Assembly: GCA_028023455.1 (NCBI GenBank)
Contig: JAQFVV010000001.1
Span: forward strand, 11,532,001-11,596,000
Source of the DNA: Epiperipatus broadwayi
Taxonomy: Eukaryota > Animalia > Onychophora
Direction: 5' to 3'
DNA: 64,000 nt
Every line of letters starts with the position of its first letter. The first letter of the stretch is position 1. The position numbers and the translations under genes are program-made. Below the pieces are notes generated by a model. The model worked only from the letters and a program-made list of their open reading frames with translations, had not been told where the DNA came from and ran no database searches. Positions 1 to 64,000 of this stretch are shown piece after piece.

Positions 1-590
1 TTTACTAAAAAGTCTCCCATGACAATTTTAAAATGTTTATCTGAACAAAAGCCTTTTGTACATTCATATAAAACTTCTCTATTTTGTCATCACAATGAGA
101 ATTTATTGGGGCATAAATTTGAATTGCTTAAATTTGATATCTGCTATTAAATTGAATAACTAATCTTGCCACGCTGTCTGATACTCCCCCAATCTCCACA
201 ATGTTGTTCTTCACCTTTTATTTATAATGAATCCTAAATCCATTCGTACTTCTAATGTTTGTGCCTTTGTAGTACAGTACATGTCCACTTTTTAAATCAA
301 TTGTCTCTTCATCTTTTCTTCTAACTTCATAAAATCCAAATAATATCCCATTTAATATGAACAATTCTTCCAATTCATGTAATTTTCATTCACTTGAAAA
401 TAATCTACAATTGTATATACATAAATAAAAGGTTATCATTGAATGACAACATGGGTTTGCAATCAGGGGATTCTTAGCAACCTTTCCCTTCAGCTGCCAA
501 TCACTGCCTCGGCTGGTGACTCTACGGCTTCCTGGCAATAAAAGCCAAGATTTATTTTTGTCTGTCATGATTGTAAACATTTATTAGAAA
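1..590 (-). mobile_element. Decayed RTE-clade LINE, 5' part (APE endonuclease domain), running off the left edge
   Basis: Minus-strand translation with stops: GKVAKNP...LCIYNCRLFSSE*KLHELEEL...FYEVRRKDEETIDLKSGHVLYYKG...LGFIINKR...IQIYAP...DDKIEKFY. This matches the N-terminal APE motifs of RTE LINEs. Track ORF 386-580 is its N-terminal piece. Confidence 0.85.
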
Positions 591-1616
591 AAAAATTTTT
601 TTTTCATTCACACATACATTCTTTCTGCCTTCAAATAAACTCAACTGATTTCAGTTAAGAGCTATCAGATAAATGAGAAGACCATGGTGTTTCTTGATTT
701 TAAGGAAAAAAACTGCAACGACAAGAACATATGGAGTGGACATTAGGTATTTGCCCTGCTCGATTCCTTTAAAGTCAAGAGAAATCAAAGAGTCTCTTTT
801 CAGTTAACAGCAAATTCCTTTCTGCAGTTATTATTGTCATAAAATGTTATAGTTTCTGGGGGAAAAAAAATTGTTTACACCTTGAATGATAAGAATTGTT
901 CTAGAGGAAAATTAAATATAATGAAGTCTCAAGTATTGAGAAATATATTGATGAAAGATATCAACTTCTAATTTATTATTTAAGAAATACTAAAAAAGCT
1001 TGATAATTTAAAGTTCATGATTCTTCTGCGTGTACATATGAACAAGAGCATTTGTGCATCTTGAAATAAACTTGGTCTTTCAAGATATTCAAATAGTTTA
1101 TGGCAAATGCAAAGCTATTTATTAATTATTAGACTAAATTATTATTGATGCTTCAATGGATTAAAACTGCTAAAAAATACTCATGTGCAGATTGTGGCAA
1201 TTTTGTACCTTTTTTTTTTTCACAATCCTGAAAAACAATATATTCAGACTAAAATGTAATCATAAATATACGAAGACCATATAGAGAAAAGCTTTCATAA
1301 AGTATCTTTTTTTGTTTAAACAGTATGTGCTTAGCCGACTTGCGACTATTATAAGTCATATAGAAATAAATTGATAATGCATGTATAATAAGAGAAAAAT
1401 GTTCAACAAACAATGTTACTAGATAATCAACAATTAGATTTATACTTACTAAACTGACCACATGTAGTAAAAATTAAAAAACATGATAACTAGCAATTTA
1501 ATTAGTGCTTATCTAGTAACATCATTTGCTAAACGTTTTTATTTATTTACATCTTATTTATTCATAAAAAAATATTGAAATTCCGACTAGTTTACATAGA
1601 AAGCACAAAACTAATT

Positions 1617-2190
1617 TAGCCAAGATCTTAATAGCTAATAAACAAACATATTTCATGTTCCATATACAAAGTTATATCTTAGCTAATTTAGTTTCATGCT
1701 GCATGTATAAACTAGTCTGAATTTAAATATACATACCCCTTTGCAGACAACGGCTAAAAGATTACCTTTTACCTATGCTAATTTATTCAAACCTTGTTTG
1801 TTTTACCAATAGTGCTGGTGAATTTTGTCTATTCTTAGGAAGTAATGATTTTTCTATATTTGAATTTTTAGCTAGCATTATGCAATTGATTATTTCTTAT
1901 ATAGATCTATTTGGAACTTTTTCAAAAAATAAAATGATTATTGATTAATCTAGCTTTGTATATACATGGAATATGTTCATTTATTAGCAATCAAGATCTT
2001 ATAGCTAATTAAATTTTGCATTTCCTGTATAAATTAGTCTGAATTTAAATATACATATGATTTTGCAATGAATAGATAAGAGGTTACCTTTGACCTATGT
2101 GTTTTATTCAGATATTGTGATTATTTTATAGATAGTGCCAGTGAATTTTATCTATTCATTGGGAAGTAGTGATTTTAATATATGTATGCA
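1617..2190. repeat. Diverged ~360 bp direct duplication with an internal inverted segment
   Basis: AAGATCTT..TAGCTAAT..TAGTCTGAATTTAAATATACATA..TTACCTTT.ACCTATG..ATAGTGC..GTGAATTTT..GGAAGTA.TGATTTT occurs at ~1620-1860 and ~1990-2190. 1955-1985 is an inverted copy of ~1640-1675. Confidence 0.6.
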
Positions 2191-3799
2191 TATTTGTGCT
2201 TGAAAATAAATAAATAACCAAGTAAGTTTATTCATATTATTATTGGTGAAAATTCTGAAGCATATGAAATGACAATTGGTATTAAACAGGAATGTGAGCT
2301 ATCTCCAAATTTATTATCCATTTTAAACGGTTTATAGGAAGTTTCACAAAGCAGATATTATGATGCAGCATAGATTTAAAGATGGAATTATAGCAAAACA
2401 ATAAAAACCTACATTTTGGTTTCTAGATTTGTTTACTTGTGATTGGGCTATCTTGCAAACTTCCAATAACCTACAGAATATTAGTGTTTGAATACTATCT
2501 ATAAAGAATTCAGTTTCAGTTTAACAACTTAAGTGTTAAAAAATTGAAATTTTTTATCAACCCTTACTGAAAAATATCTATAACTATTGACTTAAATAAT
2601 AATCAGCTTGTTATTATAAGTTTAAAATACCCTAGTAATATTTTATTTAAAAAAAATGACTTAGATGTTAAAGTGTAGCATAGAAATTATTATAATAACA
2701 TTTAGAAAATTAAAACATAATGGCATAACCATGACTAAATTAATTATTTTACCATAATTATTTATTTGGAAATGAGTTGTGCATCTCCTATAGAAAGATC
2801 CATAACATAAAATATCCAAATAATTGAAAGGATATGACAGAGGACATTAAGGTGAGCTACAATAATCAAGTAATTAGTTTGTTGTTGTTTTTTATAGAAA
2901 AAGAAGTTTGTAAGATGTCAAATATACAAACTAAAAGTAGATGTATGTACATATAGACGATTTGAATTTCTCTAATTGATTTGTATAGTCGTCGAAAAAT
3001 TTATCTTAAGTTCTTATTTTGTCATTTTTTTATTTTTTGGAATTAAGATAGTCATATTTGTTTACTAATAATGAAATATACACTAATAATTTTGTTTCCG
3101 TTTAAAATAAAGAATGCAAAACTATTTTATATCAATAAACTAATTAGCAGTTAGTAAAATAAAAATTTCTTATGAAAACGGTATACAATCACAATAAAAA
3201 TAATTATTTACATACAATAATTTATAAAATCTATATTTATGAAAAGAACAACTGGTTTTATATATATATATGCGTAGAAATAATCTGTGACTAATAAAAA
3301 ATATGTAAAACTTCAAAATAAATGTGGAAGGAGAAAAAAAATTCATGTAGACGTGTATTCATTTGCTTGTATTTTTAAATCTATATAAATGTGTCCAAGC
3401 ATAAATATTTAGAGAAATAAATAAGGAATTAAAATGATTTTTTTACTGAATGAGCATTTTAAAAACAAAAAATTGTTTCATAATGTCCAAAATTGACTAC
3501 TGTTGCTTTTATAAAAAATATCTTAAAATGTAATTTAAATGTTACAAATAAATAATAATTATTTTACAAAGATTACACTTTCTATATTTCTAACTTTGAA
3601 ACATAAACAAATTAACATGATTACATATTCTATAATTGATTCCACAAAAAATATAGATGCAAAAATTTGAGTTTTATCATTTAATAAATGCTTAAGTATA
3701 AAATTTTCATCTTGGGATCATTAAAAGTAAGGATAATAGCTTGTTAATTTTCAAAAATGAAGGAATGATTAATTAAAAATAATAATATAATATTAAAAC

Positions 3800-3842
3800 C
3801 TCCATAAAGCCAAGCTTCATCGTCCTCCATGATGTCTGCCAT
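3800..3842 (-). CDS. FIP1L1: Pre-mRNA 3'-end processing factor FIP1, first coding exon (MADIMEDDEAWLYG+G); the rest of the gene lies further left
   Basis: AAAATGG start context. The acidic stretch followed by WLYG is the characteristic N-terminal motif of metazoan Fip1 (human DEEEEWLYG). A phase-1 GT donor at 3799-3798 follows directly, and read-through hits a stop within 10 codons. No downstream exon was recognised in the window. Confidence 0.8.
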
Positions 3843-3862
3843 TTTGAAACACGGAATCCATC

Positions 3863-3878
3863 TAGCGACCTCTTGTGA
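3863..3878 (-). promoter_or_regulatory. CTCF-like motif just upstream of the FIP1L1 start codon
   Basis: Minus strand TCACAAGAGGTCGCTA, about 13/16 match to the CCACYAGRKGGCRSYR consensus. Motif match only. Confidence 0.3.
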
Positions 3879-4603
3879 ATAATGTGTATGTTTTTAAAAT
3901 TTGAGTAAAATTGCATTTTAATTTTATTGGGTAATATCAAATTATTTTAGTATCATTTTTCTAATTAAGTCCATTGAACAGGTAAATTATGAAAAACTTT
4001 ATTTTTGTAATAACATTACATATTTTAGTTTTAACGATATAATTTGGACAAATACGTAGAAAAAACATATATATTTTATTTACTTTGTATCCTAATAATT
4101 TTAACATTTGATTAAACCGTAAAGAATAAATTTTTCAAAAATAATATTTTGAATTTAAATACTATTTTAAAAAGTCCAAATTTCAGCATAGTTAAAATAT
4201 TAATAGTTAAATATTTATTAAATGAAAGTGTTAAAATTCAAAATATTCTTTATCTATATACTACGATAATTAAAATAGTTTAATAATGCTGCAACTAAAA
4301 ACTAATAATAGTCAGTTCAACAATTGAGGTAAAGAAATGGAAAGGTATCTGATATTACTTTTAGATTTATAAGTTCTGTTCTTTGATTTGTGATATATTT
4401 AGCTGTAATTTTGATTGCTGTTTATACGTATAAAGTTTACATTGGTAACCAAGTGTTTTTGCAGGATTACGCAGTAAAAAAAAAAAAACGATTAAAGTCT
4501 TTAAAAGAAGAAAAAATAGATAATACGTACTAAGATTTTAAAATGTAATTACAAATCTTCCACTAATTTCATAGAAGTTGTTTATAAAATTCCAATTACC
4601 TTT

Positions 4604-5192
4604 TGTAGTGTCCTGGACAAGTTGATTTAAGATTGTTGAAATTCTTTATGTAAATAATAGTGTAAAATTAAAGATTCATAAATAATATGTATATTAAAAG
4701 TATTGGAATTATTCTTTATGTAAATAATAGTGTAAAATTAAAGATTCATAAATAATATGTATAATAAAAGTATTGGAATTATTAATGTAAATTGTCATGT
4801 AGAAATAACCATATATGGGTTTAAAGTTAAGTAAAATGTACTTATTAAAATGCCTCGCCTTATAAGGTAAAAATGGGGATAAATCAAAAACCATAAGGAC
4901 TAGCGAAGGGTTCAGCTATCAGACTATATAAGGAGAGATATTTATGGAATGTTTTGTTAGGACTCCAGAAGTGGGTATATAAGTGGGATGTAGAGGGAGA
5001 ATCGGAGCAGTAGTAGAAAAAGTTAGACTACAGTGGCCCTAATGGGCAGGCCTATGATATCCAACTTTTAAGGAGTGCTTTACCCAATGTATGTAACAGT
5101 AATGTAAATATTGTAATTTGCCGAAAATTAAAGTAATAATTTAACTTACTCAAATCTGTCTAAAGTCTCATTTATTTGACGCATACACGTCA
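4604..5192 (+). mobile_element. Solo LTR (589 bp) with 5-bp TSD
   Basis: TG...CA termini (TGTAGTG / CACGTCA); CCTTT on both sides (4599-4603, 5193-5197); internal GGGTATATAAG TATA box (~4975) and downstream ATTAAA. Confidence 0.8.
4641..4783. repeat. 70-bp tandem duplication inside the solo LTR U3
   Basis: ATTCTTTATGTAAATAATAGTG...TATTGGAATT at 4641 and 4711, one mismatch. Confidence 0.95.
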
Positions 5193-5318
5193 CCTTTGCA
5201 ATAGTAAAATTTTCTGTTACGCAAAGAGTAATACAAGTTCGTTAAATTAATATTATATTATAAATTTAACTAACAACAAATATTAAAAGTTGGGCATTGC
5301 AATATTAATAATAGTTAT

Positions 5319-6011
5319 TAGAAGGGATTTGAACTCAGACTTTCAAGCCTCCCACAGCTATCCGCTCATCCTATACATGTGAATAAGATAAATGATCTCC
5401 AATACAACTGACTCATCAGTTAGACCAAATCATCATCTGCCGCATATATATATAATCAGTGCTCAGTTTATATTAAGTTAGCAAACTTTAATGAACAGGC
5501 TTCAATCTTCTCCAACTCTTCAGCCACCCATATTGAAAATCTGATGATGGAACACTCATAGTCTCTATTGATGTCAAACTTATTGTCATATCCATGTTGA
5601 TCTTAAGTCACTCTGATCTTTCACAGATAATGGAACATTCAAAGCCCTTATTGATGCTAAACTTATTGTCATGCCCATGTTGACTAAATCATCAGATTTT
5701 CAATTATATGAATGGCTGAAGAGTTGGAGCATGGAAAAGATTGAAGCCTGTCCATTAAAATTTCAAGATTTGCTATTTTAATATAAATTGAGCACTGATT
5801 ATATATATGTGTGTGAAAGATGATGATCTGGACCAACTAATGAGTGTTAGTTCAGCATGAAATACATTTATTGGAGATTATTTTTTTCACATTTGTGTGG
5901 TCATGTGTATCGGTTGCATAAGATGAGTGGATAGCTGTAGGGAGCTTGAAAGTCTGAGTTCAAATCCCTTTTAATTACATTAAGTTCAGTATAGATAATA
6001 TACTTGTATTA
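5319..6011. mobile_element. Inverted-arm (foldback) insertion, family R3, with 18-bp TSD
   Basis: Arm ~5319-5550 is inverted against ~5688-5975. There is an internal ~83 bp direct repeat. Flanks are AATATTAATAATAGTTAT (5301-5318) and AATATTAGTAATAGTTAT (6012-6029). Confidence 0.75.
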
Positions 6012-6148
6012 AATATTAGTAATAGTTATATAGATTAATAATATTTCATTTAGTACATTATGCATTTTATCTAATTAGCGGGAAGATTTATTGAATTAAT
6101 AAAGTTTTGATTATTTGTAGCTAAACTTAGGTAGCTGCTTTTGATATC

Positions 6149-6470
6149 TATCATCATCATTAACCATTATCAATCCACTGCAGGATGAAGGTCTCTAAAA
6201 GTTCAAACCATCTCCGATCTTTAGCTTCTCTTCTCCACATCACCCCTGCACACTTTCTTATTTCATCCATCCATCTCACATGTGGTCTCTTTCTGGGTCT
6301 TTTACAATCTCTTGGCATCCCGTTTAAGATTTCAATTGTCCATCTATTATCATCTCTTATAGCAATATGTCCAGCCCAACTTCACTTCAGTCTTTTAATT
6401 TTTTCAATGAGGTCAATAACACCTGTTTATTCTCTTATCCATATATTGCATTTTCGATCTCTTCTATAAG
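6149..6470 (-). mobile_element. 5'-truncated RTE LINE, 3' end with (TGA)n tail
   Basis: Minus translation VIDLIEKIKRLK*SWAGHIAIRDDNRWTIEILNGMPRDCKRPRKRPHVRWMDEI matches the RTE C-terminal W.WAGH...RW..RP..RW.D motif. It ends in TGATGATGA. Same family as 43205-43860. Confidence 0.9.
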
Positions 6471-7194
6471 GTAGTATAAATTGAATTTTCTACCATTTAT
6501 ACAATAATTAAAAAAATGTCAAATGCCAGATGCTAACATGGTAGTAATTTAATTTTAAATTACTGTATTTGGTTTATACAAAATGAAGCAATGGATCTGA
6601 AGTCCAATCCATGCTTCACATCTTCCTATAAACTTGATTAATATTGTAAACCTAAATTAAGTTTATAGTCCAATATCAGCAGAGTTTTACATTACAGCTA
6701 AAATTAATTACGTTATTAAATTTGTATTTGCTTTTAAATATTTCCTTTTAAATAAATTCCATTGTAACATTAAATTGCTGTTAAAAATATTACTTGTGAA
6801 AACCGTTTAGTCAAACATATATATATACATCTAGCGTATATATATATATGAGTTAATGCAAAATTCTGCTGAAATAAAATGCTTATTCTACTATAAAAAA
6901 ATAATAATATATTGTTGTTAAAATTTTGTTAAAATATTTAGTATGATTTGATTTTGAGATAAGCCCGCCAACATTTTCTAAAAGAATGTATAGTTTTAAT
7001 TAGTGAGCCATTCAAGTCTAATTAAAGATGGCCTTCTCTTTCTTTTTTTTTTAAATTAATAGAATTCAAACTTTAAAGAAAGAAAGTTAGAGTAAAAAAG
7101 TTAAAGTTATTTTTAGAAAATGTTACTTTGAAACAAAGGAGCATGGGGGCTTATCAAGATCATACGAACAATAGAAGGTAGCTGACAGAGAGGG

Positions 7195-7204
7195 TATAAA
7201 TAAA
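7195..7204 (+). promoter_or_regulatory. Overlapping TATA box and AATAAA poly(A) signal of LTR A
   Basis: GGGTATAAATAAAAGGG followed ~25 nt later by TCAG initiator-like motifs. Confidence 0.6.
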
Positions 7205-7224
7205 AGGGAGAACAAAAGATTAGG

Positions 7225-7462
7225 CAATCAGAGTTTCTTTTTGGAACAAGTCAATCAGAGTTTCCTTTTGGAACAAGTCAATCAGAGTTTCTTTTTGGAA
7301 CAAGTCAATCAGAGTTTCCTTTTGGAACAAGTCAATCAGAGTTTCCTTTTGGAACAAGTCAATCAGAGTTTCCTTTTTGGAAAAAGATCAGTCATTCAGA
7401 TTTTCCTTTTGGAAAAGATCAGTCATTCAGATTTTCCTTTTGGAAAAGATTATTCATTCAGA
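7225..7462 (+). repeat. 27-bp tandem array (5 copies plus 3 variant units) at the putative R/U5 start of LTR A; second copy at 13404-13641
   Basis: Unit GTCAATCAGAGTTTCCTTTTGGAACAA, followed by GATCAGTCATTCAGATTTTCCTTTTGGAAAA variants. Confidence 0.95.
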
Positions 7463-8812
7463 GTATTCTTGCGGGCTGTCAGATTGCTCCGTGGAGAACT
7501 TTAGAAATTTTGCTGTTGCCTGTTGTGATTTTATTATATGAATTCGATGGAGTCTACCATGCTTGGCTAGGCAAATAAATAACTTTGTCCACCGCCGAGG
7601 GTTCCTCAATACCAGAAAAATGCCGTAGTATTTACTCAATCGTCATCTGAACTCTGTGCCGTGTCTGGAGGACTTTTTGTGAAACCATGCTACCGATTTC
7701 CACTTTCCTTGTCCGGACAAACACATATCATCAGACGGATCAAGCTACGCCCGTCGATGGAACATGACCAAGGAATAAGGACGGTAATCATATCTCTCCT
7801 CATGAACTATTTATTATGCTACCCTTTTTGTCCATACTTTTTATAATTGCTTCCTTGAATATTTATGAAATGTGTGTTTAATGATATTTATAATGTAACT
7901 ATTTTTATTAGACTAGTTAGATATATGTATATGTGATCATCTATCTAGTTATTTAACTTTTTTTCCTTCGCTATTCTTCAATACTCCCATGTGTAAATAT
8001 TTTAATTCTATTGCAGTTAAGTTTATTAGTTAATTGTTCATATAAAAATCCCTTTCCAGTTTTATTCATACTTGTAAAATTTAGTACGAGTAAGTTTCCT
8101 TTTTTTTTGTTTGCCAACTTGATCTCCTCGATAACGCTTCTTTTGTCCGCCATTAGCTTCTTACGTATGTCAGATTTAGCGATATACATCTTAAATCATT
8201 TTAAACTCTGTTTTAGCGCAAAGCAATTCGAAACTGCTTTGCGAAAGATTTTTATTATTGCACCTTATCGAGCAGATTCGAGTTGACAATGTTTAATAAA
8301 GCTGGGAAGGAAAGATTTAGACCGCAAGCATATTAATCTGGTTTTCATTGTCTTATTAGCTATTCATTAATTTCGGGGAATAGCGAAGGCCATTAAATTA
8401 TTAATAATATTTCAAATGTCATTTATTAAAGATATTTATTTAACTAAAAAGCTTGAGTTTGCTAGTTATATTTCAATGCTTTGTTTTACTTTTAAATGAT
8501 CCAGGCACGCCAAACACATATTTCTAAGTATTTTTGCACATTTAACTATTTAGCTCCGTAGGTGGTTCTGTCCATGTCTCCCGTTGATGCTAAGCTCGTG
8601 GCGCGGTAAGAAAATATCTATGCGTGTCTCAGATAGTGTTGTTCGGTTCATGATAGCTTTGAGACTAGACGAATAGGGCAGAGGTCATAGTATTCTTGGT
8701 TTAATATCTCGCATATGGGTGGCCTCGAGGTACTTTTGCCTAGTATTCGAACTGGGTTAAATCAACATACATCATCTGACTGTCACAGTAGATTTTTTTT
8801 TTTTCCGCATTC

Positions 8813-8830
8813 TGGCGTCCATCGTGTGGC
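8813..8830 (+). promoter_or_regulatory. Primer-binding site, tRNA-Lys(CUU)-like
   Basis: TGGCGTCCATCGTGTGGC versus the canonical Lys1,2 PBS TGGCGCCCAACGTGGGGC (15/18). It lies 25 nt downstream of the LTR end. Confidence 0.7.
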
Positions 8831-9912
8831 TATTCGAAATTTTCCACACCCTGTAGGCAGCGTTTATGTTTTAAATAATAATATATATGTAGAATTTTTT
8901 TTGTCCTCGGATTTGTACGCATATATATAGTGATTGTTTTAAATAACACGAATAATTGTTAGTTATACGTGAATTTTTTTGCTTCAAGTTGTCGCAGTGG
9001 GACGAATGTCATTTTTTTTTAAAAAAAAATTTAGTACCCTGAGAAGTTTGTTTTGGTCTAATATATTTATACAAAAAAATATATATAATTTTTTCTGAGT
9101 CTTGTTTCCTAATGTGAGCAAATGTCATTTTTTAAAATTAATTGAAAAGTTAAAGGTGTCATAAAGTAAAAATTTTTTTTTCCGAGTTTAGTATATATAT
9201 GAAATGAATGTTTTACATTTAGAAAAGTTAACACTCCGTTAGTTTTTTTTTATAGTGAATATATATATTAATGAGAATAAATATCAGAGTTATAGCAAGA
9301 TTTTTTTTTCCGAATGAATAGTTTTGTCGATGGCCAGTTGCCATATTGTTGTTTATCGTATAAAGTATATACCTTCGATGAGGCGGAAGTGTTAACTATA
9401 TACCCACCCGCCCTCCCTTAAAATAGCTAGTAATGCTTAAATCTGAGAAGTTTTAATATAATAATGTTTTTTCGAAATATAACATTTTAGTTAAAAGTAC
9501 AAATAGATAATAGAATTATGTTTCCGTTGTACAAATTTTTGTAAAGATTAAAATTGATAACATTCTTTCGTTAATAGAAATTTTTTATAAGATCAAAAAG
9601 TTTGATAAGTTCAAACTATATTGTTTCACTTTCTCTGCGTTAGTTTCCTTAATTAAATCAGTAATTTTAATCATGCAGAATTTTTTTTTCACTTTTAAAT
9701 ATTTTGAAATTACGTTCCGTGCAAACAATAGATATAAAATAAGTTTTGTTTCAATAATAACAAACTTAATTGTCAACTTTATGAAAAGTAAATGCGTATG
9801 TTCGGTAATAAATATATATATTAAAGATATATTTTTGTATAACATATGTCAGCCACCCTTTAGTTAAGATTTTTTTCTCCATTTCGGATTATGCTATTGA
9901 ATCATTTATTGA

Positions 9913-10021
9913 GTAACCGTTAGGTGAAGACCCTTTGGGTAACCGTTAGGTGAAGCCCTTGTTTTTTAGTAACCATGTTTGGTGAAGACCCTTAGAGTAA
10001 CTGTTTAGGCGAAGACCCCTT
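9913..10021 (+). repeat. Four ~27-bp tandem units in the element A leader
   Basis: GTAACCGTTAGGTGAAGACCCT-like unit, four copies. Confidence 0.85.
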
Positions 10022-11004
10022 ACATTGTAGAGTTCTCGATTGCTGAGTAGCCTGAAATAATAGGTCTATGTCCGCAATCATTGCTTCCTTGTCATAGTTG
10101 CGACCAGCGTTTACTAGCCTGAAATAATAGGAGTATGTGGTTTGCAAGTTGACATCTTTCTAATAAATTCATGTACATGATAATAAAAGAAATATTTGTA
10201 TAGGTATATCTGTTTGTATATTTATATGTAGTCATATATATGCTTATTTAATGATGTACATATTCATATATATGGATGCATATGGTATACACTTCGTTAT
10301 AGTTCGGTAAAACCCGTTTTTATATAAATGTTTTTTAAACAGTTTTTGATTTCAATGCGTGATTCTGTAAAATTGCGTGATAATTGTTAATCTATTTCGG
10401 GTGTGACCAAAATGGTAGTTGGTTTCGATCCCAGGTTCATAATTCGGAGTGGCGGTTATCATGGGATTTTACTTTTATTTTAATTGTTTTTTGTATTAAT
10501 ATTTTGTTTTGTTAATCGTACTTTAGGCTGGTTAAATTTTTTTTCTGTCTTGACCAAAACGGTAGCGTGGTTTCGAACCCAGGTCAGACATGTTACCTTA
10601 CTTAGTTGTTATACGTCTTAGACTTACTTAATATTGTCATTTAAAATACCATTTACTTATTCATGCAGAGATTTTTTTGAAAGTGAAGTGAAAATCAAAA
10701 TAAATTGTAATCGCATTAAACTTTATAAACCTTACCAATGTGTGCTTGGATCATTATCCATTAATATGTATATTTGATATGGCCATTGTCTTGTCGACTG
10801 GCACCCTTCTCAAATAAATTTGTCGGCAAGTGCAATCTCTCATATCGGATATCAAATAAACCAAACTATAGTAGATGATCAAAATAACAATGTATGCATA
10901 GTGAGCCAAAATAATTTTTAAACATGACTTACGTATATTTTGCTCACATATTTTTTATATATATATACTTGTATTAATGTAAATGCATTTTTTAGTTGTT
11001 TCAG

Positions 11005-11029
11005 GTGTCAGAGAAAGCCAGGTCAAGCT
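11005..11029 (+). other. Candidate 25-nt microexon in the element A leader
   Basis: TTTTTTAGTTGTTTCAG acceptor, GTGTCAGAGAAAGCCAGGTCAAGCT, then a GTAAGT donor. A homologous microexon is present in element B. Confidence 0.6.
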
Positions 11030-11424
11030 GTAAGTGTGTTATTTTAATTATATTGGGACAAAATAGCAGTGATATTTTAATGAAATATAACAATAAATAA
11101 AGTGAGGAGACTAATATGTAGTATAAATATTAAAGACAGACACAGCAGGATTTTAAATATATATATTTTGATGTACAAACAGATACATATAGGCATAGGG
11201 TTAAGATAGGACCTCGTAAGGTAGGCAAAGTTAAATTTCTGAAAACATATAAATAAAACACATAGTTGGAACTTAGAATAGTGACTTATTTTAGAAAGAA
11301 ATAATTTTTTTTTGTGTTAATAACTAGTATAAAAATATACTTATCCAGATTGTTTAGTAAAAGACGAACACATTTTACAAACAAAGTGAATGTTATATAA
11401 CAAAATAGCCAATATTAGGCAAAA

Positions 11425-12519
11425 ATGGACCAACCGAAGAAAGTTGCAGATTATGACAGCGATGAGGAGGTAATGCTCAACCTTCCAAATACAGCAACAT
11501 CGACTCATAGTGACCAAGAAAACAATGTGAAAGATCTCATCACAGAAATGAGACAAGAAAACAAAATGATGATGAACATGTTAAAACAATTCATGAATAT
11601 GACATCACAAAGACTGGACCGTTTGGAGGAAAACATGGCGCTCCACCAACATACTATTGTAACAAAAGTATTGCCAGACGAGGATACTCACTTTAAATGG
11701 CAACCCCAACAGAAGCAAGATGATACACAACTTAAATCATTGATAGATAATGAATTAGGAAAGGATATGCATGCCTTGGACGTGTCAGTCAAGCATCAAA
11801 GACAGGAGGGAGAAGAAAATGGACAGGTGAATGTGGATAAAGAGGAAATGAACATTCATCAACAGATGAATCCAATCCAGGCGCAACAAGGCAACCAAAT
11901 CCTTACGCCAATAATAATTAATCCGGTAACATCTCCTGTGGCAAAATTCGTACATATACAATGTTTTAGAGGGGAACCAGGGGGAAACCCTAGACACCAC
12001 CTAGACAGTCTCAAAATGTTTTTTTAATTTCAGAATATGACAGAACAAGAAAAAGTGGCGATCTCCAGTCATCATTTAAAAGAATCTGCCAGAGACTGGT
12101 GGAACACTCTGTCTATACAACCACAAACATTTATGGAATATGAGAATGCAATGTTGTCAATGTATTGGAGTGCAGAGCGGCAGGAAGGTTTGATATATTC
12201 CATAATGCCTGAAAGATACCCAGCTAACCATCAAGAGACTTATGCTCAGTTTTTTGTTAGGCAGGTAAATCGAATTAAAGCCCTAAGTGCATTCAATTAT
12301 CCAGAAATGCAGATAGTAAGGATGATTAGGCACAACATGCCACCCTGGATAAGGAAAATATTAATAGGCACTCAAATGCAAGATATTCAAGGCACGATTC
12401 GGATACTAACTGACATTGACTATGGAAACTTAGAAGAAAACCAAAATGATAGGGTCATGAACCCGTCCAAAAGTACAAGGCAGTATATACCACTGGATCC
12501 TGGGAAATATAGACATTAA
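11425..12519 (+). pseudogene. gag: Gypsy gag of element A with one in-frame premature stop (12025-12027)
   Basis: Track ORFs 11425-12027 and 12037-12519 are in the same frame. Retrotransposon-gag capsid motifs FRGEPGGNPRHHL..., VAISSHHLKESARDWW, YWSAERQEG align with the element B gag. Confidence 0.88.
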
Positions 12520-12764
12520 AATAGATACATAACTTGTTAGATTAAAACAACACGGACTCGTTTTAAGATATAGCAGATTGAATTATGGATAAACTGTTAG
12601 TTATTTAGTAAAAGAAAGAAAAACTGTTAGTCAGTAACAAGTTAAATTTTACACCAAATAAAGAGTAGGCTTGAACTCACCTGGCACAAATTCTTACCTC
12701 TGACCTGAAGCAACAGCATTTTTTTTTTTAAACATTTTTTTTTTGCTCACTAACTATTGGGAAA

Positions 12765-14961
12765 TGAAGCAATGGATCTGAAGTCCAATCCATGCTTCAC
12801 ATCTTCCTATAAACTTGATTAATATTGTAAACCTAAATTAAGTTTATAGTCCAATATCAGCAGGGTTTTGCATTACAGCTAAAATTAATTACGTTATTAA
12901 ATTTGTATTTGCTTTTAAATATTTCCTTTTAAATAAATTCCATTGTAACATTAAACTGCTGTTAAAAATATTACTTGTGAAAACCGTTTAGTCAAACATA
13001 TATATATACATCTAGCGTATATATATATGAGTTAATGCAAAATTCTGCTGAAATAAAATGCTTATTCTACTATAAAAAAATAATAATATATTGTTGTTAA
13101 AATTTTGTTAAAATATTTAGTATGATTTGATTTTGAGATAAGCCCACCAACATTTTCTAAAAGAATGTATAGTTTTAATTAGTGAGCCATTCAAGTCTAA
13201 TTAAAGATGGCCTTCTCTTTCTTTTTTTTTTAAATTAATAGAATTCAAACTTTAAAGAAAGAAAGTTAGAGTAAAAAAGTTAAAGTTATTTTTAGAAAAT
13301 GTTACTTTGAAACAAAGGAGCATGGGGGCTTATCAAGATCATACGAACAATAGAAGGTAGCTGACAGAGAGGGTATAAATAAAAGGGAGAACAAAAGATT
13401 AGGCAATCAGAGTTTCTTTTTGGAACAAGTCAATCAGAGTTTCCTTTTGGAACAAGTCAATCAGAGTTTCTTTTTGGAACAAGTCAATCAGAGTTTCCTT
13501 TTGGAACAAGTCAATCAGAGTTTCCTTTTGGAACAAGTCAATCAGAGTTTCCTTTTTGGAAAAAGATCAGTCATTCAGATTTTCCTTTTGGAAAAGATCA
13601 GTCATTCAGATTTTCCTTTTGGAAAAGATTATTCATTCAGAGTATTCTTGCGGGCTGTCAGATTGCTCCGTGGAGAACTTTAGAAATTTTGCTGTTGCCT
13701 GTTGTGATTTTATTATATGAATTCGATGGAGTCTACCATGCTTGGCTAGGCAAATAAATAACTTTGTCTACCGCCGAGGGTTCCTCAATACCAGAAAAAT
13801 GCCGTAGTATTTACTCAATCGTCATCTGAACTCTGTGCCGTGTCTGGAGGACTTTTTGTGAAACCATGCTACCGATTTCCACTTTCCTTGTCCGGACAAA
13901 CACATCTCATCAGACGGATCAAGCTAGTCGATGGAACATGACCAAGGAATAAGGACGGTAATCATATCTCTCCTCATGAACTATTTATTATACTACCCTT
14001 TTTGTCCATACTTTTTATAATTGCTTCCTTGAATATTTATGAAATGTGTGTTTAATGATATTTATAATGTAACTATTTTTATTAGACTAGTTAGATATAT
14101 GTATATGTGATCATCTATCTAGATATTTAACCCTTTTTCCTTCGCTATTCTTCAATACTCCCATGTGTAAATATTTTAATTCTATTGCGGTTAAGTTTAT
14201 TAGTTAATTGTTCATATAAAAATCCCTTTCCAGTTTTATTCATACTTGTAAAATTTAGTACGAGTAAGTTTCCTTTTTTTTTGTTTGCCAACTTGATCTC
14301 CTCGATAACGCTTCTTTTGTCCGCCATTAGCTTCTTACGTATGTCAGATTTAGCGATATACATCTTAAATCATTTTAAACTCTGTTTTAGCGCAAAGCAA
14401 TTCGAAACTGCTTTGCGAAAGATTTTTATTATTGCACCTTATCGAGCAGATTCGAGTTGACAATGTTTAATAAAGCTGGGAAGGAAAGATTTAGACCGCA
14501 AGCATATTAATCTGGTTTTCATTGTCTCATTAGCTATTCATTAATTTCGGGGAATAGCGAAGGCCATTAAATTATTAATAATATTTCAAATGTCATTTAT
14601 TAAAGATATTTATTTAACTAAAAAGCTTGAGTTTGCTAGTTATATTTCAATGCTTTGTTTTACTTTTAAATGATCCAGGCACGCCAAACACATATTTCTA
14701 AGTATTTTTGCACATTTAACTATTTAGCTCCGTAGGTGGTTCTGTCCATGTCTCCCGTTGATGCTAAGCTCATGGCGCGGTAAGAAAATATCTATGCGTG
14801 TCTCAGATAGTGTTGTTCGGTTCATGATAGCTTCGAGACTAGACGAATAGGGCAGAGGTCATAGTATTCTTGGTTTAATATCTCGCATATGGGTGGCCTC
14901 GAGGTACTTTTGCCTAGTATTCGAACTGGGTTAAATCAACATACATCATCTGACTGTCACA
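12765..14961 (+). repeat. 3' LTR of element A (2197 bp)
   Basis: Near-identical to 6584-8787 (one TA unit and a 5-bp segment missing). Preceded only by a short GGGAAA purine run. Confidence 0.95.
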
Positions 14962-16286
14962 AAAAACATACAAATTTTTTAGAACTATATTAAATTGTAA
15001 TACTAAATTATCATTTTGTTCATATTTGTAATTAAATTGCGAAACATTTCTCACATCTCTGATACGAAATTTTTTTTTCTTTCTTTTTTTGCAACTTAAA
15101 TTCACAAACATAGCTATTGATTGATTAACTCTGCTGTTGTTCTAATTAAACAGATAAATAAATGGAATACGTAAATTTCTAATTTGAATAAAGCACCTAC
15201 ATAATCATCTCACTGTTTAAATACAACATGAGACTTAATCAGTCTATGAGAACTATGATTCTGGTGAACCTCACTGAAAGTGCAAGTACACTCAGCCATT
15301 TTTAAATTGCAAAGGGGGGGGGTACATATCATGTCGCAGACTTGAAAAAGTATTACAGTCTAACTATATTTAATTATTTTAATATTACGATGTTATAATA
15401 ACAATAAAAAATATATAGACAATAGAGTTAATGCAAATAAATAGTTATTGGCAGAGATTATTTCTATTGTCTAGCCAGAAAGCTTACTGATATAATCACT
15501 TGATCCAGATGATCTATGCTATGCTATAGAATGATTTTAGTATTTTTCACTATATCTAAACTAAAAATGCAGAATTAAATGACATTTTATTACTTTATTA
15601 TTTATGAAGGTAGTGGCTCCATGAAAAATTAACTTCTATCTTTTTTAGCTGGTTTTTTTTTTCACTAGTTTTTCTCTTGAATCTTTTGTCTGATCAGATT
15701 CAAAGTTTCAGTTTATCATCATTGAAGAATTACTTTCTACTATTATTTGTGTTTGGTCTTGGTAGTAATTTGGATTTTTTTTAGAAAACAACATGAATCT
15801 AAACTTGCTATTCATTGAATACTGTCTTTAATTAAAAAGACTTTTGTTCTTATGTCTATTGATTTATAAACATTATTATTTTGATTGACCATACAATTTT
15901 AACTCTCCAGATTAATATCTTTATTTGCAGATTTATACTTTCTCCCAGAACCTCTCTATATAACTAATCAATAAACAAACTTAGCAAAATTCAATATCTT
16001 AAGTGGATTTAAAAAAAAACATCCAGAAATAAATCTACAAGAATATGAAAATGAGTAAAATTTTAGAAAATATATGCAAAGCCTAATCCAGTAAAATGCT
16101 TTAAACTTATAATTTACTGATAAAAAAAATTAATTTTCCATAAATGCTTTATATTATTTTGGACTTAAGCAGTTACTGAAAGTTTTTGTTATGTTTTAAA
16201 AATAAGTTCTAAATAATATAGATAGATAATAGAAATGTTGCAAAATCATGTTTACATTAAATATGAACTTTAGAAAACTATTGTGT

Positions 16287-17137
16287 TAGTAGAGCCATCC
16301 AGTGCAAATAGTAATCAGTGGATGCTAGAAAATTTGTGTATAAAATTCCTATCTACTACCTACTCATCCAATATCCCCAAACTAGTTTCTAGTTTGTGGC
16401 TTTCAGAGGTGAGGAGCCTTTGATCTGAGAGCATTGCACCTAGAACTTAGGATCTAATGCAACCCTTCAGCAGCCACACTTTACTTATTTAGTTTACTGT
16501 AAAGTTACGAGTTCCAGATGAAAACATAACAATGTTTTCAATTCAAGCTAATTCACTTTTTTTGTCATACAGATCTGAACCCAGTTCAGTATCTATACAT
16601 TTTGATATCTTAGTTGTTTTAATAACCACAATCATCATTATCCTGTGGGCATGAATGGTAGAAAATCATTAAAACATAACATGATCACCATTTCCTGTGC
16701 TTACACAAACTGTTAAAACAGTGTAACTCTTCAGACAATAGTGTTACCCAGTGCAAACCATAGTAATCAATGGAAGCTAAAATCTATCTAGTGCCTACTC
16801 ATCCAGTATCCACGGACTAGTTTCTAGCTTGTGACTTTCATCAGTGAAGAGCCTTGGTTCTGAGAACACAACCCTCCAGCAGCCATCTTTTATCATTAGA
16901 TCTTAAGATCTAGGTGCAGTGCTCTCAGATCCAGGCTCTTCACTGTTGAATGTCATAAGCTAGAAACTAGTCTGAGGATATTGGATGAGTAGGTACTATA
17001 TAAGGATTTTACATACAAACCTTCTAGCGTTCATTGATTTCCATGGCTTGCACTGGGCAGTACTACTGTCTGGAGAGTTTGCTACTATTTTAATAGTTTG
17101 TGTAAGCATAGGAAATGGTGGTCAGGTGATGTTTTAG
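16287..17137. mobile_element. Family R1 locus: two tandem minus-strand units plus an inverted plus-strand unit, each with a hammerhead motif
   Basis: Hammerhead motifs at ~16403 (-), 16838-16844 (-) and 16943 (+); unit spacing 435 nt. The inversion junction AGCCATCTTTTATCATTAGATC resembles the one at ~53770. Confidence 0.8.
16810..16851 (-). ncRNA. Minimal type-I hammerhead ribozyme motif (core intact, stem I decayed)
   Basis: Minus strand CTCTTCA-CTGATGA-AAGTCACAAGCTA-GAAA-CTA-GTC: CUGAUGA and GAAA boxes, palindromic ACTAGT stem III, GUC cleavage triplet. Confidence 0.6.
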
Positions 17138-17264
17138 TATAGTAAATTACTTAAGATTTTTAGAACTATATTAATTGAAATTTCCATTCATATTCATAAT
17201 AATTATCATTTCTAATATGTTAATATAATTCTGTTTATTTTTTAAAAAACATTAAGGTTATTAG

Positions 17265-17820
17265 TGTTTTCCTGAAAATTTATGATGATGGTGTTCTAGT
17301 TGTATTTTTATATTGGACTATTTCCATCATCTAATATGTGTATGGAATGTCTTTAGAAAAATTTAACTTTATTTAAATATTCCAAATACATTCAACTGTT
17401 ATCACATGATCACTATCTCTACTGTATGCAGAGTTTTGCTTTGTTTTGAATTGTTTAATAACATTCAACTGTTAGTAATAGCACATCAAAGAGGCTAATT
17501 AGTAGATAAGTATATGAAATTTCTACTGGTTGTTGCCTTTGGCAGGATGGCTCAGTTGGCTAGAGCATTGCCTTAATTCAGTAATCAAGAATCTAGGATC
17601 CAAGTTCGAATCCCATGCTAGTACTGTCACTAGTCAGACCAGCAACACCTGAAAAAGAGAAGGGAATAATACCTATCGAAACATTGTGCATATACTAACC
17701 TGTTTGATGTGCTATTACTAACAGTTGAATGTATTTGGAATATTTAAATAACGTTAAATTTTTCTAAAGACATTCAATATGCATATTAGATGATGGAAAT
17801 AGTCCAATATAAAAATACAT
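17265..17820. mobile_element. Inverted-arm insertion, family R2, with 13-bp TSD and an internal tRNA-derived Pol III promoter
   Basis: TTAAGGTTATTAG at 17252-17264 and 17821-17833. Arm ~17300-17480 is inverted against ~17700-17820. A box TGGCTCAGTTGG (17548-17559), B box AGTTCGAATCC (17603-17613). Confidence 0.75.
17402..17460. mobile_element. Tiny R1 insertion nested in R2, with 14-bp TSD
   Basis: ACATTCAACTGTTA at 17388-17401 and 17461-17474 flanks TCACATGATCAC...CTACTGTATGCAGAGTTTTGC, the two characteristic R1 ends. Confidence 0.75.
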
Positions 17821-20674
17821 TTAAGGTTATTAGGTTATTGTAATTATATGTCTGTTTTAGAGATGTAATAGTTGTAATATATTTTACATTGGGCTATATC
17901 TGGGAAAATCATTGTAAAACTTTTTCATAATTTGCTGTCCTTAACTAGGAATTCATTAAGATGAAGTCTTGTTTCCATATGGAGGCATTTATTTCACATC
18001 CTGTGCATGCTATTTATAGAATGGCCAAGGGAAGACTGTTATCCATCTATATATTAAATAAATAGTTTAAGACTGATTAATTCACACAATATACTAATAT
18101 ATAAACTTATTAATCTAGTGTCTCAACACAGCTTTAGAGTTTTGCTTGTTAGCTGAAAAGGCTATGGAAATCATAAATGTGATTTGTAGACTTTTATTGT
18201 TAAGATATCTATTACTATAAAGCTATTTCAAATTGAACTTAAGTTCTATATTTTAGCACTGCTTTAAGTTTATCTTCAGTACTGTTTCTTTTCCTTAGCA
18301 GGACTGTCAGCTGGAAGACATTGTTAATGTCCAATCAGTACAATAGTTGATTTGAATTAAATATTTTTATTTGCTATTGCTTCTTATAAACTTGTTGTAT
18401 AGTTTTTGAAAAACTGTAGCTTTTATACTGGAAAACCTCAAAAAATAGATTATGTGAACATTAGTTTTTTTAAAGTGAAAAAATGTGATGCAAAATTATT
18501 TCTTTTATATAAGTCAGAAATTTCTACATTTAGAAGATCATATGCTTAGAAATCATGTTAGGCAAATTAAATACATCTTCCTCCTGTAAACTTTCTTTTT
18601 ACTCATTACTTCCACTCCACATGTACCAAATCGTTTTAGTAGGATTTATTCAATTTCTTTTCCTAACCTATTTTAATAAAAAACTTAACTAAAAAAAAAT
18701 CTCTTTTATTCCTTCTACTAGTGTATAACTTATGTTTTTTCTCTTAATAATTTTATATTCGTAATATAAATTTTATATTTTTTTTTTTTCATTTCTATAT
18801 GATCATTAATGTCTTGAAAATTCTTTTTCTTCTTTTCTTAGTAATCAAAGTTTCAGAATTTGCATGTGAATAACAATAAACTCAGAATTTGCATATGAAT
18901 AATAATAAATTCCATCTATTATAATCATTCATCCTTTTATTTTTATTATTGTATAACTGAAAACGATTTTAGTCATATTAATTTTTCATAATTATATATA
19001 TTTTTCTTAATCAGTTTACATTCTTTTCTCATCACTTATAACTGTGAATATTTTCTACAAATGTAAATCTTGATTTCTTATATAAATAAATAGAAATACA
19101 GTAAATTATTTGTCTATACATTTTTTTTATATACAGTTTATTATTATTTTATGTATATTGAGATAAATCTTTTCTATCTCAATATCTAAAGTATTTTAAA
19201 ATATTTTATGATTGGCAAAGTACAAGTTAATTTCAGTTCTTATGTTTTTTTTTTTAAATATGCTTGTATTATTTGTTTGTATATATACGCACACATTAAT
19301 AGATTTGTGTTTATTATAGTTGATCAATATTATTTTAATTTGCAGAAAAAAAGGAAAAATAAACTTTGTAACTAAAATTGTTATAAATCTGTTTAAAATT
19401 TATTTTATAGGAACAATACTTATTTTATAAAATTTTAATTATTTCCATTTTATTAATTAAAACCTCTTGAGAAAATTAATTTTCTTTCATTGTCTTGTTT
19501 CTATTTTTAAGATTCTATTATCTGTGAACATATAAATTGATCTAATTAAAAGTGTTTGGTAATTCTATTAAATAAAAATAATTATTGCTTCAGTGAATTA
19601 AGAAAGTTCTAATAAATCTATTGATGATATAATTACTGGCTTATCTAAGTTAAAATTATAATCACTGCCTTTGTTAATTAAAAATTGATGATAAATGAGT
19701 GGGCTAATTAATTTTGGTACAATAAAAAGATCAGCTCAGAATTATAATTCATTCTATATTTCATTCTGCTGTCAATTCTGCATTCTTCTGCACTGATTCT
19801 CCTTTTATTTGTGATTATTACCTTGTCTGCTTAATCCAAAACTTCTATCGGTGGTTATGTTAAAAATTATGAGCAGCTAAAACACTAGGAAATGAACTTT
19901 ATTCTCCGGTATGTAGCCTATAGCCATTAAATGTTTAACATTGTTTGCTAAGTTAGCCAACAACATAACTAACTACTACTTTCAAATATGTTGTTCAAGA
20001 AATGCACATCTCAATATTAAAGAAGCAATTCTAGGACAAACTCTAAAGGAAGCCATGGAAACTATTACCCCCATTTTCACATATATATACAATTCAGCTT
20101 TTCTGAAAATTAATAACCCATTTATCAACTTCTATGGAACTTAAGGTGAACTTTATTATGAACTGTTTTATTGAGACATTACCAGTAAGCCAGTGATATA
20201 TAGGTTAAGTAATTTAATTTTATATTTATACATTTATCTGTTTTATAAACAATTTTTGTTTATTAATGTTATATGTTTTAATCTATGGTGTATTTGATAT
20301 TGATAGTTTTAATTTAATAATAGAAAATAGCATTTAAAATTGTAATTTTATATTTTCTACCCCTCATGAAAAAAGTTTATTACAAAGAAAATCATTTCTG
20401 CGATTGTTATTTACAATCCATATTACTTTTAGAGAAAAATTTACATTAAAAAAAAAGTGTTTTAAAAGATAGATTTTTTTCCCTCATATATGTTATAATT
20501 AATAAATAAAATAATGTCTCTGAATATTTTAAAATCGTTATTATATATGTGTGCTTGATAATGTGCCCATAATTTTACAAGATTGTTAAGCTGTTTAAAT
20601 ATGTTGGCAGTTTTACTTCTTTATTCTGTTTATATCACACACATTTGAAATTAAAGGAATTGATATATGTGTAC

Positions 20675-23545
20675 TGAAGCAGTTGATGTCTAATCACATC
20701 GAACTTCATGCTTCACCAGCTATAGTAACCTCCGTGGGGCCCACAATTCAGATCTCACGTATATGTCTGCCTTTTTCACACATTGCATGCACAATAATTA
20801 AAAGAAAAGCTATAAAAATATTTAGTAAAGGTAAAACAATAGTGTGTGTGATGCATATATATATGAATGAAGCAATGATTTAATAATATTTATTGCTGAA
20901 AATTATATTATTTTTATATGTATATTTTAATTGTATTTGGAATTAAAAAGATTTGACATATTTTACAATAGTTGCTAAGCAGAAATAATCTATTCTCTTT
21001 ATATAAGATTATTTCTTGCAAATTAAAAGTCAAAATTTTAATTAAAGCTATAATGAATCCTTTTGTTAATTTTTAGTAAATCTATAAAAAATCTGAAATA
21101 GCTTAAAAGGTATTTCGAACCTTATCTTTAAAATTTTTTTTTTTACTAATTAAATATTTTACTAATTAGAATTAAGATTACAGGGATAGTTGTGGACAAG
21201 TGAAATCGCATTCTTGGGGGGATTACAAATATATATAAAAGAGGCCATAGAATAAAAGAAGTCAGTTAGTAAATTCTTTCAGAACGTTAGATTCAGTAAG
21301 TAAATTTTCAGAGAGAAGTGATTCAAGAAATGATTCAAGATCTTTAAATTTTAAGAAGTTAACACAAGTTTGGCGCTATGAACTTTGAGTAGAGGGAATC
21401 CAGCACCTTTCTCTTCTGTACTTCCCAGAGATTGTCTGCCTTCTGCCACTGCGATGCTCTGTTCATCGGACCAAGCTACTAGAAGACTACCTGAGTGCCG
21501 TCCTTGACTGCGCCTGCTATGTTGTGCTTTCCTGAGGTAACCTTACTTAATGCAGAGCTGCTTTAAATTTGTATAATATGTAATGAAACTATGACATCCT
21601 TAATGTATTAGTCTATAATTCCTGCTAATTTTGCTCTTGAAATCTTTCTCTGTAATCCCTACTATTTTAGTGTAATTTTAACTTACCTTTCATGCTTAAA
21701 TTCTTGTATATAACTTTGTGTGACTCCATTAGAGATTTTAACTTATTCATTTATGTATGTAAACAATTTATTATATTTAATTAATATGCCAATATTATTC
21801 CATTCAACTTCGCAAGTCTAATAAGGGGTTATTTTATTTGTTTAACGGGAAAAGAAGTAGAGGCTTCATCTAAAATTTATTAGTATTCATTTTAACAGAA
21901 ATTGCTCGCTAGGTTGGTTTTTATATTCAAATCTTTTATTTTCATTTTCTTATCTAAAATATTATTGTGGGTGTATACTGTTACTTTATTGTTTGAATTT
22001 ATTCCTAAATTGTCATTTAAAAGATCGTGAACCTTAATATTGTTATCATCCGGTCTTGCTATTTGTCCGGAGAGTTAGTTCTGATACTAAAAAAACCTCG
22101 ATGGGTATCGAATTTAAAAATAATTTTATTAGGAATATCTGTTATAATTTGTTAATGATTCTTTGTTTAAACATATCATTGCGCAGAGGTCAAACCATTT
22201 TAAGGTGCTAGAATATAATGTATTAATTTTATCACTTAGGTATAACCCTGCTGGCATACCTTTTCTTTCTCTAGTGGTACTTACATATATATGTTTTTTT
22301 ATTGCTTTGACATTGGGGACTTCAGTCCGAAACTCCCTGTCCTACTTTCTCAAAATCATTCGTAATCAGGGGTATACGCTACTCCCTGTGGAATGCGAGT
22401 TTTATGGTGTTTTGATTGTGCTGCGGAATTCCATACAGCTGGCTCCGGGCATTGGAACCCAACCTCTCCATTAGATCTTGTTCATTCCCAAATATGTTAA
22501 AATGGTGAAGTATTTAAACTACCATAAGATCCATATTTCTCTAATGACATGCTAGTATCGTTATTGTTTTATTAAATTGATTTATGCCTGTTTGACTTTT
22601 CATTAGTCACAATGAGGTGTTGGAAAATGATTCATTCATGAAATGCGCCATCGTGCTAATTAGTCAGTACGCTGTTTTTAATCTGATTTCTTTTAAAATA
22701 CTAATTGATTCCCATAGACACAAATCAATATATATTCTCTGTAAAATCTTAATGATTATATGCCTTACCCCTCCCTGACAATGTAACGCATTGTTTGTTT
22801 CTTGTATACTTAATTCTAAAGACACTATTTCCAAACAATGCCTGTCAAACATATGTAATGATTTTAAAATTTGAAATAAATTATTTGAGACCGTATATTT
22901 ATATTTATTTGTCAAAATGATTAATGCTAAATTATCAAGCATCTTTCTGTAATCCGAATCTGTTCCGATCTTGTAGATTGTTTTATGCATCCACAACATT
23001 AAATATTTGTAAATTGGCTTGTTCAACTCAGCACAAGTTATAATTCATTCAGTAAAAATTATATCCATTGAATAATTAACATAAGGGGATTATATAAAAC
23101 AATTCCCGAAATTTTGTAAATATTTAACATTATACCAAGCGTGAAATTTCTTTGTGTAATATATATATATGTGTGTGTGTTCTCCTAATATTTCATTAAA
23201 TTTACATATGTAAATCCTGGTTTCTAAATTATTATTTTCTTTTAATTAATAACTATAATTAACAAAATAACTGTAATAAATGTAATCTCTGGACTACTCT
23301 TATCTCGATCATCGTTATCAGTCTGATCTTATGCTCTACCACTGTGTTTCTGGGCCTGGAGTTAAAGTAATTATGCTGTACCATTAGAATTGTTGTTCAT
23401 AGGATCAGAGACTTGAATAATAGGCAAATAGGTGAGAATTCAGGATTGCTCTAGATCTGTGTATCTCGAGCATGATCGGATTCGAGGTACTTTTGCTTGG
23501 ATTGGATTTTTAGTCTTGTGTGAGCAGACATTTTTGACCTGTACA
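20675..23545 (+). repeat. 5' LTR of element B (2871 bp)
   Basis: Colinear with 29446-32319 throughout, with clearly more substitutions and indels than the A LTR pair. Confidence 0.95.
21234..21267 (+). promoter_or_regulatory. LTR B core promoter: TATA box, AATAAA and TCAGTT initiator
   Basis: TATAAAA 21234-21240, AATAAA 21251-21256, TCAGTT 21262-21267 (28 nt from the TATA box). The 3' LTR copy has AACAAA in place of AATAAA. Confidence 0.65.
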
Positions 23546-24321
23546 GGGTTTTTTTTTTTTCTGGTTTGTACACCCAAATTGTGGGATCTGTTAATCATTG
23601 TACACCCTGAAGAGATCATTGATGATATATATGTATATTTCTTGTCTCCCTGAGTTTGTTTTACATGTATAAAATGTGAAAATCTTGTTTTTAAAAAATT
23701 TTAATATCGATGTATCACAACCATAAGTGCAAATTTTTTTTATATATCTGGTTTTGCAGCTAAAAAAAAATTTTGTTTTCCTGTTTTAAAGCTACAAATG
23801 TAAAAATCTCGTTTTAAAAAAAATGTAATACCCATATGTTACAACCATAAGTGAAAAGTTTTTTTTTTCTGTATCTGGTGTTATAACCATATAAAATGTG
23901 TTTCTTATGTTATATATATATGAAAATGTTTTAAAACCCATGTAGTTCACCCATAAGTTATAAACTTTGAAATTATAACAAGGGGTACTTCATGTTTAGT
24001 GTATTTTCTGTACATTGTATATGTAATAAGAATTAATAATGTGTAGCAAATATTTATTAATATTCACGAGTTGAGTAGCCAGATGTGTTTGGAATTTTTT
24101 TAATTTACTGTTGGCTGGCGCCATAATATAAATGTGCCAACAGGTAATAATAATAAAATAAGGTATCAAAATGAGTTCAAACTAGGATATTAGGGGTTTA
24201 GAGAGAGTTAAATTACTTTCCACTGTTTTGCCATGTTTATTGTAATAAGCAAACATATATATATGATATTGCTGAAACAAATAACTAATCTTTTTTTTTT
24301 TTTTGTAAGAGTCTATTATAG

Positions 24322-24349
24322 GTGCAGAAAAACAATCAAAAGTCAAGCA
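24322..24349 (+). other. Candidate 28-nt microexon in the element B leader
   Basis: Poly-T...CTATTATAG acceptor, GTGCAGAAAAACAATCAAAAGTCAAGCA, then a GTAAGG donor. Homologous to 11005-11029. Confidence 0.6.
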
Positions 24350-24628
24350 GTAAGGCAGTTGAATTTCAATAGATCGTATCCAAACATATTATGATAAACT
24401 ATTTATTTTTTTCGTTTATAAGCAGCAATCAGCAGCAACATAGATAGCAGAAGTAAGACGGCAGAAGTAAGACAATTGAATAGAGGAGGAGAGAGGTGTA
24501 TACCCTGCATAAAATAAGAAAAGAAGAAAAAAAACACAAACCTTATTTCACAAACAATTATAAGTGACAATACTTTAAACAAAAAAAAAAATGGTGAAGA
24601 AAGAACCAATAACCAACCAGTATCCAAA

Positions 24629-26040
24629 ATGTCTAACGCAGTGGAACCAGATAGCCCGGAAATAAATTTTAAAGATGCGGCCAAGTTATTGTATGATTAT
24701 GAACAAAAGAATGAATCATCTAATATCAACCTGAATGGTCAGGATAGTATCTTTCAACTCATACAACAACTGATGAAAGAAAGTAGAGACCAAGAAGAAA
24801 GAACCGCAGAATTTCAGAGAAGGAGTATGGAAATGATGAAGGAGTTAAGAAGAGATATTGATGAATTGAAGGAGTTCAAGAAGAGATATTGATGAATTAA
24901 AAAGACGCTGAAGCAATTAGGATGATGATGAGACACCAAAGTCAATGGAAAGGAACAATGACGAATTGAAAATGACCCAGGGTCAGAAGTCAACCAAGAA
25001 AAAAAAACTCCTGAAGCCAGCCCGGACAGGTCAGCAGAAGTGATTTAGTACAAGAAATGTGAAAAGACGAAGATACTTGGAAGAAAAGATGGCCATACTC
25101 CAACATGAGAATCTAGAAACCGTACAAGAGCTGAAACAAGAAGTGAGTCCGCTCAAAAGAACTATGTAACCAATTATGAAGAACAGAACAAATATAAAAA
25201 TACATTTCCCAAGAGACCCAAAACCCAACCAGGGATTAGATTGTTATAATGACAAAAGGAAAATGAAAGCAGAATCACCAGAATACAAGAATTAAGGGAG
25301 TAGAACCTGCGGCCCACAACCAAGGATCCTCATCCATATCACGCTTCATACAAGCACAGATTTTTAAGGGAATCCTTTAAATACCTTGAAAGTCTGCAGG
25401 AATTGTTCTTTTTCCCAAGCAAGTGATGTTGAACATGTGGCTATAGCTAGCTATTACTTAAAATCTACAGCTAAGGACTGGTGGTGATCGCTGCAGAAGT
25501 AGCTGACCAGTGCCACAAAACCATTGTACTGCAACACTACTGGAGTGAAGAATGCCAGGAGGGTATCCTGCATTCCCTGATGAATGAAAAATATCAGAAC
25601 AATCACCAGCAAATGCAGTCAGTTCTTTCTGTGCCAAGTGGCAAAGTTCAAATCACTAACCGCATTCACATATTCGGACTGCCACCTTATACATCTCATT
25701 TGAAATAATATGCCTGTCAGAATACAGAGAATGATGCTGAACAGTCAACTTTCCACGGTGGATGGCATAACAAAATTCCTGACCTCAATACATTATGGAA
25801 ATCTTGCTCCAGAACCTGAAGTGCCGAGATTCCATGAAGGAAACAACTGTTACGGAAAGAAACTGTCCAAGAGGATCCACTAACTAAGAGAAGAAAAATG
25901 TTGACTTTTGTTAAAGGAGACCATGATGCTGTAAAAACCATACAGACATTAATGAATTCAAATCCAGGGGATCAAGACCAAAGCCAAAATCATGAGGTAG
26001 ATGACAACAGCCTAAGGATGACCATTATTCTAGAGGAAGG
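24629..26040 (+). pseudogene. gag: Gypsy gag of element B, multiple stops and frameshifts
   Basis: Coiled-coil N-terminus with a 30-bp internal duplication (24841-24900). Fragments VAIASYYLKSTAKDWW* and LQHYWSEECQEGILHSLMNEKY align with gag A. Confidence 0.85.
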
Positions 26041-29000
26041 ATGATGCTTCAAACAAAGAAAATCTTAAATGTTAACCCAACAATCGATGTGACAATAGGC
26101 ACCCACACAATCCAGGCACTATTGGACTCAGGAAGACAGGTGTCAATTATTCCCAAGGAGTGGATTATCTCACTGAAAGATAAAACTAGCATTATGCAAT
26201 TTCCAACATGCCCCATTCAATTCACGTTGGCAAATGGAAGGACAATGAAAAGTGAGAACTACCAAATGTGGATGGAAATTAGAGTTAACCAACAAATAGG
26301 TCATGCCTTCCTTATCATGGCTGGATTATTGTATGACATGGTCCTGGGATCCGATTTTCCTATTTAGAACCAGGGTGTTATTGACTTCCAGCAAAAGCAG
26401 TGCAGAATTCACAGTGATCACATCACATTTAAAACTACCCCACAACTGATAGCCAAAAGGACAATCTGTCTAATCCAGCCTATAGACCCAGTGCAAATCA
26501 ACACCAAGATTAATGAATCTGCTATTATGGAACCAAGGAATCGGCAAAGGATGCAGAGAATCCTGGAAGAATTTGCCTCAGTATTCTCCAGTACCCCTGG
26601 TCAAATAAGGGGCTATACTCACCAGATAAGTCAGGGAGGAAACTTATACCCAGGCAAAAACTTATCTGATCCCCTTTCAATATAAGGATGAAGTTGATAA
26701 CGAATCAAACACATGAGGGACTGGTGTATTATTGAAAGAGGCCCATCACCATACAACAATCCTCTAGTCATGGTCAAAAAGAAAAGTGGGGAGCTGCGGC
26801 TATGCCTGGATGCACATTGTCTAAACAGCATGTCTATCTCAGAGAGAGATGTCCCTCCTACCATCCAGGAAATTTTTGTTCAATTAGCTGGAGAAATGAT
26901 ATTTAACACTTTGGACCTTACCACCAGTTATTGGAAAATGAATCTTGACCCCTGTGATCGAAAATACACCACATTACAGTATAATGGGAAAACTCATATG
27001 TTTAAGATGGTCCCATTTAGACTCATTAATAGTGGTGCAGGGCTTATGCTGTGTTTAAAGAAGGTGCTGTCAGAAGAACTACAGCAACAAATGATTTGCT
27101 ATATAGATGACATTGTTATCGCTTCAAGAAACCTGACTGAACATCTACAATGCTTAGAGAAATTTTTCCAAGAATGTACACAAGAAAATATTACAATCAA
27201 CCTTGAAAAAAATAGGTTTATGATCACAGAAATATCTTTTTTGGATCATGTTATCAAAGCACAAGGAATTAAGGTGCATCCTGATAAAATCAAAGCTATT
27301 GAGCACTTTCCAAAACTCATTAACCATAAGCAGGTCCGATCTTTCCTTGGACTGCAATTTCTATCATATAAATTCTATCCAGACTTTGCTAGTGACACTG
27401 CTCATCTTGTTGAACTATTAGAAAGACAGGGGAGTGGACCCATATTCACGATTGAGAGCTCCAATCGATCAAAACAAATATCTTACATGCTGTCATGCTC
27501 CATCATTCCCGACTTTACTTGTCCATTTTACCTGCAAATGGACAGCAGCAAAAGGGGTCTGGGAGCAATTCTATTCCAAATAGACAATGCTGGAGAACAC
27601 CGGATATTATATTTCAGTAGCTAGACACTAAAAGAGGCAGTTCATTACACGACAACTGAACAAGAAACACTTGCCATTGTCTGGGTATGCCAGAAATATA
27701 AGCAATTCTTGCTAGGTTCAGAGGTAATCATCATAACTGATCACAAATGTCTTGAATTTCTAAATAAAAGCTTCCTCACCAATGATCAACTGATCTGATG
27801 GAGCTTGATCCTCCAACAGTTTCAGTACAGCATCATATACTGCCCTGGTCAGGAAAACAATGTGGCTATATTTCTTTGGTTCCCTCCCAATGCCCAAAAC
27901 TTTACAAAACAGATTTTACCGAAAATTATTATGCTCAACCCCATGAGATAACCTTAGAATCAAAATTGAAAAACATAAAGGAATGGCAGAAAAATGAACT
28001 GCAGTACAATCAGATTATAAAAAAAAAATTTAAAATAAAACATCGAGATGATCCCAACACCAAGCAATACCGATAATATAGGCTGAAGGATTCTACAAAT
28101 AAAAACAAGGAGCCAAGATAATCCCTGGAAGATATTGGCCCCCAGTATATTAAGAAGCTATATCATCGGGGCACTACAGACCCTGAAAAACATGAGGCAG
28201 TGAGGTGCCAGTTCTACTGGCCTGGAATGTATTTTCAAATCCTGCAAGTTTTACGGAAATGCTCTATTTGCGTTTAACATAAACTATCGAACAAATCATA
28301 TGCAAGGATCACTAATCCTATCCTTGCATCACATCCAAATGAGTTGTTAGCAATCTATGGCCCTTACCAAAATTTTTGGCAGTTCCAATATTTACTTATC
28401 ACATATGACGTTTTTCCAAATATGTCCGAGCTGACTCTGTCAGGGCAGCAGATTCAAGAGGAACAATATGCATCCATCAAGAATGACAGTTCCCAGTAAG
28501 TGGGAAAGCCCTGCACCATTCTCTCTGATCATGGCTCAGCTTACACCTCTAAGGAGTGAAAGAACTGGGTTGAAAAAACGGGCTGAACCATCAACTTGCA
28601 TCCATCAGAAACCCCCAGTCGAACCTGTGTGAGAGAGTAATGAGGGAGATGAACTATTTTGCACATTCACGTCTACCAATCACAGGGGATGGGTAAACAA
28701 AACAGAAGATTGTGGACTACATTAATAACTGTAAATGAGTACAGGGTTTACCCCAAGAAGGCTCCACCAAGGAAAGCCCTGTCCAAACCTCTTCAAAATA
28801 CCATTGCATATGGAAGAAACCCAGATCAATCCAGAAAGACCAGGAAGCTGCACGACTACAATTAGCATGTATGGCGACAATTCATAAAAGGAGGCGATCT
28901 ATCCGGTGACATCAATTTCAGGAAGGAGAAAAGGTCTGGCTCCAGGCACCCAAGCCCAGCAATACTGGCCGGAAGTAATTTAAGAAGTTCTTCCCATTAT

Positions 29001-29140
29001 ACCATGGGCCATATACCCTTCGGAAGGGATATGAGAATAATGCCTTTGTATTAGAGGATGAACAAGAGATTAAAAGGTCTTACAGTGCGAAGCATTTAAA
29101 ACATTGTGTATCTTCAGATCCCGGAAAATATCATTATTAA
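26041..29140 (+). pseudogene. pol: Gypsy pol (protease-RT-RNase H-integrase), disrupted
   Basis: ALLDSGRQVS protease; PSPYNNPLVMVKKK..LRLCLD, YIDDIVI RT; LQMDSSKRGLGA, TEQETLAIVW, TDHKCL RNase H; FYWPGM..KCSIC, SDHGSAYTS integrase; PLYHGPY module; ends ...CVSSDPGKYHY*. Confidence 0.95.
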
Positions 29141-29445
29141 AAAAAAAAGAAACCATAGACAAGCAAAGCCGAAAACAATGGAAAATGCAAATGGACATGC
29201 TCACGTTATGAATCCCTGTACCAAAGATTTCACTTAATAATAATAATAATAATAATAAGTTGCAAAAAAATGATTTTTTTTCCATACTAGAAACTCGATC
29301 TAAACGAAGAGGCAGTCTTTTCAATAGGAGCAAAATTTCACACTTTGTTATTAAGATTGTTTTTCTCACCAAAATTATAGTAGACTCGAACTAATGTAAT
29401 TTTTTTAATTGATTTTTTTTAATGATCACTTTAAGTCATGAAGTA

Positions 29446-32319
29446 TGAAGTAGTCAATGTCTAATCACATCGAGCTTCGTGCTTCGCCAGCTATAGTAAC
29501 CTGTAGAGCCCGCAATTCAGACCTCGCATATATATCTGCCTTTTTCACACATTGCATCACAATAATTAAAAGAAAAGCTATATAAATATTTAGTAAAAAC
29601 AAAACAGTAGTTTGTGTGATGTATATATATATATATGAACGAAGCAATGATTTAGTAATATTTATTGCTGAAATTTATATTCTTTTTATATATGTATATT
29701 TTAATTGTATTTGCAATTAAAAAGGTTCAGCATATTTTAGAATAGTTGCTAAGCAGAAGTAATCTATTCTCTTTATATAAGTTATTTCTTGCAAATTAAA
29801 TGTCAAAATTTTAATTAAAACTATAAAGAATTTTTTTGTTTAATTTTTAGTAAATCTATACAAAATCTGAAATAGCTTAAAAGGTATTTCGAGCCTTATC
29901 TTTAAATTTTTATTTTACTAATTAAATATTTTACTAATTAGAATTAAGATTACAGGAATAGCTGCGGGAAAGTGAAATCACATTCTTGGGGGGATTAAAA
30001 AATGTATAAAAGAGCCCATAGAACAAAAGATGTCAGTTAGTTAGTAAATTCTTTCAGAACATTAGATTCAGTAAGTAAATTTTCAGTGAAAGTGATTCAA
30101 GATCTTTAAATTTAAGAAGTTAACACAAGTTCGGCACTATGAACTTTGAGTAGAGGGAATCTAGCGCCCTTAAGAGTCTGTCTGCCTTCTGCCACGGCAA
30201 TGCTCTGTTCATTGGACCAAGCTATTAGATGACTACCTGAGTGCTGTCCCTGACTGTCGCCTGCTCTGCTTTCCTGAAGAAACCTTAGTTAATGAAGAGC
30301 TGCTTTAAATTTGTATAATGTGTTGCGAAACTATGATTTCCTTAATGTATTAATTTATAATTCCTGCTAATCTTGCTCTTGAAATCTCTCTCTGTAATTC
30401 CTACAATTTTTGTGTAATTTTGACTTACTTTTCACGCTTAAATTTTTGTATATAACTTTGTGCGGCTCCATTAGAGATTTTAACATATTCCTTTTATGTA
30501 TATAAACAATTTATTATATTTAATTAATATGTCAATATCATTCCATTCAACCTCACAAGTCTAATAAAGGGTTATTTTATTTGTTTAATGGGAAAACAAG
30601 CAGGAACTTCATCTAAAATTTATTAGTAAAGTCATTCATTTTAACAGAAATCGCTCGCTAGGTTGGTTTTTATATCCAAATTTTTTGTTCTCATTTTCTT
30701 ATCTAAAATATTATTGTGGGTGCATACTTTATTATTTGAATTTATCCCTAAATTGTAATTTAAAAGATCGTGAATCTTAATATTATTATCATCCTGTCTT
30801 GTCATTTGCCTGGAGGGTCCTAGTTCTGTTTTTAAAAAAACAATGATGGGAATCAAATTTTAAAATAAATTTTATTAGGAATAGTTAAAAGAGTTATTAT
30901 CCGTTATAATTTGATTAATGATTCTTTGTTTAAACATCATTGCACAGAGGTCAAACCATTTTAAGGGGCTAGAATATAATGATGTAAATTTATCACTTAG
31001 GTATAATGCTGCTGGTATACTTTTTCTTTCTCTTATGGTACTTACATATATATGTTTTTTTATTGCTTTATCATTGGGGACTTGAAGTCCGAAGCTTCCC
31101 ATCCTACTTTCTCAAAATCATTTGGAATATGCTACAGTCTGTGGAACGCGAGGTTTATGGGGTTTTGATTGTCCTGCGGAATTTCATACAGCTGGTTCTG
31201 GGCACTGGAACCCAACCTCTCCATTAGGTATCATTCCACTACAATGCGGGACATAGACCAACCCTGATTCGTTCTCAAATATGTTAAAATGGTGAAGTAT
31301 TCAAACTACCATAAGATCCGTATTTCTCTAATGACATGCTAGTATCGTTATTGTTTTATTAAATTGATTTATGCCTATTTGTCTTTTCGTTAGTCGCAAT
31401 GAGGTGTTGGAAAATGATTCATTCATGAAATGCGCCATCATGCTAATTAGTCAGTATGCTGTTTTTAATCTGCCTTCTTTTAAAATACTAATTGATTCCC
31501 ATAGATGCAAATCAATACATATTCTTTGTAAAACCTTAATGATTATTATACCTTATCCCTTCCTGACAATGTAACGCATTGTTTGTTATTTGTATACTTA
31601 TTCTAAAGATACTATTTCCAAACAATGACTGTCAAACATATGTAATGATTTTAGGATTGTAAATAAATGATTGAGACTTTATATTTACATTTATTTGTCA
31701 AAATGATTAATGCTAAATTATCAAGCATCTTTTTGTAATCCGAATCTGTTTCGATCTTGTAGATTGTTTTATTCATCCACAACATTCTATTTGTAAATTG
31801 GCATATTCAACTCAGCAGAAGTTATAATTCATTCAGTAACAATTATGTCCATTGAATAATTAATGTAAAGGGGATTATATAAAACAATTCCCGAAATTTT
31901 GTAAACAGTTAACATTATACCAAGCGTGAAATATCTTTGTGTAATATATATGTGTTCTCCTAAAATTTCATTAAATTTATATAATACTTAAATCCTGGTT
32001 TCTAAATTATTATTTTCTTTTAATTAATAACTATAATTAACAAAATAACTGTAATAAATGTAATTCCTGGGCTACTCTTATCTTGATGATCATCATCAGT
32101 CTGATCTTATGCTCTACTACTGTTTCCAGGCCTGGAATTAAAATACTTATGCTGTATAATCGGAATTGTTGTTCATAGTGTCAGAGACCTGAATAATAGG
32201 CAAATAGGTTAGAATTCAAGATTGCTCCAGACCTGTGTATCTTGAGCATGATTGGATTTGAGGTACTTTTGCTTGGATTTTTAGTCTTGTTGTGCGAGCA
32301 GACATTTTCAACTGGTACA
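29446..32319 (+). repeat. 3' LTR of element B (2874 bp)
   Basis: Starts TGAAGTAGTCAATGTCTAATC, ends AACTGGTACA, followed by the GTAC TSD. Confidence 0.95.
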
Positions 32320-33516
32320 GTACATTGTATACAATGATCCTAGATATTTATCTACTTTGTGAATTTATTATTATTTTTTGGCCCCTGAGATTTATTATTA
32401 TGATTTCAACTTGAGATATTCACAGATATGTATATTTTGCATTGGGTAAAGAGACTTTCCTTCACATGATTATCTACATATATTTGCTTTCTAATACAGG
32501 TGATTAATAGGCCTATTTATTGTCATTTCTGATTCATTTCTTTTAGTGGTTGGATCCAAAGTACCACATATAGACTTAATTTTTGTAATAGCCTTTGTGT
32601 GTGAACATGTATAGTGATTAAGGCTGCTGGTTATTGATTATTTGTTAATGTCATTGTGAAAAATATATGGGCACACATCTGGATAAATTGTTGAGTCATT
32701 ATTAAACTTCAAGGATTATTTAATAGTACTAAAAGTAAAATCTAGGGGAAGTGTAATATTTAAACTACTAGCTATTAAATACACTATATGCTTAATTGAA
32801 AAAAATTAATTAATATTCAAATTTTATCATATTCAAATAACTGTAGTATTTAAACCCACAACCGAGTTGTATATTGTGCTTTGTTAACTTGTTAGTAAAC
32901 CTTGTTTATTGATTGTTAGATTTGTTTTGCATTTTATTTACTGTTGTCTGCTCTACCAATTGCTATTTGCTAAGAATCTGCTCTCCATAATCTAAAGGTG
33001 ATTTTAAACATATGAATGATGGTACAGCTGGATAAGCACCTATACTTGATATCCTTTATCAGTAAATTATAAATTTTTTAGGCTAGACGTCTAGTGGTGT
33101 TCTCTGATGATGAATATTAATTGTCTGCTTTCTGTTATAATATATATTGAGATTAATTAGTTAAATGTAAATTGTTGAAACTAATTATTGTTATTTCACA
33201 AAAAAATGTTATATATTATGCAATAGTCACTTTAAAATTTATAGTATCTCTAAATTTGAGATACCAGAACAAATTATAAACAATTATTGAGTTGTTGCTG
33301 TACTATCCTTTTGCTTTGTCTTCAAAACTTAACTTATATAATCTTAGAAATTAAACTACATAAAGTATGGATATTTTATTATAATTTTCAAGTTATTTAT
33401 TAAAACTAAGACATTTTATTAAGGTGATATTTTGTTAAATAAAATACTGATTTTGATTTTTATATGTTTTTTATGATTTTTTTTTTTTTTTAGAAATGGA
33501 AATCAATTAATCAATC

Positions 33517-34032
33517 ATGCTGTTATTTTCAAGAAGTTATGTATTTTCTTCATATTTTCAAAATCAAGTTTTATCTAAAGCTCCAATTTTTAGAACATTG
33601 TTTTTATCATTAGTTATTAATAAAAAAATAGATGTAGCACCTGTAAAGCTAACTGAAAATGTAATCAATGCTAAGCCCAAAAAGATGGTTAGCATAGTAA
33701 ATGTAAATGGAGACTTTATTGAAACAGTTACTATTGGTAAAGCTGTCTACAAAGCTCGACAATCAAATATGAAAATGGTGTTAATAGAACCACATGCAGA
33801 TCCATATCCAATTTATAAAATAATGACTAGCCAACAACTTACAGAAGAAAGATTTAAAATTCATAAAGAAAAAATAGATTTGAAAAAACTGGAAGGTCAA
33901 AAATTGCAAATAAACGTATCAATAAAAAATCAGGACTTGAATAGCAAAATCAAACAGATCTTAACTTGGTTAAAAAATGGATATTCCATTAGATTAACAA
34001 TTATTGGAGAAATAGGTGCTGAGGAAGTTATG
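33517..34032 (+). CDS. MTIF3: Mitochondrial translation initiation factor IF-3, coding exon 1 (172 aa)
   Basis: Presequence-like N-terminus (R/S/F/L-rich, no acidic residues); IF3-N motif VSIVNVNG...AVYKAR..MKMVLIEPHADPYPIYKIM; IF3-C motif KLQINVSIKNQDLNSKIKQILTWLKNGYSIRLTI. Strong poly-T acceptor at 33492-33493; phase-0 GTAATT donor at 34033. Confidence 0.9.
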
Positions 34033-35399
34033 GTAATTATTTTAATATGCATTCAAATATATATGAATTAGCACACACAGAAACATCTCTAGAAAACTTA
34101 TTATGAAATAAGATATTAGATACTATCAGTTTTTTGACTTGTAAATTTTAGCTCATTAACACAATAATCTATATTACTGATTATAAATGTACCTATATAC
34201 ATACTCTCTGACACGTGAGTTTGAATGAAAAGTTCTAAAAATGTTGTATGATCAGATAAGATTTCTTTTGTAGTGTCTCATCTGTATGTTCTCGCTGTAA
34301 TTTTCAATATCTTTATAAAAAATGATGTTCTTTCATAATGATATAGTCCAAACATTGAGACATATTACTATGTGAAAATTTCAGAATATTAACAGTTGAG
34401 TTTCAGCACATTCATAAAATAATTTGTTATCCAGGAAGGCATTTTATTTAAATTTATGATTAAGATAATTGTCAAAAAAATAAAAATTAAATATTTGCAC
34501 TTAAAAAATTATTAACACACTTAAAAGATTTTTATTTTGAAACAAATATCTTAATGCAAAATAGATTGAATGATATTTCAAAGATATTTCTAATATTAAT
34601 TATCTAAATTATCATTTCTTTTTAGATCTTTTATTTACTTACTTAAAATGTTGAATAAATGATAAAAAAAGATAATCATTTAAAGAATAAAGTTAAAATA
34701 AATAAGTGGGCTTTATGATCAATAAAACATTACTAATCTTATTATTTTTATCTCAACATTTATAACTTTAATTTGTTACATGTTCATGTTTATACTATAT
34801 TTAGGAAATATTTTATTAAAAGGTAATATTTTATTAATGCTACTCATTATTTTTGAAGTTCAGTTTTTCTACTTGCAAATAACAATCGAAAATTCAATAT
34901 AGTGATTTTTTCATCTATTTTAAATACTTTTATTTTTCTAGATAACTATCATTTTATATTGATCATTGTTTTTAATTATTACCATAGCAGATTGTAAATC
35001 TTTTAAGTTTAATTTCTTTGATCCTTAGGTGTTTTTTTTTTTTTATATCATTCTAGCAAACTTCCCTATTTTATTTATTCATCTCACAAAAGTACGATAT
35101 TGGGATCCAATTTATGATATCAGTTGTCCATATATTTTCTAATGTCATGTCCAAGCCAACACCACTCAATTACTATTTTGAAAATATCTAATAATTCCAC
35201 TCTTCCTATAGCTTTTTCATTCTTTACCGATTTAATTGAATTTCTCACCTCTTCATTGAAATAGTTTGAATTTTAAAATATGTATTAATATTATTTGGTC
35301 TTTGTAGAATTCTTCCACACATTTCATGATATCAGGTTTTTTTTTTTCTTTTTTAAACAACTTCTCTTCCAATAACAAAATGTTTTATATTTTTGGTTG

Positions 35400-36020
35400 T
35401 TCTTTTTATAGCATTTCTTTTTCCTTTGCCTTGTCTCAGTTGAACATTTACTAGTAAATTGCTTCTTTTTTTTGTACAAGTTTTTCAAGTAGCAGTTTTT
35501 AATAGCATATCAGTTATGAGCCATCTTCAAAAGTTATTAATATTTTCAAAAGGTTTACAAGTTCTAGCTTAAATTAACTAGAATATTTCTGAAAGTACTT
35601 TTGCCCTTAGTTCTGCATCCATGATCATTTCCTATGTTGTGTAAACACATTATAATTATGAAATATATTTTTGTTTTAATCAAAATATAATTTAATTCAG
35701 CTGTGATTTCATTTGAGTGTTTCCATATCTATTTCCAGTTTGCATTTTTTTTTAAAAGAAGGAATTCTTTGTGCACTATACAATTGTTTTTCTTCTGAAT
35801 ACTCTCATATATTTATTATATTTACCCACAGCATTTTCATTTTTCAATTGTTTTTCATTTCAGCAATTAAATGTCTCATGACATTTTAAAAATATTGTGT
35901 GATATGATCAAAAGCATTCTATAAATTTATGTAAAAATCTGTAAGTCTTCATCACAATGAGAACTTGATATATACATGAATTATTTGCACTTGTAATTTT
36001 CTATTTAATTGAATAATTAA
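35400..36020 (-). mobile_element. Heavily decayed RTE LINE fragment (APE region and downstream)
   Basis: 35940-36020 aligns with the APE segment at 80-170 (TTCATCACAATGAGAA...TTTAATTGAATAA). The left boundary is approximate. Confidence 0.6.
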
Positions 36021-39000
36021 TTTAATCACTTTTTGTGATATAGTATTATTGAAAGAAAAATGCATAAATTAAAACTGTTTAATGTTAATTAGATCGTTAA
36101 ACTTTACTAAATTAAAATGAAAAGGTGGATAATTGAAAATGATCTATAGGTTGTGATGGTACATATTAACAAACCCGGTAAGACCCCATAACTGCATGAA
36201 GGCACCACTAGGCATTCAAGCCTAGAACCTGGTCTGCAAGAGTTATCTATCTACATCCTGGTGAAACCTGGTCTTAATTTATTTAATTGCATAGTTATAA
36301 CATCACACCAAGCAACATTTTACCAAACCCAAATACCATGACATAAAGCAACTCTCTATTTTTCTTTTTTAAAAATAAAATAACTATAATACAGGTTCCT
36401 TTACTATCCAGCTACATGTTAAATTCAATCAGATATGAAAATAAATTGTACAATACATGACATTAATTTTTATAATTTAAACATTTATTAAATCTTAAAG
36501 CAAAATCTATATGTGTCGAACCCACTTCTTCCCTTTCTTTCACCTTATTACTCATTTTTTCTTTATGGTCAAACTAATTCTCTATGTAACATTATGTCAA
36601 CTGAAGGTATACTTCCACATCCTTTTAAGCATTGAAGACGGAGGCACAAGGTGCTTCCTGAAACCCCTATCCCAATGATAGATCACTACAGGATTAAGGT
36701 GAACCATCAAACACTATCTTAGCTATCTATCATTACTCAACCAAGCTCTCCATCCCTACCTCATAGATGGCCTGGAAAACATAATTCACTTTGTGAAATC
36801 ACTCTGGTTTTCTCAAAGCCCTCCTCCCTCTCTGTTATAAGATTTTAATTTAACTAATTCTTTTTAAATCAATAACAAGTTGCTCTGTTTTTGTATTACC
36901 AATTTGCATTTCTGAACTCTTTTAACTTATCTAGTTAAGACACATAAGACTTACAGATTCACACAAACTTAATAAGAACATAAAATAAAATAGTGATAAA
37001 TATCATACAAATTAGTTAAGGTGAAACACAAACTCTCTTTGTGAAATGTCCACATGTTATATGTATGACTAAAACAAATGACTTTCAATTATATTAAAAG
37101 CATAGTTCTTTTAAAATAAATGTTTATATTTACCATCTTTTCTGATATAGTGCTGTTATTATGTGACATTTAAAAATCAGTCGTAGTTTAGATCTATGCG
37201 ATGTAATATTAAGAAAGGGGTCTTAACTACTTTGTCCATCATTGTTTCTTTACATATAGAATTGTACAAATTACTTTTGCTGACCTCGGCTAGCTACATC
37301 ACCATCTGTTCTTTATCTGGAGCTTCTTCCTCAGCTGCATAGGGACATCATGAGGCATAGAGACTTCCCCAAAGGAAAACTCTAGCCATGCTACATTATT
37401 TTAAAATAACTATCATGCATACTGATCATTTTTTGCGTTTTTCACAAACCCAAAATATATCCTAACAAAAGTTTTTTTCTTTTTATAGTTTTCCAAAAGC
37501 ACCCCTTCATTTCACTTAGCCTTTTTAAAATTGCGTTTTCTGAGAAAAGAACAAAGAAAATGTTTTTATGATATTATCCACAAATATTTTATCAACTGTA
37601 GATTTTTCTTTCATCCTTGATAGGGATGGTTTTTGATAATTATAATTAAAAACTCACTTATCAACCATAGAATCATAATATTTTATTTTTAATTAACATT
37701 TCACAATAGAGTTGATTTTAATTTTTCCTTCCACCACTTTTTAACATTCCAAGAAGTAATTAGCAAAAAGCAAAGTTTATATGCTTGATTAAACTAAAAA
37801 CTTTCAAGTTCAATTAATAAAACAAAACTTTTAACTTAGATTGCTTAAAAGATAACAAACTAATTAAATTTAAACTTTCGTTAATAAAAAATAAAATTTC
37901 CAATAAAAAATAGAAACCTATTAAAATATATTATTTTAATATGAGATGAAAAATTACTATCTCAAGGTATAAGTAACTAAATAAAAGATTATTATTGAAT
38001 AGTAGCTTAATTCATAATCAGGGTATTCTTATTACTTTCTATCTTTTACCATCACCCATTGTTTTAACTGAACAACAACCTCTAAAGCATGAATGCCTCA
38101 TTTAAGAACTATCAAGCATTTGAGAAGATAAGACTGATGTTTTTTTTTGGATTTTAAACTCTCTAATGTACGTTGGTGAGCAATTTTTTCATTTATCATA
38201 TGAATAATTCTATAATAATAATTGTAACAACGAGCGTATATAGAATATATATTAGGAACTTACCCTTCATGATTCCTTTAAGGCCTCCAAGAGGAATCAA
38301 TAGGTCTCTTTTCAGTTAATAGCAGCAAAAAAAAATTGCAATTTTTATCTGCTTATAATATATAGTTTGAAATCTAGTTAGACACTGGCAATTTTATAAG
38401 TAGGTTATTATGGCATATATATGTATAGAAAGAAAAAGCTCTGAAAGACATACATTTGCTGTCGCATGGAGTTATTAACTATTTTTCAATTTTATTTTTC
38501 CTATAAATCTGTTTTAGTTGGTTAATATCATGTGGGTTGGGTTAGTTTGACCCTTATAATTCAAAATGTAATTATTTAATATCTTGTACATTAATAGAAA
38601 TTTTTTAGTTAAGCTTACATGGCATAACAAAGAAATGAGATCATTGTTTCTTTTAAGCATTGTCAAGTTTAATTAAGATAGTTTTAAACCATTTACATAT
38701 ACTTTTTTGTCAATTATAAACATTCAACTATGTGTATGTATATATAATCTTTCACTAATATAGATGCAATATTCCACAAATTGTTATAAAAGTCAGAATG
38801 TGCATATTTGTGTTATATCTTATATTAGTGTTATCTCTCAACAATAAAAAAAATTGTGCTTAAGAATGAAGCTTTAAATGCAAGAAGATAAATAAAAACA
38901 TTTTTATAATGTTTTAATTATTTTTTTTACTGTTCTTTGCTATATAAAATAATAGTAATAATAATAATAAACTATTATTACCAAATTGCTTATAATTGCA

Positions 39001-39359
39001 ATTTGTTATTTATGATCTGCTAAGTGTTTTACTCAACAATTCTATATTTAAAAAAAGTATTAAATACAAAACACACACAGAAATAAATACTACATTTCAA
39101 TAATAGTAATTGCTTTAATAATTTTATAAATGTTTTAATGGAATTCACAAAAGTTTGTGCAAAATTTATGATACAATGATGGGACAAATATTTGAATACA
39201 ATTGGAGCTATTGTTTACCATAGTTTTTCACTTTTTTTTTTTACACTATTATTTTATAATCTGCTTCCTTCTGTTATATCTCGGAGATTTTTTGTAAATC
39301 AGGGATTTTATTTACAAAATTTATTTTAACTTTTTTTCCTTATAATTTTTTTTTTACCA

Positions 39360-40785
39360 TTTCAGTATAAAGCATCAATTAACCAGTAACATTTCTAATG
39401 AAACAACACAATTTATGAAGAAAAGAAGGAATATGAAAATATATAAAAATGATGTATTAAATAGGATTGAATGTCTAGAATTTTGTAAGATGATGCAAAA
39501 AACATTTAACAATATAATAAAATATAATTATGAATTAGGAGGAAACCTATAGAAGAGAATAAAAGTCTCAAAAGTATAAAACAACATTGTAATATTGGTA
39601 GGAAACTTATTTGTGTAATAAAAAAAAATGGAATTACTAAAAGAGAGATGGCATTATGAAATATGTAGAAGAGTTCTATCAAGAATTATATAGCAATAAA
39701 GAATAAGAAACATCATCTCTAGCCATTATTATATCTTCTGAATTGTCCAGGATTTTAAATGAAAAGTGAGACATGCAATGAAATCTACATAGAAGGAAAA
39801 ATCTTCAGGTAATGATGGAATTATAATTAATAATGAAGAAAAAGAAAAAAAATTGGTAAAATTATATATCAAATATCTAAATGATAAAGATGTACCAGAT
39901 GATTGGAAGGATGCAGTATTAATATTTTTAAAAGGTAATAAAGAAGATATTAGAAATTACAAACCTGTCAGTCTCATCATTTTTATACAAATTTTTTACC
40001 AAGATAATTACAGCTGATCTACAATGAACTTTAGATTTCAACCAACCAAAAGAACAAACTGGATTTAAAAGCAGTTGTAATACAGTGGATCATAACCATG
40101 TATTGAGAAAAGTTATAGAAAAGACCAAAGAGTATGAGTTGCTATTATGCTTTGAATTTGTAGATTATGAAAAGGCTTTAGTTTCTATAAATGCAAGCAT
40201 TGGATCATCATGGTATAGATCCAAGATATTGTCATATTCTAAACAGTAATACTAGGAAGGTTTCATTGAGAACGATATAAGATAGGGTAACTCCATATCT
40301 CCAAAACTTGTTACAGCAGTGCTGCAATAAGTATTTTGTGGATTAAAATGGAAACTAATGGAATAAATGTAAATGGAGATTATTTGTCATTTAGATTTTG
40401 CAGATGATATAGTTGTTTCTACAAATAACACTTCATAATGTCAGGAAATGTTGCAAGCGTTATCAGATGAAAGTAAGACTAAAGTAAAAGTAAACGTTAA
40501 AAAACTAAAGTAATGTTAAATGGAGTTTATCAAAAGATTAAAATAAAGATTAACCAAATGGTAAGTTAGAAGAAGTTAACAATCATAAATACTTTGGTCA
40601 AATTATTACTACAGATGGAAACATAATGAATGAAATTAATCATAGAATTAAACTTGGTTGGAATGCTTTTGATAGAAATAACAATATTAAAAGTTACTAT
40701 GCCTATGTATTTAAAAAGGAGATTTTTTTAATTAATGTATTTTACCAATTCTTACTTATGGATCTGAGACTTGAACACAATAGAA
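39360..40785 (+). mobile_element. Decayed RTE LINE reverse-transcriptase region
   Basis: Fragments KGNKEDIRNYKPVSL, QPKEQTGFKSSCNTVDHNHVL..VIEKTKEYE..FVDYEKA, (L)RFADDI, KTKVM, EINHRIKLGWNAF, LTYGSET. Confidence 0.9.
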
Positions 40786-43204
40786 GAGCACTATAGACGA
40801 CCATTCAACATAGTATTGTAATGGGCGGTCTACTATGCCTGGATTCGCACTTGCCCACACACCAGATGTAACAGAATGGAAAATAACTTGCGGACTGTGA
40901 TACTATGCAAATGTAGCAATCTGGAGACTATGACTTAATGTGCCCTAATCTGCAGAGACCTACCGGGCTTGGAAGGTGAAAAAGTTGCATCTAACTACAG
41001 TCGGACTTTGTGTCTTCAGGTAGAATGCTAATGAAAACCTGATGAAATGCTTAACCAATGATTTCATGCACTTTAATTGACTAGCTCTATCCCTATTTAA
41101 TAATAACAAATGCAATATAGGTTAGTTCATCCACTTTCACCCCTTTCCGATTCCGTTATGCCCTAATATTCAAGCCCAGAGAGAATATTGCTTTTGACTC
41201 CCTTAACAGGTATGAACGGATACACAGCAACTTCTGCACCTATATATAGGTTACAACTAGCATTTATTATATTTGTTTTACTTTACAACTTTTTTATGAC
41301 AAGGAAAATAGATGTGTGTGCATGCATAATTGTTTATAAACTGTGGAACGTCAGAACAACTCAATAAACCAGAGACTGGAATAATATAAACTCTTAATGT
41401 GAATTTCTATCATTTTATTAACTAGTAATTCTCCAGATCCAACCCTTATACCCCATGGTAGAAATCCATCTATGTCATTCATTCTTTACAAATCATAATT
41501 ATATAGAAAAATAAACTTTAGTCATTTAAGATAATTGATATGCTGGCTAGCTAAACTATATATTTACTGATTTTAACAATCTATTTAATTTAAGTCCTGC
41601 CCCCCCCCCAATTTATATATATGATAGATATAGAAATTAATACTAATTGATTGGTCAATCATACTGGAAATATATATATACAGGGTTAATCAACAAAATA
41701 AAACATAATATGTATTCTGTATCAAGTGTTGCAATTTAATCTATAAAAATAAATATAGAGAATCTTACCTTACTATTTGAGTGGATAACCTGATGTGAAG
41801 CAGGTGGGTTAACCTAAATTTTATTTACAATAAAAATAGAAAAATATCTAAGTGAATAATCCCCCCATTTCTTCTTTGCTAATTCTGAAAAATGAGGCTT
41901 CTAGTATCAGAGTGTGAAAATACAACATAGATAACAAAAATATAAAAAAATCAAGCAAAAATTTACAATATTAATTTCTTGATTAAAAATTATAGTTGGA
42001 ACAAAGTTCATAAAAATCCTAATAGAAGTAACAGTTGATAGTTAGGCATGTTGTTCTCCAAAAGCAGTTTCACTTAGCAAATCATTTTCCTTAGCAAGGA
42101 TAAATAGGTACAATGGTGTCTCCTGTAGTTGTGTATGGTAAACACCTTGATCCTTAACTGATTCACCTTTAAATATTCCGATGCTTGTTTACTTTGGACT
42201 GCAGGCATCCTCTTGTGTTTTTACAATAAAGTAGAAAAATAAATAGAGGTTTAATGCAACTGTTAGGAAATAACATGATGCATAATAGCATGTCTTGCTT
42301 TAGCCCATATTCATCTTAAAGTACAATTCAATAATTATCTGTAATCATAAATTTATGTTATATAATATAGAAGCACTTTACTTATATCTGTATTAAAAAA
42401 AATTATTTCTTTTTTTTTTTTTTGCTTCTTATTTTCAGCAGACCTAATTTTCATTATTCTTTTTGAAAAGATTTAAAATATTAAAAATTACTCCAACAAC
42501 TTTCAAAACATGATTTAATTATTTCAAAATTTATAAATTATTCTTACTTTTTATTTCACTTTCTTTCTTCTGAATTTGGCAAAATTTAAGTTACAGCATT
42601 TGACTTTTAAAAAATTCTATGATTCAAATAAAAGAAAAAACAAAACTCCATTTTATCGTTTGAAATTTTACTTTAACTGCTGTATATTGTTATAGCTGGA
42701 ATATTATTGACAAGAACGATTTGTAAAAAGTTTCTGTTTTTATACAGTTTATGCGTAGATCTCCTGAAACGCTGAGATTTTTAACTGCCTATTGTTTAAA
42801 TACATTTCATTTATTACTGATAAAAAATAAAATAATAAAATCAGTTTTATTTTCACACACGGCCACCTAACTTGACCTCAGGCTATCCCTAAATCATTTG
42901 ACTATAAATTAATATTTAATTTTATATTTAAAATATATATATACATTACAGTTTATTAATCAAGTAGTTAATATATATATATACAATATTACTTTCTAAA
43001 ATATTGGTCGTATTAAATTTATTATAAAATAATAATTTGTTGTGTATTCCCTAATTCACTCTAAATAAATATATATGTGTTGTACATGTATATATGTAAT
43101 AATAATAAACAAATAATCTTCCCATTATTAATGCAAGTTCTAAATGGATTGGGTTCAATAAGTAGGCCAATCTTGTTAGGAATATTTGCATTGTAAGCTA
43201 CCCT

Positions 43205-43860
43205 TTACAGTATGGAGAGATGTATATTAGGAATAATAAGAAGTGATTGAAAACAAAATACATGGGTCACAGAACAACCAGATGTTATCGACATCATTGA
43301 AAAAATTAAGAGACTGAAATGGAGTTGGTCTCAACATATTGCTAGAAAAGATAATAGATGGACAGTTGTAATCTTAAACTGGATTTCAAGAGATTGTAAA
43401 AAACCTAGAAAGAGGCTACTTGTGAGATAGGTGATGAAATAATTGTGTATTAGTGTTGTGTGGAAAAAGGAGGTTAGAGTTTGGAGAAACTAGATTGAAA
43501 TTAGAAAGATCTTTATCATTAAATATCACACGGTCATCATTTTTATGCTTACAATGCTATTAACACAGAGGCAAAAATCTTCATATAATAGATTACTCAG
43601 TGCAATCCAGAGTAATCAATGATGCAGGACTCTTTTGTGCATAAAATCTCTACCTAAAACTCCTCGTTGTTGAAAGCCATAAACTAGAAACTAGTCTGAG
43701 GATATTGGATGAGTAGGCAATAAATAGGGATTTTATGCACAAATCGTCCTGCATCCATTGATTACTTTAGCTTGCACTGAATAGCAGCATTACTGTATGG
43801 AGAATTTTGCCTCTGTGAGAGATCTTCATCCTGTAGTGGATCAATATTGATTGAATAAAT
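43205..43860 (+). mobile_element. RTE LINE 3' end (probable continuation of 39360-40785), interrupted by an R1 insertion
   Basis: MERCILGI..DVIDIIEKIKRLKWSWSQHIARKDNRW..ILNW..KPRKR. The terminal GATCTTCATCCTGTAGTGGAT resumes at 43821, matching the 3' end of the copy at 6149-6470. Confidence 0.85.
43518..43819. mobile_element. Family R1 insertion with inverted arms and a decayed hammerhead
   Basis: Left end ATTAAATATCACAC, right end TTTTGCCTCTGTG; TSD AGATCTTTATC / AGATCTTCATC (43507-43517, 43820-43830); motif CTCCTCG-TTGTTGA-...-GAAACTAGTC-TGAGGA. Confidence 0.8.
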
Positions 43861-45529
43861 GATATTGATTGTATTATTCTAACTTATTCTCTCAAATTCT
43901 TTTTACAAATGTAAAGAAAATATTGATTAATTTTCTTTACATATTTTACATCTTAAAGTATCAATAGCATTTTTTTTTGCTAATCCAAATTAATTTTCAG
44001 GTAAACGTTGATATTTAAAAAAAAAAATTCTTAGAAATTTGCTAATTCTCCTACCAAATAATATTAAAATTTTTGTTCTAATGTTTAACAATTCGCTTGT
44101 ATTATCTTTTCCTTTAAATTTCTGCTAAAATAAAAATTGTTCTTAAGGTCTTATGCAATAAAAAAGCAATATTGGAAAGAGATTTAGCAGGCTGAAATTA
44201 TTTAGTTATAATAAGTTTTTCATATTTACTAAGTCAGAGATTGTGTATGTTTTCTTTCAGATTGCACAATTAAGTAGTTCTATTATATGTTTAACTATCT
44301 TTCAATAGTTTATAGGTTCTTGAAAAAATAGTGAAGGAAAAAATTTGGAATAGTGTGGCAAAGATGATGTGAAGACAGCAATTAAAATACTCCTTCACAT
44401 TGTAATTTATTATTTAGGATATTATTATTTATAGCTATTCAACAAAATAAAATGAATAATATCTTAAATTTTATTTTACAATTTTTTTATAATAGATAGA
44501 TTATATTTTGGAAAATAGTTTGATAATCATGGTATATTAAAATTTTTGTCTCTGAATTGTAAATAACAAATCAGAGAATCTGGCATTGTTTGAATCTGTC
44601 TTTGAAAACTTCATTTGCTGCTGCAATTGTAGACTAAATTCATTTTAAATAAGCATTGAAAACAGAATAATTATCTAAAGAAAACTATGGCTGTTCAATT
44701 ATCTGAAAAAGTCAGATACATTTTTGTGTGAATACACGCAGTACTTTTTTATTAATTTTCTCCAGAAGGTTGATGACATAGTCAGACAATGTTATGTTTT
44801 TCTAATCATAAAACTGAGAAATGGCAACAAAGATAAATGTAAATTCTTTGAGCTGGGGAATCTTTAACCATTAAAATAATGTGTCATTACAAATTTCACT
44901 TGATCTTGTTCATTTAATCTAGCTTAATCTGGTTAATTGTTCTGAAATTTTAAATCAACATTATTGGAATCATTTATTTACAAATGATGATATCATTGCA
45001 GTTGAGAATGATTTTATGAATAAATGAAACAAAAGTTTTATTGAAAGAAAATTAAGATTCTTGGAATATTTCTGTGAAAAGTATCAGATTTCTGAGGAAA
45101 TTAGAAAAGTAATAATTTGGTAATTATATTTAGAATTGGCAATTTATAATATTTTATTAGGTTTTTTTTTTTAATTTTAAATAATCAAATTATATATTTG
45201 TCTTAAATAAAAAAATATTTATGGTGTTTTGGAAAATTTTTTATATAGCCTTCACTAATATTTATCTCAATTTTTTTTCAATTTTCTAATTATAAATTAG
45301 AACACCAGAAAAGAACAAGCATTCATGCATATTCTCATTGAATTGACTGTCTATTCTATAGATCATGCCATTGTCTTTTCCAAGTATAACTTTATTAACT
45401 GTTGTATAATCAATATGCTTGCTATTTTATGTTAGTATATTTTTGTCTTAGATAATGAAGCACTAAATAACAATTAAATAAAATACTTATCTAGTTATAA
45501 CAACTAAATAAAATTGTATATTTTTTATT

Positions 45530-45865
45530 ATAAAATAGAAATTCATATAACACTACAATACTAGCCAAAACAACAAAATTTTACTAAAATTCTTCCACAA
45601 TCTATTAACAAATAGACTTTCTCAAGTGGAAATTCAGTCTTACTATCATTTACTTCAAAAACCAACTTCCTTTAACATCACATAATTTCTTCATGATGTT
45701 GATGGCCTCAGATTCAAAAAATTTTATCATCAAAGTTTCTTTTGCTCTTTTTCAATTCACTTTTTTCATAAAAGATACTTTGTTGATAAAATTTTTTGAA
45801 TCTGAGGCCTGTGGAAAATTTTTCTTATTTTGGCTAGTGTTATATGAATTTCTATTTTATTTTTA
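45530..45865. repeat. Nested palindromic (foldback/MITE-like) repeat
   Basis: Outer arms ATAAAATAGAAATTCATATAACACTA / TAGTGTTATATGAATTTCTATTTTAT; inner 26-bp perfect stem GGCCTCAGATTCAAAAAATTTTATCA / TGATAAAATTTTTTGAATCTGAGGCC (45703-45809). Confidence 0.7.
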
Positions 45866-48406
45866 ATTGCTATAACATTAGGCATTATTTAATTTTTTAT
45901 GTTTATAGGTAATCTATTTCATGTATAACAAGTATCATATTTTTAGCATAGAAAGGTTTTAGATTCCCAATCTGAATAAAACTATTTTTTTTATTTAAAA
46001 GAAAATACTGATAAAAAGTAATGAATTACAAGGAGTTTTTCTGGATTATATTTTTATTGATAATACAATCTCTACTTACAACTTTTTATTTTTTTATAAT
46101 ATGCATTAATAAATCTAATGATTAGAGTATTTAAAGTGAGATTTTCTGAATTAAACTTCAAAGATATATTGCATTTCAAATTATTTTCACATAAATTAAT
46201 ATTTATTCTGATAACTTTTTTTTGTTTAATCTTGAATCAAATAATAATCATCATTATTAGGGTATTACTCATAAATGAATATGGCTATTCTAATGGAAGA
46301 AGAATTAAAAAAAAATAGAAAGACAAGAATCATAAAAACTATATGAATTAAAGGATGGAAATGGAGTTACATGAACACACAATCCCAACAATTATGTTCT
46401 GTACTAACCCTAATAATAATGACACTGAGATAAAAGAAAATGGAGACAATGATAAAAAAAATAAGGATAATTTATTTATTTATAAATATTAGTTGTAATT
46501 ATTAGTGAATTAAATTAAGAAGCTTCAACATATTTGTTGAACATTGTGCTTTTCTCAAAAAAAAAAAACTTCAAAGAATTACAAAATTCATTTTATTCTA
46601 TAGTTTTAAAATAATAAAAGTACTAAGAAAACCAGCTTGTTAAAAATAGCTTCTATGTGATTATCAATGTCTTCTGAAAATTAAATTAATTTGGTTATTA
46701 CATCATTGCAAATCTATATTTAAGTTTGAACATTCTTTTATTTAGGTTGCTTAGTATTTCCTGCCTTACTACACTTTGTTATTATAAATAATTGTGTGAT
46801 ATTTTTCAACATTTAAACTTTTCTTAAGTACTTTTATTTTAATGAAATGAAAAATGATGGATATATATATTTATATACAAGCATATATAAATATTGGATT
46901 ATTATATAATGATCTGGCAAAAACAAACCAACTTAACTGCATAATATACCAAGATCTTAGCACATGTCTTGATTTATTTTTACATAATCATTACTTTTAT
47001 CTGGAAGTAAAATTTAGTTGATTATGAACTTAAATGTTATGACAATCTTTAATAAAATCGATAAAAACTTTTTTACAGTGTATTATGATTTTTTAAAATA
47101 AATTTATATATGTCAGTGTTTTATAAAAGTGAGTTTCAGATCAAAAATTTTATTTTTTTCAAATCTCAAAATATCCATTGTATACTACTATATATGCTTC
47201 ACTTTTTTTATATCTTTCCCTCTTTACAACATATTCTTACTCAGTGATATGAAATCTAAAAACTTGCTTGACTGCCTTCATAAAGTGATAACGAAGGAGA
47301 ATATTTACTTAGCAGTTTTTCCAATTTTTGTCTAGTGTGGATTTAAGTATCTGTCTATTATTTATTTGAATTTGAGTATCTGTCTATTGTTTTATACCTG
47401 CTATCCAAAAACCACTAAATACCCATTTACTGACCATTATTGCATTGTTGGTTGAATTAGTTATGAGTCTCTATCTGAAAGAAAAATTCTAAACCTGAAA
47501 TATGTAAAAATACCAGTTGTTTTTTTTTTCAGCCCAAATTTGAATTCACTATAATATCATGAAACCTTTTACATTATGGTAGATACATAGCATTATTTAG
47601 AATTGACTTCGTATAAGGAGGATGATTTTTATTTTATTAATTAATTAAGAAAAAAATTATTCATTGTAATTTAATCATCCATGGAGTTTCCTGAATCATA
47701 ACCACAATATTGACTAATTATTATTAGTGATTACTATTGTAATCACATGGTTTAACTTTTTCAGCGTTGGAAGTGACAGACCATCACAATCCATGATTTG
47801 AGGTATAGAATTCTTTGTTTTATCTCTGCATTAAACCACATTGGTTGCAATATTGATTCATGATTGTGAAGTGGTGTTGGCAGTGCATAATCTCTCAAAC
47901 TTTAAACTTTTTTTTACTATTAATAGCTTGTCAGTTTACATCGACCACATAGTGATCAATGAAAATCAGAAATAGAAATTGCCATTTGTTAATGCATTAT
48001 TCACAGAATGCCACATCTATTACACATTTTTTTCAATCTTTAACATTGCTTCTCAAGTGTTGGATGGAATTTTATAAAGAACATTTAATATTAATTGCCT
48101 TTTTACTTAAATAACATTAATGAAGCTTAGTAATGCAGTATATACTTTAAAATATTTTCTTCAAAGTTCAATAAAGTATTGATTATTTTCTATATACAAA
48201 GGTTAAAGTAAATAATACATTTTTATTTTTTATAATCATATGATTACTGATGGTTTATCAATTATGATATATAAATTAAATTTTCTTTTTATTTCTTCAT
48301 TAAAATGATTTTAATTATTGTTAAATATTAAATAATTTCAATATAGTATACTGTATAATCATATTTATAAATGATATAAATTTATTTTTTACTTTTTATT
48401 TTTTAG

Positions 48407-48523
48407 GATAATTTAATTGGAAAAATAAAAGAAAGTATAAAAGAAAACGGTATATTAAATATTACAAATCAAAGTAAATTAGAAACCAAATTAAAAATTC
48501 AACCCAGTCATTATTCTGAATGA
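48407..48523 (+). CDS. MTIF3: MTIF3 terminal coding exon (DNLIGKIKESIKENGILNITNQSKLETKLKIQPSHYSE*)
   Basis: Strong TTTTTATTTTTTAG acceptor, phase 0 matching the 34033 donor. Supplies the missing helix-strand-strand-P end of IF3-C. AATAAA at 48554-48559. Total protein ~210 aa. Confidence 0.8.
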   Translation, partial: DNLIGKIKESIKENGILNITNQSKLETKLKIQPSHYSE

Positions 48524-50993
48524 AAATTTCTAGTTTTGTATGTATTTGTTTAAAATAAAATGTTTTACTATTTACTTGTTTTGTTTGTTTATTTTACATT
48601 ATATATATGAAGTAAAGAGTATACATGGTATCAATGAATCAATTTCTGTACAGGAAAAATTTAAATATATTTATATAATGAAACTTTATAGAAATTTATA
48701 ATTCAAATTTATTATCATTTTGATTAATAATAAATAATTTTGTAGTATTTCACCATCTTTTATCATTATTTGTAAATGATTGCATTATGATTTAGAAGTA
48801 TTAAAAATTTTTAATTTATTTTTTACAGAGATAATATAGATCAGGGCTTCTTAAATTAGGATTGTTTTTCTTCTTTTCCTTTTTCACTTTTCTGATGAGA
48901 GAATCGTGTAAAGATTATTGAGGTCACAGAAATATTTGAAAAGTTTTTTTTTAATAATTAGATAATTGGAAACTTTTTTTTATCTGCTAAAATGTTCATT
49001 AATTTCTTAATGAATTATGTTTTCTCTTTTAATAAATTCTATTAAATTTATTATAAATGTGTTGCACTTTATGAAAAGTTTTACTCAAACTTACCCACTA
49101 TTTTAGTATTTGTTGTAAATTAAATCATCAATGAGTGATTATATTTCATATTATTAGAATTGCATTTGTATCAGGATTGTAACACAATGTAAAGGATAAT
49201 TGAGTATTTAATTTTATTCAATTGTAGCTTTAACATCAATAGTTATTATATTTTGAAACAATTTGGGCCAACATAATGTACAATCTACTCATTTGATGGA
49301 GTTATATAATACTTATCATTGAATGAAATAAAAAGTAATAGATAAAAAATAGTGTCCACATTTATTTTTGAATTTATGGCTACAAAAATATATAAAATCA
49401 AGAAAATGATATAATTTGTAATAATAGTTAGTTTTTCATGACAATATCAATTATTTAACAAAATATATTGATGACAAATAAAAATTTCACAGAAATAGCA
49501 ATTTATAAGAAATGCCCACATTTATTCTTGATTTTACAGATACATGTATACATTAAATGAAGTCAAAAAAATAGTATATTTTGCAATAAAAAATATGCAT
49601 TAAATACATAAAAAAAATACAAAATGTAATCTGCACATGAAATGTGTACAGAATAAAAATAAATAATATTTAATATATACTTGTAGTCATAATAAATTCA
49701 AGCAAAAATATGTACATCATAATTTCTAGAAACATTTTTTATAGATTTACACTTCTATATAATGTTTTTTGTCATTGATATATTTTTTGCCAAATGGTAA
49801 ATAAATTTTTATTGCAAAATTTATTTTTTTAATTTTATTTAATGTATTCTTATTGTTGTAAATTCAAGAATAAATGCAGATATTTTATTTTTTATCAATT
49901 TTTTTCATTCACTTGGGTATAGATCAATCAACTGGAAAGATTGTACATTATATTAGCAACCATAATTTTGTTTAGTGTTGAATTAGTCATTTTTTCAACA
50001 AAAAAAATTTCATTATTTGGGTAATCTTGCTGTGTTAATGTGAATGTTCTAGTTGTTTGTTTATATTTATTAGAACAAGTATGAAATTCAGTCTTAACAC
50101 CATTGAAATTGTTTGGAGATCATCATTGTCAAATATTAAACTATATCTTGGTATATTGCTTTAAAATAAATTCAACTTATCTTTGAGTAAATTTCATTTA
50201 GGTCTTTAATTGAATGTATATTTAGTTACTGTTTGATTATGACAACTAATTTTACATCAACCCAGTATATATATATGCATTATTTTTATAACTAAATATA
50301 GAATCATCAAAAGATTTTGTGTTACAGTTAAAAAAGTTTAAGTAGACCTATTATAAAATAGCAATTGTAAATAGTCATTCAAATATAAAATAAATTGAAT
50401 GAAATCTTTTTTACATATTGTCTTTAAAGCCTCTGTTTTCTAACCATCTTCCACCCCCTCCCAATTGTAGTTAAATAATTTGACACAATAAAAAATATTT
50501 TATTCACTTGTTTATTTAAATAAACAAAAATGTATTAGTATAATTTTTGATTGCTCAAAATTACTAAATCTTTAAAATTTACATATGATTTTATTAAGAT
50601 AAAGATTTCTCCACCTATCTGAAGTTAGTAATATTGTGTCAAGGGTTGTGTATTTTAGGATAATTTGAAAATGAAATAGAATAAGAAAAATACGGTGTTC
50701 TCTCAACTGCAAATTGGAGTGTTGGACTGGTTATCAATCCACCTAAAAAATTTTGAACTATTAAAAATTCACTTGGCAGGTGAAAATAATTAAGCAATAA
50801 AGTATTGTGACCAATTACAAATAGAGTCATGAATAAAGAAAAATGGTGAAAAATAAAAGCAAAGAAAAAGAGTACTTGAATTTTGTGTCTTAGTTTCTGT
50901 ATTGAAAATCACATATATATATATATATTTCTCTAAAGCTGTGCTAGATCAACATGCAGTAGAAGTAATACTCATATTTATAAAGAAAACATT

Positions 50994-51294
50994 AAACCAT
51001 TAAGCATCACATGATCACCATCTCTTATACTAGAACAATTGTTTATAAACAATGAAAAACTCTCATACAGTAGTGCACCCTGTGGCAACCAGAGGGTTGC
51101 ATTAGATCCTAAGATCTAGGTGCAGTGCTCTCAGATCCAAAGCTCCTCACTGACGAAGGCCACAAGACAGAAACAAATCTGGGGATATTGGATGAATAGG
51201 CATTAGATAGGGATTTTATGCACAAGCCTTCTGGCATCCATTGATTACTCTGGTTGGCACATGGTGGTACTATTGTATGGAGAGTTTTGCCTTG
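50994..51294. mobile_element. Family R1 insertion with perfect 17-bp TSD
   Basis: TTTATAAAGAAAACATT at 50977-50993 and 51295-51311; short inverted arm, then a plus unit with CTCCTCA-CTGACGA-AGGCCACAAGACA-GAAA-CAAATC-TGGGGA. Confidence 0.85.
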
Positions 51295-53121
51295 TTTATA
51301 AAGAAAACATTTAAAATCAAAACAGCAATTTGAGATATAAATAAAAAATGTTAGAAAAATTGATAATAAAGAAAAAATATTGTTGATAAATTTTAATGAT
51401 TAGAATGGAAGGAGAAGTAGTATAAAGTAATCGATTCATATTTTGAGAATGATAATGACTCAAGCTTTATAAGTATAATGAAATAACTAATGATTTTTAT
51501 GAACATAAGACTACACATATTGAGAATTATTTCTTCTCATGTTAGCTGCAGAATAGTTTTCTTGTTAAATAGGAGTTTTGTTAGATTTAAGTTAAAAAAT
51601 TTTATTGTGAAATATTTTTATGGTTTGATTAATTATTTATTATTGAATCAAAATGGAATAATATTTATATGCATTATATATGTATAGAATGTAAAGTATT
51701 AATCAATGTTTTAATTTTGGATTTGTCATTATTTTCTAAATTTTTTTATTACTTTATTTATTAGATAACTTTATTAAATATTTTTCGAAATAATTTTTTT
51801 CTAATATCTTTATACTTCTATTTGTTTTTTGAATTATCAGTATGTATGACTGCTTTCATTATAGATTTGTGCTTTAAGGGATATGTAGATTGTTCCAGTG
51901 AAATTATTTAAAGAATAAATTATATATATATTGTATTTTGTTCACAATCTCTAGTATTCTCGTTTGTGTGAACACCTAGATGGCTCTCTGTATCATTATT
52001 TGGATAATGCTAAGGTCATCAAAAACATTATTTAAAGTCTACATACTTTATAGATTTGATTCGTTTATTGACAACCAGTACATTTATGGTATTCTATGGC
52101 TCAGAGCATTAATGATCATCCTCAGATTTTATAATTCATTTGTATATACTCATTTTCAAATAAAACTTATGGATTAACATGATTAATTTGCTGTCATTAA
52201 TTCTTTTGAAATAATAAATTTATTATTTGTATTAGAATTTTTTTAAAAAAAATAATATATGAAATTTCTGGTATGTGTATGTATTTGCATTTGCTAAATA
52301 TCACATACACTTTCATTCATTCCACAATCATTCTAAAGATTTACAATCGAGGCAAAATTATGTTCTAATATTTTTATAACTATTGTGTTCCCATATTTAC
52401 ATAAATTTTAATAATTGATCCCACCAAAGAAATTACTAAAATAACCTAACTAGTAATTTTGTTTTTACTATTTATTATTACTATTTACCTCCATTAATTT
52501 GTATACTGAGACTTAGTCTCAATATGGTTACAAAATACTCAAAGTCTAGAATAGATAATTTCAAAATTTTAAATCAATTCAAGTTAATGGTCTAAGGGTA
52601 CAGAGGGGAATAATTGATTTCATTAGTATATAATACCTAAAGACATAAAAGCAAAGCAATGTTTTATCTGAAATATAATATTAAGAATTTGATATATAAC
52701 AATATAAAGAATTTATCTATAAAAAGAATAGATTAAATTAATTAAAATGTTCAGAGATATTTTTTGAAATGAACAAAATATTCAAAGTATATAAGAAACT
52801 CCAAAAAGAATATTGAATTCAGAACTAATGTTATGTTTAAAAAAATCAAGTTAATAAAAGATAGATATAAAAGAGAAGTGATGCTAGAAAAGAATAAATG
52901 ATAAAATGCTACAAAACAAATATAGTATTAGCTAGAAATAAAAAACAAAAAAAAGGAAAATATTTACTAGCTTACAATTGGCTACCCTTATAATTTTTTT
53001 TGTTTCATTGTTCCTCTTTGGGTCCTTTTCAGAACTTTATTTTTAAAACTATTTTTAGAAAAAGTATAAAAATTTACAAGGAACATCAGGAAAAAAACCA
53101 GTTCATATAAAATCAATCTTA

Positions 53122-54403
53122 AACCATTAAACATCACATGATTACTATTCTTTATGCTTACACACTGTTTACACAGAGGCAAAATTCTCCATACAGTAGT
53201 GCCACTTGGTGCATTAATCAATGGATGTCAGAAGGCTTGTGGCTTTCATCAGTGACGAGCCTTGGAACTGAGAGCACTGCACCTAGATCTTAGGATCTAA
53301 TGCAACCCTCCAGCAGTCACCTTTTACCTTATTAGCTAACTATAAAGCTTTCAGTCCAAAATGAAAACACAATAATGTTTTCAATTCAAGCTCATTAGCT
53401 TGTATAGTCATATAGATTTGAATTCAGTTCAGCATCCATACTTTTTGTTGTCTTTGGTTCTTTAATAACCACAGCACCATAATCCTTTTGGGCATAGTAG
53501 GTATTAAGCCATTAAACATCACATGATCACCATTCTTTGTGCTTACACAAACAGTTTATGCAGAGGCTAAACTCTCTATACAGTAGCACTACTCAGTACA
53601 AGCCAGAGTAATCAATGGATGCAAAAAAGGTTTGTACATAAAATCTATCTGGTGCCTACTCATCCAATATCCCAGACTAGTTTCTAGCTTATGGTTTTCA
53701 TCAGTAAGGAGCCTTGAATCTGAGAACACTGCATAATAGATCTTAGGTTCTAATACAACCCTCCATCCAGCCATCTTTTACCATTAGATCCTAAGATCTA
53801 GGTGCAATGTTCTCAGATCCAAGGCTTCTCACTGATGAATGCCAGAAGCTAGAAACTAGTCAGGATATTGAATGAATATGCACTAGATAGGGATTTTATG
53901 CACAAACCTTCTTGCATCCATTGATTACTCTGGTTTGCACTTAGTGGTGCTACTGTATGGAGAATTCCAGTCTGTGTAAACAGCTTGTGTAAGCATAAAG
54001 AATGTTGATCATATGATGTTTAGTGGTTTAATACTAATCCTGCCCAATAGGATTATGGTGTGGTTATTAAAGAACCAAGGATGCTGAACTGAGTTCAGAT
54101 CTATAGGACTATACAAGATAATGAGTTTGAATTGAAAATGTTGTGTTTTCATTTTGGATTCAAAGCTTTATAGCTCACTAATAAGGTAGAAGGTGGGTGC
54201 TGGAGGGTTATATTAGATCCTAAGAACTAGTGCAGTGCACTCATACCCAAGGCTCCTCACGGATGAAAGCCACAAGCTAGAAATTAGTCTGGGGATATTG
54301 GACAAGTAGGCACTAGATAGGGATTTTATGCACAAGCCTTCTTACATCCATTGACTACTGCGGTTGCATTGAGTGGTGCTACTGTATGAAGAGTTAGCCT
54401 CAG
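53122..54403. mobile_element. Largest family R1 insertion (1.28 kb): two minus units and two plus units, 16-bp TSD
   Basis: TATAAAATCAATCTTA (53106-53121) / TATAAAATCAGTCTTA (54404-54419). Hammerhead CTGATGA boxes at 53252 (-), 53704 (-), 53832 (+) and 54260 (+, CGGATGA); spacings 452 and 428 nt. Confidence 0.88.
53825..53861 (+). ncRNA. Minimal type-I hammerhead motif (core intact, 2-nt deletion in the stem I 3' strand)
   Basis: CTTCTCA-CTGATGA-ATGCCAGAAGCTA-GAAA-CTA-GTC. Confidence 0.55.
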
Positions 54404-54984
54404 TATAAAATCAGTCTTACATAAAGATTAAAAAATGCTTGCTAACTGGAAAAGATCTCAGTATATCAAAAATAATGCAAACAGATTTGATTATTCAGTG
54501 AGAGGAAATAGTAGTAACAAACTAAGTGATTATGCCAATTGGGTTACTTCAAAATAAAATAGATTGTGGTCTTAAAAGTATATATATTGATATGATTAAG
54601 TGTGGCATAGAAATTTTTTTAAGAATACTTATATAATTAATAAATAGTTGAAATACCAAATAAGAAAAATGTCAGTAATAAGTATGTCACAGGATTAAGT
54701 TTAAAAAAAACTATCAAGATACCTTTAAAGAATTTGATATTATTATTACATTGATAGAATCTCTTCAAGGTCTCTATGAAGATTTTAAAGATGTATAAAA
54801 ATAGGAAGCTATTTTTCAGAACCATTTGTAACATCCAATGGTTTAAAATACAATTACTGTATATTTCCAACACTTTTTATGATATGCAAAACTAAAGAAA
54901 TGAGAATGTGGAAAATATAAGAGTACAACCAAACAATGCTGTCTTCAAATTTGTAAAATGACAGCTAATAATAGCAAATAAAAA

Positions 54985-55350
54985 AAATTATAAATATTTA
55001 GGAATAATATTTGATTAAGATGGCTCTGTTGTTAACAAGATAAATATAAGGTTAATATCAGCTACTATGATAGTTTCTGAAAATACAATCATTTGGAGTA
55101 GAGAAAAAAAACTAAGAAACATTGGTCAAAGTAATTCTTTTTATTGGATCTAAATTCTGGAGAAAAATATAGAAATATCAAAGAAGGAAATTTTATTGGA
55201 CAATATAGACTTTAAATGTTATGAATTTACTCTTTTTATTGACAATATATCTTTAAGAAAATACTAATCTGTTTAGACAAAAATAACTGGATGGAATATA
55301 AAGAATCAAATTGATTGGTTTCAATAATGAAAATAAGAATTAGATCATGA
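54985..55350 (+). mobile_element. Very decayed LINE RT C-terminal fragment
   Basis: YKYLGIIFD*DGSVVNKINIRL resembles the F.YLG...DG....I..R motif after the RT core. Boundaries are approximate. Confidence 0.5.
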
Positions 55351-56139
55351 ATTCGTCATGTATAAGTTTTAAAAAAAAAATACAATTTCATCTAACATTT
55401 TGAATATGATGTAGATAATGTCTATAATGTTTAGAAAAGCATCAAAAATCACTTTAAGATTTTGAATATAATTGGTAATCAATTTAACATTTTGAATATA
55501 ATTGATGGTGAATCAATCAAATATGGATATAAAAGACTTCTTTAAAAATAAGTGTGAGAAAAATTAGAATAAGATGAATAAATTAGAAAAATTAATATCA
55601 CTTAGATACAATAGCAATTGGAAAAAAAGATAAAAAATTTTGAAGGAATTAATAGGAAAGATATGCAGCAATATTATTATAATAATATTTGCAAAGGTGT
55701 TGAAAGTGAAAATAAGTTTTGTTTGAACAATCGACAGCTATTTTTTAGAAGATTCTTTGATCAAAGGCAATTTTCTGCCATGATAGATAGTCAGTATATT
55801 ACCAATGTAAAGATTATAACTAAAGTACTAAAAACTCTTTGATAAAATATTTTATATAGTAAATAATAAAAAATGAAGTCAGATTGTGACATTATTACCA
55901 AAAAGACAGATTGATTCTCCTAAAACAGAATAATCATTAAAAGTCCAATTCAAATTTTGGTAAATATGAAAAACTATTCAATAGCTTTCCAAGTGCAATT
56001 ACTATTCCTATACCAAAGAAAAGTGTTGCCTTTATATGTGAACTATCATAAAATGTTATATAATGCACAATATATCATTTCTCAGCAAGATTGTCATTAA
56101 ATATATATTATAAAATTTAAATTAAAAGAGAGATACTAT

Positions 56140-57180
56140 CTGAATATGGAAAATTTTGATGACTATCATTATAGATTATAATTAAAAAGGTCCTAGAATA
56201 TCAGAAAAAAATGTGCTTTATTGATTACAATAAGGTTTTTGATTCAATTAATCATTCTAAATCATAGAGACACTGCATGATTTAGGGTAATAGCAGACTC
56301 TCAGACTTAACTATGGATTGTGAGTTGCTGCTGTTACTATGGTGCTCAAACATCTTATGAACTGCACAATAAATCTTTTAAGTATTATTAATCATGTAAT
56401 ATTCTTATAAAAGTGGTTGTATCGGAATGTTTTATATAAGGGATTAGAAACTCCCATTAAAATGGATAGTTGTGAAACTGACTGTTTTTATATTGATAAT
56501 AAAGTTATACAAAGCTATATACTGTTATGCTGCCTAATGAATATTATATTAGATATATTAGGAGGGAAGTTATATTGAATAAAAATACATGTGGATTTCG
56601 TAATGATAAAAAAATGTTTAGAAATGTGAATGATATCTAATTTATAGCTGAAAATACAATATTTTCAAGCAGTTCATTAGAAAAATTAAACAGCAGATTG
56701 AAAAAATGAAATTATTGCTAAACCTAAAGAAAACAATATATGTGATGACTACAGCAATTGATTTCAAATAGCAAATGAAGACATAGATATAGTTGAAAGT
56801 TTTGGATCCAGAGATTATCTCAAGATTAACAATGAATAAAGTTATAATGAAAATTTTTGAAAAATATTTAAATATAAAAATGCTTATTTAAGGGGGGGGG
56901 GGATATGGAAATATTCAGGCTATGATATGTGTTGTTATTCTCTATGGATCTGAAAATTGGTCATTGCCTTTTGAAATGTGGTGTTCATTAAAACATTTGT
57001 GAATTTTATGAATATCACAGAAACTCAATGAGGAATTAATTGATTGGATTAGACTCAAATTTCCACTTGCACCACAAATAATCATGTTAAAATTATCATA
57101 CTGTAGGCAAAGTGCATAGAATAATTGGTAGTAAAAGAAGAGGATAGTCATCATTCAGAAAGATGGACTTATCATAATAA
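56140..57180 (+). mobile_element. Decayed RTE (BovB-like) LINE RT to 3' end
   Basis: EYQKKMCFIDYNKVFDSINHSK; LLLNLKKTIY; VILYGSENW; AFEMWC; GSKRRG..RW. These follow BovB-type motif order. Confidence 0.7.
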
Positions 57181-57316
57181 TAAGAAGTACAATTCTGAGC
57201 TTATTGGAAATTCAAACTTTAGGAGTCACTGTCAACTTAATAATAGAAATATTCATTAAAAAAACATATATTAAACTAAATATATAGTAACTAAATGTAT
57301 ATTAAACTAAAATGTC

Positions 57317-57570
57317 TAGTGTTTTCCTGAAGATTTGTGATGATAGCATTTTAATAGTAGTTATATCTTGGATTATTTCCATCATCTAACTTTAAATATT
57401 GAATGCCTCTAGAAAAAATTTCAAAACTTTCTAATTATATTCAACTTTTAATAATATTACACTACTAACCTAAGTGCTATTATTAACAGTTGAATTAATT
57501 GGAAAGTTTACAAATTTTTCTAAAGACATTCAATATTTAAAGTTAGATGATAGAAATATTCCAACTTTAA
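57317..57570. mobile_element. Second, shorter copy of inverted-arm family R2
   Basis: TAGTGTTTTCCTGAAGATTTGTGATGAT..TATTTCCATCATCTAA and its inverse TTTTTCTAAAGACATTCAAT..TTAGATGATAGAAATA match 17262-17350 and 17760-17805. Confidence 0.7.
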
Positions 57571-57883
57571 CTAATTAGAAATTTTTTTTTTAAAAAAAAA
57601 AAATCATCTAATTTATCATTAAATCCTAAAATAAATTTTAAAAAAAATCTTTTAATAAATTTTATTTATATACATTTAAGAGAAAGATTATAGTCCATTA
57701 TTATATTTTATTACAAAACCAATGCAAAAGTAACTAAAAATTAACTTTAATGAATCAATTTACATCACATTTGGAAAATGAAATTATTATAAGTTTTTAT
57801 TTAGCTTCTGTTCTATTTCATGGCTGTTAAGAGACAAAATATAAATTTGAAGCAAAAACACAATTTATAAAGCATATTCTTAC

Positions 57884-57993
57884 CTGGCAGTCCTATACCT
57901 CTTCAAATTTTTAACTTTCCTTCGTGGAATACCAATATATTGTCCAAATATATTTGGGATATAGTTATATTCTGCCTCAATGTAGAAGTACAT
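57884..57993 (-). CDS. Candidate coding exon of an unidentified gene (MYFYIEAEYNYIPNIFGQYIGIPRRKVKNLKRYRTA, phase 2)
   Basis: Strong CCAG|GTAAGA donor at 57883; only one frame is open up to it, starting at an ATG; locally higher GC. No homology recognised. Confidence 0.35.
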
Positions 57994-58375
57994 ATATTTT
58001 TATTCAAAGTATACTCTATGAAATTATTCTAACTTCTATGTTTCCAAATTAAACCTTAATTCTATTTTTAATTATATAATTTATGTATATTTCATTTATT
58101 TTACCAACTACACATTGTAATCAGATCAAATATATAATGAATAGTCAAACTGAATAAAAATCTTGATCTGAATATTTAAATATTTTACTTACCTTCCAAT
58201 TCCAAAGAGACTTATTCAATGTTTTTGTCCTTTATTAAGCTTTTTTTTATGTGGTATACAATTATTTGAAAGTAATCTTTTATATATATTTTTCTTACAT
58301 ATACTGTTGATTTTTAGGTTATCACAATTCTTTAAAAATATTGAAAGGCTTGCAGATGAACATCAAGTCAACATT

Positions 58376-58722
58376 TAATTAATTGAGATTGCACTTTACG
58401 CAAAAAAGTGAAGCTTGTCTAAATCTTACAAAGTTATATGGCTTAGCGCTTTTGGAGACCTTGAGTTTCCATAATCATAGCCTACTTTTAACTGAAGTTT
58501 AGCTGTGGTTTATGTAAAATTTTATGCAAATTTTATAATGACCATTTTCTGGAGATTGCAAAGCACGATTCTGGTTTATTGCACAATTGTCATTTGCAAT
58601 AAAACACGCCTCTTTAATTTTTCATTTCACATCATAAGGTCTCCGAAAGCACTAAGCCATATAACTTTGTAAGATTTAGACAAGCTTCACTTTTTTGCGT
58701 AAAGCGCAATCTCAATTAATTA
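58376..58722. mobile_element. MITE with ~88-bp near-perfect terminal inverted repeats
   Basis: TAATTAATTGAGATTGCACTTTACGCAAAAAAGTGAAGCTTGTC...GGAGACCTT mirrored by AAGGTCTCC...GACAAGCTTCACTTTTTTGCGTAAAGCGCAATCTCAATTAATTA. The TSD (TA or TTAA) is ambiguous. Confidence 0.85.
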
Positions 58723-61474
58723 CTAATCAAAGGTGAAGTAAAAACTATTATTTTATTTCAATCATTTAATATAAGTTCTCTCGATTATTAATTGTTTAAT
58801 ATATAACAAATGTTTACTATCATGTCTGTTCTACCAAATATATTTTTTAATAATAAAATCTAAAAAAATTCAGAGAAATTGACTACATACTTTACTACCC
58901 CATTTTCCATAAACTACATCCAATTGAAAAAATAAAGTCAATCTCATTCTAAAATGTTTGCTGTAGTATTACTTTTCTTATATGCTTTTGAAGAGATGTC
59001 ATTTCCAATCAATATATTTTTACTATGGTTGTCATACTACATGTCTACTCTGTAGTATACATGCTCTTTAATTAATTATTAGCTGCCTCAAAGCACTGAC
59101 AATAATCCATGCAAATATAATAGCCATCTGACATATTTATACTGTAGCAGAAGCATTTAATAATTGTAAAATACTGTAATCTTCTTTAATCAAATGTACA
59201 TTTGAATCTGATGAATAAGATCAGATGTAAAAAGAATAATGTTTTGATTGCTATTAACGATAATGATTCAAGACGTATAAATTTTATTTTTTATGTTGGC
59301 TATTGTGTTGCAAAACACAATAAGTGACAATTTGCAAAATACAAACATTTTTCTCAAGATTATTTCAAAGAACTTAAAAAAGAAATAATATATAAGAGGA
59401 ATTTTAATTTATATAAATATTTAATTTTAAAGTATTTTATGATAAGTTTGAGTATATCTTTCTTAGATAGCACATATATAAGTAATTCAATGCTTTGGCT
59501 ATTGTTTGTTTATTTATTGAGAAAATAGTGTCTCACTATTTATTTATTGTAGAATCTGAAGTAAATGAAAAGAATGCTGTTCTTATATTATCAATTTCTA
59601 TCTGGATTTTATGAAATCTAACACAGCTAATGAAATATACATGATAGCAATGCATAATAGGTTAATTATGTTTGTATGGATTATTGAAAGTGTTCCAAGA
59701 TGATAGTGCAAGTGATTGTCAATTATTTTCATACAATACAGCAGCTGTAGTAAAAATGTATTGGACATGATAATTGGAGCTAATATTTCAAAAATTTATT
59801 TATATATAATTTAAGATGCATTAACCTATTTATTACATTTCTTGGCACAACCTTTTCAAGCTAGTTACTATTGCTAAACCTGGCAAAGAATGTGTTGAAT
59901 TGGACCATCAAGCATTCCACTCATGTAGATACTATTAGTAGTTAGATCTCTTAGTTCTCCCAATGTTTGTACTTATGCTGTATAAAAATTAAAGTGTGAG
60001 AATATTTCTTATTTATTCCAAACTTTATGATTTCTCAATAAACAATTATTAATGAATATAACCAAAGCATTAAATTGAAAGCCCCAAAACTCATATTTTC
60101 TGATATAGCTATAATTTTCTGTATAAACTTTCTTATAAAATACGTTTAAATAAAATACTTTATTGCATACAATTTAAATTCTTTTTAAATATTGTTTCTT
60201 TCATTAAATCCTTTAATGTAGTTTGTATTTTGCAGCATAACTTCCTAATATAAAAATAAAACTTAAACATGTTTTGGATCACAATCATTTGTAGCACCCA
60301 AAGCATTACTCATCTTACTTATCAATTTTTGCATTTATATTTGAGTTTTAAAAAGTACAACTTCTTGGAATTATTAAACAATTGTCTAAAGAAAGATCTT
60401 AATATTATTTGTAGACCTGTCCAGAAAATGTGGTCAACTAGCTAATTCATTTTTTCCAATTAAAATTGTAAGGACACAACAAATAATAAACCATATCAGC
60501 TCTTAAAGTTAATATAAAAACAAATACTCTACAAAGATATATGTTATAAATGTTTTATTAAAAATGATTTTATTTAAAAGTAGGTATTTCAAATATAAAT
60601 AAAATTCTCTTAAATATTACTAAGAAAAAAATGTAAAATATTTTTTCTGCTGTCACTTTTATATATTTTAATTTCTTTATTATTATAATAAAAAGAGTTT
60701 AAATTTGTAAATTGTTTTTAAAATATATATCTAAAATACAAGGAATAAATCCTTTATGTTGCTTTTGCAAATTAAAAATAAATTCTAGATATAATAAAAT
60801 ATTTTTATCTAACAACAAAATGATATATGACAATAGCTGTAATATAGTCATATAATCATCACAAATAAAAATAACATATAAAAGCTCTTTTCGGCAAATT
60901 TTAAATTTTTACCCTTTTCAATATGGCTTAATTACAAAAATAACCTATACTGCATACATAGTGACATCTACCGGCTCTATATAAAATTAACACAAGCCTA
61001 TAATTACACTTCAATATCTTTATAATAACACATTATACAACCCTCCATTCATTTTACATTATCCAATTATTAGTTAAATTAATTGAAATATATATGTATT
61101 GTGTTCATTAAAAAATAAGCGTAATTTAAGAAATCTAGTATGTAAATGTACAAGTATTACGTATAATGTGATAGACAAATTTAAATATATATTTATATAT
61201 GTATTAAAATGTACAAATTATGTGAGCATATATGTTTGGATATTACGGCTCTAATGAAGGCCAGTTGAAACTGTTAGAAAATATCAAAAAATAATGCATT
61301 ATAAAACATGACTATAGCAAGTGTATTAAATAAGATGTTAAATAATTATTTAACAAATTTTGCTTTTAAAATAATTTATTTATAAATCATTTTTTATTTT
61401 TATCATGATTACATAATAGTAGGCTCTTATTTATAAAAAATGCTGAAAAAATATTTTAATGCATTTTTAAATTT

Positions 61475-62259
61475 TTATTTATTTATTAATGTCATATTAT
61501 TTTCTTGGATAGCTGGCCTGAGAGAAATACTTTGATTTTCAAGTAAAATAATTAACTTATTGCAAAGATTTTTCAGTGGAACAATTAAATTATGCGGTAC
61601 TGAAGAATTGTTTTTATTTCTGTTGTGAAAAAATGATTCCTGATATTGGCTAATGGGATGTTTGCTAAATTGATAATTTTTGAATAAGGTTGAATTTCTA
61701 TTTGTTAATTTAGACATACTTGCCTGATTGGTTCGATAACTTGAAAACCATTTATCAGGTAAACAATTTAAATCTTTACAAAGAGTTTGTTGAGCAAAAT
61801 TATTATAAGTTGGTATAAACAGAAGTGGGTTCGATACTTCACTTTCTAATAAAAATGTGACATTACTTTCATTTGAAGTGCTCATTAAAGAAGTTTCACC
61901 AAATTGAGTTTTCTCTTCACTTATTGATGTACTGCAATCTGTTGTTTTATTCTTCTGGGAACCTTCTTGAATCAAAGAACTGTTAGATATAGTTTCGCAT
62001 GATTTGCAGTTGACTTCAGTCAAGGAATTCGTTTTAGAATAAGTGTTTTCCAAATTCTCTTTATTTTCTAATATATCTTGTTTGATATTTTTCAAAAATT
62101 TACTTTTTTCAGGTAAATTATCTTCTAAATTAACTTTTGAATTTTTTATATTACTGTCAAAATACTTATTGCTTTTTAAACTATGGTTAGAAATTTTTAA
62201 ATTTTCTTTAGAATCTTGTTCTTTTTCTTTTGACATTGAAGCATTCTTTTTAAGAAAAT
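61475..62259 (-). CDS. Large, probably terminal exon of an unidentified host gene (low-complexity S/N/K/E-rich, ~261 aa)
   Basis: An ORF this long is unlikely by chance at this AT content. Acceptor TTTTTTATTGTTGTAG ends at 62260 (phase 1); stop at 61475-61477 with AATAAA motifs around it. Upstream exons were not identified. Confidence 0.7.
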
Positions 62260-64000
62260 CTACAACAATAAAAAAATGCAAATTTGAATAACAAATATAA
62301 ATATATATATATATTTTATATTACTATATTGTATAATAACCTAAAGTAGCTCACTTCAGGGTTCATATAGAATTTTTCCACAGAGAACAATGAAGAAGTT
62401 ATTACTTAGCAGGCTAACCATATACCAGCTCACCAGGTAAGAAAATCTAGATACCTGTGTACTAACAAAAGTGAGATGCTAGATGGTCTAATTGGTACTT
62501 GAGTAATTAAAAAAATCTTATAGTTATTTGGAAATCCACACTAAGTAAAAAAAATTCCAAGTTTCAGTCAGGTTTAAACTTTAAGGCATTTGCACTGCAG
62601 ATGAGTGCACTAACATTAAACCAAAACTTTGGAATTAACTCTGCAGTGATCACTATACCAATATATATATATATTAGCTTATGCTATGATTGCCATAATG
62701 AGTTTGCATATACTCAGGCTGTCAATCATGTCATAAACTAACTAGAGCTGTTATTCATTTATTAATATATTAAAAATTGTAGAATTCCAATTTTGTTTTA
62801 TTATATATTACTTTATCTGATATTATATATTCATATAATAGTAGAAAATAATATATAACTACAATTCATATCAATAAAGTTCAAAGCCTCACAGAAATTT
62901 ACATCTAGTGGAAGGTTTAAAAAATGAATTCTTATTGACTTTGTCTTGTGAATGTTAAATCAATTTTAATGTGACATTTATTCTTGTTATCATTGCTCTA
63001 AATTTATCTGCCGTGTAAGTTTTTGGACTGCAGTCAAAATAGCCTTAATCTGTCTTCTTGTCAGTTAGATTGAGTTTTTAAGAGACTTTGAACATTAATT
63101 ATATATGGCAATAGGACATCACTCATTTCCAATATATTTATATTTATAAACATAATGAAAAACTTTTTAGATGGAATATGGCATTCTTAGTAGAAAGCAA
63201 AATGCAACATTACAAGTTATACTTTTTGAGCTCATGAGTATGTGTGTTTAATCAAATATTTATAAGAGACATTAGTCAACTTATGTATATATATATATGC
63301 ATATTCTAACCAAGAATAGATATGCATGGAACTATGTAATATAATATATATTACATGGAATGAGACTGTTATAATATCGAGACTGTTAAAACAGTTGGCT
63401 AAGCTCAGTGGTTGGTTCATTAACTTATACCTAGCTTAAAGATATGCATTCCAATAAAGGAAGAAATTTTAAGGAAGTAATAAAATATATTATTATAAAA
63501 TAAATAACTCTATATGGGGAAGAAAGAAAAACTTCATTCTTTCCCAAGCAAGATTTTAAAAATAAAATATATTTCCCTCTATTACGACATATTCTCTGAG
63601 CTATAACATTTTGCACTTTAAGCAACATTTTCTGATAAATTCTTATGTTTTATCTAATATCCTACATAGCACATAATTATTTATTAATATGACCTGATTT
63701 ACTTTACTCTTATAGAGTATAATGGAAGGTATCTTTTTAATGGTACAATAAACTATAATGAATTTCTTCGGCCACCACTAAAGTTATAATTAGATAAATA
63801 GGTTAATAATTAATGAAGTAATAAACAATGGTCTCAGTGTTATATTGTTGTATTGTGTTGCCAAACCAATGACTTGCATCCTGATAGACTATAGAATACA
63901 TACACTTATCTTATAAGTTAATGTATCCTAATATGCTATAATAATTACAATTACAGAAACAAGTGTCTAATTTGAGTAATACTGATGTAAACAGTTATAT

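Follow-up and report, generated by a model that had tools for sequence, protein, structure and literature searches.

Two Ty3/Gypsy elements of Epiperipatus broadwayi share a donor-like LTR site and a leader microexon cassette that point to a possible spliced Gag message

The window analysed here, i.e. the whole stretch of 64,000 nucleotides (contig JAQFVV010000001.1, positions 11,532,001 to 11,596,000), holds two long-LTR retrotransposons termed A and B, all features of which are given on the forward strand. Element A possesses a 5′ LTR of 2.2 kb with TG...CA ends (6584-8787), a long leader, gag as read from an internal ATG (11425-12519) and a 3′ LTR (12765-14961), whereby both LTRs are 99% identical (14 mismatches). 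The 4-bp flanking duplication of A reads AAAA and is of low complexity. The gag frame of A is broken by an in-frame stop (12025-12027) and its ORF ends in the last integrase codons, the element having an internal deletion and pol being absent. Element B possesses a 5′ LTR of 2.9 kb with TG...CA ends (20675-23545), a flanking duplication GTAC, a decayed gag-protease-RT-RNase H-integrase region with many stops and frameshifts (24629-29140) and a 3′ LTR (29446-32319), its LTRs being 86% identical to each other with 41 gap blocks between them. Paired LTRs, TG...CA ends and 4-bp target-site duplications, as expected for Ty3/Gypsy elements, were found for both, and the domain order protease, RT, RNase H, integrase was found in B only, A being without pol. 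For B, the Pfam families of protease, RVT_1 and RT_RNaseH were matched, integrase was located after RNase H via tblastn of two relatives, and the best PDB sequence matches were to an RT/RNase H chain (4ol8) and to Ty3 Gag-Pol. The Ty3_capsid match of Gag (E 0.007) stays under the Pfam cut-off, and 108 Gag relatives were found at 17-30% identity, one of the ten looked-up proteins being named retrotransposon gag domain protein. The nearest named relatives of Gag and Pol are insect proteins, no named reference sequence occurs among the 40 RT relatives, a word-based search with Gag of A gave no match among 626 candidates, and an RT search of viral contigs gave no match either. A profile-free search of representative proteins returned distant relatives only, none of 148 starting like the proposed leader. 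The original prediction regarded A and B as two diverged Gypsy families; the features ascribed to both were found, but the elements turned out to be homologous (gag match in tblastx with E 4e-27), and hence motifs common to both are taken as inherited.

Close to the LTR end, an ATG resides 15 nt before the GT of a donor-like site, as predicted for the 5′ LTRs (8715 in A, 23472 in B), and the same arrangement was identified in the 3′ LTRs (14889 and 32248), where ATG and donor motif are identical to the 5′ LTR in A (14889-14913) and kept in B (32248-32272). The pattern was hence matched in four of four LTRs at the same distance and in none of 100 shuffles; a pattern scan of metagenome contigs gave three matches, none related to A or B. 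A sequence scan delimits the LTR ATG with five codons to the donor as the putative coding part of exon 1 of A (8715-8729), the GAG/GTA donor-like site of A lies at 8727-8739, and in B the corresponding stretch from the ATG over the five codons to the donor-like site spans 23472-23496 with the GT at 23487. The shared 15-nt motif is present where it had been predicted (8725-8739 and 23482-23496), with the correction that LTR similarity extends over about 190 nt, 92 of 197 columns of the LTR-end alignment being invariant. The last ~170 nt of both LTRs are predicted to form one hairpin with compensatory changes (8621-8790 in A, fold z -2.87; 23374-23548 in B, fold z -1.87), whereas for the exon part by itself no folding beyond that of shuffles was seen (z -0.12, -0.44 and -0.78). 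An Rfam search gave one weak, unrelated match. The donor core GAG/GTA (8727-8732) is invariant in the three aligned LTR ends and unpaired in the consensus fold, with its neighbours paired (8733-8742 in A), whereby base-pairing accounts for most of the remaining 15-nt motif and for two of the five codons. Since pairing with compensatory partners involves the codons for Gly and Leu/Phe in the LTR exon, these do not demonstrate coding selection, and according to the fold model the apparent peptide conservation in the LTR exon is partly due to RNA pairing. The LTR ATG itself falls into a part of the hairpin that is folded differently in A and B, and a second ATG further upstream, soon stopped, is also conserved (8620 in A, 23373 in B). 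The donor-like site lacks the usual donor bases at +4 and +5. A short local hairpin burying the donor was rejected, as it came out as the top fold for just a single short window of A (pair probability about 0.27) and not for B. A role of the LTR-exon peptide in myristoylation was likewise discarded, given the Ile at position 2 in B.

Both LTRs are directly followed by a T-tract, and 25 nt downstream a 17-mer starting with TGG is found in A (8813-8829; 8788-8829 with the tract), which is degenerate in B. The 17-mer of A is primer-binding-site-like, presumably resembling tRNA-Lys primer sites, and is located within putative intron 1. A splice from 8729 or 23486 would thus remove the surroundings of the LTR end including the primer-binding region, and the predicted translated mRNA devoid of the primer-binding site holds by position, the splice itself being putative.

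Within the leaders, both predicted microexons were recovered with their GTAAG donors, i.e. 25 nt at 11005-11029 in A and 28 nt at 24322-24349 in B (donor at 24350), whereby of the good acceptors claimed for them that of B did not hold, being poor near the AG and passing a relaxed but not a strict filter. Both microexons are open and show a length difference of exactly 3 nt, and the AG/GTG start and the GTAAG end are in register in both families. Comparison of the two revealed 10 of 11 anchored positions to be identical, and none of 8000 shuffles of leader B reached 9, whereby 1722 of these contained any cassette and this anchored cross-family test was picked after the data were seen; 9 of 723 background cassette pairs, probably repeats, also reach 9-10 matches. 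The microexon-shaped cassette alone is within chance, 0.72 such cassettes being expected for leader A and 0.30 for leader B, and blind local alignment of the leaders did not single out the microexon (score 19.4; mean of the shuffled best scores 21.1). While the bare shape does not exceed chance, the cassette does so in two respects only, namely in its anchored match between the families and in its conservation within a family. The latter was followed in relatives of A, represented by four contig runs of uncertain kind, with variants under 8% share left out. Here, the conserved island of 76 nt (10960-11035), comprising pyrimidine tract, acceptor, microexon and GTAAG donor, holds one of the 31 listed variant places of 10960-11176, a statistic that builds on 52 of 77 variant rows and would vanish if the other 25 all fell into the island. 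Conservation covers pyrimidine tract, exon and donor and ends at donor +6, variation beginning at 11036; one contig is identical over 10960-11036, and in another all seven events, assigned via matching depths, locate after 11035. In other copies of the A family, the microexon is hence nearly invariant, the next bases varying freely. Judging by these sequence comparisons, the cassette is a genuine conserved element.

The link of the microexon into gag, which we infer, is the weakest step. In B, the strong acceptor at 24421-24422 (an alternative AG lies 3 nt further on) was confirmed to lead into the gag frame in phase 1, the 68 codons after it (24421-24628) holding a single stop. The only B acceptors with at least 9 of 16 pyrimidines (24423 and 24426) are in phase 1 of the gag frame, and the 68 codons hold one stop in this frame as compared to six and six in the other frames (shuffle P 0.039). 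This stretch contains a duplication of 14-nt period with two GTAAG (24447-24473), and as a consequence the continuity of the frame may in part be owed to accident in this copy with its 41 gap blocks between the LTRs. The acceptor proposed for A at 11347-11348 was not upheld, being weak (7 of 16 pyrimidines), residing in a variable stretch that is missing from most other copies and has almost no cover in two of the four contig runs, and lying outside the gag frame, into which the junction 11029-11349 does not lead. Among the joints listed for element A in these runs of uncertain kind (15 of 21 and 2 of 2, plus joints with letters between), none lies at the proposed junctions, the loose ends listed being 24 of 554 and 24 of 77. 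A second low-variation island of leader A (11177-11232), with a CAG at 11180-11182 and donors at 11216 and 11221, forms a candidate small exon; open routes via 11183 are, however, available in all frames, whether that of gag or another (1, 1 and 2 in A; 1, 2 and 2 in B), and the acceptors they reach have 5 of 16 pyrimidines. An extended Gag opened by the LTR ATG is modestly favoured in B only, by frame and stop count, and the 11029-11349 route in A is not supported.

Based on the cross-copy and cross-family tests, which support a conserved LTR donor-like site and microexon cassette, a mechanism may be suggested. Here, the predicted hairpin would hold the weak GAG/GTA donor in an unpaired loop, and the LTR exon would be joined to the microexon in phase 0; as far as sequence and fold permit, such a spliced leader with its donor in the hairpin loop is considered likely. 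Next, the microexon would be joined to the gag frame, directly in B (24423) and via a further small exon in A (candidate 11183). By position, the hairpin's 3′ arm, the end of the LTR and the primer-binding region would all be missing from the spliced RNA, which could then be translated but not reverse-transcribed, the unspliced RNA staying the genome. Read-through from the LTR ATG into Gag, yielding an N-terminal extension, would be given somewhat less than even odds. The main reading, i.e. that part of the A and B transcripts is spliced into a primer-site-free Gag message, probably started at the LTR ATG, is assigned a rough probability of 0.4. Its widest form assumes a long-LTR Ty3/Gypsy lineage which makes Gag, hence Gag-Pol, from a multiply spliced RNA with the LTR ATG and one or two coding microexons, the first splice from the donor in the hairpin loop destroying hairpin and primer site and thereby sorting message versus genome, and host microexon regulation gating transposition by tissue; this form is doubtful.

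Alternatively, the leader may be spliced as proposed with LTR ATG and microexon belonging to an upstream ORF or simply to exons of the 5′ UTR and Gag starting at 11425 and 24629, whereby splicing would still shorten the leader of 1-2.6 kb, open the hairpin and drop the primer site. The internal gag ATGs locate to roughly matching positions with a common CCAATA shortly upstream and are found in an AAAATG context, the favoured start context of insects. Together with the lack of a robust in-frame route in A, the 54 and 25 ATGs of the leaders, which are mostly removable by splicing, and length differences just before and after the gag ATG in a diverged A subfamily, this renders a downstream Gag start conceivable, yet the fixed ATG-donor distance of 15 nt, the 3-nt difference in microexon length and the few stops in the B gag frame fit read-through better, and a non-coding or uORF role is regarded as somewhat unlikely.

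Productive splicing may also not occur at all, the LTR motif being kept for an RNA hairpin in priming or packaging, perhaps for U1 binding against premature polyadenylation in the 5′ LTR, and the leader island being a protein- or RNA-binding element with AG and GTAAG borders by chance. Pairing of most of the 15-nt motif with covarying partners, the atypical donor and the chance expectation of 0.3-0.7 cassettes per leader agree with this idea, as does the suppression of the 5′ poly(A) site by U1 at the major donor, described for HIV-1 and foamy viruses (PMC12789967). Conservation in the A relatives that spans pyrimidine tract, exon and donor and stops at donor +6, and the in-register AG/GTG and GTAAG ends of both families, argue against it, and the absence of productive splicing is considered unlikely. 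A leader for another downstream frame, either pol as in foamy viruses, the Pol of which is reported to be made from spliced RNA (PMC7828637), or an ORF of env-like or accessory type that both defective copies have lost, after the example of the peptide-encoding exons upstream of gag that are spliced to env in insect ERVs (PMC12992720), is very improbable, since in B only about 305 nt separate integrase from the 3′ LTR, no ORF common to the LTRs of A and B was found and the strong acceptor 73 nt after the microexon of B lies in the gag frame.

With the spliced Gag message as the preferred reading, known systems offer partial likenesses. ZAM- and Beagle-type insect ERVs (errantiviruses) possess a spliced env mRNA with a peptide exon upstream of gag (PMC12992720), and Springer expresses gag-pol from unspliced RNA with a donor 43 nt downstream of the LTR (10.1101/2025.10.13.681963). 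In errantiviruses the splice partner is env, whereas in A and B the donor lies within the LTR and is followed by an intervening microexon, env is absent and the apparent partner is gag; no errantivirus-type env was found between pol and 3′ LTR, the space being about 305 nt after integrase in B and 245 nt after the ORF in A. In Ty1/Copia elements (Drosophila copia, Arabidopsis EVD, barley BARE1), the supply of Gag is likewise set by splicing, and BARE keeps separate RNA pools for translation and reverse transcription, as proposed for A and B. However, the copia, EVD and BARE1 intron begins at the gag end or within the protease region, where it shortens the polyprotein, the N-terminus not being built by it, and the BARE pools are split by promoter choice and capping rather than by primer-site removal. 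The conserved signals of A and B lie upstream of gag, unlike a copia-type intron at the gag-protease border. In foamy virus and HIV-1, the 5′ major donor serves subgenomic RNAs and U1-dependent control of the 5′ poly(A) site, which resembles the roles suggested for the A/B donor. The donors of foamy viruses and HTLV-1 are located in the R region of the LTR. Foamy env transcripts contain small upstream exons comparable to the A/B microexon, whereas retroviral Gag is made from unspliced RNA (PMC5035971), unlike in the proposal for A and B. The Osvaldo lineage (Osvaldo, Ulysses, Woot) is described with LTRs of 997-2055 bp, mostly 4-bp target duplications and, in Culex members, a tRNA-Lys primer site (PMC3286476); the LTRs of A (2.2 kb) and B (2.9 kb) agree with its length of about 1 kb or more, whereas no primer site abuts the LTR in A or B. 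In a literature search covering few subscription journals, neither a Gag initiated in an LTR exon and continued through a microexon nor splicing in the Osvaldo lineage turned up.

In LTR elements and retroviruses, the unspliced RNA normally serves both for packaging and as the template of Gag translation, and how both fates are balanced is an open question. If true, splicing that brings in the start codon while taking out the primer site would solve this balance directly, ORF-based annotation would miss the true Gag start in such families, multi-kilobase leaders would largely be introns, and every LTR, solo LTRs included, would carry a promoter-ATG-donor unit with the capacity for splicing to exons of the host. 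Should function be confined to the hairpin, what is left is a conserved LTR-end structure. As minor observations, an initiator-like hexamer, absent at that place in A, locates 227 nt before the end of LTR B, and the 3′ LTR of B shows two C-to-T differences at CpG sites, both of which are silent.

With 26-28% GC, the window is eukaryotic DNA carrying two Ty3/Gypsy LTR elements, A and B, both on the plus strand. Element A (LTRs at 6584-8787 and 12765-14961, 14 mismatches between them) has a 2.6 kb leader and gag (11425-12519, interrupted by a stop at 12025) as its sole coding region. Since its gag frame (12440-12519) and the integrase region of B (29117-29131) have identical last five residues, A is, as judged from sequence, an internal deletion derivative in which gag continues in frame into the last part of pol; together with its 99% identical LTRs, this would mean that it moved recently without enzymes of its own. 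Further, shorter deletion derivatives of this family are suggested by a contig from one public run which skips 9307-12705. Element B (LTRs at 20675-23545 and 29446-32319, with 243 mismatches and 41 gap blocks between them) has a 1.1 kb leader followed by decayed gag, protease, RT, RNase H and integrase. The Gags of both elements are homologous (E 4e-27), and named relatives come from insects, whereby 3 of the 10 proteins looked up have an organism name. In their long LTRs and 4-bp duplications, both elements match the Osvaldo lineage as described in the accessible part of PMC3286476; membership is putative. The U3 part of LTR A contains a 27-nt repeat array (7168-7470 and 13347-13649), probably enhancer-like, which is spanned by a 124-codon open frame with no Pfam match.

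Near the LTR 3' end, an ATG with five codons and a 15-nt donor motif was identified in all four LTRs (4 matches vs 0 in 100 shuffles), and the similarity is broader than originally noted, extending over about 190 nt, in which 92 of 197 alignment columns are invariant. The 3' LTR of B has two differences, both silent, which are of little information as both are C-to-T at CpG. Structure prediction folds the LTR ends into a long hairpin (z -2.87 for A, -1.87 for B), and separately computed folds have 20 pairs in common (66 pairs in A, 62 in B). In the consensus structure, which was derived from the same three sequences, two of them from one family, changes on both sides occur at 7 of 50 pairs vs 3.0 in shuffles, with 2 of 500 shuffles reaching 7. 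Because codons 3-4 (8719-8726) pair with 8681-8688 in this fold, including three double changes, and 8733-8742 has 8666-8676 as its partner, base-pairing would account for most of the motif, the Gly and Leu/Phe codons included, and a coding or splicing explanation for this part appears unnecessary. Pairing as modelled leaves the ATG and the six-base GAG|GTA core unexplained; the latter is invariant though unpaired in the predicted fold, and we infer a resemblance to a donor displayed for U1. Splicing there would remove the 3' arm of the hairpin, and the remaining LTR part folds no better than shuffles.

Both microexon cassettes (acceptor, exon and GTAAG donor; 25-nt exon at 11005-11029 in A, 28-nt exon at 24322-24349 in B) are present as had been described. 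Their presence alone is unremarkable, since 0.72 (leader A) and 0.30 (leader B) would be expected by chance at the background rate (24 in 87,924 nt under a relaxed definition), and that of B fails the strict definition. Unanchored alignment of the leaders ranked the cassette below shuffles. Anchored at acceptor and donor, a statistic chosen post hoc, the exons match at 10 of 11 positions; none of 8000 leader B shuffles reaches 9, and 9 of 723 background cassette pairs reach 9-10, these being probably repeat copies. In B, one GTAAG and two additional AG lie within the 17 nt that separate the long T-tract from the acceptor (24290-24321). Other A-family copies, namely contigs from four public runs (two organisms, two studies; not recorded as RNA), lend independent support to the cassette. 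Only one of the 31 listed variant places of 10960-11176 falls inside the 76-nt island of tract, acceptor, exon and donor (nominal P 3e-5, a soft value because it covers the best 40 of 51 substitutions and best 12 of 26 indels, at shares of at least 8%), and variation with indels starts at 11036, i.e., donor +7. Single contigs agree: one shows no difference over 77 nt spanning the island, in another all 7 events fall beyond 11035 (P 0.002), and in a second run this likewise applies to 7 of 7 (P 0.06). The sole listed change within the exon alters one residue and introduces neither stop nor shift. A second low-variation stretch, 11177-11232, with 2 substitutions and no indels among those listed, contains a CAG and two donors.

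Concerning the junction into gag, the only B acceptors with a real pyrimidine tract between microexon and gag, 24423 and 24426, are both in phase 1 of the gag frame, and the 68 codons that follow hold one stop, against 6 in each of the two remaining frames (shuffling P 0.039), which bears out the phase proposed for B. Due to a 14-nt-period duplication with two GTAAG, this stretch may represent an additional small exon, or the continuity of the frame may be partly accidental. For A, the proposed acceptor before 11349 is not supported: 7 of 16 tract positions are pyrimidines, its phase-1 frame differs from that of gag, cover of 11338-11373 in the four runs is patchy (0; <1; 10-14; 175-225) with many loose contig ends around it, and the required length variant is absent from the best 12 of 26 indels. 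Open routes via a small exon, in A through 11183-11220 and on to an AG located 6 nt upstream of the gag start codon and, resembling it, via 24426-24452 and then 24621 in B, are no evidence, as they are available in all three frames and their terminal acceptors have 5 of 16 pyrimidines.

Taken together, the original prediction of an N-terminally extended Gag rests on largely real observations; its interpretation has partial support, the step from microexon into gag being putative, and a conserved predicted hairpin and within-family conservation of the microexon are added here. All splice steps are proposals. Most likely, with a probability of roughly 0.7 for the splice, a weak donor displayed by the hairpin would join the LTR exon to the microexon, and this to the gag region, in part of the transcripts, yielding a short-leader RNA devoid of LTR end and primer region, whereas unspliced RNA would stay the genome. 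Given the fixed ATG distance, the 3-nt difference in exon length and the open frame in B, read-through from the LTR ATG into Gag is the single likeliest form, though a tentative one. The gag ATGs of A and B, with AAAATG context and a common hexamer shortly upstream, are consistent with use as internal starts, and a spliced leader serving as upstream ORF or UTR ranks second, being rather unlikely. Slightly less probable still is that no splicing occurs, a reading which the base-pairing suits. That LTR exon and microexon lead to another target frame is very improbable.

In the literature searched there is no report of a Gag that begins in an LTR exon and continues through a microexon. As far as the accessible parts of the sources go, insect ERVs join env to a peptide exon that precedes gag, to an AU dinucleotide or to part of gag by splicing (PMC12992720); Springer has its donor 43 nt beyond the LTR and makes Gag/Pol from unspliced RNA (10.1101/2025.10.13.681963); in copia, EVD and BARE1 splicing takes place at the gag end (10.1101/2023.05.27.542554; PMC5580714; PMC3735527); foamy Pol comes from spliced RNA (PMC7828637); and HIV-1 and foamy viruses keep their 5' poly(A) site in check through U1 at the major donor (PMC12789967). 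The portions available of PMC2911113 and PMC3391268 hold nothing further on splicing.

Directly after both 5' LTRs lies a G with a 12-T tract (8788-8829 and 23546-23590), and a tRNA-type primer site adjoining the 5' LTR is absent in A and in B. The first 14 nt past the LTR of A could base-pair with the hairpin foot (8608-8621), with 13 of the 14 positions matched if G-U is counted, which recalls chromovirus hairpin self-priming as outlined in the accessible part of PMC3601003; this pairing is only fourth by energy, and B has no such match. Elsewhere, a 281-codon open frame on the minus strand (61475-62320) has no Pfam match above noise, and a single open frame at 33511-34071, in which Pfam recognizes the N-terminal domain of translation initiation factor 3 (E 3.8e-7), is probably host mitochondrial IF3. 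Small dispersed repeats with inverted arms (16288-17134, 43239-43807, 51077-51292, 53235-54366 and 57317-57564) are probably non-autonomous DNA transposons.
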